From positions 2,294,001 to 2,358,000 of the forward strand of contig JANHCV010000001.1 in NCBI GenBank assembly GCA_025594325.1: a stretch of 64,000 nt of DNA, read 5' to 3'. The position numbers were made by a program, and so were the translations under genes. Positions 1-64,000 of this stretch are shown here, piece by piece. The notes under the pieces were generated by a model. That model saw only the letters and a list, made by a program, of their open reading frames with translations. It did not search any database and was not told the DNA's origin. This stretch comes from Blastocladiella emersonii ATCC 22665 (Eukaryota; Fungi; Blastocladiomycota). Position 1 is the stretch's first letter, and every line of letters begins with the position of its first letter.

Positions 1-2953
1 CATGAACGTCAACGTCCGCGGCGAGCACGGATACTCTGCACTGGTACGGTTCTCCCTCCCCGTGTGATCGTACAGCGGCTAACCATTCGTCATGTAGCAC
101 GTCGCGTGTATCGAGGGCCACGCGCACATCATCTCGATCCTCGCGGGCCACCGCGCCAACGCGAACCAGCTCGACGACCACGGGTACGCGCCGCTGCACC
201 TCGCGTACCGCGCCAAGCAGTTCGAGGTCGCGCACGCGCTGATCCTCGCCGGCGCCCGCGGCGACGTGCGGTCGCGCGAGGGCAAGCGCACCCCGCTGCA
301 CACGGCATTCCTGCACCCGCCATCCGCGCCACCATCCGCCACGGCGACGTTCAAGACGCCGGTCCAGCTCGTCGCCGCGCTGCTCAACGCGCCGGGGACT
401 GACCTCGACGCGCAGGACGACGCGGGGAACACGGCGCTCCACGCCGCCGTCGCGCAGGGCAACGTGCCGGTTGCCCGGTTCCTCCTCGAGCAGTCCAAGA
501 CCGCCGCGGGGTGCATCCTCAACACCCTCGGCCTCGCGCCCGCGCACATTGCCGTCGCCAACGCGCAGGCCGCCGCACTGATCCCGCTCTTCTCGTCCAA
601 GGCCCTCTGCACGCTGTCCGCACATGGCCGCACCGCGTACGATCTCGCGGCAGCCGCGGGCAACGCGGATCTCGCCAAGCTGATCCGGTCGCACGGCGGG
701 CTCGACGGCGTGCAAGCCGCACAGCTCGGCAGCGCACTCACGCGGCCCGTGGAGTCGGACGTCACCATGACCAGCACGCTCGGCCGCGATGGACCCGGGT
801 CGCCGCGCCAGGTCCACATGGGCGGCGGCAAGACCATGGACGCCGAGTCGACGACGACCACGGCGACCGGCGGCGTCCACGGGCCAGGGTCGCACCTGTT
901 CAGCAACGACACGGACCTCGTCACGGCGTACGCGCGCTCCCACAACGCGTCGCGCGAGACGGCGACGCATGAGGCCGGGCTCGCCGCGGACGCGCCGCTC
1001 AAGGCGGCTGCCGAAGTCGCGGGCGCGGCTGCGTCGACCGTGGTCGTGGCCCAGGTCCTGCTCGACGCCGACGTTGACCCGATCGCGGCGTACATGGCTG
1101 CGGCGCAGCCGCCCGCTGAGAAGTCGGCCCAGCTGCCCGTCATGCTCGAGGAGGAGGACCCCATCGCGGCGTACCTCGGCGGGAACAAGGCGCCCGCGGC
1201 TACCGAGCCCGAACCGGCTTCCGCTGCGGTCGTAACTCCGCAAGTCGACGCCGTGGTGGCCGACGACTTTGACCCGATCGCCGCTTACGCGTCGGCCAAC
1301 GCGCCTGCCCCGACACCCAGCGTCATCCGGCCCAGCACCCCGCCGGCTGTCCTCACGCCCCAGATGCCGCAGCGCGACGGGTCCGCGAGCTTCGAGGTGA
1401 TCGAGCTGGCGGCGCTCGCTCCATCGAGCCCCTCGGCCGTCGCTGTCCCTGCAACACCGACACGCGCGGCCATCGCGGTCGCACCGCACTCGCCGCCGTC
1501 GACGCAGCGCAAGGAGCTCGAGTCGCCGGCGCTGATCCAGCTCCCGTTGACGGGCCCGAGCCTCGCCACACCGACTGTTCCGCATGCACCCTCGGAATGG
1601 GTCATGTCCGACGCAATGACCGACGCAGTAGCGGCGCTCATCCCGCCAGAGCACCCGATGCGCACCGTGGCTAGTTTCCCTGAGCAGCTCGCGAACTCGC
1701 CGAGCGCCAGCGGCCGCCATGAGCCCCTTCCCGTCGCGTCGTCGGTGCCTGCTACATCGCTCGGCGACATGGGTCTGCTCGATGTCATCGCGGCTACCTC
1801 ACTGGCGCCAGCGCCAGCGCCAGAAGCGGGGGCCGAGACCGTCGAAGTGCAGCCGTCTGCGCCCATGGAGCTCTCGCTGCCGCCGCTCGCGGCCGAGGCC
1901 CTGTCGGACATCAACCTCGAAACCACGTCGCCGCGCCTCACGCACGTCTCGACGGCGGGCCACGCGCTGTCGGTGGACCAGCTCACGTTCGGCACCGAGC
2001 TCAAGAACAGCGTCGACGGTGGCATCAAGGGCGCCGAGCCCGTCTTCACCAGCGCGCTGGTTCTCAGCTCGCAGCAGCCTGACGACGAGTCGCGCTACTT
2101 TGACTCGCTCCCGTCGCCGCCGCTCCAGGTCGAGCCAGAGCGCGAGCTCGTGTCCGCGGGCCAGATCACGACGGCGACGAGCGACGCGCCGCAGCTCCCC
2201 GGCATGACGCAGCAATTTGGCACCGGGAGCCCGCTCGGCGCGACGCTGCCGCGTGTGATCGAGGAGTCGGCGGCCGCGGCCACGGACGGCGAGGCGGATG
2301 ACGACCTGCGCATGCTCGCCGAGGAATTCGGTCTGTCCGAGTTCTTTGACCCGCCGACCGAGGAAGCCGCCGACGCGCTCGGCGACCGCCCGCCGCTGCC
2401 CACGCTCACGCACGCCGCGACCGTCGGGTCCGTGGCGTCGCAGTCGACGGACCGGTCGTTCGCGTCCGCGGCCGCCGGCGACGAGCCCACCGACATGTCC
2501 GAGAGCGACGCGGACCTCGCGCGGATGCGCGCCAAGCTCGCCGAGCTCGACGCCGAGGAGCTGGATCTCGCGCAAGACAAGGCGTGGGACGCTGACGCGG
2601 CCAACGACGAGTCGGCGGGTGACGGCGGCGGCGCCGAGGACTGGGACCCGCCGACCAACATGACCGTCGAGAGCGTCACGGGTAGCGTCGATCTCCTCGC
2701 GCGGCTCGAGGCCGAGGAGGCCGAGCTGATGGCGGCCATGGGCGCCGACGAACCCGGTGGGACCGCGGCGCTCGATAACGGGTCGGCGGGCTCGCTCCCG
2801 TTCGCGGCCGTGCTGGCGGATCCGGTGAGCAAGGCGGGCGGTGGTGGTCGCGGTGGGCCGCTGACGGCAGCGGCGCATCTGCGGGGGCGAGGCGCGACGG
2901 ATGATACCAGCACGGCGGGGAGCGACCGGGTTCCGCTGCGGTCCCAGCGATGA
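1..2953 (+). CDS. Ankyrin-repeat protein with long acidic disordered C-terminal region (may be 5'-truncated by the window)
   Basis: Splicing intron 44-97 (GTACGG..CTAAC..TAG) joins MNVNVRGEHGYSAL to HVACIEGH..GYAPLHLA..KRTPLHTA..GNTALHAAVAQGNVPVARFLL, which are ankyrin consensus repeats, in frame with ORF 266-2953. Confidence 0.85.
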
Positions 2954-3076
2954 GGGCGCGACGCGGCGGGGCCATGGCGTGTTTGTGTGTTTCTTTGAAT
3001 GTATCGCAAAGGGCTTTTATTTATGAGCAGGAGGCGGGAGAGAGACTACTATCAGTTGCAAGCGACGGCGGACGGT

Positions 3077-4552
3077 TCAGATGCGGCACTTCTTGAGCAT
3101 CTTCTCCATCTCGTCAAAATCATCTGGCATTCCCTCGATGGTGAGCGAGTACTGGCGGATGACGAGGTTCTGGACGTCGCGGGCCTGGGGCGAGTCGATA
3201 AAGTTGACCGAGACGCCCTCGCGGCCGAACCGGCCGGTGCGCCCAATGCGGTGCATGTACGCCTCGTGGTCGGGCCGGTTGTTCTGGTCGACGGGCATGT
3301 CGTAGTTGACGACGAGGTTGACCTGGGGCACGTCGATACCGCGCGCGAGCACGTTGGTCGCGATCAGCACCTTGGCGCGGCCGGACCGGAACGCGTCCAT
3401 GGTCTGGTCGCGCACCGACGGCTCGTCCTCGCCTGTGATGACCGACACGGCGTGGCCCTCGTCGGTCATGCGCTTGGCGACGTCGCGCGCCGTGACCTTG
3501 CGCTGCACGAAGATGATGGACTGGCCGACGGTCAGCAGGCCGTACAAGTCCGACAGCTTCTGGAACTTTTCCGCGGGCGACGCGATGTCGACGTAGAACT
3601 GGTGGATGGCCTTGACGTTAACCTCGTCGCGCGGCAGCATGAGCAGGTTGGCGCCGGGCGCAAAGGACGCGGCAAACGACTTGACCTTGTCGGGGAACGT
3701 GGCCGAGAACAGCAGGACCTGCACGTCGTTGCGGACAAACTTGCGCAGCATGCGCGACTGCTCGCCGAGGTTCTGCTGGTCGAGCATGGCGTCGGCCTCG
3801 TCGAGGACCATGACCTTGATGGCCGACACGTCGAGCTGCTTGCGGCGGATCAGGTCGACGAGCGTGCCAGGGGTGCCGACGACGATCGGGTCCGTGACGC
3901 GCTGGCCGCGCGCGACGCCGTCCTTGACGGCCATGCACACGGTGGCGCCCGTGTGCACGCCGAGGAGCTTGACGACCTCGACGATCTGGATGGCGAGCTC
4001 GCGCGTGTTGGCGAGGCAGATGGCCTGCGGCGCGCGCTGCTGCGTGTTGATGCGCGTCAGCATGGTCAGCACGAAGGCGGCCGTCTTGCCCGTGCCGGAC
4101 CGCGACTGCGCGATCATGTTGACTGGCGGGTTCTTGAGCAGCAGCGGCAGCGCCTTCTTCTGGATCACGGACGGCGCGTTGAAGTTGGCGTCGTAGATGC
4201 CCTTGAGCAGCGGCTCCGGCAGACTCAGGTCCTCGAACTTGTGCGCCACCTCGATCGGGCCCGTGCTGCCGTTCGCCAGCGTCACCACGATCTCGTCCGT
4301 CGAGAAGTCCTCGTGCAGACCGGGGCCGAGCGCGGGCGCACCGGAGCCGGCGGCCTCGTCGTCCTCCTCTTCCTCCTCGTCCGACGACTCCTCGGCGGCG
4401 TCAGCGGCAGCGGCCTCCTCCGTGGCGGCCTCGGGCTTGGCCTCCGCCTTGGCCTCGGCCTCGTTCACCTTGGCGGCGACGGCGGCGAGGACCGGGTCGG
4501 GCTTGGCCGCGGGGGCGGGCGAGGCGGCGGCCTTGGGACTAGCGGGCGCCAT
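3077..4552 (-). CDS. DBP5: DEAD-box RNA helicase, Dbp5/DDX19 family, copy A (intronless, divergent N-terminus)
   Basis: Motifs NMIAQSRSGTGKT, LDEAD, FSAT, ARGID, YMHRIGRTGRFGR; 'NPPVNMIAQS' and 'TNVLARGID' are Dbp5-type. ATG at 4550-4552. Confidence 0.9.
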   Translation of the reverse strand: MAPASPKAAASPAPAAKPDPVLAAVAAKVNEAEAKAEAKPEAATEEAAAADAAEESSDEEEEEDDEAAGSGAPALGPGLHEDFSTDEIVVTLANGSTGPIEVAHKFEDLSLPEPLLKGIYDANFNAPSVIQKKALPLLLKNPPVNMIAQSRSGTGKTAAFVLTMLTRINTQQRAPQAICLANTRELAIQIVEVVKLLGVHTGATVCMAVKDGVARGQRVTDPIVVGTPGTLVDLIRRKQLDVSAIKVMVLDEADAMLDQQNLGEQSRMLRKFVRNDVQVLLFSATFPDKVKSFAASFAPGANLLMLPRDEVNVKAIHQFYVDIASPAEKFQKLSDLYGLLTVGQSIIFVQRKVTARDVAKRMTDEGHAVSVITGEDEPSVRDQTMDAFRSGRAKVLIATNVLARGIDVPQVNLVVNYDMPVDQNNRPDHEAYMHRIGRTGRFGREGVSVNFIDSPQARDVQNLVIRQYSLTIEGMPDDFDEMEKMLKKCRI

Positions 4553-4939
4553 GCTGCGATCGGAGGGAGATCGCAAGACGCGCGGAGGTTGTCAGAGACA
4601 CCGTCATGGCTGATACATGGTCTTCGTAGCGTATTGCAGCGACTTACATGATGCAGAGGCGAGGAGCAAGGGATATCTGGAGAAGCTCGGAGCAGCCTGG
4701 GAAGCGCGAGGATCAGGTCGGCCAACCTGCCAATCGAGTCAGCTGAGCCACTCGCCTTCACGCGACGCGTCGCGACGCGCTCCGCCGCGGCTTTGCCGGC
4801 CGATGCTGAGAGCGATCATTTCGCTGGCCTCCTGCAAAGGGGAAGAGGGGCAAAAGCGAAGCTGATGCAGTCCATGAATCGCGGATCAACGCTGGTTCTG
4901 CTCAACCCCTGAAAACGATCGGCGACCCTCGTGCCCACC

Positions 4940-7900
4940 ATGTCGCAGGCCACCGACATTGTCAAACTCGCCGAGCACCTCAAGATCCTGGTGCCCTACG
5001 GCGCGCAGGTCCTGGCGTCGCTCGGCAACATCCGCCATGCCGCCACGATGCCATCGAACAAGTCGGGCGCGCCGCCCCTGGCCGCACCGCCGTCGCTCCG
5101 CCTCTTCCGCGAACCGGCGCTGCTGACGGTGGCCAAGGCGTTCACAAAAAAGTTCCCCGAGACCGAGGCCATGAACAAACAGTCCAAGGAGTACAAGGAG
5201 TTTGTCGAGGCGTTCAAGGAGATCAAGGAGGAGCTGCGGCCCATCTACCTCGTCTTCTCGGCGTGGGCCGACTTTGTGGGCCATGCGCGGGCGACGCTCA
5301 CCGCGTGCGCCAAGTTGACGTGTCTCTCGGTGTGTGTTCCGCTCTCGATCGAACTGCGCGATCCGATCTAACGCGTCGTGTCGAATGTAGCTCGATACGA
5401 ACCCGGACCTCGCCCAGAACGTCGTCTTCCTCGCGCACTACCTGGTCGCGACGCTGCAGCTCGTGGCCAAGATCGGCAAGGGTAAGAAGGCCATCGCGTC
5501 GGCCGTCATTGTGCTCGACGCGCGCACCGGCGTCGTCCTCGACTCGTCCTTTTCCAAGATCGCCGAGCTGTTCGTCGCGCTCGACAAGCCCTACTCGTTC
5601 ATCCCCGAGGTGTTTGCGCCCATCAGCGCTCGTCTGACCCAGCTGCTTGGCGGGCTCAAGATCGAGATGTCGTCGGGCCCGCTCGCGCCCGTCGAGACGC
5701 TGCGCAAGTCGGGGCTCTTTGGGCTCGTCGGCATGGCGTGCGCCGACCCGACCGCGCCGACGCCCGACGATATTGTACGCTGCTGGCTTTCTAACGTTCT
5801 GGACCTCCATCTGACGCGTTTCTCGCGTGTGTAGCGACTCCGCCTCATCACGCACATGTCGCTCTACTCGCAGAGCATCGTCACCATCATGTTTGCGTGC
5901 GCGGCCGACGTGGTCAACGATAGCAACGCCATCACGCTGCTCAAGATGGCCATCAGCAACGGCACCTACAGCGGGACCACGGGCGACGACGTACGTTGAG
6001 CCGCGACAGTGTAAGCCCGTCGGACTGACCAAGATCGCGTTCGCGTCGATTACAGGTCATTCAAGCGGCGCAAGAGTTCGAGGCCCTCATCAAGTCGAAC
6101 GCCAAGCTGAGCAAGCTCAAGAGCCAGGTCACGTACGTTGTCCCTCGTCGCACCAGCATCATGTCACGGCGAGCTGACCCAAACTTGATGTAGCGAGGCC
6201 GTCGGCAAGTACAAGCAAATGTCCATCAAGTTCCACCGCGAGCGCCGCGAGTACCTCGCGCACCAGATGACGCAGATCCTGCTCCTCTGCCGCGATAACC
6301 CCGGCCTACTCGGACCAAAGTTCCCGCTCATTCTCGGCTGTCTCGTACGTTCTTCGCGGCGGCGGCAAACGGACCAAGCTGACGTTACTTACGCTCGCAC
6401 TCGTAGAACTTTGCGCGCGACGAGATCATGCACTACTTCACGCACCTCGACGACAACAAGCCCGCTCCCGGGTCCAAATCGAGCGGCGGCAGCAGTGGCA
6501 GCAAGAATGCTCCCGCGCCGCGCATGGGGCTCGACGTCCTGCACCTCCTCCACCTGACGCTAGCCATCAAGGGTCTGGTGCTGTCCAACCGCGACCTCGT
6601 GATGCGGTACCAGTGCAACCTCGTCGGCCAGTCCTTCTCAGGCAGCGTGCTCTCTGCTCTCTCGACGCTCATCTCGCAGGAAGCCCTCCCCGACGGCGTG
6701 CGCCAGCTCGCGCTCGCCGTCAAGGCGCTGTACGAGCAGGCGGACCTGGACCACCTCGACCACTACCGCGCGTTCCGCATGAACTGGGCGCGGCTGCAGG
6801 TGTACCTTTCGCTGCCCGAGTGCATGGTCCCGATTACGTCGCTGCCGCAGGTGACGCGCACGCTCAACGAGGTGGCCGCCGCGACTACGCTGATCGACGA
6901 CCTGCCCAAGCTCGTGGCCATGGTCTCGGACATGCAGCAGCTCGCGCGTCACCACGACACGCTGCTCGCGCACATCACCGAGGCCATGACCGCGTCCGCC
7001 GGCGCGCCGTCCATGGCGATCCTCGACCTCATCGGCCCGCTCGCCAACGAGCTCGCGGCGGGGAACCAGCCCGACCGCGCGGCCGAGTTCGCGATCGCGG
7101 CCATCGAGCGGCTTGCGGCCGTCACGGTCGACGTGGTGCTGCGCCACGCGCACCTCAAGGCCAAGCTCGAGCGCAAGGCTAAGTGGGATGGCATGGTGAT
7201 GAAGGGCGGCAAGGGCGTTCCGGGTGAGGTGTTCACGGGCGAGGAGAGTCTGCTGAGCTCGGGCAACGTGACGTGCCGGCACCTCGACGCGCTCGGGACG
7301 CAGTCGAGCGACATGCTCGCGGCCTTTGCCACGATGCCGTCGATCAGCAACGCGCACTTCACGCTGCACCCGCAGACGCAGCTGCAGCAGGCGCTCAGCC
7401 GCGAGGTGCACGCGTACCTGCAGTCGAGCGTGTTCGACGCCGAGGCCAACGCGGCGCCCGCGATCGGCGACGACATGCCGTACGCAATCCACACGCCGGC
7501 CATGATCCAGGTCGCCGCCGAGGCCGTGTTCGCGGACCTGTACGAGCAGCTCGCCGTGATCCCCGGGTTCCCGACCGCCGCCATGCTCGACACGGTCCTC
7601 CAGCAGCAGAACCACCCGGGCCAGGTCGCCGAGTTCTCGGAGCCGCTGCCTGAGCAGCTCCTGGTCCGCCCGCCCGCGTCGCCGACCAAGCGCAAGCCCG
7701 GCCCGCCGCGCACCCCGCCCGCGCACCTCCCGTACGCCGTCGCCGTCGGACACTACTACGCGGACCTGCTCACGGCGCGCACCTGGACCTCGGGCCTCGT
7801 GTACTCGGCCGCGCGCCAGGCGCTCGTCCACGCGCCCGCCGCGGGGCCGCACCATGCGCACCACAAGTCCTCGTCGACGGCGTCGTCGGGCGCGGGCGGA

Positions 7901-9171
7901 AACGCGAAAGACGGGCTGCACGCGTGGCGCGCCGACATCTACACGGACCCGCCGCAGCTGTCGGCGCTCGCGCGCGTCGTCGGCCCGCCCGGGATGCGCC
8001 TGATCGACGCGCGCATGATCCCGTACATAACCGCGATCGGGACCGGGCTCATCAACCAGGTCAACGGCGTGCTCGGGACGCTCGCGAGCGCGGGCCCGCC
8101 GGCCAACCTCGCGGCGAACGTCGCTAAACTCCGCGCGGCCGCCGGCGACGACCCGCTCGAGCGGCTCGCGGCGCTCGGGTACATTCTCGAGGCACGGCAC
8201 GTCGTGCACCGCGCGGCGCGCGGGAGCTTCGTGGTCCACGACGCGCCGACAAATCGCACGCTGGATTCGGCGTGCCGCGCGGCTGCGGCGGTCGCGGCCG
8301 GCGGTCAGGCCGAGGAGAACAAACCGGCGGTACGGGATTCTGGTTCGTGGCGGACTCTTTCACTGACGTGATGTCCATGTAGGGCATGTTCGAGTACGCC
8401 GAGTGGCTCAGTCACGACGAGTTCTCGGACGCGCCGCTGGACCAGGCGTTTGATTTCATCAGTACGCCGACGCTCACCGTCTACGGCGTGAGCGAGCGCT
8501 GACGGCCATCGCGTAGAGCACCTCAACGTGACGCCGGTCGGGATCCCGACGCTCGTCTCGTTCCTCGCCACGGCGCTGTGCGCTGCCGCTTTCTCCGATT
8601 CGGGCGCGTACAACGCGGCGATTGAAGGTACGCCGCCCCTCCCCTACTCCGAGACCACAGCCACTGACCACTCTTGCCCGCGCGCCCAGCGAGCCACAAC
8701 AACGCGCACTGCATCGCGACCGCGGTCCACGCGGTCCTGCTGCTCGGCCTGCCGAAACTCTCGGCCGTGGCGTCGAAGCAAGACGTGATGGGCGTGGCCG
8801 AGTCCGTGTTCGCCATGGCCAGCGGCTGGATGCTCCAGCTGCACCGCGTGCACATGGCCGCGGCCACGGGCGGCGACGGCGCCGCCGCGGCCAAGTCGCT
8901 CAAGCTGCGCGACGTGGATTCGGCGTGGATGGTCGTGCATCGCGTACGTTTCGCTTCTTCTCGGGGGTCGTCGGCTTGGCTGATACGTGTGAGCGTGTAG
9001 CTCGCGAAACTGTTCGGCGCGACCGGCGAGCGGTGGGCCGAGCACTACATCGGCCTCGGGCTCGTCAAGTCGGTCCACGCGGCCGTCGTCCGCAAGACAG
9101 TCCAGTACCGCCGCCGCCGCGTCGGCGGAGGCGGCAGCCGCGGGCACCTCGTGGACGATGACGCCGAGTGA
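4940..9171 (+). CDS. NCKAP1: NCKAP1/Nap1/Hem family subunit of the WAVE (SCAR) regulatory complex, multi-exon
   Basis: KLAEHLKIL (human KLAEKLTIL); FHRERREYL..DNPGLLGPK..DEIMHY (human MHRERRKFL..DQPGLLGPK..DEIIWL); YNAAIE..HNNAHCIATAV (human YSPAIEGHCNNIHCLAKAI). Several short introns; stop TGA at 9169-9171. Confidence 0.85.
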
Positions 9172-9950
9172 GATGGGCGCCGAGTGGTGTCTCGTTGTTG
9201 TTTGTGCCTCGGCACCAATTGATCTTTGACTTGATCCCGTCCGCGTGCACATTTCTCTCCGAAGCCGCGTGCTTGCGTCTCAGGTCGACGCCGAGCACCA
9301 CTCGCGCACGCGTCGCGTTTCAGATCACGCGAGTGGAGCCGGCGAAACTCGCGTCCCGGGCCCGGGCGCCTGGCCCTCACGGTGAGGCCGCCGCCGGTGT
9401 TCGCCATGATGGCCATGGCCACGGACAAGTGGAAAGCTTGTGGCCACGACCACCGGTTCGCGCGTTAGACGACAAAGTTTGAGGCAAAAAGGTGGAGATC
9501 CATGTTCCTACATCGCATCATCAGCGGCCACACGAGGAGGGGATGAGGGCGGTATGTCGAAGGGAAGCCCACCGCGTCTCAAGAAAACGCGAGGCGCGGT
9601 GGACGAGCGAGGGGAGGGCGGAGTCATATGGTACAGGGTTCGCACAAGTACGAGCGCGATGAGTGGGGAGTAAGTGTGAAGTGGGCGGCGATGGGAGCAA
9701 GCAGGAACGTGGGGCTAAGGTAAGGTTAGGGTGAGGTGAGGTGAGGTAGGGGTGAGGTGGGGGTGCGGGGAATGCAAGCGAGCATCTATCTACAACTGCG
9801 TCGCCACGGCGCGGACGAGCGGGTGGCGATACAGTGGGTGGTGGTGGTGGGGTGGTGGGGTGGTGGAAGCTGACGGCGAGCGGCCAGAGACGCGGCGCGA
9901 TCACCGTCAACGAGCGAGGGTGGGATGGCGAAAGGGAGGGAGAAAAACGC

Positions 9951-11957
9951 TCACAGGGAGCTGGTCGAGGCGTGGTGGACGGGGAAGTGGTGGGGCAGGT
10001 TGGCGAACATCTTGGGGTGCGCGTTCGCCGTCGCCGCGGGCGCGGTCATGTGCATGGGCGCGAGCTGCTGGAGCGGCTGCTGCGGCTGCGACGAGACGAT
10101 GAGCGGGAGCATCTGGGCGGTCGGGCCGGAGGGGATGGCGTTGTAGAGCTGCTGCGAGTCCATGCCGGGCGTCGTGGTGGTGGCGACGGGGAACGCGGTG
10201 GCGCTGTTGGGCGCGACCATGCCGAAGTTGGCGCCGTTGGGCGGGGCGAACGGCTGCACGCCGTGGAGCTGGGTCGGGTGCTGCGGCGGCGTCAGCTGTT
10301 GCTGCTGGAGCTGCTGCTGCATCATGACGGGGGCGGCGGCGGGATCGTCGTAGCCGAGCGACATGCCGGCGAGCTGCGGCGGGAGGAACGAGAGCGACCC
10401 GGACCGCGCGCGCTCGGGCGCAACGACGCTCATAGAGTTGGTGCGGTGGCGCGCCTGCGGGCCGACGAGCGGCGACGGCGCGGTCCCGGCCATGCCGTAC
10501 TGGACCGAGTTGGTGCGCGGGCGGCCGGCGTACGGCTGGAACCGCGGCGACCCGAGCGGCGCCATGGCCGACGCGCCCGGCAGGATCATGGGCGAGGTCG
10601 GGGCCGACGGGGCGGGCGTCAGGAGCGACGCGGCGCTCGACGCGAACTGCGCGCCGACCATGCCCTGCGGCATCAGCGGGGCCGCCGACGCCATCGGGAA
10701 CCCCATGGCGGCGGCATTTTCGGCGGCGCGCTTGGCGTGCACGCTCGCGATCTCCTCCTTGAGCCGCTCGGCGAGCAGCGCCTTGCGACCCGTGGCCTGG
10801 CGGCCGCGCTGGCGCAGCAGGTCCTTGAGCTCGGACACGGTGATGTCGTTGAAATCGACGCGCAGGAGCGCGTCGTCGAGGGCGCGCTCGACCTCGCTCG
10901 TCGACGCGCGCGGCACGGGCGCGAGGAGGGCCTTGCCGCCCTGCTGCGAGTCGGTCATGGACTGGAAGTTACTGCTGACCGAGCGCAGCGACGAGGCCGA
11001 GGACACGGACGACAGCGACGAGATGGACGCCATGGAGTGCAGCGACGCGAACGACGGCGCGTTCTCGAGCGTGTGGCCCATGGCGGGACTCGACATGGCC
11101 ATGGTCATGGCAGGCATCGGCTGGTACACCGGGGCGACAGGCTGCTGGAGGGCCGGGGCCGAGTAGGTCGCGGTGTCGGCGGGGAAAGCGTTGGGCAGCG
11201 TGCTTGTGGCGAGGCCGTTGGACAGCATGAAGGCCTCGGCGGCGCTCTCGAAGGTGAGCATCACGTCCTTGGGCGGGACCGGCGGCGGCGCGATGGCGTC
11301 GGTCGTCGCGGTACTGGACGCGGCGGCGGCAGCAAAGTCCTCGGGGAGCTGGAAGCTCGACGAGAGGGTCAGACCGAGACTCTCGCGGATCACGGTGCGG
11401 TCGCCGAGAGTGCGGCGCTCGCGGCGCAGCGTGCCGGGCGCGGGCGGCGGCTGCAGCACGGGGACGGGCGGGTCGATGACCAGGGTCGAGTCCATGGCGA
11501 AGCCCGACGCGATCGAGTCGAAGCTGGACTGGTGCTGAAGCTGCTGCGGCTGCTGCTGCTGGTGGTGGTCGAGCGACATGGACGAGGCGAGGTCCATGAC
11601 GTCCGAGCCCGTACCCGATGCGGGCGGCGGCGACAGGTGCAGCGCGTCCTCCCAAGCCATGCGGGTGAACGACGCGGGCGGAGCGGCGTGCGCGTCGGCG
11701 GCCGGCGCGGGGACGGGCGCCAAGCCACTTGCGGCGGCATGATGATGGAGAAAGTGCTCGGGCAGAGGCGGCACGGGCGGCGGCGCTACAGGAAGCGAGA
11801 GAGCAACGCGACGGTCAGCGCGCGCATGGGATCGAGCGGCGGCAGAGGAGGGAGGGCGATCCGTACCGTCCAGCAAGAGCTCCTGGCCGGGGAAAAGGGC
11901 CTTGCTCGGCGACGGCAGCGGCGGGAACTGCTGGGCAGTCGGCGTGACGATGCGCAT
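9951..11957 (-). CDS. SAP-domain protein, otherwise low-complexity (P/S/A/Q-rich); ends uncertain
   Basis: DITVSELKDLLRQRGRQATGRKALLAERLKE matches the SAP DNA-binding motif. Start could be 11957 (MRIVTP) or further upstream. A possible 3' intron (GTGAGC donor near 9954, acceptor near 9870) could extend the C-terminus. Confidence 0.7.
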   Translation of the reverse strand: MRIVTPTAQQFPPLPSPSKALFPGQELLLDGTDRPPSSAAARSHARADRRVALSLPVAPPPVPPLPEHFLHHHAAASGLAPVPAPAADAHAAPPASFTRMAWEDALHLSPPPASGTGSDVMDLASSMSLDHHQQQQPQQLQHQSSFDSIASGFAMDSTLVIDPPVPVLQPPPAPGTLRRERRTLGDRTVIRESLGLTLSSSFQLPEDFAAAAASSTATTDAIAPPPVPPKDVMLTFESAAEAFMLSNGLATSTLPNAFPADTATYSAPALQQPVAPVYQPMPAMTMAMSSPAMGHTLENAPSFASLHSMASISSLSSVSSASSLRSVSSNFQSMTDSQQGGKALLAPVPRASTSEVERALDDALLRVDFNDITVSELKDLLRQRGRQATGRKALLAERLKEEIASVHAKRAAENAAAMGFPMASAAPLMPQGMVGAQFASSAASLLTPAPSAPTSPMILPGASAMAPLGSPRFQPYAGRPRTNSVQYGMAGTAPSPLVGPQARHRTNSMSVVAPERARSGSLSFLPPQLAGMSLGYDDPAAAPVMMQQQLQQQQLTPPQHPTQLHGVQPFAPPNGANFGMVAPNSATAFPVATTTTPGMDSQQLYNAIPSGPTAQMLPLIVSSQPQQPLQQLAPMHMTAPAATANAHPKMFANLPHHFPVHHASTSSL

Positions 11958-12568
11958 GGTGGGGCCGTCTAGTGTAGTCTTGGGCGGGAGGAGGGCCGAC
12001 TGCAGGGAGTCGGAGCGGGGCTGATGAGCGTTCGAGCGAGGAACGGCGTCTGCAGGAAAGAACAACCGAAGCGTCCGTCATGTCAGCGATCCAAGTCCAA
12101 GTCGGGAAGGTTCACGAGAGGGTGGCGAGGCGGGCCCAGGCCGCGGCGGCGCCGGCGTGTCCGGAAGCGGCGACCGGCACACGGTGATCCGACCGAGGAC
12201 GAGGCCGATGGCGAGGATGAGGGCGAGTGGTGCGATAGGCGGTCAGGCATGGCACGTACCGAGACGCGCTTCGAAGGGTGGAGGGTGGGCGGCGAGAGGG
12301 AGGACGGACAAGCGGGCCCCCATATATCCTTTAAGCGTGCCGGTCGGTGTGCAGGAGGCAGCGCCGGAATTTGGCAACGCCCTGCGAGCTGGTTCCAACT
12401 ATAGTCCAGCGCACGCGTTTCAGGGACGCGATCCGATCCGACGAAGATGCAGCCGAGGGGTGGGGCCATCGACGAGGACGCGCTCCACGTCGAGGGCGAT
12501 GGATGTCGGTCGCGGACGACGATGGTCGAGCCGACGCCGACACCCCCTCCCGCTGCCCTCAGCATCCC

Positions 12569-12579
12569 GTTGCATCAAG
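12569..12579 (-). promoter_or_regulatory. Candidate promoter motif CTTGATGCAAC upstream of the SAP gene
   Basis: Plus strand GTTGCATCAAG; the identical 11-mer occurs at 12834-12844 (+) and 44781-44791 (-), each oriented toward the adjacent gene. Confidence 0.45.
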
Positions 12580-12833
12580 CGGGCGGGTCGGTGGCCCACG
12601 CGTCCGTCGTCGCCGATGGTGGCGGAGTTCCGTGTGGCGCATCGCCGCGGCGCCGATTGGTCGCACGCGATGCACCACTCGCCGGTCCACCCTGACGTCA
12701 CTCGATTTGGAAGGTGCACGTGCGCGACGATCATCTGGCTTTGCCTTCGTCTGCCGCGCGTCGAGCAAGACAGCGAAGGTCGCGACGCTCATCTCGGATC
12801 GTAGCCACTCCTTGACGTATGCAGCTCTTACAA

Positions 12834-12844
12834 CTTGATGCAAC
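12834..12844 (+). promoter_or_regulatory. Candidate promoter motif CTTGATGCAAC upstream of DBP5 copy B
   Basis: Exact 11-mer about 95 nt upstream of the ATG at 12938. Confidence 0.45.
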
Positions 12845-12937
12845 TCGCTCCGCCGCGATCGCTGAACAAGTATCAGCTCGAGGACTCGACTCACGCCTCT
12901 CGCGTGTGCACGCGGTCGCTCATCTAGTCTGCCAGCC

Positions 12938-14704
12938 ATGAGTCGCCGCCACCACGCTCCCGCCCCCGCCGCGGGTGCCGCTTCTTCCGCCTGGGGCCAC
13001 GAGGACCCGGTCGAAGTGTCGTGGGCCGAGGTCGACTCTGACGAGGACATGCTCGGGTCCGCGCACGTCGCCACAAATGCCGCGCAGCAGTCCCGCCGCC
13101 GCCGCAACTCGGGCCGCGGAGGACGTTCCGCCGGCCACCAGGCCGAGGGCCGCCCCATGAACCCCGCCGCCGCCGCTCCGCAGGGCGCCGCGCTCGAGAT
13201 CATCCCGCTCAACAACGGGTCGCGCCGCAACAACCGCAAACCCGCTGCGCCCGCGCAGGCACCAGCTGCGCCCTCCTCGCGCCCGTCGTCGTCGCGCGCC
13301 AAGCCCGCCGCTCCTCCGGCCGCGCCGACTGATGACGACGGTGATGTGCCCATTGCCGAGGACGAGGAGGAGCCCCACGTCGGCCTGTACGAGGACTTTG
13401 ACCCGACCGCCATCGCCGTCAAGCTCTTCAACCGCGACGACCCCAACTCGCCGCTCTACTCGGTGAGCCGGTTCGAGGACCTCGGCCTGTACGTTGCTTC
13501 TCGCTTGATTTTACCGTCCACTTCAACTCACTCGTCCAAAACCCGATCGTGTAGTGCCGACAACCTCCTGCGCGGGCTCTACGCCATGAACTTCAACAAG
13601 CCGTCCAAGATCCAGGAGCGCGCCCTGCCGCTCCTCCTGCACAACCCGCCCACCAACCTCATCGCGCAGTCGCAGTCCGGCACGGGCAAGACCGCCGCCT
13701 TTGTCCTCGGCATGCTCGCGCGCTGCGACTACTCCGAGTCGGTCGGCGCGGGCCCGCAGGCCGTCTGCATCGTCAACGCGCGCGAGCTCGCGGTCCAGGT
13801 TGTCGACGTGGTGCGCCAGATGGCCGTGCACACCGAGGCCCGCGTCGCCCTCATCACCGCCGGCGAGTCGTGGCCCTCTGAGGGCGCCCACATCGTCGTC
13901 GGCACCCCGGGCCGCATCCTCGACCTCGCCCAGCGCCGCGCCATCTCGCTCAGCAAGGTCAAGATCCTCGTCGTCGACGAGGCCGACTCGATGCTCTCGG
14001 CCCAGAACCTCGGCACCCAGGCCTCGCGCATCAAGCCGCTCGTGCCCAAGACCGCCCAGATCGTGCTCTTCTCCGCCACCTTCGCCGAGAAGGTGCTCAA
14101 GTTCGCCGAGCGGTTCGCGCCCGAGGCCAACCTCATCACGCTCGCCCGCGAGGAGGTCAAGGTCGACGCGATTGCCCAGTTCGCGCTCGCCGTGCCGCCG
14201 GGCCTCGACCAGAAGATCGCCGCGCTCGACGACATCTACGGCCTGCTGTCGGTCGGCCAGTCCATGGTGTTCGTCGACCGGCGCGATGACGCGTACCGCG
14301 TGGCCAAGGCCATGCAGGACGCCAGCCACGAGGTGGTGGTGCTCACGGGCCAGGACGACCCCGCGGTCCGCGACCAGACCATGGACGCGTTCCGGTCCGG
14401 CCGCGCCAAGGTGCTCATCTCGACCAACGTGGTCGCCCGCGGCATCGACATCCCGCAAGTCAACCTCGTGGTCAACTTCGACGTGCCCAAGTTCCAGAAC
14501 CGCCCCGACTTCGAGTCGTACATGCACCGTATCGGGCGCACCGGCCGGTTCGGCCGCGCCGGCGTCGCCATCAACATCATCGACGGCCGCGAGTCGCAGC
14601 AGATCCTCGACCGGATCATTGACCACTACAAGCTCACGGTGCACCGCATGCCGAATGACTTCGAGGCCATGGAGAAGCTGCTCAAGGAGGTCCAGGCCCG
14701 CTAA
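12938..14704 (+). CDS. DBP5: DEAD-box RNA helicase, Dbp5/DDX19 family, copy B (canonical-looking)
   Basis: DPNSPLYS..FEDLGL, FNKPSKIQERALP, AQSQSGTGKT, DEAD, FSAT, ARGID, HRIGRTGRFGR. An in-frame 66-nt intron at 13489-13554 (GTACGT..TAG) is read through in the ORF track. Confidence 0.92.
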   Translation: MSRRHHAPAPAAGAASSAWGHEDPVEVSWAEVDSDEDMLGSAHVATNAAQQSRRRRNSGRGGRSAGHQAEGRPMNPAAAAPQGAALEIIPLNNGSRRNNRKPAAPAQAPAAPSSRPSSSRAKPAAPPAAPTDDDGDVPIAEDEEEPHVGLYEDFDPTAIAVKLFNRDDPNSPLYSVSRFEDLGLYVASRLILPSTSTHSSKTRSCSADNLLRGLYAMNFNKPSKIQERALPLLLHNPPTNLIAQSQSGTGKTAAFVLGMLARCDYSESVGAGPQAVCIVNARELAVQVVDVVRQMAVHTEARVALITAGESWPSEGAHIVVGTPGRILDLAQRRAISLSKVKILVVDEADSMLSAQNLGTQASRIKPLVPKTAQIVLFSATFAEKVLKFAERFAPEANLITLAREEVKVDAIAQFALAVPPGLDQKIAALDDIYGLLSVGQSMVFVDRRDDAYRVAKAMQDASHEVVVLTGQDDPAVRDQTMDAFRSGRAKVLISTNVVARGIDIPQVNLVVNFDVPKFQNRPDFESYMHRIGRTGRFGRAGVAINIIDGRESQQILDRIIDHYKLTVHRMPNDFEAMEKLLKEVQAR

Positions 14705-15034
14705 TGATTCCCTAGTCCATTGGCGGCCGTGGTCTGAGCGCTGATGCGACGATATATCTGTCCATTCTCAAGGAGGTCCATGCCCGCTGCTCCATCGGTG
14801 ATCGTGGTCTGAGCGCTGAGGAGTTGATGGCCATGGTGGGTGGTGGTGCCCTTCGAGCGAGGCCGCGAGGGGACGACGGGGCGTCGCACAGCAGCGGGCC
14901 AGCTGGCCGGAACCGCTGATCCCTCAACTCCTCCCCTTCCCTCCCTCACCCCGCACAAGACTCTTGCGAAAATTAATCCACACTTTCTGCAACGCATCAA
15001 CGAACCTGCAACCGACGCACCTCTGCCCGCCGCC

Positions 15035-16209
15035 ATGTCGACCGCGAACCCGAGCAACCCGCCATCACACGGCGCTTCCGCCTCGCAGACGACGCAGTTC
15101 AAGGCGCCCCCGCCGATGCGCAAGGCCAACGCTGCCGCCGCGCGGCCACCATCTACAGTGGCAGCGAGCGGAAACGATGCAGCGCCAAAGGAGCGGTCGT
15201 GGTCGCTGCACGACTTTGACATTGGCAAGCCGCTCGGCAAGGGCAAGTTCGGCCGCGTGTACATGGCGCGCGAGAAGCAGAGCGGGTACATTGTCGCGCT
15301 CAAGATCCTCGTCAAGGAGGAGCTGCAGAAGGAGCGCGTCGAGAACCAGCTGCGCCGCGAGATTGAGATTCAGAGCAACCTGCGGTACGGAGCATCCGGG
15401 TGCTGTCTAGGCGGTGCGGAACGTGCCGGCTGACTCGGGGAGCGTGCGCACTTTGTAGCCACCCCAACATCCTGCGGTTGTACGGCTACTTCTACGACTC
15501 GAAGCGCGTGTACCTGATCCTCGAGTACGCGTCCAAGGGCGAGCTGTACAAGCTGCTCAAGGAGGAGGGCACGTTCGACGTGGTGGCGGCGGCGCGGTAC
15601 ACGGCGCAGCTCGCCAACGCGCTGCTGTACCTGCACTTCAAGAACGTGATCCACCGCGACATGAAGCCCGAGAACATTCTGCTGACGGCCAACGGCACCA
15701 TCAAGCTGTCCGATTTCGGGTGGTCGGTGCACGCGCCCAACTCGCGGCGCACCACGCTGTGCGGGACCATGGACTACCTGTCGCCCGAGGTCGCCGAGAG
15801 CCGGCCGCACGACGCGGCCGTCGACCGGTGGTCGCTCGGCATCCTCCTGTACGAGTTCCTCACGGGCATGCCGCCGTTCGAGGAGAAGTCGCACACGGCC
15901 ACGTTCAAGCGCATCTCGCACGTCGACCTCAAGATCCCCGCCTCGGTCGACCCGCTCGCCGCCGACCTCATCAACAAGCTCCTCGTCCGCGAACCCTCCA
16001 AACGCCTCATGCTCCACGAGGTCCTCGAGCACCCGTTCCTCACCACCTACTGCCCCGACACTCTCGCCGACCTCTACCAGCCCTCGGCGCTCGTCCAGCA
16101 CCTCCGCTCGCTCCGCGGCACCTCTGACGCGGCCGCGGCGAGTGCGAGTTCGAGCTCCGCTATGGCCGTCGACAGCGACAGCGCGTCGGCGACCGCGGTC
16201 GCGCCTTGA
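15035..16209 (+). CDS. IPL1: Aurora kinase (Ipl1/Ark1)
   Basis: [86 protein letters not shown]. Intron 15385-15458. Confidence 0.95.
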
Positions 16210-16459
16210 CGGGCCGAGCGCGCCAGTACTTGAAAAACATGATCTTCCTTTTTGCGTTCAACCTCTGGGTCCTGCTGCCGTACGAGGTGACGAACGCGGC
16301 CGGTGGCCGGCCCCTCCACTGCGCCTCTCTTCGGCTCCCTCTCCCATTCCATGAGGCTGCCAGTCGTGGATGTAACTGAATGCAACTGAATGCAAGGTAA
16401 ATGTGACCTCAGAAACAACGCTATGGAATGATTCTTACCGGCGAGCGGACCCGTGCCAG

Positions 16460-17529
16460 ATGCCCATCGTGCACGGCCTGAACATTTTCATCGAGGTGAA
16501 CGGCATCAAGGCCGAGGAGTACAAGGTTGCGACGACGACCCGCGACGACGGCGTTCTCGAGACCCGCTGCGCCATCGAGAGCATCAGCGGCGCCCGGTTC
16601 GGCGCAACCGCGACCAACTTCGGCCATGTCTACCGCGACGTGTGCGCCATGCTCGTCGTCGACGGCAAGCCGACGTTGATTACGAGCTCGTTCCTCTCAG
16701 CGCGCCCCAACGTTCTCGATTTTGCCATCAACTACGGCTCCAAAAAGGTCCCGCTCGTCTTTGCGCCGATGCGCCCCGTCGCTGAGGATGAGCAAGTGGA
16801 TGAACTGGACAAGACGCTGATCAGCAACGACGAGCTGGACGGCGTCGGCCAGATCCGCGTCGAGATCTGGACGGGGCAGCAGCAGGAGTCTCGGCAGACA
16901 ACGACAAACAACCGCAAGCAGGTCATTCTTACCGAGAAGCAGAAGAAGGCGGCCCAGGTCACGCATACGACAAGGTACGGTTCGCTGACTGACCCGCGAA
17001 TTGGCGGACAAACACTAACTGATTGGTGCACTGCAGCTACGGCGAACCCTTCGCCCATTACAGCCGTCCGACCATGATCATGGTGCCCAAGAAGCTGCTC
17101 CACAGCTTCATCTTCGATTACATGAGCCGCGGTACGTTTTCGTTGCCACGTTTCGAGCAAGTACAGTGCTGACCTCGTCCGCGCTTCGGATTAGACATGC
17201 TCGAGGTCCGCAAGTACATTGACACACCCGACGTGACGGCGACCACGCTCGACGTGCCCTCATTGTCCTCGGCCTCGGCGGCTCGAGTCAAGCCCGAGCG
17301 CGGCACGACGCAGTTCATCGACCTCACTGGGCTCGGCAGCGGCGACTCGAGCGCGCACAAGCGCCGCCGCACGAACGAAGGACCGGTCGGTCCGACGCCC
17401 GTCGTCCACCTCGACGACAGCGACGACGAGGAAACCTCGCGTGCGCCGCGCAAGCTGCCCGTCAAGTCGGAGCCGTTGTCCACCGCCAACTCGACCGTGA
17501 TCAGCCTTCTCAGCGACGATGACGATTGA
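16460..17529 (+). CDS. Uncharacterised tandem-array protein, copy 1 (DUF7918-like)
   Basis: Three exons with GT-AG introns after 16974 and after 'DYMSR'. Family motifs EEY..RCAIES.SG, GQIRVEIW, LTEKQKKAA..THT, FIFDYMSR|DML. Confidence 0.8.
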
Positions 17530-17830
17530 GATTCATCGAGGAAACAGAAGCTTTGGTGCCTGTCGCCGCTAGCCCAATATCATATAATTCATCATCGCCG
17601 AAATGCCTGTCGACTCCGTGGACGCGCTGCGCCACACCATGCCGATCAGCTGAGCCGTGGGCTGATTCCCTCATTTTGAAGCCCCCACCTCGTCGCCGAC
17701 ATCGCCTCTCCCGACCCACACACAGTTCATTTCAGAGCTGAATGTAACTTGATGCAAGGTAAACACTGAAGCTATTATGTCACATTGGAAGCACCGCGGA
17801 GACTAAATGCGGGTTGCGGCACGGCGGCAG

Positions 17831-18904
17831 ATGCCCGTGATTGACAGCTTGAAGGTCTTCGTCGAGGTGAACGGCACCAAGGCCGAGGAGTACAAGGTCG
17901 AGACGACGACCCGCGACGACGGCGTTCTCGAGACCCGCTGCGCCATCGAAAGCATCGCCGGTGCTCCCTTTGGTGCACATGTTTCGAACGTGGGACACGT
18001 CTACCGAAACGTTTGCGCGGTGCTCTACGTCGATGGCAAGTCGACGCTAATCACCAACAACTTCCTAAACTCAACGCCGAACATTATGAATGACGCCATC
18101 CAGTACGGTCCGGGCGGCGCGAAGCGAGCCCCGCTGCTCTTCGCAGTGATGAAGCCAGTTGCCGAGGGCGACGTCGTCAATGATCCAAACCAGACGCTGA
18201 TTGACAACGACGCACTTGACGGCGTCGGTCAGATCCGCGTTGAGATTTGGACCGGTCGGCAGGAAGAGCGACGGGTTGGGTCGTCCTCGTCCTCGTCCAG
18301 TCCACACCGTCAGGTTGTCTTGACCGAGAAGCAGAAGAAGGCTGCTCTTGTCACGCACACGGCGGCGTAGGTTCTTGTTCCTCTGTCGCCCGCGTAGCAA
18401 AAGCTGACTCCTATTCGCTTCCAGATACGGCGCGCCATCCCGCGACTACGTGCCGAGTCGGAAAAGGATGTACAAGCAGAAGCTGATGCACGTCTTTATT
18501 TTCGACTACATGAGCCGCGGTACGCTCTTCTCAAGCGCTTTTGCGAGCACTGCTGACCTCGGAAATTGCGAGTAGACATGCTTGAGGTGCGCAAGTACAT
18601 CGCGACGCCCGACATCACGTCGACCGCGCTTGCCGCTTCCACCCCGACGTCCCCGCCGCCCAAGGTCAAGCCCGAGCGCGGCGCGACGCAAGTGATCGAC
18701 CTGAGCGGCGGCGATGGCGACTCGGCTGTCAGCAAGCGCCGCCGCCCGAACGAGGGACCCGTTCGCCCGACGCCCGTCGTCTACCTCGACGACAGCGACG
18801 ACGAGGAAACCTCGCGGGCGCCGCGCAAGCTGCCCGTCAAGTCGGAGCCGTCGTCCACCGCCAACTCGACCGTGATCAGCCTTCTCAGCGACGATGACGA
18901 GTGA
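17831..18904 (+). CDS. Uncharacterised tandem-array protein, copy 2
   Basis: Same exon structure and motifs as copy 1, with near-identical nucleotide blocks shared with copy 1. Confidence 0.8.
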
Positions 18905-19222
18905 ACCGGTTCGCATAGCTATGAGGTGACGTGTTGTTTACCCTCGAGTTTCTGTATCGTCTAATTTGTACATTCTCTCTCCTGGAGCCGCTGGTGCTTG
19001 AAGACGTTTGACGCGAAGGTGAACTTCGCGTTGAGCGCGTCCACGGTGAACCGGGTGACTCACGGGTGACTCCTTCGCGACCAGCGCTTCTCCTCTCCTC
19101 CCTTCGCTCTCATCGTCGTGATTGATAGCGTGTTGAGCCCGAATGTAACCGCATGCAAGGTAGCTGAATTATGAGCACAAGCACTGAGAACGAGTCCTGA
19201 CTGCTGAACCGCCGCCGTGCAG

Positions 19223-20312
19223 ATGCCTACGAACCACGGCATCCGCGTCGTCGTTGAGGTGGCCGGCGTCGAGGCCGAGGAGTACAAGGTCAAGACGACG
19301 ATGCGCGAGGACGGCGTCCGAGCAACCCGCTGCGCCATCGAGAGCATCAGCGGCGCCCAGCTCGGTGTGCATGTCTCGCGGGTGGGGTCCGGCTACGGCA
19401 AGAAAGTCGTTGCCGAACTCATTGTCGATGGCGAGTGCACGCTGATCACGAACAGCTACATTACCGCGGATCCAACTACGATGGACTTTGCCGTCCAGCC
19501 CACCGAGGATGGCGCAAAGCGGGTTCCGCTTCTCTTCGCCCCGATGCAGCCCGTTGCCGAGGAATCGGCAGTCGGCGACCCCGGCCAGCGGCTCGTCGAC
19601 AATGGCGCACTGGATCGAGTCGGTCAGATCCACGTCGAGATTTGGACTGCGCGCAGTGCGCCTGAAGCGCGCCGACACTCTCGGGACCAAGATGCCGACT
19701 TCGACTCGCTGAACACGCAACGCCAGGCCATCCTCACCGAGAAGCAGAAGAAGTCGGCGCTCGTGACGCACACGGTTGGGTACGTGGATCTTTGTTCGTT
19801 GTTTCGCACTGAGAAGCTCAACTGACGGATTCCTGTAGCTACGGCCCGCCGATCGAGGATTTCGTTGCGGGGCAGCCCAAGGTGCGCAGAGTCAAGCTCA
19901 TCCACGTTTTCGTCTTCGACTACCTGAGTCGCGGCACGCCCGTCATGCTCATCGCTGCGCGTGAACTGTACTGACGCCGTGACTAGACATGCTCGAGGTC
20001 CACGGCTACATTCCCGCGGCGCCCGGTGCTACGTCCGCGTCAACTTCGAGCGCCGCTGACCCCGAGCGCGACGACGCGTCCCGCGAACTCATCGACGTCA
20101 AGAGCGAGGCCAACCCGCACGCGAACAAGCGTCACCACCCGAACAAGGAGTCCATCCGCACGCCGTCGGTCGTGTACCTCGACGACAGCGACGACGAGGA
20201 GGAGGAGTCGCGTGCGCCGCGCAAGCTGCCCGTCAAGTCGGAGCCCTCGTCCTCGTCGAGCACCACCAAGTCGACCGTGATCACCCTGCTCAACAGCGAC
20301 GATGAGGAGTGA
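19223..20312 (+). CDS. Uncharacterised tandem-array protein, copy 3
   Basis: EEY..TRCAIESISG, GQIHVEIW, ILTEKQKKSALVTHT, VFDYLSR|DML, acidic terminus VITLLNSDDEE. Confidence 0.8.
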
Positions 20313-20564
20313 GTCGGTGTATGATTTGTGTCGTTCACGTCGGGCTCGATGAAGCCTGGCCGAGTATCGTTTGATATACCTCTGATTTGGAGACGTTTTG
20401 ACCCGCCGCGGAGACGCGTTGTTCATCCGGTAACGAGCCACGTGCCGTCAGGTCGCGCGGCGCAGCACGCGTTTCGCATGGGTCGCGCGTACGCACGCCA
20501 ACAGCTCCTCCTGGCAAGGAAGGCCTTGAATGCAACACCCACTTGAAGCAGACTTTACGCAAAC

Positions 20565-21733
20565 ATGCCACGCATAGATGATATTGACGCCCGAGTGGTC
20601 GTGAACGGTGTCGCTGCCGTCGAGTACAACGTCACCACGACGCGCAACGCGGACGGGACTTTTGTCACGCGCTGCGCCATTGAGGCCTCGAATGACGCCG
20701 CCTTCCACGTTTCGATCATAAACCACGACGCTGTCCGCCACCCGAACCTGATTCCGACGCTCGAAGTCGACGGGCAGCTCGCGGGGATCAAGAAGCGGTT
20801 CGTCGACGAGAAGCCGACGCTGATTCGGTCGTTCGTTCGCGGTTCCGGTGCGCTCCTCCGTTTCAGCCGCGGGGGAGCAACTGTGCACTGACGTTCGAGC
20901 GCGTCGGCAACTGCGTGTAGACAAGTTCCCGCTCCGCTTCGCGCGCATGGTCCCCGTCGAGGAGGGCGAGGAGCTCTCAAGCGACAAGGCCGTGCTCGCG
21001 TCGCACGACCAAGTCAAGTCGGTCGGCCAGCTGCGCGTGTTCCTGCGCAAGGCCATGCTGCGGCAGCGCACCCGCCCTAGCTCTTCGACGGCCACCGCGA
21101 CATATGAGCAGCCCAAGCAGCTCGTCCTGAGCGAGCGGCAGAAGAAGGCCGCGCACATCACGCACACCGTCGAGTACGTTCTCGGTGCCGTTTTCTTTCC
21201 TCTCGGTGTTGACTGACGCCATGGATCGACAGGTTTGGCGATCCCAAGACCCGTCGACCATCGCAGCTCAAGGCCAAGTATCTCGAGACGACCCACGAGT
21301 TCATTTTCGAGTACGAGAGCCGCGGTACGCTAGACCTGGTTGCCGGATGCTCCAGGCCCCACTCACCTCGCCTATCCTTCTCTCGACAGACATGCTGGAC
21401 GCCAAGGGGTACCTCGACATTGTCGAAGAAGTCGCTCAGCCTGCTGCTCCTCATCCTGTCGTCAAGCGCGAGATCAAGCGGGAGCGCGATGTCGAGGTGG
21501 CGGTCAAGTCGGAGGAGGGGTCCTCGCCGATCGCGAAGCGCCAGCGTCTCGAAGCTGCCGGCCCGCCTTCCCGCCAGGTCGTCTACCTCGAGGACAGCGA
21601 CGGTCAAGTCGACGACAACGAGTCGGTGGCAATTTCGTTCGAGCCAGCGCTGGTCCAGGCAAAGCCGCTGGTCCAGGCCAAGCCGCTGACGAGCCCACGG
21701 TTTATCAGCCTGCTGGACAGCGACGATGAGTGA
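20565..21733 (+). CDS. Uncharacterised tandem-array protein, copy 4
   Basis: VEY..TRCAIEAS, extra intron before KFPLRFA, GQLRVFL, LSERQKKAAHITHT, FIFEYESR|DML, terminus FISLLDSDDE. Confidence 0.78.
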
Positions 21734-22011
21734 ACGAACACGAATGAATGACTTTGCACACTATTGGATAGCTTTCCACTTTTGAGTGGTCGTGGACAGC
21801 TTTTGCGAGCCTCGGAGGTGTGACCGCGCGTTTTTCATGCGCACGTGGGATCGCTGCAAGTTGGGGACTTGTTGGCGGGGCCTCTCCCGTTTCCCTTACT
21901 CACCAGGGTCCCCTTTGCACGACTGAATTAGTGCGCATCCCATTCCCTAACAACCTGCAATGAATTACTTATGAATGCATGGATCCCCTGCGGAACAAGC
22001 AGTGAAGCGCG

Positions 22012-23142
22012 ATGCCGGCGGTCGACGACTTCAACGTTCAGCTGTTCATCGCGGGCGAGGCCGCCAAAGAGTACGGCCTCACCGTTACCGAAGTCGAAAA
22101 TGGGATCACGGAGGTGCGCTGTGCTGTCGAATGCGTGACCGGTGCCGAGTTTTGGTGCCAGGCCGCATTCTTGGGGCGTGGCCGTTCGGAGCGCGTCGCC
22201 GACCTCCGCGTGGATGGCCGCTTCATGATGGGTACCGGCGATTTCCTCAACAGGAAGCCAGCGCACCTCAATTATGCGCGGATGAGAGGCGGTACGCGCT
22301 GCTCTCCGCTCTTTAATTTGGATGCAAATTCACACTCGACGACGCAGAGAAGTTCCCGCTGCGCTTCGCACCGCTTCGTGCCGTCCCAGTTGGCGAGGAG
22401 CCCGACGAGACCGAGGACGTGGTCGTTGCCGAAAAGGAGGACGTCAAGAACGTGGGCACGATTTGCGTCGAGCTCTCCTTCGCGCGGATCGTGGGCCGCA
22501 ACCGGAACGAGGACCGCCGCCGCGAAATGTCCTCGAAAGTCGTCCTCGCCGAGATCCAGAACAAGGACGCCAAGCTGACGCACACGGCCGAGTGCGCATC
22601 TCGTTCCTTTCCCCGGCAATTGACGCTGATCGTTTGTGCGATTGGTAGGGTGGGAAAATCCCTGGGCAAGACAAAGCCGTGCAAGGACCAGTGGGAGCTC
22701 ATGGACATCAGCCATCGCTTCGCTTTCGAGTATATGTCGCGCGGTACGGTACTTCGTGACAAGTCGGGGTTCCGGTGTGACCTGTGCTTCACAATTTACT
22801 CGTGTAGACATGCTCGAGGTCAAGGGCTACCTGCCGACCCGCGGTGGCAGCAGCTCCATCAAGCGCGAGCGCCCAAGCAGTCCCGAGCAGGTCTCGGGCG
22901 CGGTGGGCCCGAAACGGCCGCGGTATGCTGCTCCCGCTGTGCAGCCCACGTTCGAGGTCATCGAGCTGCTTGACAGCGACGAAGCGGACGCCACGGTTGT
23001 GGTCAAACCGGAGTCGTTCGGCCGTTCTCCTGCTCGAGTCGTCAAGAAGGAGCCGCAGGGCCAGCGACTGCCCGTGGCGCCTCGTCAGCTGCCGACGTTT
23101 GAGACCATCGACCTCATGGACCACGACGACGATGATAAGTAG
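22012..23142 (+). CDS. Uncharacterised tandem-array protein, copy 5
   Basis: KEY..EVRCAVECVTG, |EKFPLRFA, GTICVEL, NKDAKLTHT, FAFEYMSR|DML, terminus TIDLMDHDDDDK. Confidence 0.78.
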
Positions 23143-23426
23143 CATGGATTTGAAATGTATGAAACTTCACTTTGCTTACTCTGTGTACTTCCTTGTCACC
23201 AGCGAAGAGACGCGACTAGCGGCGGTCAACGGATATACGCGTTGTTCAGGCGCACGTGTGGTCGGCGCCACCACCACTGCCCCAGCAACGACATCAGGAC
23301 GTCGCCGCTCGTTCCCTCAACCTCTCTCCATCACGCTTAGCGAGTGCGTCATTCGCCCACCCAACCTACTGCAATGTTTATCTCATGCAATCATGTCCCC
23401 ACTGCTGCGCAGTAGACCGATCCGCG

Positions 23427-24597
23427 ATGCCGACCGCGAACGACTTTCGCGTGAAGCTGCTCGTCGAAGGCGTGCCTGCCGAGGAGTACGGCGTGACGGT
23501 CGATCACCTCGAGAACGATATCACCGAAGTACACTGCGCCGTCGAGTGTGTCACGGGCGCCCAGTTTGCGTGCGAAATCAGCTATCTCGGCCGCGGCCAC
23601 TCGAATCGCGTCGCCGACTTGCTCGTGGACGGCAAGTTCATGGAGGGGACCGCGTACTTTATCGACGATGAGCCCGCTGTGCTCGAGAATGCGCTCATTG
23701 GAGACGGTACCCCCCGCGATGCGGCTTCTCGCGACTTTGCGCAGACTGACTGACGCGCGTTCCCTCGTATGCATAGAAAAGTTCCCGTTGCGGTTCGCCG
23801 CGATGCGCGCTGTCCCGATCGGCGAGGATCCCGACGAGGACGACGTGGAGGTCGCGGACACGGAGCAGGTCAAGGACGTGGGCCGCATCTGCGTCCAGCT
23901 CTCATACGCGCGCGTGCTTGGACCTGCCCGGAACCAGCAGCGCGGTATCGAGCACTTCTCCAAGGTCGTCCTAACGGAGCTGCAGAACAAGAACGCTAAG
24001 CTCACGCACACCGCCGAGTACTGCTCCTGCTTGTCTTCCGGAGATCTGTGTGACCACTAACCAACGCGTGTAGGGCCGGGGAATCGCTGGGCCAGTGGAA
24101 GAAATCCGACGTCGAGTGGGAGGTCCAGGAGCTCACGCACCGGTTCATTTTCGAGTACATGTCGCGCGGTACGGGTTTCGCGCGGACCTCGAGCGCCACG
24201 CAAAGTAACACGGCCGCACCTCCGCTGTGTAGACATGCTCGACATCAAGGGCTACCTGTCGTCTCGATCTGGCAGCAACTCGAACAAGCGCGGTCGAGCC
24301 GGTGAACCTGTCGACCTGACCATGGTCAAGGACGAGCGCGCGCCGAAACGGCCGCGCCTCGATGATCCGCCGGTGCAGCCCACGTACGAGGTCGTCGAGC
24401 TTCTCGACAGCTCCGACGACGAGGACGAGGACGAGGACGACGATGTGGTTGAAGTTTCTCCCGCCACCGGCGCAAGCGGAACCGGTGCGGTGACCGTCAA
24501 GAAGGAGACGGCCACGAGCCAGCGACCGCTGATGCAGCCCCTGCCGCCGCCAACGTTTGAGACAGTCGTCCTGCTAGACGACGACGATGACGAGTAA
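23427..24597 (+). CDS. Uncharacterised tandem-array protein, copy 6
   Basis: EEY..EVHCAVECVTG, |EKFPLRFA, GRICVQL, NKNAKLTHT, FIFEYMSR|DML, terminus TVVLLDDDDDE. Confidence 0.78.
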
Positions 24598-24638
24598 CAG
24601 CGACAAGAGCATGTATTTACAATGGACCCGATTCCCTT

Positions 24639-27600
24639 TCAAACCGCACCGCGGCCCTGGAGAATTTCGAGCATCAGGTCCTGCCGCGGGACGACGTCCG
24701 TGAGGAATTTTTGCGTGACCGAAATCTCGTTAAACTCTACATATTGCCGAGCAGGAGGGTCAGTTCAGCCGCGTAATGCGTGAGCGCAAAAGCGCGTACC
24801 GTTGATGGCCAGGTTGATGGCAAACGAGCGGATGGGCGCGACGTGGTGGTCGTCCGAGTCGAGCAGGACCGCGCCGACGTTGTCGACCGAGATCTCCTGC
24901 ATGAGGAAGTCGACGCACGACGTGACGAGGTCGTCGAGGCCGTACTGGTCGGCTACGCATGGCAAAGGGGTCAGTCATCGCCGCCAATACGTGACGGAAA
25001 AGTGATACGAACCAGCGCGGTACAGCTCGAACACGTTATCGTACGTGAGCTCACACCGCCCGACGTACAGGAACGAGAGCAGCGACTCGAACACGGCGGG
25101 CCGGATATTCGGGATCTCGACCGTGTGCGGGAGCTGGTTGGCCTCGCGCATCGCGCTGCGCAGGAGCATGGCCTCGAGCACCTCGCACCGCGAGCACAGA
25201 ATCACCTTGTGTGCGTAGAACACGCGCACCGCGTGCGCCGGGACCGCCGCGTTGCTGCGCGATGCCGTGGTTACCAACGACTCGCCCGTGGCATCGGTCC
25301 CGATCCCGCCGCCAACAATCAGCCGCACGTCCGGGAACCCCTTGGCGCCGCTGCACAGCAGCCGCTTGAGGTCCGTGAACAGGCCCGCGGGGAACGAGAC
25401 CGTGACCGAGAGCTGCGGCTGGCCCGCGGCGAGCGGCGCGTGCGCGACGGCAACGTCGCCGCCACCGGCACCGACCCCGCCGGGCGCGCCGCCGCCCGCG
25501 ATGGCCGGGTTGCTGATCGCGCTCATCGAGCCCGGCGCGCCCGCGGCCGTGGGGAACCGCGCGAGGGCGCCGTTCGCCCCCGACACGGCCATGGGTCCGC
25601 GGTACGCCACCGGTCCGTGACCAGCAGCGTGCGCCGGCGAGTGGCCGTAGGGGTGGTGGTACTGGCTCGAGTGCGGGAGGTGGTGGATCAGGCCGCGGCG
25701 GCGCGCGAGGAGCAGCTCGCGGACGAGGTCGGCGCGCGGCAAAATGTCGCGGGCGAACGACGGGTCCTTGGACACGGCGTCAAAGTGCCACAGGACAAAG
25801 TCGCACGCGAAGATGCGCACGGAGGGCACCTTGAACCGCTCGGCGGCGAGGAGGAGCGTCGTGACGTTTTCGATCGACGTGTTGAGTTTCAGAAACTCCT
25901 CGCACGAGCGCTTGAGGTCCGACAGCGCGTACAGCTCGGCGGCCTTGAGCACCTCGCACGCCGACTCGAGCGGGATCGTGATGGCCGCCGTGTAGATGAA
26001 CTGCAGAATCAGCGCGAAGATGGGCGGCGAGAGTTCCGGGACCGCAATCTCGCGTGGCGTCGCGAGGACCAGGTCGACGTCCGCCGACTGCGTGCGCGCG
26101 AGCGCCGTGGCCGAGACCGGGTCGTCGTCGGGCGTGCTGGTGCCGCGGATCGACACGGCGAACATGGACTGGAACACGGCCGACCGGCTCGCCAGGATCG
26201 CCTGGTGCGCGTGGAACGGCGCTCGGTCCGGACCGACGAGGAACGTCACGTCCGCGGCGTTGAAGGCGCTGGGCGGGGCCGACACGACGGTCCCGGTGCT
26301 GCTGCCGCTGGCCTCGCCGCCGCTGCTGCTGCCGGACTCGGACGCGCTGGACGCCGTGGCGGTGCCCTGGGCCGACGGGAGCAGGCGCGACAGGTCTGCG
26401 AGGACGCGGCCGAGCGCGGCGGGCTCCGGGTCGCTGTGGACGTACGTCGCCCCGTGGCGCGAGTACCGGCGGCCGTCGAGGGCGACGTCGACCTTGACGA
26501 GGGACCCGTGGAAGGTGGCGTGCGGGACCTCGCAGACGATCTTGTACGCGGCGGGGCACACGGCCTCGACGGCGAGGAGCGGGACGCGGCGGAACCGGGC
26601 GGGCTTGTTCCACGACGCGAACGGGTACTGGCCCGACGAGTCGTTGTTGTCCTTGTGGGCGACGGTGCGGATCTGCGACGTGGACTTGAAGAAGAGGCCG
26701 CCGGTCGCCGGCCACGAGAAGGACGCGTGGGTCTCGTCCTTGGACAGCTCGACGAGCAGGTTCGATTTTCCGTTCCACTCGAGCGGCTCGTCGAGCACAA
26801 ACTTGAGCCACCCGAGCGCAATGTCGCCGTGCAGCAACGTCTTGGGCCCGTAGATGACGCGCAGCTCGCTCGACTCGGCAAACTCGGTGATGTTGTCGTC
26901 CGAGGTCCACGCGTACGCGATGCGGATGTTCTCGAGCGCGCGGTCCGGCACGTCGCTGACCTTGAACCACAGCGCGTGCAGGAACGCGCCCTGGAACAGG
27001 CCGACATCGCGCAGCTCCGACGCCAGGTACAGCGACTGCAGCTTGGCCGCCTTGCACAGCGTGTTGAAGGCGACGAACCCGGACTTGTCGCCTGTCACGC
27101 CGCCCGGCTTGGTCACCTCGATGCGCGGGCCGAGCCGGTTGCTCGCGTACAGCTCGTTGTGGCGAGCGCGGCCCTTCCTAGAGGGTGCGAAGGAGTGGCG
27201 GTCAGCTACGTCGGTCGCGAGGGTCTGTCAACGAAGCGTACCATTCGCCGGGGACATGTTTCTCGTTCGGGTTCGAGTCGCTCGTCGAGAAGCGGACGAG
27301 GATGCTGTCGGCGTTGAACTCGGACAGGTCGATCTCCTTGAGCGCCTCGTGCGAGGACGTGAGCGCCAGCGCTCCCGCCGCCGGAGCAGCGGCCGCGGTG
27401 TTCGTCGCAGCAGGCGCCACGTTCCCGGCGTGCTGGCGCCAGTTGCCCGCGGCGGACTGCTGCCCGGGATGCCCGTGTTGCTGCTGCTGCTGTGCGTGAA
27501 CGACGGCGCCGTACCCCGCGCCCGCGTTGCCGAGAGCAGCATGACCGGGATACCCACGTCCCATGGCGGCAGGGTGCGCCTGCACCTGGCCATGGTACCC

Positions 27601-29181
27601 GCCATTGTTTCCACCACCCATGGGGTACCCCGCGGCGCCGGGCCCGCCCGCGCCGTACTCGAGCCCATGCGGCGCCATAGCGAGCGGTAGCGGTTTCGGC
27701 GCGTGTGTGGGCGCGAGGAAGATAGCGACGCGGTTCGACGTGCCGCGGGACGACGGGAGCACACCGACGACGCGGAACGCGAGCGCGTCCTCGGTCGTGC
27801 CCGACGGCATCTCCTCGTCCTCGTCGACGTCCTCGCCGGCGCCAACGGGCGGCGACGGGCCGGCGGGCGGGACCGGGTTGATGGCGCGGAGCACGCGCGG
27901 CGCGACGCCCGCGCCGCTCACGGGGATCGGCGCCATGATGTGTGCGCCCGGCGGCGCGGTGGCAAAGTGCGGCGCCGCGTCGTGCGCGTTCAGGCTGCCG
28001 AGCGACGCGAGCGTGCCCGCGCCGAACCCCGCGAGGCCCGCGGACGACGCAAAGTACGACCCGTCGCCCGGACCGACCGACGCGCCGCGGGCGCTCGCGG
28101 GGGTCCGCTTGCCGCGGCGGCGCAGCGTGCGCGGCGAGAACGGGTGGCTCGACAGGTGTGTCCGCGCGCCATCGCTGCTCGAGTTGGGCTGGCTCGAAGA
28201 GGGACCGCCGCTGCTCGTGGCGCTGTTGTTGTTGGAGGACGAGCCCGATGGACCAGCCGGCGGGCCCTGCGCGGCCGACTGCTGCTGGGACAGCTGCTCG
28301 TATACGTTGGACGCGTGGACGGGTGACGGGTCCGCGGGCGCGGACAGCGCCGAGTTGCTGAGCGAGCTGGCGCGGCTCGCCGAGGTGGCGAATGAGAGCG
28401 AGCCGTTGAAGGCGTGCACGACGCCGCCGAGGTAGTCGTGGCCGCCGTATGGCGCGGGCGTCGAGGATGAGGAAGCAAAGGCACCGGCCTGCAGCGCAGG
28501 CGACTGCTGCTGCTGCTGGTGAAAGTATTGCTGGGTCGGCGCGAGGTAGAGGCCGGACGACGGGCTGGGCGCCGCCGGCGTGTTGGGCGAGTAGAAGAGC
28601 GACGGCGACGAGTTGCCTGCGGCCTGCAGCTGGCTCAGCGACGCGACCATGGACGAGCCCGCGCTGCTCGACGCGGCGTCAGGCAGGATCAAGTGGTGGT
28701 GGGCATGGTCGCTGGCCGCGCCCGCGGAGCCAAACGACGGGCCCTGGTCAAACTGCTGCTGCTGCTGCTGGTGCGGGTAGAGACCCACGGCGCGCGGCGA
28801 GTACTGCTGCTGGTGATGATGATGGTGGTGATACTGCGGCGGCGCGGTGTGAAGGCTCGAGGGCGCCGTGAACGGCTGGAGCGCGCCCTGCTCGTGCGAA
28901 TGGCGGCGGCGCGCCGACTGCGAGAAGGGCGAGGAGCCGGCGCCGTGCTCGTACGGCAGGCCCGAGGTGGACGCGAGCCGCGACGGCGACGGCGGGGCAG
29001 TCGCGGCACTGATGGCGCTCGACGGCGACGCGCTCGAAATGTCGCGGGGCGGACCCTGCTGCTGTTGATGGTGCTGTCCGCCCGTGGGCCCGTGAGCGCC
29101 AGGCTCGCCCGCCTGCTCATCGCCGAGCGACGACGCGCTCGAAATGGAGTCAAGGGAGGTGCTCTCCGTCTGATCACTCAT
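24639..29181 (-). CDS. Double BTB/POZ(-BACK) protein with low-complexity N-terminus and IPT/TIG-like plus unknown beta-rich domain
   Basis: BTB1: ADVTFLVG..FHAHQAILASRSAVFQSMF..LILQFIYT. BTB2: PDVRLIVG..FYAHKVILCSRCEVLEAML..LLSFLYVG. Intron 27178-27241 joins ORFs 27202-29322 and 24975-27116. Two more 3' introns lead to a TGA at 24639-24641. Likely start MSDQ at 29181. Confidence 0.85.
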
Positions 29182-29786
29182 GTTGCATCGTGTCTTGTTG
29201 AGCTCAATGCGGGGACGGGGGTGATGGAAGCGAGAACGGGCGGGGTGGCGGGGGCGCGGCGCGGGCGCGTCCGCCATGCGCGCGCGCCGGCGTCTCCCGC
29301 TTCCGAGACGGAACAGGGCCAAAGTAGCAACGCAGGGTTGTTTGCTCCACTACTAAGTCGGCACGCACGGGAAGGCGCGCAGACAACTCTCGGGAACCTG
29401 CGAGTCAAGTCTGTCGACGGCGCCCCAAGACGGGACCCCGCCTGTGCTGACGCGCGCAAGCGCGCGCCCGCGGGCGACGAGACTCGTTCGTCCTCGACTA
29501 CTGTAACAGAACATCGCGCACTGACTAAGTGTCGGGGGCGCAATAGCGGTCCCCGGCGCGGGCTCCTGACATAGCGGTCGTGCATAGTTGCCGATAGCGA
29601 GGGGTGCATGGCTGAGCCGCATTTTGATCGCCCGTCTCGCGCCCGTCTGTTGACTCGGCAACGGGTCACCTGCGCCCCACGTGCGCTGCGAGACATTTTC
29701 CGCGAGACGCGCTGCGCCACCTCGACCTCGAGTCTATTCGTATCATACAACATCGTCCATCCCATCTCGCGCTCGCCCGCCCCCTA

Positions 29787-30580
29787 CTACTCCTTGTGTG
29801 GCGAGTCGACCGTCTCGGCGATCGGCGTCGAAAAGGCCGTGTGCCGGCCGAACGTGGCCACCCTGCGCTGGACCGCGCCGGCCAGCGGCGGCAGGTGCTT
29901 GGGGTCGTCGGGCATGAGCTCGCGGACCGCCGTGTGCCCGACGACCGTCGCGCGCGCCACCGAGTCGGGGTGCGCGCCGTGCGGCGTCGACGAGTAGGTC
30001 GTGTGCGCGCCGCGCGCCATGAAGTGCGACCAGAACGTGAGCGGCGCCGGTGGCACGGCGCGCGACGGGTCCTCGTGCGCGCGCAGGAGCGCCGGCGGGA
30101 GCTTGCTCGGGTCGATGGCCGGCGAGAACGAGTCGTCAAAGTAGTCGGCGGCCGTCGTCGACTTGTAGATGGTCGGGTGCGGCGTGCGCTTCGGCTTGAG
30201 GTGCTCGACCGACTCGGCCGTCCACGCGCGCTCCTTCATCGTCTTGAGCTTGCCGAGCTGCCCCGGGTACCGCCGCGACGCCGACGACTCGGACGGCTGG
30301 TACGACATGCGCGAGACCGTCGTGTACTTGGCGCTCTGGTCCTCCTGCAGCGACTGCGCCAGAATGTCCTGCGAAGCGCGGATGGGGGCGATGAGTGCTC
30401 GGTCATCGTGACATCGTCGAGTCGACGGATCCGTACCGCGTGCCCACGCTCCGAGATGAACGGCACATTGCGCTCCTTGAGGATCCGGTCCGCGCCCACG
30501 GCTCGCTCCTCGACCCAGTTGAGCAGCAGCGTCGCGCCGACGCCGCCGTGCTGGTTCCACGTCGTGTCTTTGAGATACAT
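29787..30580 (-). CDS. SPAG8/CFAP143-like axonemal microtubule inner protein
   Basis: TLLLNWVEERAV..FISERGHADIL, LTFWS and FGRHTAFSTPI parallel recalled SPAG8 segments (NWEEERA..FFFRHGHRGLL, TFW, FRKNCSFSTPV). Intron 30369-30436. Confidence 0.65.
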
Positions 30581-30719
30581 GGTGGTGATCGATGCGTGTA
30601 CTCTCGCTGGTGTTTGGTCTTCTAATCGTCTAGTGTATGCGGTTGTGACGCTGGATCATCAAACGCGACCAAAAAATGACTGTCCGACGCGGCGGGACGC
30701 AAGCACACGTGCGTTTGAC

Positions 30720-30755
30720 CGGTGCGAGACACGGTGCGAGACACGGTGCGAGACA
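30720..30755. repeat. Three perfect tandem copies of CGGTGCGAGACA in a divergent promoter region
   Basis: Direct reading of 30720-30731, 30732-30743 and 30744-30755. Confidence 0.95.
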
Positions 30756-30933
30756 TCTCTTCGCCATACTCTCACACACTCTGAACGCTTGAGACACGAC
30801 GGATATGAGGCACAATGACTCTATACTCTCGGCAGCCGGATGGCCATCGACTTGGCCGAATCAAGTCTTCTTTGCACCAAGTAATTTCCCGCTAAACTAG
30901 CTTATGACTATCTACCACCACGCATAATACGGC

Positions 30934-32109
30934 ATGGCCCGTCGCATCTCATCCTTGGCCTCGCTCTTTGGCAGCGGCGGCCTGAGCCAGGGCAGCACGC
31001 GGCCGCCGTCGTACGCGACGCTGCCCGGCGACGACCTTCCGAGCCTCGGCCCGCCTCCGTACCTACCATGTCGCGACCCGACGCCCGAGGAGCTCGAGGC
31101 TCAGAACCGTCCCGCCATCGTCAAACCGACCCTGTACCCGCCGCGGCCGCCGGCGCGGACAGTGTTCCAGCAGGTCCTGTATCCGACCGTGGTCCAGAAG
31201 AAGCTCATCGCGCTCGCCGTCACGCTTCTCCTCGAATTTCTCGTCTTGGCCGTCGAGATCCACCTCATCTGCCGCAACGCTTCGCGGGCGACGTGCTCGG
31301 CCTCGCTTCCTCGCGTCAGCCGCTGGATCGACCGCAAGTCCATGGGCCCCGCGCTGCAGAACGCGATCCTGCTCGGATCCCTCGTCTCGCCGTTCGCCCT
31401 GTACGCGCTCGGCGAGTTTGGCGCCGCGCGCAAGTGGTGGCCGGTCCGCATCGCGGGCTGGATCCAGTGCGCCATCGTCTTCCTCGGCCACGGGTACTAC
31501 TCGGGGCTCATCCTGCGCAACGCGTGGACGCTTGGCCACGTCACGACGGCCGTGTTCCACTACCACTCGGCGGTCCCCGAATGGACGATCCAGTTCGCGA
31601 CCGTCATCCTTTGCGCGACCATCGCCGCGGGCGTTGTGGTCATGGCGCGGTTCCTGTGGTGCCTGCACGTCGTGGCCGTGGTCGTGGACGGCGAGCACCT
31701 CGAGATCCATGTCCCCGGCTGGGCGTTCTGCCAGTCGGGCATCGTCGAGGCCGAGCTCGTCCCGATCCCGCCCGAGCACCTTCTCTGGCCGACCACGCGC
31801 ACGGCGCTGTTTGGGTGCGGCCACCGCACACTCCAGTTCTTTACGGCGACCAAGCACTCGCGCGCGGGCCGGCAGCGGCCGCAGTTCATCCTCAGCTTCG
31901 ACGCACCGGGGCTCCCCGGGCTGGTCGACGACTGGCTCGAGTGGAACCGGCACCTCGGCGCGCTCAAGCGGCTCGCCGAGGTCCAGGCGTCGATGCGGTC
32001 GGTGAACGGCGGCGACGGCGCGAGCAGTAGCGCAGTCTCGCTGCCTGGCACGAGTAGCGAAGCTGGATCCTCACGTCAGGCGCTGCTCGCTCCCTCGGCG
32101 CGGCAGTAG
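30934..32109 (+). CDS. Hypothetical multi-pass membrane protein with two N-terminal PPxY motifs
   Basis: Single 391-aa ORF with GC3-biased codons, several hydrophobic segments (LIALAVTLLLEFLVLAVEI; FATVILCATIAAGVVVMA), and PPSY and PPPY near the N-terminus. Confidence 0.7.
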   Translation: MARRISSLASLFGSGGLSQGSTRPPSYATLPGDDLPSLGPPPYLPCRDPTPEELEAQNRPAIVKPTLYPPRPPARTVFQQVLYPTVVQKKLIALAVTLLLEFLVLAVEIHLICRNASRATCSASLPRVSRWIDRKSMGPALQNAILLGSLVSPFALYALGEFGAARKWWPVRIAGWIQCAIVFLGHGYYSGLILRNAWTLGHVTTAVFHYHSAVPEWTIQFATVILCATIAAGVVVMARFLWCLHVVAVVVDGEHLEIHVPGWAFCQSGIVEAELVPIPPEHLLWPTTRTALFGCGHRTLQFFTATKHSRAGRQRPQFILSFDAPGLPGLVDDWLEWNRHLGALKRLAEVQASMRSVNGGDGASSSAVSLPGTSSEAGSSRQALLAPSARQ

Positions 32110-32141
32110 CGAGCGGGTGTAGTATCGGGCGAGCAGTGTAC

Positions 32142-32155
32142 ATATATATATATAT
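32142..32155. repeat. (AT)7 microsatellite in a 56-bp convergent intergenic gap, possibly part of 3'-end signals
   Basis: Direct reading TGTACATATATATATATATT. Confidence 0.85.
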
Positions 32156-32165
32156 TCGCGTGTGG

Positions 32166-33063
32166 CTACGGTGTAAGCACCACGACCTCGATGGGGTAGC
32201 AGCCGCGGACCGAGTTGAAAGCGATCGCGGGTGCGCCGCCACTCAGTATCCAGTCGAGCGGCACGTCGCCCTCGCGGATAAGACCTTGTTCGAGCAGCAC
32301 ACCGCGCATGCACCCGGGGAGGAGCACGGCGTTGCTCGCGGCGTCAATCCGCGGCGTGATCCATTCCCGCGTGTCGGGGCACTGGACGCACACGTTGGCG
32401 ATGCACGTCTCGGTCAAGTTCCGCGAAGCAGTGTAAAGCAGCACGTCAATGAACGGTGGTACTGCATCGCCGCGGGCGCGTAAAGCGGACTCGACGCGCG
32501 CTTGCGCATCCGTGTACACTTGGCGCCGCGTCGACTTATTGAGGACAAAGCGCGGGTCAAGCGACGCGTTGAGCGGTTGCAGATCAAGGAACACGGTCAT
32601 CGGCGACGGTGCGTCGGTGACGTGCGCCCACCAACGTGGACCAGCGTGTGAGAGCTGCGGCGGCCGCCAGTGCAGCCCCGGCGGCCGCGGGATTACGGTC
32701 GACGTGACGGCGACCTTGCCGCTGCGATTGAGCAGGAGCCGGACCTACTCGAGTCCAAGACGATGAGCATCCAGGGTGGAGGCGGCCACACGGTGGTGTA
32801 CGAACTCGGAGGCAGCTTCCGCCCACATCGAGCTTGCCGCCGTGCTCGCGGGCGTGCTGGACGAGCTCTCTCCTGGTAGAGCCCGACACAGCCTCTCCGT
32901 CGGCGCCCCATAGCACTGCCGCAGACCCCGCCAGCCGGCTCAGGTGCGCGCCGAGGAGGACGAGCGAAGACTCATACGGTTCGCGTCCGTCGGGCTCGTC
33001 CCCGTCCTGCCCCGGATCGTAGAGAATCGTTTCCAACAAGTCGTAGTCATCCATGGCTTCCAT
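32166..33063 (-). CDS. 4-amino-4-deoxychorismate lyase-like (PLP class IV aminotransferase fold; Abz2/PabC-like)
   Basis: LLETILYD..LGAHLSRL..LR|VRLLLNRSG..FVLNKSTRRQVY (catalytic Lys region)..VLLY..LTETCIANV..WITP..LLPGCMRGVLL..FNSVRG. One intron of about 60 nt near 32745-32805. Confidence 0.75.
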
Positions 33064-33482
33064 TTCGAGTCGAAAGGGGCATCGGAGGATCGGAGGACGA
33101 GTTGACTCGACACGACGGCGGCGTGCCTGCATCGCGTGAGCGCACCGCGCGCCTCGCTCGCCTGAGCTGCGCGCGCGCCCGTCGCCCGCCCGCGCCGACT
33201 CTTCGTCGCCGCGCCCTCCCTCTCCCCGCTCGCTGCATCCGCAGATTCAAGACGTGCCGGCTCACTACCCGCACACGCAGCTTCTTCCTGGCCGCCCGCC
33301 CGCCGCGTGCCGAGCGCGACGACCTGACCTAGAGCTCCCCGTGCTCCTCACGCCCCGCCGCGCGCGCCGTTCCCGCCCGGTTTTTGCTCTCTCCCTCGCG
33401 CGCACTGCGCCGGCTCCACGCCCCTCCGATACCTCGTGTACATCATCATCCTCTCGGCGACCCGCGGCGTGCGTGATTCAAG

Positions 33483-36400
33483 ATGGGTATCCCCAAGTTC
33501 TTTCGCTGGATCAGGTTCGTGGGATTCGTCGCGTTGCCCGCCCCCACTGCGGCGGTCGCTGACCTGCACCCTCCCTCTCGGCGTGTAGCGAGCGCTATCC
33601 CATGTGCAGTGAGCTCATCACGGAGAGCCGCATCCCCGAGTTCGGTACGCTCTCGCTGTTGCGCGCGCTAAAGCAGGTCTCGCTCAGGACGCTGACCTCG
33701 TCGTCGTGCTGCGCGTATAGACAACCTGTACCTCGACATGAACGGCATCGTGCACAACTGCACCCACCCGAACGACGACGACCCCAACTTCCGGCTGACC
33801 GAGGAGCAGATGTTCCTGGCCATTTTCGAGTACATTGACCACCTGTTCCACAAGATCAAGCCCAAGAAGCTCTTCTACATGGCCATCGACGGCGTCGCGC
33901 CGCGCGCCAAGATGAACCAGCAGCGGTCGCGCCGGTTCCGCAGCGCGCTCGAGTCCGAGTCGCGCGCGCGCCGCGCCGCGCAGTTCGGCGACAGCGACGG
34001 GTCCGACGACAGTAAGGAGCCGCCCTTCGACAGCAACTGCATCACGCCCGGCACGCCGTTCATGAAGCAGCTGTCCAAGCACCTCCAGTACTTTGTGCGC
34101 AAGAAGATGACCGAGGACGCGCAGTGGCAGGGCGTCCAGGTCATCCTGTCGGGCCACGAGGTGCCCGGCGAGGGCGAGCACAAGATCATGGAGTACATCC
34201 GCAACACCAAGGCCACCCCCGAGTACGATCCCAACACGCGCCACTGCCTGTACGGCCTCGACGCCGACCTCATCATGCTCGGCCTCGTCACGCACGAGCC
34301 GCACTTCGCGCTGCTGCGCGAGGAGGTCGTGTTCGGGAAAAAGGACCGCAAGAAGGCCGCCAACGCCGGGCTCGCCGGACAAAACTTCTTCCTCATGCAC
34401 CTCAGCCTGTTCCGCGAGTACCTGTTTCACGAGTTCGAGGCCCTGCGCGACACGATGCGCATCGAGTACGACCCGGAGCGCCTCATCGACGACTTTGTCC
34501 TGCTCTCGCTGTTCGTCGGCAACGACTTTCTGCCGCACCTGCCCAACCTGCACATCAACGAGGGCGCCCTCTCGCTCATGTTCCGCCTGTACAAGGAGGT
34601 CATGGTCGACGCCGACGCCTACATGAACGAGCACGGCCGCATCAACCTGCCCACCCTGCTCACGGTCCTCGCCAAGCTCAGCCTCGTCGAGGAGGAGGCG
34701 TTCCAGTACTTTTACGGCTACGACGAGGACGGCAACGAGGTCGAACCACCCTCCACGGGCAAGCGCGGCGGCGGCCGCGGCAAGAAGTCGGGCCGGTCCG
34801 GCGGCGGCAAGCGCAACGGCGGCGGCGGCGGCGCGCCGCACCACAAGGGGGCCAAGCGCCTCGCCGGCAACCTCAACAACGAGACGCTCCTGCCGAGCGA
34901 GCGCGTCGTCCTCGACACGGTGCTCGGCATGATCGAGTCGCGGGAGCTCACCGTCGACGTGGCGCCCGAGCCCGACGCCGTCCCGTTCCTCGAGAACCTG
35001 TGCTTCAAGCTCAACCTGCACCTGTACCGCGCCGCGCCCGACAACCAGCTGCTCATTGACCTCGACCCGATCGCCGCGTCCGAGCCGTTTGACCCGACGG
35101 CGCCCGTGTTCACGGTGGCGCGGGGCGAGGACGAGGACTTTTCTGACGAGGAGGTCGACGAGCCCCGGCTGCGCGTGCTGCACCAGCTCGCCAAGCGGCC
35201 CGTGGACGCGGGCGACGCGGGCCCGGTCGTCGGCGTCGACAACGGGTACCGCGCCGAGTGGGACAGCTGGAAGACCAACTACTACGTGACCAAGCTCGAG
35301 TTCGACCCGCGCGCGCGCCCCGACGACCTGCAGCAGCTGCTCGGCGAGTACCTGCGCGGGCTGCAGTGGGTGCTGTACTACTACTACGACGGCGTCGCGT
35401 CGTGGGGCTGGTTCTACCCGTACCACTACGCGCCGCACATCACCGATTTCGAGAAGGTGGACCTCGCCCGCATCAGTTTCGACTTCGACTTCGGCACGCC
35501 GTTCCGCCCGTTCGAGCAGCTCATGGGTGTGCTCCCGGCCTTCTCGCGCTCGCACCTGCCCAAGCCGCTGCAGGAGCTCATGATCGACCGCGACTCGCCG
35601 ATCCTCGACTTCTACCCGACCGAGTTCGGGCTCGACATGAACGGCAAGAAGAACGAGTGGGAGGCCATTGTGCAGATCCCCTTCATCGACCAGACGCGCC
35701 TGCTCGACGCCATCAAGACGCGCGAGCACCGGCTCACGCCCGAGGAGGCGGAGCGCAACTCGTTCGGCGACGCGCGCCTGTACGTGTTCGACGACTCGGA
35801 CCCGAAGCGCCAGTTCCCGAGCTCGCTGCCCACCCAGTTCCCGCCCGTGCTCGGCGCCAAGTGCGTCGACACACCGTTCCATCTGCCCAAGCCCGCCCAG
35901 TTCAAGCGCGGGCTCGCCGCCGGCGTCGTCCCCATGGCCGGGTTCCCGAGCCTCAACCTCGTCCCGCACCACGCGACCATCGGCGTCCACGGCGTCCGCG
36001 TGTTCCAGTCCGAGTCGACCAACGAGACGGTCGTCATCAACGTCGACCGCGAGCAGCCCGCCGCCCGCGACGTGGCGGCGCGCGCGCTCGGCCAGCAGGT
36101 GCTCGTCGACTGGCCGTTCCTCCTCGAGGCCAAGGTCGTCGTGGTCGCCGACCGCAACGCCGTGTTCGCGCTCGACCGCAACGGGCAGCCCGACCCGACG
36201 CCGCGCACCTGGGACCCGATCGACAAGTCCGAGTGGTCGCAGACGGCGCGCGGGTACGCGCGGTTCCGGTCGCAGCGGTTCGGCGTGGTGCTCGACGAGG
36301 TCGAGGTCATGGTCGGCGTGCACCTCGTGTCGGCCATGGAGCGCACGCTCGACGGGCGCACGCTGCGCGCGTACGCGCCCGAGCTCCGGTGGTTCCCGTG

Positions 36401-38994
36401 GCAGGTGGTCCTCGAGACGGCCGAGATCGGGTACGTCGACCCGCGGTTCAAGGAGCAGCCCGCGCTCCCGCTGCCCGTCGAGTTCCCCAACAACACGCGC
36501 GTCTTCTACCTCGGGCCCAAGCTGTACGGTGCGCCCGGCCAGGTCGTCGCCGCCCACACGGCCCGCGGCGAGCTCGACTGCCGCCTCATGGTCGACGCGG
36601 CGCTGCACGAGCGCATCGGCCGCGAAGTCGTCAACGCCACGCGCAACGCGCTCGTCTACGTGCCCGCGTTCCGCGCGGCCAAGATGCTGCAGATGAGCGG
36701 GCTCGCGCTCAGCCGGCTCACGTCGTCGCTGCACGTGGTCATGACCACGGTCGGCAGCGGCGACTCGCGGTGGAACCTCGGCCTGCAGATGAAGTTTGAC
36801 GGCAAGGGCCTCAAGATCCTCGGGTACACGCGCAAGACGGCGCAGGGCGGGTGGGAGTACAGCCGCCAGGCCATGGACCTGATCGCGGCCTTCTGCCAAC
36901 AGTTCCCCGATTTCGTCGAGCGGCTCGAGTGCGGGCCCGCCGACAACAACAAGTCGGGCCTGTTCCGCGACACCGACTTCTTCCCGCCCGAGTACGCGGC
37001 CGACGAGCTCAAAGCGGTGCGCGACTGGATCCGCGAGTCGCCTGTGGCCGCCTTCGACCAGGTGCACCTCGACGCCGAGGCCATGACCAAGGACCAGGTC
37101 CAGCTGCTCGAGCAGCGGCTCCAGCAGCGCGAGCAGGCCGGCCGCCCCGCCATGAAGCTCGATTTCGTCAAGGGCATCCCGCCCGCCATGGTCCTCAAGC
37201 CCGAGTTTGCCGCGCTCGTTCTCAAGAACCAGGCGTTTGCCCTCGGCGACCGCGTCGTCAGCGTCGCCGACCGCGGCAAGGCTCCGCTGTGCGCGTTCGG
37301 CTACGTCGTCGGTGTCGACCACGAGATGATCGAGGTCATCTTTGATCTGACCTTCATGGGCGGTAACACGCTCGGCAAGCGGTACGTGGTGCTGCGCACA
37401 TGCTGCGATTGTCCTTCGACTGACTGTGTCTCGCCCGTGAATCTGCAGATGCAACGAAGCGCGCGGCCTGATCGTCAAGGCGCACGAGCTGCTCAACCTC
37501 AGCAACCCGCAGGGCTTGCTGCCGTGGATGCAGCAGCGCGCGCCGCCCGCCAACGCCGCCGCCGAGGTCACGCTCGCCCCGGCGCCCGCCGTCAACGCGT
37601 GGAACGCGCGCCGCCCGGACCACCACCACCACCAGGGCCGCAACCACTCCAACTCGCCGTCCAAGCCCCGCCGCGAGCAGAACGCGACCCCGCGCGCGCC
37701 CGCTCCCGCTGCGGCGGCCGAAAACCGCCCGGTCCAGATCATGCCGCGCACCGCCGGCGGGTGGGTCCCGGTCCCCGGCCTCGTCCCGCAGCAGCCGCCG
37801 GCGCAGCAGCAGCCGCCGGCGCAGCAGCAGCCGGCCGCGCCGAAACCGGTTCAGCAGCAGCAGAAGCCGAAGCAGCAGCCGCAGTCGGCTCCCGCTCCCG
37901 CCGCTGCCGCCCCCGTGGCCGCGTCCGAGGGCGCTGACGGCGAGGCGGCGGCCAAGCGCAAGCGTAACCGTAAGCGCAAGGAGAAGCAGCCCGCTGATCC
38001 CGCTACCGCTGCTGCCGCCGCGCCGGCCGATGCCCCGGCCGCGCAGGTCGTTCCGGTCGGGTCGCAGCCGAAGCCGCGCAACGCCAACGCCGCCGGCGCG
38101 CAGCAGCAGCAGCCTGATGCGCCCAAGGCCGCGAAGCCGAAGAAGGCCAAGCAGCCCAAGGCTGCGCCCGCGCCCGCCGTCAACCTCGACACTGTGCCCG
38201 CGCCGCCGCCGCCGACCGGCGAGACCGCCACCGCGGCCCCCGTGCCCGCCGCCATGGTCCCCGGTCCCGGCCAGCAGCCGTTCATGCCGCCGCCGCAGTT
38301 CGGCATGTACCCGATGATGCCCGGCATGCCGTACCCGCCGCCGTACATGATGCCCGGGATGCCGCCCGGCATGGTCCCCGGCCCGGGCGGGTACCCCGTG
38401 CCGATGCCGTTCCCAATGGGCATGTCGCCGGGTGTCGTCCACGGCGGGTTCCGCCCACCGATGCCGGTCCCGCTCCCCGCTGGCGTCGCGCCGCCGGGTC
38501 TCAACCCGGCTCCCGCTACGGCGCCGGCGCCTGCCAAGCAAAAGAACCTTGCCGAGATTGAGTCAAACCTCAAGGACCTGGTCCTCGGCGGCGGCGACTC
38601 GGCTGCTGCCGCTCCCGCTGCCGGCGCGCAGTCGGACGAGCAGCAGGCGCAGTCGCAGCAGCACGGCGAGCGCAGCGGCCGTGGTGGTCGTGGTGGTCGC
38701 GGCGGAAGTCGCGGTCGCGGTGGCCGCGGCGGTGCGGGTCCCAGCAACCCGATCCCGCGCGCGCAGCAGCAGCAAGGCCAACAGCCGGCTGCCGCGGCCC
38801 CCGCGGGTGCGCCCTCGACCATGCCCGTGCCACGCGACGCCGGCGCCTCGACGCGCAAGTCGCTCGCGCCGCAGACGCAGCCCGGTCGCCGCCGCAAGGT
38901 CGTGCAGGCGAACGCGGGCGGCGCGAAGGCGGGCGAGGCTCCCACTCCAGCTCCGGCCCCGGCCGCGGGCGAGAAGCCGTCGTCGGCCGAGTAA
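33483..38994 (+). CDS. XRN1: 5'-3' exoribonuclease Xrn1 with long disordered C-terminal tail
   Basis: MGIPKFFRWIS|ERYP, DNLYLDMNGIVHNCTH, MAIDGVAPRAKMNQQRSRRF, FDSNCITPGT, PGEGEHKIM, YGLDADLIML, GNDFLPHLP, SWGWFYPYHYAP, FRPFEQLMGVLP. Intron 37382-37448 joins the C-terminal exon. Confidence 0.96.
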
Positions 38995-39677
38995 GTAGCG
39001 TTGAGTTGAGAGAGATATTTTGTTGTTCCGCATTTCCTATACACACACGCGTTGATTTTGGGGAAAACAAGTTCTGCGGGGCGAGCGAGCGAGAGAAAAA
39101 AGTGCGAGACAAGCGGCGCGACGCGTCTCAAGTTGCGCGCGTGGGATCCACGTGTGACGCGCGACGCGTCGCGGTTCGACGCGACATGACGCACGATGCG
39201 CTCTGCCGCCCGCACGGCTCGGCCCGCTTTCGTTTCGTCTCGCACCCGCGCACCCGCGCACCCGTGCGCGCACGCCCGCGAGTCCTTTGGCGTGTCGCCC
39301 GCCCCCAGGTGCCCGACCCGCCCGCTGCGCCGCGACCGCTCGCACATGAGTGGAACAATGCACCACCACGCATCGTGAGCACCCGTCGTCGTCGCGACTT
39401 ATTCCCCGCACACACCGACGCTTGCTGCAAAGCACCCACCACGACCGCACGCGGACTGATCGCACTCGCGAGCTGCTGCTGCCCCTGATCGCAGCCACTG
39501 CTGCGCAGCTCTCGCGCCCCGAATCTCTACATCACTCAAATGTAACTACTACGCGACCGAGGTCGGCACGGAGTGTTCGGATCGGTTGACATGCTCGCTC
39601 GCTCGCTGACGACATCTAGCTATACTCTACTCCTGCTCCCCGTACCTCGAACCCCCGTGAACGGCTCGGCAGCAACC

Positions 39678-42031
<2,354 letters not shown>

Positions 42032-42142
42032 TGACTGTGGGGCGGTTGTTGTTGGCGATACTATTGTTGTTTGCGTTGGATTGATTCTCTTCCTTGCTAC
42101 CCCTCTCTCTCCCCTTCTGCATCGAAAGGAACGTGATCGTAT

Positions 42143-44765
42143 TCAGAACCGACGCGGCCGCGGCCCGAGCGTCCCGCCACGCTGCAGCTTGGTGTGCGAC
42201 AACACCGTCTGCAGCTGGCGATACGCCTCGTGGATGTGCAGGACCTGGAGCGGCGTGCGCGTGAGCTTGGTGCCCGCGGGTCGCCCGAAATGCCGCGAGC
42301 CATCGGGGAACAGTCCGCCGGGCGGCGGGACGCCCGACCCGACGAGCCCGACGGACGCGCTGCTCGTGAACCCCGCCGGCAGCGAGGTCGCGGGCGCAGC
42401 CGCGGACGGGAGCGTGAGGTGCGTGAAGGGCGACGCGCCGTACGCGCTGCCGCCGCCGCCGATGCCGGCGAACGGCGGCGGCATGGCGACCTGGCTGAGC
42501 ATCGAGGCCGCGCGCGAGTGCGGGCCGGGCGACGCGGCGGGACCCGCCGGCGACGACATGCTGAGAGGGTGCCGCGGCGACGCGGCGGACGGCGTGGGGA
42601 CGACCGACGACGAGGGCATGCGGGCCGGCGAGGAGGACCGCGGGAACGGGGACGTCGAGGCGGGCGTGGATCCAGCGGCGGCGGCCGCGGCGGCGACGGC
42701 AGCCTTGGCCTTGTCCTTTTTCGCCTTGGTCGCCGGCGAGTCCACGTCCATCGGGTCGGGCGACGGTTTCGCCGAGGACTCTCGGGCGTTTGCAGCTGCA
42801 GCGGCAGCTGCTGCGGCGGCCGCCGCGACCTTGGCCTTGGCCGCCTTGCCCTTGAGCTCCTTGGCCGGCTTCGCGGCTGCTGCTGCTTCTTCTGCATCCC
42901 CGCCCGAAGCTGCTTGTTGCGCGGCGCGCTCCTCCTTTTCCTTGGCCTCCTTGGCGGCGCGCGCCGCGACCTCGCGGGCCTCGCGCTCGCGGGCGGCCTT
43001 GGTCTTGGGCCGGTTCGCCGCCGGTGGCGGTGGTGCTGCAGCCGTGTCCTCGGCGGACGTGGTGGCGGTGTCGGCGTTCTTGGCCTCGGCAGCCTCTTTG
43101 GCGGCAGCCTCGCGGGCCTCGCGCTCGCGCGCCGCCTTGGTCTTGCCCTTGGTCGCTGGCTTGTCCTTGGCAGCGGAGGCAGCGGTCGACTTTTTCGCGG
43201 TTGTGGATGATGCGGTCGCCGACTTGGAGTCGGACTCGGCGTCGTCGGCCGCCGCGGAAGCTGCAGCTGTCTTGGCGGCCTTGCCCTTGGGCTTCTCGGC
43301 CGACTTTTCTTCCTTGACCGTGGCCGACGGCTCCGGCTTGGGCGTCTCCTTCTTGACACTGGCGGTCGCGGTCGCGGCCGAGTCGGCGGATTTGGCGGTG
43401 GTATCCGCCGCGGCCGACTTGTCGCGGGCCGAGTCCTTGCTACTGCCCTTGGCCGGTGCTGTCGCCGATCCTGCCGCGTCTTTGGCGGGCTTGCCAAAGC
43501 TCGAGGGGACCGAGGTCAGCGGCGCGGTGATGGACGTGCCCGCGGCGGTCCGCTTGACGGAGGGCGACGCGACGAGCGACGACGGCAGGCTCGCGGTCCC
43601 CGTACGTGCCGCGCCGCCAAACGACGCGAGTGCAGGACCGCCTCGGCTGTACGCCGCGGGCACGGGCGAGTTGGCGACGATGCCGGGTGGTAGGACGGGC
43701 TGCAGGCCGCGGAGCATGCGGGCGCGTTCAGCGGCGGCGTTGGTGCGCTGGGCCTGGGCCTGGGCGGCGAGGAGCTGCTGCTGCACGGCGTGGGCGTGGA
43801 AGACGTCGGTGGTCTGGCGCTTGACCTGGAGGGCGGCCTCGGTGAGGACGCGGACCATCTCGTAGCACAGGAAGCCGACGACGTCAATGATGTCGTCGCT
43901 CGGCTTCACGTCGATGAAGGACGACATGTGCGTCCACTCGCGGAACCGCTTGGCCTTGCGGTGGGTGAAGGAGGCGGTCTTGCACTCGGAGTAGATCATG
44001 TACTCGGCCTGCGTCATGTTGCGCGTGATCTCGTCGGCGGCCTGCAGGGCGGGGTGACGCGTGAGAGTGGGACTCGAGGTTCGCAGGGATAGAGCGTACC
44101 TTGAGCCGAGTAATGGACTCGCGGTAGGCCTCAATGTCCTCCTCGTCCTCGTCCGACGAGTCGTCCTCGAGGTGGTCCGTGAACTCCTTGACGTACTCCC
44201 ACATGAACTTGACGCGCTTCTTGGACCGGCCGCCAGCCTCTACGCGAGCGGGGCCGAGTCAGCGGGCGTGTTCTATGACGGCGACGCGCTCACGACGCAC
44301 CGTGCGCGTCCTCGTCGGCGAGCTCCGTGTCGGCCTGGTCCTCGCGGACGTTCTTGCGCAGGTCCTTCCACCCGAGGTAGTCCTTGAGGCGGTTGACCTT
44401 GGCGCGGTCGTGGCGGATGAGGAACACGACGTCGTCGACGGATATGGACTTGGACCCGCGCTTCCGCGCCACGGCTGCCGACTTGGCCATCTTTCGAGGG
44501 GCAGGAAACCGTCAAGCTCGGTTCCTCGGCGCGTAGGGCGAGCGAGCAGGTCGTACCATTTCCATGGTGTGCCGCTGCACAATCTCTTCGACCAGCATGG
44601 TGACCTCGGGCAGCACGTCCTGGACCTCGCCAAAGACATACATCATCTGCTGGATTTCGGATTGGTATCTGACAAAGGGGCAAGTCGGGCGATGAGCCAC
44701 AGGAGCGCGGCTGGACGGCGCGGCGAAGCAGCAGCGGACCGGTATCGCTTGTCGTCGCCCGTCAT
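42143..44765 (-). CDS. SPT3: SAGA complex histone-fold subunit Spt3 with large internal insertion
   Basis: YQSEIQQMMYVFGE, DVVFLIRHDRAKVNRLKDYLGWKDLRKN, ADEITRNMTQAEY..SECKTASFT.RKAKRFREW, KPSDDIIDVVGFLCYE, HIHEAYRQLQ, all matching yeast Spt3. About four introns at the 5' end. Confidence 0.93.
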
Positions 44766-44780
44766 GGTCGGTTCATGCAC

Positions 44781-44791
44781 GTTGCATCAAG
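44781..44791 (-). promoter_or_regulatory. Candidate promoter motif CTTGATGCAAC just upstream of SPT3
   Basis: Plus strand GTTGCATCAAG, 15 nt upstream of the SPT3 ATG. Confidence 0.45.
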
Positions 44792-45061
44792 AGGTTTCAT
44801 AAGCTGACTGCGGGATGGTTGAGGAACGCGGGGAGAGTGAGGGAGAGGCCGGCGTGGCGAAGCAGGTCGTCGCTGGCCGCGGGAGCGCGGTCGTCGCGAC
44901 GCGCCTCCTTCCCTCCTCTCTTCTCTGCCGACGTTGCTGCACCGTCAGAACACGAAGCTCATGGAATGCACTTGGTGCACAGACTGCATGGAGACTAGCT
45001 AGAGCCGCGACCCACGCTTCCTTCCACTCGCCGGGGTCGCTTGCACGACCATCAACTACTC

Positions 45062-47021
45062 ATGGTGCCACCGCGACGTCACAGCGGGAGCCGCACGCTC
45101 GCATCCGCCGCTGCGTCATCCGAGGAGATTGCAGGGTCCAACTCGACGCTGATCGCGCCGACTGTCGCGTCGTCCACGGCAGCGATGCACCGCGCACCGT
45201 CGTCGTCGCAGACCTCGGCCCGCCGCGTCACGTTCAGCGTGCGCGAGGGCCGGCTGGCCCATCGCTCGTCGACTGCCGAGACGTCGCTCAGCTTCGCCAA
45301 TGAGCAGCTGACTGAGCTACCCGAGGAGCTCGCGGGGTATCGGCATCCGGGCTCTGTCAAGTCGCTCGACCTGTCCAAGAACCGTACGCTTGACACTACA
45401 CGGCGCCTTTGGAGCCAGGCTCACGCCGTCGCGCCGTCATAGGACTCGAGTCCGTCCCGCTCGAATGGGCCAAGTTCTCGTCGCTGCGCCGCCTGAACCT
45501 GTACGACACTCTGGCGTAGCTCGGTTGTAGCAGCGTCTCACGCCCTCTTCCCTGCGTAGATCGCACAACAAGCTCACAACCGTCCCCGCCGCCATCCCCG
45601 CTTGCCCATCGCTCGTTTGGTTGGACCTGTCCGGCAACCCGCTGGCCTCGCTTCCCCACTCAATCGGCCGGCTGCACCAGCTCCGCGGTCTCGGCCTCGG
45701 CGCGTGCACGCTCCGCGCGCTTCCGGAGACCCTGTTCGACTTCGTGAACCTGTCGCAGCTGTCGCTCTACTCGAACAAGCTCGAGTCGCTGTCGCCGGCC
45801 ATTGGCGCGCTCACGAAGCTGACGCGCCTCGATCTCAGCGGGAACCGGCTCAGCATACTGCCGGATGAAGTACGCGATTTTCTGGTAAATCTTGCACAGC
45901 AGCGACCCGCGCTGACCTTGCCTGCTTCTCCAGTAGATCGGCGCCCTTGCGAGTCTCGAGTGGTTGAACTTGAGGTACGAACACGCCCTCGCTCTCGGTA
46001 ACTTCGCATGACCTGACCGCGTCCCTGTAGCGCCAACCGGCTTCGTACGCTGCCCGAGACCATGACCGAGCTTTCGCGACTCAAGGAGCTCGGCGTCGGC
46101 GACAACGCGCTTCAAGAGCTGCCCGACCTGTCAGGCCTTCGACAGCTGGTACGAGACATCGCGTCCGCGCGACGAGCGCAATCTGACGCGCGTTCCTTCG
46201 CGTGTAGGTCAAGCTCATTGCGTTCAAGTACGTGATCAGCTGTGCTATGATGACCGCTCTGTCTGCTCACCATCTCGCGTCGACGCAGGAACGAGCTCGT
46301 TACCGTGGACGCGCTCGCCGACCTGGCCGCGCTCGAGCACCTCGACCTGTCGCGCAACCACCTCGCGCGGCTGCCGTCCAACATCTTCACGCTGCCGCGC
46401 CTCAGCACGCTGCTCGTCCAGCACAACCAGCTCACGTCGCTGCCGTCACAGTTCACGTTCGCGCGCCCGCGTCGCGCCGGCGGCGGGACCACGGCCCGCG
46501 ATCCTCCCACCGCCGACCGCGTCGTGTGCGCCCTGGCCACGCTCGACGTGAGCGGCAACCCGCTGACCTCTCTCCCGTGGCCGCTCGCCGCGCACCACCC
46601 GTGGACGTCGCTGCGCGTGTACAGCACGGCGCTCTCAAGCACCACCGCGCCGCTCGGCCAGCGGCGTCCGTCGCGCGCGCCGCGCCTGCTCACGCTGGCC
46701 GCGAACGCGGTCCTCGCGTCGCAGCCCATGTACCGCGTGCCCGAGATGCTGCACCCGGACCACACGCCCGTCTCGGCGCGCGTGCTCGCGGTGCTGGCGC
46801 GCGCGCGGCGGTGTGACGAGTGCTGGACGCCGTTTGTCACGGACGCGGATGCGGCGGCTGTGCTTGGCGAGGAGGCGGACGGTGAGTGGTACGGCGCCGT
46901 GGCGCTCGCGCAGGTGCACGACCACGGCGAGCTGCCGTGCGCGTACCAGTTCTGCGGCCGAGCGTGTACTGCGCGGTGGCGGGTGCCGGCCGCGGTCGGA
47001 GGTGGTGGTGGGCGGCCGTGA
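45062..47021 (+). CDS. Leucine-rich-repeat protein with C-terminal BC-box-like and Cys-cluster domain (LRRC58/LRRC28-like)
   Basis: Repeated LxxLxLxxNxL units (LDLSGNPLASLP, LSLYSNKLESL, LDLSRNHLARLP) across several short introns. C-terminus PRLLTLAANAV..ARRCDEC..LPCAYQFCGRAC. Confidence 0.8.
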
Positions 47022-47076
47022 TGGATGTCAATGGAATCCGTGTATTAAATTACTTTTCACGCGTTCTCCTCGTCTA

Positions 47077-49366
47077 CTACTCGGCAGATCGAGATCTGAC
47101 CTCCTCGAGTGGGTACGCGTCAAAGTACTGGTGGTGCGATGACGGTCGCCCAGCGCCCATCCCGGCCATGCCCATCCCCATCGCCGCCATCTCGTGCTGC
47201 TGCTGCAGCAGCTGCGGCGATCCCGCGGCCGAGACTATGCCGCCGCCACCGTTGGGTGCCATGTACCCGGTCCCGCTCGCGCTCGTGCCGAACGCCTCCG
47301 CGGCGGACGGGACCGTGTAGACGCTGCTCCACGCGTCGCCGCCGGCACCGCCCATGTCGGGCCCCACCATGTCCGCGACGGCGGAGGGCATGTAGCTGCG
47401 GACGCAGCACGAGCACTTGCCGAACATGCGACGGACGTTGGCGAGCGTCATGCCGCACCGGGACCGGCGCACCTGGAAGTGCAGCTTGATGGCGTTATAC
47501 GTGTCGCGGAGCGACCGGTGCGAGGTCGCGGGGCACGCGCACGGGGTTGTGGTCGCTGTGGCGATCGGCGCGGGGACGGCGAGCGCAGGACTTGACGGCG
47601 CGCCGTCCGCATCACCCGTAGCCCCTGGTGCAGGCGTCGGCGCGGCGGGACAACCCGCGACGTGCGCGACGCCGAGGTGCGCGGACCGGAACACGGCGGT
47701 CCACTCGGACCGCGGCAGGATCACGCGCGAGTCCTGTTTCCCGCTGCCCCACACGACGTGGTACGCGTCCATGAGCGCGAGCATGTCCGGGGCGATGGCG
47801 AGCGCGGGCGACGGGACCGCGGTCGGCGTCGGCGGCGTGTGCGCGTGCGCGTCCATGTCGAGCTCGTCCATGTCCGCGTCGTCGTCGCCGTCGCCGTCCT
47901 CGTCCCCGTCGTCGTCGTCGGCCGAGCCGTGCAGGAGGTTGGTCGGCGCGTGCTGGCGGAGCGCCGCGGCCGGGGGCTAAATTTGGATGCAAGCGAGAAC
48001 AACAAGGGGGTCAGCGCTGAACTGTTGCATCGCTAAGCCCGTCCCTCGGATCGGTCTCGCGGCGCGAAGCGCGCGGCGCTTAAGCACCGAATGCAGCGAA
48101 AACACAACGTACCGTGGACGGGACGATGGCGGCCGAGAGCACGGCGGGGATCTGGACGTCGGTCTTAGCGACGAGGACCAGGTTGCCCTGCAGGCGCGAC
48201 CACCGCTTCTTGGACATGGGCGGGCGCCGGTCGAGCGTCAGGCTCTCGTCGATCTCGCGCTGGCTCGGGTACTTGAGCTGCTTCGGCGGCCGCGGGATCT
48301 TGCCCTCCTGCACCAGCAGGTACCGCTTCATCAGCCGGAACGAGTGGTCGCCGAACACGAAGTACGTCTTGTGCTACGCGCGTGTGCGAGTGTTGTGTCA
48401 GCTTCTGCGACGCGACGCGAGCGAGACGCGAAGAAAAGGTGTACCTTGACAGGCGGCGCGGGCCCGTCCTCGCCCGCGAGCGCGCGTCGCGCCGGACTGA
48501 CACGCGCGGCCGGCCGGCGCGAGGGGAGCGTCGGGGTCGGGATGAGCATGGACGGGGACGACGACGCTGAGAGGGCGGCGGCCGACTCGCCAGACCGCGC
48601 GTCGATGGACAGCGCGAGCGGCGAGGCCATGAGCGCCGCCGCGGTCGCCGCATCGCCGCCGTCGGAAAGCGTGCGGCCGGTAGTAGATCCACGCGCGCCG
48701 GCGGCGCGGACGGGCGCGGATCTGAAGTCCATGAGCCCGATGCTCCGTGCGGCGAACGACGACGCGCCGGCAAAGTCGGGGAGCGCGCCGCTGCCGCCGC
48801 CGCCGCCGGGCAGCTGCTGCATCTGGATCGAGCCCGTTGGCGGCGACTGGATGAAGTGCGACGGCGGCACCGCGCCGCCGCTGTCGCCGAGCTGCGACGG
48901 GACAATGTGCTGCGGCACCGGCGGGAGCGGCGGGATGATGGCGGCGGCGAGGCCCTGGGCGGACGACGAGGCGAACGACGACGTGGTAGGCGTGAGGATG
49001 GGCGCGAGCTGGTCGTACGCGGACGCGGAGGCGGAAGCCGCGTCGTGGCTGAACTGGCGCTGGAACTGATCGTTGGCGGTGGCGTGGTGCGAGCCGCCGC
49101 CGGAACTGAGGAGGTCGAAGGACGTCTGCTGGGCCGACGGCGTCAGCGAGAAGCTGTCGAGCTGCGCGGACATGCCGACGGTCGGCGAGTTGTAGTTCTG
49201 CTGCGGGAGCTGGCCGTGCCGCTGGTGCTGCTGCTGCTGGAGCGGGATTAGAAACTGCCACGCGTCGGACGACTGCTGCTGCTGCTGCTGCTGGATGTAC
49301 TCGGGCGCGGCCGCGGGGACCGACGCGAGCGGCGGAGCGGCACGACTCGGCGCGTGGAGCGCGACG

Positions 49367-49402
<36 letters not shown>

Positions 49403-50925
49403 CGGGCGTCGTACGGCTGCTGCGGGTGAAGCCGGCGCCGATCGCCCGCGGGGTAGTGGTGGTACTGAGACTGCTGCTGCGGCTGAGCTGGGCCGAGCGT
49501 GTGCACGGACGGGAATGCCCACTCGAGCGATGACGAGGAGGACGCCGTGGCCGAGGTCACCGGAACCTGGACCTGCAGCTGCTGCTGATGCGCGTGCGTC
49601 TGCTGCGGTTGCTGGTGCGCGAACCCGGTTGGGCGGGCGTACTGCTGCTGCTGCGCGTACTGGTGGTACTGCTGCTGCGTCTGCTGGTTGCTGTTCGAGT
49701 ACTGCTGCGGCTGGGCGCGGTACTGCTGCTGCTGCTGCTGGTACGTGTGCTGCTGCTGGTGCTCGAACCCGACGCCCATGGCCGTACTGTTACTGCCGGC
49801 GTAGTGCGCAGGCTGGCCGACGGCCGCGGACCGCGCCGGGTACTGCGCCGTGGCCGCGGCCGCGGCCGCCGCCGCCGCGAGTGCCGGGTCGAACGAGGCG
49901 TCGACGGACGGCGAGAGGGCGTCGAAGGCGGCGAGTCCAGCCAGGGACCCGGCGCCCGTGGCGGTGGCGGCGGCGTAAGGGTGAGACCGCGGGTGGGCCT
50001 CGGGCGAGATGGCCGCGCCCGCGGCGGCGGCAACGGGCGCCCGATCGAGCGGCTGGTGCGGCGTCAAGTGCGACATGGTTGCGGGAAGGCGCTGGGTGTG
50101 GTGGTGGTGGTGGTGGAGGTGCTGCTGCGCGGGGTGGTGGCTTGGCTGCGGCGGCGCGAGCGATCTACGAAGCCGGCGGAATCCGGGGCAGCGCGCAGCA
50201 AGCGGTGAGTGACGCGTTCGGGGGCGGTGGGCGGCGGGGCGCTGCGCACGGGCGGGGCGTGGGGGACACACGGGAACGGGAGCGAAAGAAAGGGAGGGTG
50301 GGAGGGAGGGAGCGAAGCGGGAGGGCGGCTCTCGACGAGGGAGGAGCGACCGAGATGAGCAAGAGTGACTTGATGCCACGTGCGGGCCGATCCTCGGCTC
50401 GAGCTTCCGCAAGCGCGGCGCGAGGAGCACGGACCGGGCGGCTGCCTGGGCGCAACCACCGCGTGTCGACTCGAAGCTTGTTTGCGGTGAGCGACGCGCT
50501 GCGAGGGAGCACGGGCGTCAAGCGAGGGACACGGCCGACTCGATCAAGGTCGGCGCCAAGACGGCGGCCGGGACGAGGTGCGGAACGAGGAGGATGGTGG
50601 AGATGAAGAGGGCCCACGCGCGCACGCGAGCGCGAGGCCTCGGAAGAACTGGCCCCCTGCGCACAAGCGCGCAAGGTGTGGCGCCAGCGACCCCAGCGCC
50701 GTGCCGCGGAGGGGAGAGGGGAACAGAGGCGAGAGAGGGAAGGACGTACAGGTCGAGCGCTGGTCGCACGCTGCCGGGCGCGGTCGGGAGGAAGCCCGAC
50801 GACGTCGCCGACGCGAAAATCGGGTCGCCTGACATGCCGGCGAGGACATGATCATGCGGCGCGACGGGCGGGAGCGCGTCCTGGCCGTGGCCGCGGTTCT
50901 GGCCGGTGCCCGTGCGGAAGTCCAT
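47077..50925 (-). CDS. Q/A-rich protein with C-terminal integrase-type HHCC zinc-binding domain (probable domesticated retroelement fragment)
   Basis: Introns 47977-48112 and 48374-48444 join three ORFs in frame. A 585-nt intron 50165-50749 links an upstream exon (ATG 50925, context CCGCCATGG); the alternative start is 50076. Domain RVILPRSEWTAVFRSAHLGVAH..SLRDTYNAIKLHF..VRRMFGKCSCCVR. Confidence 0.7.
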
Positions 50926-53687
50926 GGCGGCACGCGAGGCTGTTGGCTTGAAGGAGAGAGGAGGGCGCGGCGGGCTGCTGCTGCGCGAACGGGTGGGGCC
51001 GAGGGCGGATGCGGGTGCGGGTGCGGCCAGGGACTACGTCTACTTGTAGCTGACGGACACTGCGATACAGAAGCCAGGCGAAGTCGACTGCACGTTAGAA
51101 TGGAAGGACAACCGACTCAACTCATGATCAGCGTGATCTAGTGTGTTGTGTTCGCGCCGCTCTCCTCGCGTCGTCGACACCAACCATCCAACCAAGACGC
51201 GCGCGCGGGCTGGATCTGGGTTCGGTGGTGGTGGTGGGCGGCGCGGGGGTGGCGAGGCTTCGACCTCCACGCGAGCGTCGCTTGGCCATTGGCCCACCAT
51301 CTTGGCGAGAGTGCGAGGGTGCGACGTCCGTGATGGTTGGGGGGATGGCGGCGGAGAGCGGTGGAGATACGAGCGAGCGGGCGTTGCACACCGGTTCGCG
51401 CTCCGGCGCCTCGGCACCGCCAATCGCTGACGTCGTACGGCCTCGCGGCTGTACAATACGTCACACGACGGTGGCCGCCGGCCGCCGGCCGCGTGGCGTC
51501 CCCGCGCCGCAATGAACGTGGGAGGAGGAGGTGGTGGTGGTGGTGTGGGAGGGCGTACGAGGAAGAGCGCGAGGCCGGTCGCCGCCCGGGCGAGGAAGGC
51601 GAGAGACGTGCGAGCGAGGAAGGCGAGGAAGGGAGGGGGAGGGAGAAGAGGGTGAGCAGTCGCGGCGGGCCGTGAAAACCGCGTACGACAACATGTCGAG
51701 TCACGGCCAACTTAGAGTCCTCGCTGGAGCTGCACGCGCTCGCGAATGAGGGTGCCCCATCCACCGCGATCCGAAACAACTTCTCGTCTCAGGCGACGGC
51801 AGCGGCAAACGACACGCGAAGCATGGGGCCACACGACGGCGCGCTCGTGCATGCGCTTGAGGGTGGACATCAGGAGGAGTGTGAGGAGGTGGGGAAGATG
51901 AGAGCGAGGAGAGAGGAGGAGGAGGCGAGCGTGGCCAGCGTCGGCGGGATCAGGGCCGGATCACGGCCGCGATCATGGCCAGCAGCGGGAGCCCACGCGC
52001 GAGAGCGAGGGCGCCATGCACGCCGCGGCGTGAGGCGACGGGCCAGCGTACCCGTCCAGCCGGTGCACGGAAAATGGACCACGCGCTCGATAAATGCCGG
52101 TTGTTGCACGGAAGCGACACGGGAGAAAGGCAGAGCGAGAACAATGGGCGCGGCGCGAGGGAGGGGAGAGAGAAGGCCCGGGCACCCGGAGGACGGCAGT
52201 GAGGGGGCAAGGGGGTGGGTTGGATCTCCCGGACCGGGCCAGTCGCAGGGTTACGGAAGCCGGATGTGCGGGGAGCGAGGGCGCCGGAGGCCGAGGAGTT
52301 GGTGGGCGTGGTGTGGCGGCGGCGAGGGCGGCGGCAGCGGAGGTGGTGGTGGCGAAGGGATCAACGTACGAATGTGACGCGATGTGATGGCCGAGACTAG
52401 TCGGTGCGGATCTGTCGGGAGAGTCGTCGAGATACAGGGGAGTGGCCCGGACGAGCGTGGTGGAGGAAGGGAACTGGTGCGATGCGCGGGTGGGGGGTCC
52501 TCGGCGATTTTATCCTACGGGTGAGTGGGTCCACAACGACCCAGGTTGCGCGGCCTCGTGCTATCGCGGCGCAGAATCCAGCGGGTGCTTGTATACGGCG
52601 GCGAGCGGCGGGGCGGCGCAGCCAAGGGGATTGCCACGCGGGGGGACCGCTCATCACGGCGTTTCATAGTAGTGTTCACCTGATCCCTGCGCTATTTTCT
52701 TTCACTCACGCGCGCGCTAAGGTTCCGTGAGGCGTCTCAGATAGCCCAGGTCGGCGCCGTGTGCGAGTCGGCCCGGTTTGTAGACGCGCGATGGTGTCCG
52801 CGGCCACCGTGGCCGCCGTGATCTCGCCACCATGGCCATGGTCGCCGAGCCCGCGCGTGCGCACGCTTCTCTCGGCCGCTGCGGAAAGTACAGCGGACTG
52901 CGGCGGTGGCGTCCGCTGCTTCGGTTGAAACGCACCCCACGGCGTCAGCGCTCGCGCTTGGCCATTTCCGCGGGGCTGGTGCTGCTGCATCGCGACGCGA
53001 GCCACCGCGGCGTCGAGCGACGTCACGGACGCGGTCGTCATGAACCGTAATACACGTGCAATGATTGCATTTTGCCTCAACCGACGAGGCGCAGCTTCAG
53101 CGCACTCCAAATGTTGGGCAGAGCGGGCGGCGTGACCGACGATGGGCGGTGTGACGGACGATGAGCTGGCTCCGCGCGGTCCGTCGCTTGCTTGCTTGCC
53201 CTCCTCCACCATCCCTGCCTGAGATGCAGTAGCAGCAGATTCCGAGCACGCGCGCATCGTCGCAGACTCCAGCAGGAACTGAAGCGAGCGTCGTCGCCAA
53301 GGCCAGCCGGTTGCGTGATCCGAGCGTTGATCGCGGCGCAACGCGCGGACGCGCGGCGGCGGGGAAATATGATTTACGGATCGCGTAAGGCTGCAACGCG
53401 GTCTCGATCATCGTTTCAACTTTGATACGATCAAGTTGGTGATGTAAAGACGAGTCTCGGTGTCGAGGTTGTCGCGGCCGGCCATGCTCATCGAGGCGAA
53501 GCGAGGCCACAGCCGTTTGTGGTCTCGACATCGATGTCTTAGTCGGTAATCTCGCGTCGATGGCGCGCCAACGAGCGGTTGTCACCTCGGCATCCGCACT
53601 CTCGAGTCGGCCACCTCGCGTTAACGCTTCAATGTAAGTGTATCATATATTTAATCTAGTGTGGGAGGAACGGACGCAAAAGTGCGC

Positions 53688-54449
53688 TCAAGCGTCACGA
53701 CGGCGGCGAGCGGTCTTGCCCGTTGAAGCGCGGCTGCCGGTCGTCTTGGCCTTGGTCTCAGCGACGGCGGACTTCTTCGCCTCCTCCTCCTTGGCCTCGA
53801 CCTCAGCGTCGTCGCTCGAGTCGTTAGCCTCGCGCTTCGTAGCAGCAGCCGCAGCGGCCTTCTCCTCAGCGGCCTGGATCCGCACGCGCTTGTCGACGTC
53901 CTTCTTGGCGGCCTCGTAGCCGATCGTCATCATGACGAGCCCGACGGCGTACACGAGGTGCGCGGTATCGGGCACGACCTCGGGGTCGAGCCCGCTCACC
54001 ATGCGCAGGACCGCCATCGAGTTGTTGAAGTACCCGCGCGGGACGGGGAACTCCTGCGACGTCTGCGCGTACGGGAAGTACAGCAGGCCGAACGAGAGTG
54101 TGGGCGGCGAGTCCGGGTTCGGGCTGCGCATCGGGGCCTCGATCGTCTGGTACAGCGGCAGCCAGATGGCGAGCAGCTGGAACGCCATCTGCAGGAGCAG
54201 CCACAGCTGCACCACGAGCATGGCGTTGCGCCACGCGCGCTTGGTCGCCACGTAGCCGAGCAGGAACGGGGCCACCTGCAGCAGCGAGTGCCCGACGTAG
54301 TGCAGCGCCGGCATCTTGCCCGCGGTCACCAGCGCCGTCCACGAGTGCGCAATCGGCGCCGGAGCAAGCAGGAACGCGAGGCGGACTAGGCCCGTCGACA
54401 GCGACAGCAGCGGGTACGTCTCGGGATCGACGATGACGACGGAAGTCAT
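53688..54449 (-). CDS. Hypothetical membrane protein with charged C-terminal tail
   Basis: 253-aa ORF with GC3 bias and 3-4 hydrophobic segments; a predicted 5'-UTR intron 54451-54516 (GTAAGA..GCTAAC..TAG) ends 1 nt before the ATG. Confidence 0.7.
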   Translation of the reverse strand: MTSVVIVDPETYPLLSLSTGLVRLAFLLAPAPIAHSWTALVTAGKMPALHYVGHSLLQVAPFLLGYVATKRAWRNAMLVVQLWLLLQMAFQLLAIWLPLYQTIEAPMRSPNPDSPPTLSFGLLYFPYAQTSQEFPVPRGYFNNSMAVLRMVSGLDPEVVPDTAHLVYAVGLVMMTIGYEAAKKDVDKRVRIQAAEEKAAAAAATKREANDSSDDAEVEAKEEEAKKSAVAETKAKTTGSRASTGKTARRRRDA

Positions 54450-54790
54450 TCTAAGAGGTGCGTGGCGAGGTTAGCCGGGCGTGTGCATGAGGTTTCATAG
54501 AGTCGCATGCTCTTACTTTGTTGCAGCGGGTTGATTTGTTAAGTTCCTCGCCAGAGCAGCGGAGAGGTAGGATCAACACTGTGGCGAGGGCGCCGGCGGT
54601 GCTTGCTCAGCGGCGGCGACTGTGGCGCAAGTGCGAGACACAACGGAGACGCCCACCACGTGGTCCGCGAAGCGCGTCAAGGCAAGCTCGCTTCGTAGGA
54701 ACGCAAGAAAAGAAGTGTATATGAACAGGATGCGTGGGGTGGGGGGTACGGGATAACGCGCGAGGGAAGGGAACACACTGACTGACAAGT

Positions 54791-56080
54791 CTACTGGCCG
54801 CCCATGCCAAACACGACGCGCGTCGTTGCGGGATTTGGCGGGGCCGCTGCCGCCGGCGCGCCGTGGTGATGGTGGTGCGGGTGCGCGAGCATCGACGCGG
54901 ATCCGAGGACACCGAACACGGGCGCGGTGCCAGCGCCGCCGCCGCCAAACAGGGCCGACGCGGGCGGGAGCGGGGCCGCAGGGTGGAACCCGCTGCCGCC
55001 GCCGCCGGCCGTCCACGCGGTCGCGGTTGGTGGTGCGTTGAGCGCGGACGCCATGCTGCTACACGTCCCCGCGGCGCCGCCGGCAAACGACGCGAACCCG
55101 TGCTGCTGCTGCGGTGGTGGTGCGATGCCGAGGTGCCAGCCGAGGAGCTGGACGAAATCGTGGGCGGCGTCAGCGAGGGCGCCGCGGGTAGCCGTGTTGG
55201 CGTCGTCGAGCAGCGAGAACCAGTGCTCGACCTCGGACCGTGCGAGGACGCGGCGGTGGGTGTCAGGCCACGCGGCGGCCTGGGCGACGGCGGACCGCCA
55301 CGCGGACCGCAGCCGGTGCACGAGGTCGAGCTTGGCGTGGTTGTTCTCGGGCGACTCCCAGTCGGGCAGGCGGCCGGCGAGCGTCGACGCGACGCGCAGG
55401 AACGCGAGCAGCGTGTTGAGCTGGTCGAGCGCGGCGGCGGCGGCATCGTGCGCAACGGCGGCCGGGTCGGGCGCGGCGTGGAAAAAGTAGTCGAGGAACT
55501 CGACCATGGCGCCGTGAATGTCGTCGAGCACGGGCTGCACGCGGCGGTACGAGTAGTCGTTGAGCACGGGGCCAGTGCGCGAGTAGGGGAAGGTCGACAG
55601 CAGCTTGCGCTCGAGCGACTCAAAGTGCTTGGACACGGACTCGATGGTCGGGCGCGGCACCACGTCCGACATGAGCTGCAGCACGCGGTCGTCGGCCGCT
55701 TCGGCCAGCTTCATCACGATGGACACGAGCTGGTCCTTTTCCAGGATGGCGAGGTACTTGGCGAGCTGTCGCCGGTGCTGCTGCATCTGCGAGCGCGCCG
55801 CGTACTCGCCACCGCTCGTCGCCGCAGCCGACGTGGACGAAGTGGAAGGCTCTTCGTCACCGTGCGGCCGTTGTGGGTCGAGCGTCCGCGGGCGCTTCTG
55901 CGACGAGACACTGTCCATGTCGTCGGCTGCCGCATAGCCGTCGTCGAGAAAGTCGGAGGCGTGGCGCTTCCGCGTCGCCGCGCTCAGCTGGTGCGGTTGT
56001 GGTGGCGCGTGGGCATGCGCGGGTCCATTACGGGACGCTGCTGCGCCGGCGGGGCGGCGGGACGGGTATTCGGCGGCCAT
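54791..56080 (-). CDS. STS1: Sts1/Cut8 nuclear proteasome-tethering factor
   Basis: N-terminal basic RKRH; LAILEKDQL..VPRPTIES..LLSTFPY..DYSYRRVQPVL..FL..ASTLAGRLPDW..AW, matching the Cut8/Sts1 pattern. Confidence 0.82.
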   Translation of the reverse strand: MAAEYPSRRPAGAAASRNGPAHAHAPPQPHQLSAATRKRHASDFLDDGYAAADDMDSVSSQKRPRTLDPQRPHGDEEPSTSSTSAAATSGGEYAARSQMQQHRRQLAKYLAILEKDQLVSIVMKLAEAADDRVLQLMSDVVPRPTIESVSKHFESLERKLLSTFPYSRTGPVLNDYSYRRVQPVLDDIHGAMVEFLDYFFHAAPDPAAVAHDAAAAALDQLNTLLAFLRVASTLAGRLPDWESPENNHAKLDLVHRLRSAWRSAVAQAAAWPDTHRRVLARSEVEHWFSLLDDANTATRGALADAAHDFVQLLGWHLGIAPPPQQQHGFASFAGGAAGTCSSMASALNAPPTATAWTAGGGGSGFHPAAPLPPASALFGGGGAGTAPVFGVLGSASMLAHPHHHHHGAPAAAAPPNPATTRVVFGMGGQ

Positions 56081-56378
56081 GGCGCGGTTCGATGCGTTGC
56101 AGCAAGTGGTGATGGCGGTGCAACCGACGGCGCCGATGAGGGAGCGGGAGTGTGGTGGGAGCGGAGAGCGGGCGTGCGATGGGCGAGCGGTGCGAAGCGG
56201 AGGAGGCGTCCGCTCAGCGATGACGACGGCCGTGACGAACGCTGCGTGAAGGAGTCACCGAGCCGCTCGCAAAAGGGAGGAACAGTTGGTTTTCCAAAAT
56301 CATCGTCAAATCTTTATTCACACATTTGGACACTCGAGACAAGGACAGGTCAGGGCAAAACGCTCGGACCTCTCGCAC

Positions 56379-57926
56379 TTACGAGCGAGGGCCGTACGCG
56401 CCACGACCGGCACCGCCGCGCCCGCCACGGCCCTGGCCGCCACGACCACCACCACGGCCGCCACGGATCGCGCCGGGCGGCTTGCGCTCCTCGGTGTGGA
56501 GCGTGACGTTGCCGAGGGTGCCGCGCTGGCCGAGGAAGTTGCGCGCGGCGGCGGCCGACTCGAGGTACACGGCGGCGCCGGCCTTGGAGATCTCGGCCGC
56601 GACGATCTTGGCGCCGGGGAAGGCGCCGCGCAGCTGCTGCTCCGTGAGCTTCTCGCCGGTCGGGTTGGGGAACCGCACCCACACGGACGTGTCGAGTGGC
56701 AACCGCGACGAGCCGACCTGGGCGGCGTACGCCTGCACCTGCGCCTGCTGCGCGTGCGCCTGCATGTCGGCGTGCGTGATGCCGGGCGTGGCCGACGGCG
56801 GCGGCGCCGTGCGGTGGTTGGGCGGCGGGATCGGGCCCGAGGCGGCAGCAGCAGCGGGCGCCGGGGACACGGACGTGGGCGCGGTCGAGGGAGCAGCCTT
56901 GTTCGCGTGCACGGGGGTGGGGGCGGGAGCCGACGAGGCCGTGGTCGCGGCAAGCGTTGCCCAGCTCATGGGACGCGCGGGGGCCGCAGCAGCGGGAGCG
57001 GGCGCGGCGGCGGTCGGCGAGGGCGACGACGCGGGCGAGGCAGCGGCGGCAGCGGCGGCAGCCGACTTGGCCGCGGGCGAAGCGGGGCGCTTACCCTGCT
57101 GCTGGGCGCGGGGCGCGGGCGTCTCCTTGGGAGCGGGGGCAGCGGCCTCGGGGGCAGGAGCCGCCTTGGCGGGAGGCGAAGCGGGGCGCTTAGGCGAGGT
57201 CTCGCGCGACTTGGGCGCGGGCGCAGCGGCAGCCTTCGGGGTCTCGGCCTCAGGCGCGGGGGTAGCAGCAGCGGGAGTGGGGGCGGGCTTGGTCGCGACG
57301 GGCGACTTGGGGCGCTCGGGCGACTTGGCCTTGGCCGGCGCGACGGGCGAGGGCGCGCGCTTCTGCTCGGCCGCAGCCGGGGCGGGAGCGGGGGCAGCAG
57401 CGGCAGCGGCGGGCGGGGTCGAGATGGTGGCGGGTTTCGAGACGGGGGCGGGGGTCGGGGCAATGGGCGAGGTCTCCGCGTCCTCAGTGTCGGACTCGAG
57501 CTCCTCGCGCATGAAGCGGAACACGTCGTTGAGGATGTAGTAGCCCTTGGGCTGCTTGGCGAGGAAGAAGGTCTGGACAAACTTCTGCGAGGGGGCGCCA
57601 GCGTTGCTCATCTCGCCAATGACCTGCACGATGATGCCGTCGGCGAGCGACGGGACCGAGTCGACGTTGCTGATGACGACGCGGCAGTCCTTGAAGCCGA
57701 TGGTCTGGAACATCTTCTGGATCTCGTGCTGGCCCTTGTTAGCGGCGGCCATGGTGGCCTCGAGCCCGTGCACGGCCGTCGAGTCGCGCGAGTAGAAGCA
57801 GTGCAGGCGCGACGGCTCGCTGTTCATGATCTGGTAGTACTCGCGCACGAACATCCACCCGACCTGGTCGGCCGAAGGGCTCGCCGCCGCGTGCTTGGCG
57901 TACTGCTCGCTGGTCTCGTTGGTCAT
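56379..57926 (-). CDS. G3BP/Bre5/Nxt3 family protein (NTF2 + P/A-rich linker + RRM + RGG)
   Basis: VGWMFVREYY..MNSEPSRLHCFY..DGIIVQVIGEMSN..KFVQTFFLAKQPKGYYILNDVFRF; degenerate RRM; C-terminal RGGRGGGRGG. Confidence 0.9.
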   Translation of the reverse strand: MTNETSEQYAKHAAASPSADQVGWMFVREYYQIMNSEPSRLHCFYSRDSTAVHGLEATMAAANKGQHEIQKMFQTIGFKDCRVVISNVDSVPSLADGIIVQVIGEMSNAGAPSQKFVQTFFLAKQPKGYYILNDVFRFMREELESDTEDAETSPIAPTPAPVSKPATISTPPAAAAAAPAPAPAAAEQKRAPSPVAPAKAKSPERPKSPVATKPAPTPAAATPAPEAETPKAAAAPAPKSRETSPKRPASPPAKAAPAPEAAAPAPKETPAPRAQQQGKRPASPAAKSAAAAAAAASPASSPSPTAAAPAPAAAAPARPMSWATLAATTASSAPAPTPVHANKAAPSTAPTSVSPAPAAAAASGPIPPPNHRTAPPPSATPGITHADMQAHAQQAQVQAYAAQVGSSRLPLDTSVWVRFPNPTGEKLTEQQLRGAFPGAKIVAAEISKAGAAVYLESAAAARNFLGQRGTLGNVTLHTEERKPPGAIRGGRGGGRGGQGRGGRGGAGRGAYGPRS

Positions 57927-58552
57927 CTAGCGCAGCGAGGGGCGAGCGGGTCAGTCAGTACGGACACGGTCGGCGAAAAGTGTGGAGGGCGCTCGAAGAC
58001 ACGAGCGCGGGATCGACAGTGTCAGGAGCGCGAGGGATCACGTCGAAGCATCAATGCGGTCTGTGACAGCATGTCTGGCGGAGATGACAGTCGCGCGAGC
58101 GACGACGACGCGTCCCCACCATCACCACAAGTTCGCCAGGTCGACAGCGACTCTCGCATCGGTGCGCCCGGGCGAAGCTGATCACTCGCACGGCAAGATC
58201 GGGTACTCTAGGCCGGTGAGAGCCTGCAGCAGTCCGATCCGTCGCGCCTCGTCGCGGGCAGGTTGATACATGGGAGGGGAGAGCGGCGAGCAGTACCGTC
58301 AAGTGCGGCTTGCAAGGAAGGGGACCGAGCGCAGCGGTCGCAGCGGGGGAAGGCGGCTCGCGAACAAGTCGGTGCGGGAGCGGGAGCGGGAGGGCGGGAG
58401 GGACGGGGCGGCGCCCGCGCGGGCAGCAGGTCGGCGCGAAGGTCGTCGGTCGCGGGAACGGCGCAGGTGATGTGGATGATCTGCGCGCACACGTGCCCAT
58501 GAACGCGCTGGAATTTCGCATCCTCGCCCTCTTCTCGGCCACTATCCATGCC

Positions 58553-60071
58553 ATGTATCGCACTTTGATCGCTTCATCACTCCCTGCATTGTGCAGCTTG
58601 CGCTGTTATGCATCGATTTGCCGCGTGACGGCTGCCCCGGGGCTGGCTCGTGCATTCCACTCGGCCGCGGCTAGTTGGGCCCGGAAACGGGCCAAAGTAG
58701 ACTACGAGCGTGAGCCGCCCGTTGAAATGCATTCCCCACAACCGCAAATCGATCTCTCGCACTCTGAGCCAGCTCCGAAACCGCCGCGGCCGAAGAGAAA
58801 GCGCAAACCGCCGCAGCCGCCCATGCCGCCAGGGACGAACCGGCTCACAAAGCCCAAACCGCGACCCACCCCGGTTCAGTCCTCCCAAACCGTCATTGAC
58901 GCGCAGCTCGACACGCCGACCCTCTTGTCGCTCCACCACACGGTCACCACGCCGCGTCGCGCCGTACCCGAGCGCGAGCTGTTCACGGCGTCCTACTTTT
59001 TCCAGTGCTCGACGCCGACCATGGTCTACTCGCACTTTCGCTTCACGCCCGAGACGATGCCGAGCCTCGGTAACTACCCCGAGATCGCCGTGATCGGTCC
59101 CTCGAATGCGGGCAAGTCGACGCTGCTCAAATCGCTCGTCACGCGCCTCAACGGCAAGATTGCCACCGCGTCCAAGAAGCCCGGGTCGACCAAGTCCATC
59201 AACTTCTACAATCTCAGCAACCGACTCATGCTCGTCGACACCATGGGCTACGGTATCGGGTCCAAGCGCGACTGGGGCGGCTCGATCGAGGCGTACCTCA
59301 CGCACCGCAAAGAGTATGTCGCTCTTGCATCCCGTTCTCGTGGCGATCTCTAACTCACGAGTCTGCGTGCGTAGGCTTCGACACGTGTACTGGCTGCTGC
59401 CCGCGCACGCTTCGGTGCACGAGTTTGACCTCGCCATCGGCGAGCTGCTTCGCCGGCTCAACATCCGCTACACGGTGATTATGACGCAGATCGACACGCT
59501 GCCCTCTACCGCCGCCTTTTTGCGCCAGCTCGACACCATGTACCGCACCCACGTCGAGCCAGCGCCCATGCTGTGCGACGGCATCATCCCGATCTCGTCG
59601 CTCCGCTTCACGCCGACCTGGGACCCGCTGTACCTCGGGACCACGGACCTCGCGGGCCGCATCGCGACCGCCGCCGCGCACCACGACCCGCCCATGCCCG
59701 CGCCCACGTCGCGCATGCCGGGCCTGCACCTCGGCTGGGTCTCGGCCAACGAGAACCAGGTCCGGTACAAGGTCCCGCAGCACAGCGCGACGCCCGCGCT
59801 CCACCTCAACAAGCCGGGCCAGGCCGAGCTGCAGCACCACATCATGAACGTCACCGGCCAGGACATGGAGCGCTGGCACGTCAGGGCCGCTAAGGCCTTC
59901 ACGCCGCAGGTCAAGGACGGCGCCGCGAACGCTGAACCGGTGCCGCCCGAGAACCTGAGCTCCAAGGCGCGCGGCAAAGCGACCATGGACGAGCTCATGA
60001 ACGCGATCAAGAGCGACGCCAAGAAGAGGAATCGGTTCGGCAAGCCGATCAAGAAGAACAAACGGAAGTGA
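58553..60071 (+). CDS. EngB/YihA-family GTPase, probably mitochondrial (GTPBP8/Mrx8-like)
   Basis: PEIAVIGPSNAGKSTLL (G1), KKPGSTKSINFY (G2), LVDTMGYG (G3). Arg/Ser-rich presequence-like N-terminus from ATG 58553 (alternative 58499). Intron 59314-59374. Confidence 0.85.
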
Positions 60072-60126
60072 ATACATTGTCATCATATTCAATCACGTCC
60101 ACAATGGGTATCGATCTCAAGTGCCC

Positions 60127-61524
60127 CTAGATCAGCGTCCCGAACGCGAGCGCAATCACGGCGATGATGGCCACGGCCCACGTCAGCGTCGCGCGCGACC
60201 CCGAGTTGGTGAGGTTGCTCCACGAGGCATCGGGCACCGAGTCGGGCGTGACCATGAGCTCGGCCGGGATGTTGTACTTGCCCGTGAGGTACTGCGAGTC
60301 GGCGGGGAGGCCGAGGCACTCGTGCATGGGGACGATCTTGATGCCCTTCTTGCGGATCATGGCCACGATGTCGGATACGGCGAGGGCCGACTCCTTGAAC
60401 AGGTCGTGCTGGAGCGTGATCTACGCGAGACGAGCGACCGGCGTGAGTGAAAGCTTCCTTGGTGGCCATGGCGGTGGCCGCGCGGCCAACGTACCACGCC
60501 GACCGACCGGTTGGTCATGAGGTACGCGTCGAGCGCGTTCTGGAAGTTGGACGTGATGACGTTGCTGCCGAGCTGGTGCATGTCAAAGTCCTTGGTGTCG
60601 ACGTTGATGAGCTGCACGTTGTAGCCCAGCGCCTCGAGGTGCGCCGACATGGTCATGTTGATCTCAAGGTACGGCGGGCGGAAGTAGCGCGGCACCTTGC
60701 CGATGGCCGACGCAACGACCAGATCGTTGAACTGCATCTCCATGAGGAACCGGTTCCACTCGAGGTACTTGGCCTTGTTGTTGCCCGTCGTGCCGTACAC
60801 TGCGCGAGCGGTCGTTAGCGGTGCCCAGCGGTCGCAGGTGATACCCAGCCGTTTCGGGCATGATCCGAAGCGCAAAACGTACCCATTCCGGTGTGCGTGA
60901 ACGTGTGGGTGCCGATGGTATGGTTGCTGGCGTAGGCGGCCTGCAAACCGCGGAGCCACTTCTTGTTCGAGGACGTCAGGTTGGCGATACGGTACGCGTT
61001 GACGTAGAAGGTGGCCTTGACACCGAGTTCGTCGAGTAGTGCCACAAGGCCTTGCGTGACATCTGAAGGCCCGTCGTCGAACGTAATACTCGCAATCGAC
61101 CTAAAAACGGTGCGGGAAGGCGCGGGAAGGGCGCGGGAAGGCGCGGGAAGGTGAGCGCTCCACACTTGCGCGGACGTTTCCGAGCAAATTTGACGTACTT
61201 GTCGACACAGCCGGTCGTGATAGCATCCTCGGTCTTGACCTTACACGCTCCACAGTCCTTGGGGCAGTTGAGGCAGTTCTCCTTGCCGCTGGCGTTGCAA
61301 ACGCCGTCGCCGCACACGGCGTTGGTCGCTTTGTCGCTCACGTGGTACGCCTTGAGGACGTTGAGCAGGCCCTGCTTGGGCGTCGTGCAGTCGGGCACGT
61401 TGCACCACGAGATGTCGCCCTCCTTGTACGAAAAGTCGAGCGCGCGGACGCCGCTCGTGCGCGGGCTCAGCGTCAGGCCGAGCAGGACGGCGAGCAGCAG
61501 AACGAGGTGCACGCGATGATTCAT
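60127..61524 (-). CDS. Secreted or membrane-anchored polysaccharide (chitin) deacetylase, CE4/NodB family
   Basis: Signal peptide; CE4 motifs TFDDGP, HTFTH, RPPY, DTKDF, ITLQHD; C-terminal hydrophobic anchor; three introns. Confidence 0.9.
61112..61151. repeat. Four copies of GCGGGAAGG within the first intron of the CE4 gene
   Basis: Units at 61112, 61122, 61133 and 61143. Confidence 0.9.
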
Positions 61525-62530
61525 GGTAGTGGGTTACGGTGTATAGACCGCCGATGAGGTGCTCGAGAGAGACCGTTGATAGGCACTAGGTGTTCGAGAG
61601 CGTCGATAGGCACTACCCGCAAATCAATTTGAGCGGTCCTCCGAATGCGGCTATCCCATCGGAACCGACCAGTGTTGGAATTTTGACCGACCGGTCACAT
61701 GCGGCAGTGCATTTAACTTGACTGTGTGCGGTGGAACAGCGCCGGAGCGCATGTCTCGCACCTGAGCGACGCGTCTCGCACCCGGCCCGTGACTTTCACG
61801 TGACGTTGCGGCGGACGCGTTTTTCGTTTTCCGAGTGTTCGCAACCTCACTTGCGTGTCTCCCGCCAGCGAAATTGCGCTGCGCTAGAACGTCTCGCACA
61901 GTTAACGCGAGATCCGCTTCGATCCCTCTATTCTCAAGCGTGCTGCACCCGGCGCTCAATCCGGCGGGCACCACGCTATTGCCCCGACCACACGCCGATA
62001 TCCGAGGCCCATCTTCACTGGGCTTTCCGTTTCTCACGCCGGGCTCGCTCTGGCCGTAATTCTCTCGGCCGACCGCGACGGGCGAGACGCGCGCGCGCGA
62101 GTGGAACGGTCGAGTTCACGCTCACGCGTGTCCTCCTGGAACCGCTCCATCACCCATGCATCGGACAACCGCTACATGTTGTTAACTACGCGAGCAGGAC
62201 CTCGCGCAATACCCTGACCTGTGGCGCCCCGCTCGGAAACCCGGCCTGCCCCACCCGCGTCGCGTGCCCGGCCTCGGCCCATGACTCGGCGTTCGGGGAA
62301 ACCGCGATTTCCTCGGCACATGTATCGAACCTCGCACTCTACCTGTCAACCCTCGGCCACCACACCCTCCCGCGCCATCTAGCGCGTGCACGTGCCCCGT
62401 CGAGCACGCTGTCGACCACGTCTCCGCACCGTCCTCGCCACCTCCTCGCGCGCCGCAACCCCGTCGTTCCACCGTCGCGCCGCCGCACCACCCGCTCGAC
62501 TGCCCGCTCCCGCTCGCGACCGCGCCCGTC

Positions 62531-64000
62531 ATGGCGCCGGACTCTCGAAGCGAGCTGCGGGTCCCCTTGCTCATCGCATGGAACGTGCTCGCGCTCGGGT
62601 CGCTGCTGGCCTTCACCTACCTCGCCTACGGCCTGCGCGAAGATGTGATCGTGCGGCGCATGCCGCACCTCATGATCGTGTGCAGCGTCGCGCTCATCTT
62701 CCTCGTCAACTGCGGGATCCAGACCCTGTTCGCACACCCCGACGCGCCCGCGCTCAACGACAACCTGACCCGGTTTATCGCCATCGCGTTTGGCATCCCG
62801 CTCTGGATTGTACGTCGCGGACCCGCCGCCGCCGCCGCGCGTCGTCGCCGGTCGCATACTCATATCCACTCGTCGTGTAGTGCGCCTACCTCCTGCGCGC
62901 CTTTGTGCTCCTCGCCGACCACTTTCTGAACGTGCAGCTGCTCCACGAGTCGTCGACCAACGAGTCGTTTGACTGGCGGATCCACCTCAACTGGAGCGAG
63001 CGGCTGTGCGTGCGCATGCACTGGTGGAGCTTCCCCTTCTTCTTCCGCGAGGAGGACATTGTCTCGGGCCGGTGGTACCGCGGCATGGCGATCCCCGTGT
63101 GCATCTTCGCGACACTCGTCTTCTCGGGCCTCGTCCTCGCGCCGCTCGGCCTGCTGTGGGGCGAGTGCTTCACGCCGGCCAAGGGCGGGTTCCCCGCGTG
63201 CATGTGGGACGGCAAGTACTCGAACCTGTACACGATGCCGTTGCTGCTGGTCATGGTCGGGTGGACGCTGTTCATGGCCTTCATCCTCGTCGTCCTCACC
63301 CGCGTCAAGGACCAGCTGTACCTCCGCATGGAGCTGACCGCGCAGTTCCTCCTCGTCATCACCATGTTCGCCGTCGGGTTCGGCATCCAGCTCGCGCCGA
63401 TCAAAGACCCGTCCGTCGACCCGGGCACCGCCACGGTCCTCGCTGTCATCGCGTGCGTCTTCCTCATCGCCATCACGTTCCCCGTCGCGGCGTGGGGCAT
63501 CCAGCGGATACGAACGCTCGTGACGGGCGGCGCGCAGCCCATGCAGCACACGACCGAGTCGTTCCAGCGATTGCTCGCGGTGCGTCTACATCCGACCTTG
63601 CCGCGTGCGTGGCGACGGGCTGACACTCTCGCCCGCGTGTAGGACAAGGAGCTGTTCGCGCAGTTCAAGAAAGTGCTCGCCGAGCACTTCAGTCTCGAGA
63701 ACGGCCTGTTCTGGTACGTCGCCACGGTCGCCCGGGTACTCGTGTGTGCTCCAACTGACGATGCGCGCGCTAATGTAGGGACGACTTTCGGGAAGTCGAA
63801 GTGCTGGTGTCGACGAAAAAGGGCGACGACGGGATCAAGGCCGCGCTCAACAAGCTGTACCTGCTGTACGTGCCGCCGGGGGCGCCGCGCGAGCTCAACC
63901 TGATGAGCAGCACGCGCGAGTCGGTGATCCGCGACTTCAATGGCGGGCGGCTGTCGCTGCGGTCGTTCGAGCCCGTCAAGAAGGAGGTGTTCGACATGAT
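62531..64000 (+). CDS. Multi-TM (7TM-like) protein fused to an RGS domain; 3'-truncated by the window
   Basis: About seven hydrophobic segments, then RGS consensus FKKVLAEHFSLENGLFW..KLYLLYVPPGAPRELNL..TRESV..FEPVKKEVFDM across three introns. Confidence 0.85.

Follow-up and report, generated by a model that had tools for sequence, protein, structure and literature searches.

The array at 16460-24597 of the 64 kb window of Blastocladiella emersonii ATCC 22665 (the window being the whole stretch of DNA analysed) is composed of six plus-strand genes with products of 314 to 326 amino acids: copy 1 (16460-17529, 314 aa; exons 16460-16974, 17037-17131 and 17195-17529), copy 2 (17831-18904, 319 aa; exons 17831-18366, 18425-18519 and 18576-18904), copy 3 (19223-20312, 325 aa; exons 19223-19779, 19839-19933 and 19987-20312), copy 4 (20565-21733, 321 aa; exons 20565-20841, 20921-21173, 21233-21324 and 21390-21733), copy 5 (22012-23142, 317 aa; exons 22012-22291, 22348-22591, 22649-22743 and 22808-23142) and copy 6 (23427-24597, 326 aa; exons 23427-23706, 23777-24017, 24074-24168 and 24233-24597). 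Each gene has two or three short introns of 53 to 79 nt, and the introns of the array carry branch-like CTGAC or CTAAC sites. Copy 4 has an additional intron within the domain, and intron 2 of copy 3 has a GC in place of the GT donor (GCACGC at 19934). Once spliced, all six frames are open, as the first-pass annotation of this DNA had claimed in speaking of six intact copies. The motif GAATGYAAC is found four times on the plus strand of the 64 kb (0.38 matches expected), at 16378-16386, 17740-17748, 19141-19149 and 20528-20536, in all four cases 5' of copies 1 to 4 and 37 to 91 nt from the ATG. The GC content of the array is 61%, that of the flanks 65-72%.

The public gene models at the locus are corrected here for four of the six copies. 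The model of copy 6 is 100% identical to the NCBI protein H9P43_000857 (P0005). In the NCBI annotation copy 1 is joined to an upstream Aurora-like kinase in a 654 aa product, copy 2 (H9P43_000854) is a 211 aa protein which skips half of the domain, copy 3 (H9P43_000855) uses an alternative intron of 26 nt, and copies 4 and 5 form a single fused product of 631 aa.

The six proteins belong to the family DUF7918 (PF25534; profile HMM gathering cut-off 27 bits), which the first-pass annotation had named and which the profile search bears out. Exon 1 alone scores 38.6 bits for copy 1, 39.7 for copy 2 and 38.9 for copy 3, and at full length copy 3 (H9P43_000855) reaches 44.5 bits and copy 6 reaches 42.4 bits; the match of the array proteins spans almost the entire model. 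For copies 4 and 5 the exons were scored separately, and each piece lies below the cut-off (24 plus 16.8 and 13.9 plus 16.1 bits, respectively); both align with the remaining copies column by column. In a Pfam search of the full-length proteins DUF7918 is the sole domain, with no RING, B-box, coiled-coil, SP-RING, SAP or PINIT. The family is large among fungi, as a single ESM Atlas cluster of DUF7918 already counts 4188 members, and no paper naming it is present in the searchable literature. Members from Ascomycota and Basidiomycota agree with the array proteins in total length and in the layout of a head followed by a tail. The Blastocladiomycota members are distant, with 38 to 58 bits compared to 211 for an ascomycete member. 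Since the Pfam model stops at about residue 215-230, the tail is outside its description.

Each array protein is predicted to consist of an all-beta sandwich of about 215 residues and a disordered acidic tail of about 110 residues. In the AlphaFold model of copy 6, residues 1-215 have a pLDDT above 90 and the tail is for the most part below 50. This model and that of the paralogue P0006 both give a confident all-beta sandwich with the same strand order, in line with the beta-rich N-terminal domain proposed earlier, and a disordered, undocked tail with a pLDDT of 40-60. At the end of copy 6, in its final 16 residues, the pLDDT reaches 64 and 56, compared to 40-50 just before; DSSP assigns no strand beyond residue 210 in either model. 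In the ESM Atlas the closest shape match, aligned over 205 residues, is to a DUF7918 cluster (TM 0.70 by target); none of the solved structures searched is convincingly like the domain, the top hits (Z up to 5.0) being generic Ig-like domains. The isoelectric point of the heads ranges from 4.6 to 9.4, which is not uniformly basic and argues against a DNA-binding factor; that of the tails is 4.1-5.2.

The tails carry short motifs in a fixed order: at least one psi-K-x-E site, a basic cluster, an internal hydrophobic core with a Ser/Asp/Glu run, another psi-K-x-E and, at the very C-terminus, a further hydrophobic core with an acidic run. In copy 1, whose tail is encoded by the last exon, these are VKPE, FIDLT, KRRR, VVHLDDSDDEE, VKSE and the C-terminal VISLLSDDDD, and copy 2 has the same layout. 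The tail of copy 4 carries VKRE, IKRE, VKSE, KRQR, VVYLEDSD and the C-terminal FISLLDSDDE, that of copy 5 IKRE, KRPR, FEVIELLDSDE, VKPE, VKKE and the C-terminal FETIDLMDHDDDDK, and that of copy 6 VKDE, KRPR, YEVVELLDSSDDE, VKKE and the C-terminal FETVVLLDDDDDE. Scoring SIM cores as [VIL][VIL]x[VIL] or its reverse within a disordered region (consensus per PMC9371903), each tail has two to four cores with an acidic flank and two or three psi-K-x-E sites. The flanks, such as DDSDDEE, SDDDE, DSDDE and DDDDDE, follow the cores directly, on the C-terminal side. The joint occurrence of psi-K-x-[ED], a SIM core with acidic flank and K[KR]x[KR] was reached in none of 5000 composition-preserving shuffles of any copy's tail. 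All tail motifs quoted in the first-pass annotation are found in the copies, with some amendments to its description. A K[KR]x[KR] cluster, the putative basic NLS, is present in five copies and absent from copy 3; the ending in a SIM and an acidic stretch fails for copy 5, where a final K follows the acidic run. Nor are the tails very different in sequence, since those of copies 1 to 3 align well and, across all six, the islands of motifs can be aligned column by column.

The same motifs are found well beyond the array. Of 42 homologues from outside B. emersonii, 20 have a PIAS-type SIM core, psi-psi-[DES]-psi-[TSDLFM], among their final 12 residues, where the density of the core elsewhere in the proteins predicts 0.4 (p about 7e-30, a value which overstates independence because the homologues are kin). 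These homologues represent five phyla or major lineages (Catenaria, Hyaloraphidium, Borealophlyctis, Basidiomycota and Ascomycota), and the family consensus of 22 to 25 aligned homologues ends in VIDLTxD. Across 22 distant homologues the tails contain 32 psi-K-x-E sites and 24 K[KR]x[KR] clusters, where 3.3 and 3.7 would be expected; their domains have only 5 and 4. The motif order of the Catenaria tail is that of B. emersonii. Other fungi have just one VIDLT, at the terminus, where Blastocladiomycota tails have two or three SIM-like cores that read V-V/I-S/Y-L-L/D with a run of S, D or E. The grammar of SUMO site, SIM and basic cluster is thus family-wide and not peculiar to the array; since distant homologues in other phyla keep it, it withstands what the first-pass annotation had given as a ground for refutation, namely a grammar not conserved in homologues. 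The DUF7918 family as a whole carries a disordered tail with what are, by sequence, the marks of SUMO binding and SUMO receipt.

Comparison with known SUMO-linked proteins shows similarities confined to the tail. VIDLT is the SIM of PIAS1 (PMC4907222), and the same core is present in the DUF7918 consensus and in copies 1 and 2 (FIDLT, VIDLS), in both cases with an acidic or serine flank on the C-terminal side and in a disordered region (PMC4907222, PMC9371903), as is usual for SIMs of the consensus [VIL][VIL]x[VIL], which have acidic or phospho-serine flanks (PMC9371903). The PIAS proteins, however, are E3 ligases of the SP-RING class that also contain SAP and PINIT domains, none of which Pfam finds in the array proteins. 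Daxx carries a SIM close to its C-terminal end which is phosphorylated by CK2 at serines 737 and 739 (PMC9371903), comparable to the C-terminal VISLLSDDDE of the array. It also has consensus lysines and is nuclear, but this animal protein is a helical chaperone of histone H3.3 with no kinship in sequence or fold to the DUF7918 sandwich. Several SIM-type cores in a single disordered stretch are found in the multi-SIM SUMO-targeted ubiquitin ligases RNF4 and Slx5 and in PML, and in PML they are combined with SUMO-acceptor lysines, as they are with putative ones in the array tails (PMC3901395, PMC9371903). A SUMO-targeted ubiquitin ligase of the RNF4/Slx5 type finds no support in Pfam, there being no RING beside the SIMs, and neither does a nuclear body scaffold of the PML/TRIM type, as there is no RING, B-box or coiled-coil and the models contain the beta sandwich and disordered tail only. 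There is thus no basis for ligase activity or PML-type scaffolding, and the PML-like self-assembly suggested earlier remains speculative.

We give an even chance to the reading of the array proteins as nuclear SUMO-docking adaptors or clients. In the mechanism we infer, the basic cluster would direct nuclear entry, two or three SIM-type cores would dock onto SUMO on other proteins, the adjacent consensus lysines would become SUMO-modified with the SIMs assisting, and the beta sandwich would bind a partner differing among paralogues; any biological role is likewise presumptive. As the acidic and serine flanks lie C-terminal of the cores and resemble CK2 sites, we propose that parallel binding would be favoured and that phospho-regulation may occur. 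Against this reading count the missing basic cluster of copy 3 and the fact that short motifs within acidic disordered tails can have other readers.

The alternative which survives best, though we consider it rather unlikely, is such a reader: the conserved tail motifs would be real but act as an acidic-hydrophobic region for transcription activation, as an Atg8-interacting (LIR) motif or as an acidic sorting cluster under CK2 control. Acidic tails with hydrophobic islands do resemble activation domains, both cores of copies 5 and 6 are headed by an aromatic residue in a pattern (F/Y-E-V/T-I/V) that fits [WFY]xx[LIV], and the S-D-D-E runs match CK2 sites. However, the family-wide form, V/I-I/V-D-L-T followed by acidic residues, is the PIAS1 SIM (PMC4907222) and unlike a LIR core, and the folded domain is not uniformly basic. 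The motif moreover co-occurs with psi-K-x-E lysines enriched tenfold, and the two together point to the SUMO system specifically. It is improbable that the C-terminal hydrophobic strand is instead a ligand of the DUF7918 sandwich itself, added to it as an edge strand, either in cis, for auto-inhibition, or in trans, forming chains joined head to tail. Motif and domain always occur together, SIM-type motifs bind as beta strands (PMC9371903) and the pLDDT of copy 6 rises slightly at its end; yet the tail is undocked and strandless in both models, with a pLDDT below 65, and the enriched psi-K-x-E sites are left unexplained.

A second DUF7918 row of four copies lies on the opposite strand, 15.4 kb ahead of the start of the window and 32 kb upstream of copy 1; two of its copies are intact, one is a pseudogene and one has a mutated splice donor. 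In other fungi the same head-plus-tail architecture is encoded by a single- or low-copy gene. The array is best explained as a lineage-specific tandem expansion of a pan-fungal family, with six copies here and four upstream. For the closest pairs the domain has a dN/dS of 0.28-0.45, with dS saturated at about 1; by these estimates the copies are old and the domain is under purifying selection, which indicates that the copies are functional genes. The 3' coding tract of copy 1 (17374-17529, plus strand) shows 96-98% sliding DNA identity to 18749-18904 of copy 2, and identity drops to about 45% immediately past the stop codon. In this tract, which spans the middle and C-terminal SIM-like motifs, dS is 0.03, compared to about 1.0 elsewhere in the pair. 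The near-identical 3' ends look like the result of gene conversion, and among copies 1 to 3 the conservation of the tails partly reflects gene conversion instead of selection.

The first-pass annotation took the locus for a possible system of nuclear surveillance or defence undergoing diversification, with variable heads for varied targets and tails coupling to SUMO bodies. In its favour, the organisation is tandem and multi-copy with birth and death of copies, the latter seen in the second row, and the heads, with about 33% identity between subfamilies, differ more than the tail motifs. The selection on the domain is, however, purifying and not diversifying, no defence-type domains or neighbours were found, and other fungi keep the architecture in single or low copy. 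The defence reading, more exciting but unsupported, is thereby removed, and we regard it as very improbable. Least probable of all is that the array is decaying or silent DNA with functionless frames and motifs: its lower GC, the broken second-row copies and the GC donor of copy 3 would fit, but all six frames are intact, dS being about 1 and dN/dS well under 1, splice sites and the upstream motif are kept at copies 1 to 4, and the tail motifs are kept across phyla.

Returning to the SUMO adaptor reading, the terminal SIM-type motif, the SUMO consensus lysines and the basic cluster together provide a concrete and cheaply testable hypothesis for the whole DUF7918 family, for which the Blastocladiella rows offer natural head and tail variants. 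In its widest form, to which we attach only a small probability, DUF7918 would be an unrecognised pan-fungal class of SUMO-dependent nuclear adaptors, in which the sandwich picks the client and the tail with its SIMs and SUMO sites joins SUMO assemblies, and the tails of the ten Blastocladiella copies might pair with different SUMO paralogues.

The array at 16460-24597 of the plus strand is composed of six units placed head-to-tail, as seen in the ORF map and in the sequence: copies 1 (16460-17529), 2 (17831-18904), 3 (19223-20312), 4 (20565-21733), 5 (22012-23142) and 6 (23427-24597). Word-index and exhaustive protein searches recovered the products of the array itself, under NCBI names of Blastocladiella emersonii ATCC 22665. 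The array lies on the 5.14 Mb contig JANHCV010000001.1 and has a GC content of 60.6-61.5% (16001-24000), 4-10 points lower than the 65-72% of the flanking 2-kb bins. The units were spliced by hand at GT/GC-AG sites which recur at homologous positions across the copies, the splice sites being set by paralogue comparison only. All six spliced units are open frames of 314-326 amino acids, and the copies can be regarded as intact, as the first-pass annotation had held. Two introns are present in copies 1-3 and a third one, inside the domain, in copies 4-6; they measure 53-79 nt, with branch sites resembling CTGAC/CTAAC. In copy 3, intron 2 (19934-19986, plus strand) starts with GCACGC, where all the paralogues have GTACG, and would be either a GC-AG intron or else a recent splice defect.

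The public gene models across the array (window 14840-24597, corresponding to 1609-11171 of the locus L002 which covers it) are wrong in 4/6. Copy 1 is joined to the upstream Aurora-like kinase in a model of 654 aa, copy 2 is shortened to 211 aa with half the domain skipped, copy 3 has ten extra residues and an implausible 26-nt intron which avoids the GC donor, and copies 4 and 5 appear as one fusion product of 631 aa. For copy 6 alone is the public model (H9P43_000857) the same as the hand-spliced one.

The element GAATGYAAC has four matches in the 64-kb window (0.38 expected), all on the plus strand. They are found at 16378, 17740, 19141 and 20528, each 37-91 nt upstream of the start codon of one of copies 1-4 and nowhere else in the window, so that each of these copies has kept its own upstream element. 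In copies 1-3 the sequence GCAAG/GTA is found just after GAATGYAAC, and CAG directly before the ATG; this arrangement would be consistent with an intron in the 5' leader which ends at the start codon.

The six genes are new members of the catalogued family DUF7918 (Pfam PF25534), whose domain the N-terminal part had been said to resemble in the first-pass annotation. Exon 1 of copies 1-3 and the full-length proteins of copies 3 and 6 score above the Pfam cut-off of 27 bits. Copies 4 and 5, scanned against Pfam as separate exons only, align throughout with the other copies. The Pfam model ends at about residue 215-230, and the tail is outside it. Through the B. emersonii paralogue P0006 we reached a second row of four units, located on the opposite strand 15.4 kb before window position 1 (L001:8351-13821, JANHCV010000001.1 2273094-2278564). 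A frameshift and an in-frame TGA make its first unit a pseudogene, and the next two units are intact. In the last unit the spliced frame is open, but GAATGT is found where intron 2 should have its GT donor. All units of this row fall in the same subfamily as copies 1-3. As an exhaustive HMMER search gave no further B. emersonii members beyond the two rows, these probably constitute the whole family in this genome.

In the maximum-likelihood tree the Blastocladiomycota members form one group (support 100/99). It contains a species-specific clade made up of copies 1-3 and the second row (96/97), and a pair of sisters, copies 5 and 6 (100/100); how this pair, copy 4 and the group of Catenaria and B. 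britannica branch relative to one another is left unsettled by the tree. Five Basidiomycota proteins (P0011, P0013, P0019, P0023 and P0033) are annotated with two DUF7918 units each, and in P0023 both units are closed by VIDLT plus acid. Here the annotation has probably joined two tandem genes into one, and tandem duplication of the family would thus recur outside Blastocladiella.

AlphaFold models were made for copy 6 and for P0006, with 22-25 homologues in each alignment. Both show the same beta sandwich of about 13 strands with two short helices, at a pLDDT above 90 over residues 1-215, and in both the tail is without secondary structure (pLDDT 40-60); docking of the tail on the domain was seen in neither of the two models. 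Foldseek against the PDB (E <= 0.001) gave no match to the head, and searching PDB sequences with a profile yielded nothing credible, with a single spurious match at E = 0.03. The highest Z of the exhaustive wide search with VIA-align was 5.0, for a mixed set of Ig-like, MSP and glycosidase (GH2) sandwich domains; these are not credited as relatives, since this value is below the level at which it would mean more than a common arrangement. The sole clear shape match to the head is the DUF7918 cluster of the ESM Atlas. The idea of a DNA-binding head was rejected on the pI of the domain, which spans 4.6-9.4, a variation in charge that speaks against conserved binding of nucleic acids.

In the tails the motifs quoted in the first-pass annotation are all present. 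For each tail we counted psi-K-x-[ED] sites, hydrophobic cores flanked on one side by three or more acidic residues, and basic clusters of the type K[KR]x[KR], and compared the counts with 5000 shuffles of the same tail keeping its composition. The joint counts were reached in 0/5000 shuffles for every copy; copy 3 is without the basic cluster. The order of the aligned motif islands is fixed: psi-K-x-E, basic cluster, internal core with a run of S/D/E, second psi-K-x-E, and terminal core with an acidic run. The tails share a common origin and are not a case of convergence.

Loss of this grammar in homologues had been named beforehand as the result which would overturn the proposal; the homologues show the reverse. 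Word-index searches with full-length and domain-only profiles gave six proteins each, since few exact words are common to the family and the acidic tails swamped the candidates; the homologue sample comes for this reason mainly from one exhaustive HMMER search, with 42 hits from Catenaria anguillulae, B. britannica, Hyaloraphidium curvatum, Borealophlyctis nickersoniae, Basidiomycota and Ascomycota. The distant tails were delimited from the alignment and the terminal core was scored in the last 12 residues. In the alignment of 22 sequences the consensus C-terminal end is VIDLTxD, and a psi-psi-[DES]-psi-[TSDLFM] core is found in the last 12 residues of 20/42 non-B. emersonii proteins. From the core density elsewhere in the same proteins 0.4 would be expected (binomial p ~7e-30, this and the other homologue p-values being optimistic because the sequences are related). 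Proteins without the terminal core are mostly fragments or mis-modelled. The 22 homologue tails contain 32 psi-K-x-E sites, mostly VKRE, versus 3.3 expected from shuffling (12 being the most seen among 2000 shuffles), and 24 K[KR]x[KR] clusters versus 3.7 expected, while the domains of the same homologues, three times longer than the tails, contain only five and four, respectively. As the rest of the tail cannot be aligned from one phylum to another, the motif islands are under long-term constraint, and the tail grammar proves to be shared by the DUF7918 family as a whole, beyond the B. emersonii array.

A SIM is defined as [VIL][VIL]x[VIL] in a disordered region, with acidic or CK2-phosphorylated serine flanks, the C-terminal flank favouring parallel binding (PMC9371903), a general definition which fits the DUF7918 tails. 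The SIM core of PIAS1, VIDLT (PMC4907222), is the one found in the terminal consensus of the family, and the CK2-regulated SIM of Daxx is close to the C-terminal end of that protein (PMC9371903), matching the placement of the terminal core. Reading the tail as a carrier of predicted SUMO sites, SIMs and an NLS is, at the level of sequence, well supported. LIR motifs were rejected as a family-wide reading, as they fit copies 5 and 6 only.

From the evolutionary point of view the array had been described as diversifying, which the substitution data do not bear out. Pairwise Nei-Gojobori estimates on the codon alignment, in which synonymous sites are saturated, gave a domain dN/dS of 0.28-0.29 for the closest pairs (1-2 and 5-6, dS ~1.0) and of 0.36-0.45 where copy 3 is one of the pair. 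Constraint is looser in the variable first part of the tail (0.33-0.77). Positive selection was rejected on the domain values, all below 0.5, and nothing points to diversifying selection. Copies 1 and 2 share a near-identical 3' tract (17374-17529 and 18749-18904, plus strand; DNA identity 96-98%), in which the last 43 codons have a dS of 0.03, against a value of about 1 for the remainder of the two genes; the match breaks off precisely at the stop codon, right after which identity drops to ~45%. This pattern points to gene conversion involving the 3' ends of both copies. The same pair has a second short island of 95% identity (16493-16552/17864-17923).

No support was found for a role of the array in nuclear surveillance or defence, nor for the proposed analogy to PML self-assembly. 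Literature searches found no paper mentioning "DUF7918", and nothing relevant for "Blastocladiella emersonii" combined with "SUMO". The useful outcome is a specific, testable functional hypothesis for the DUF7918 family.
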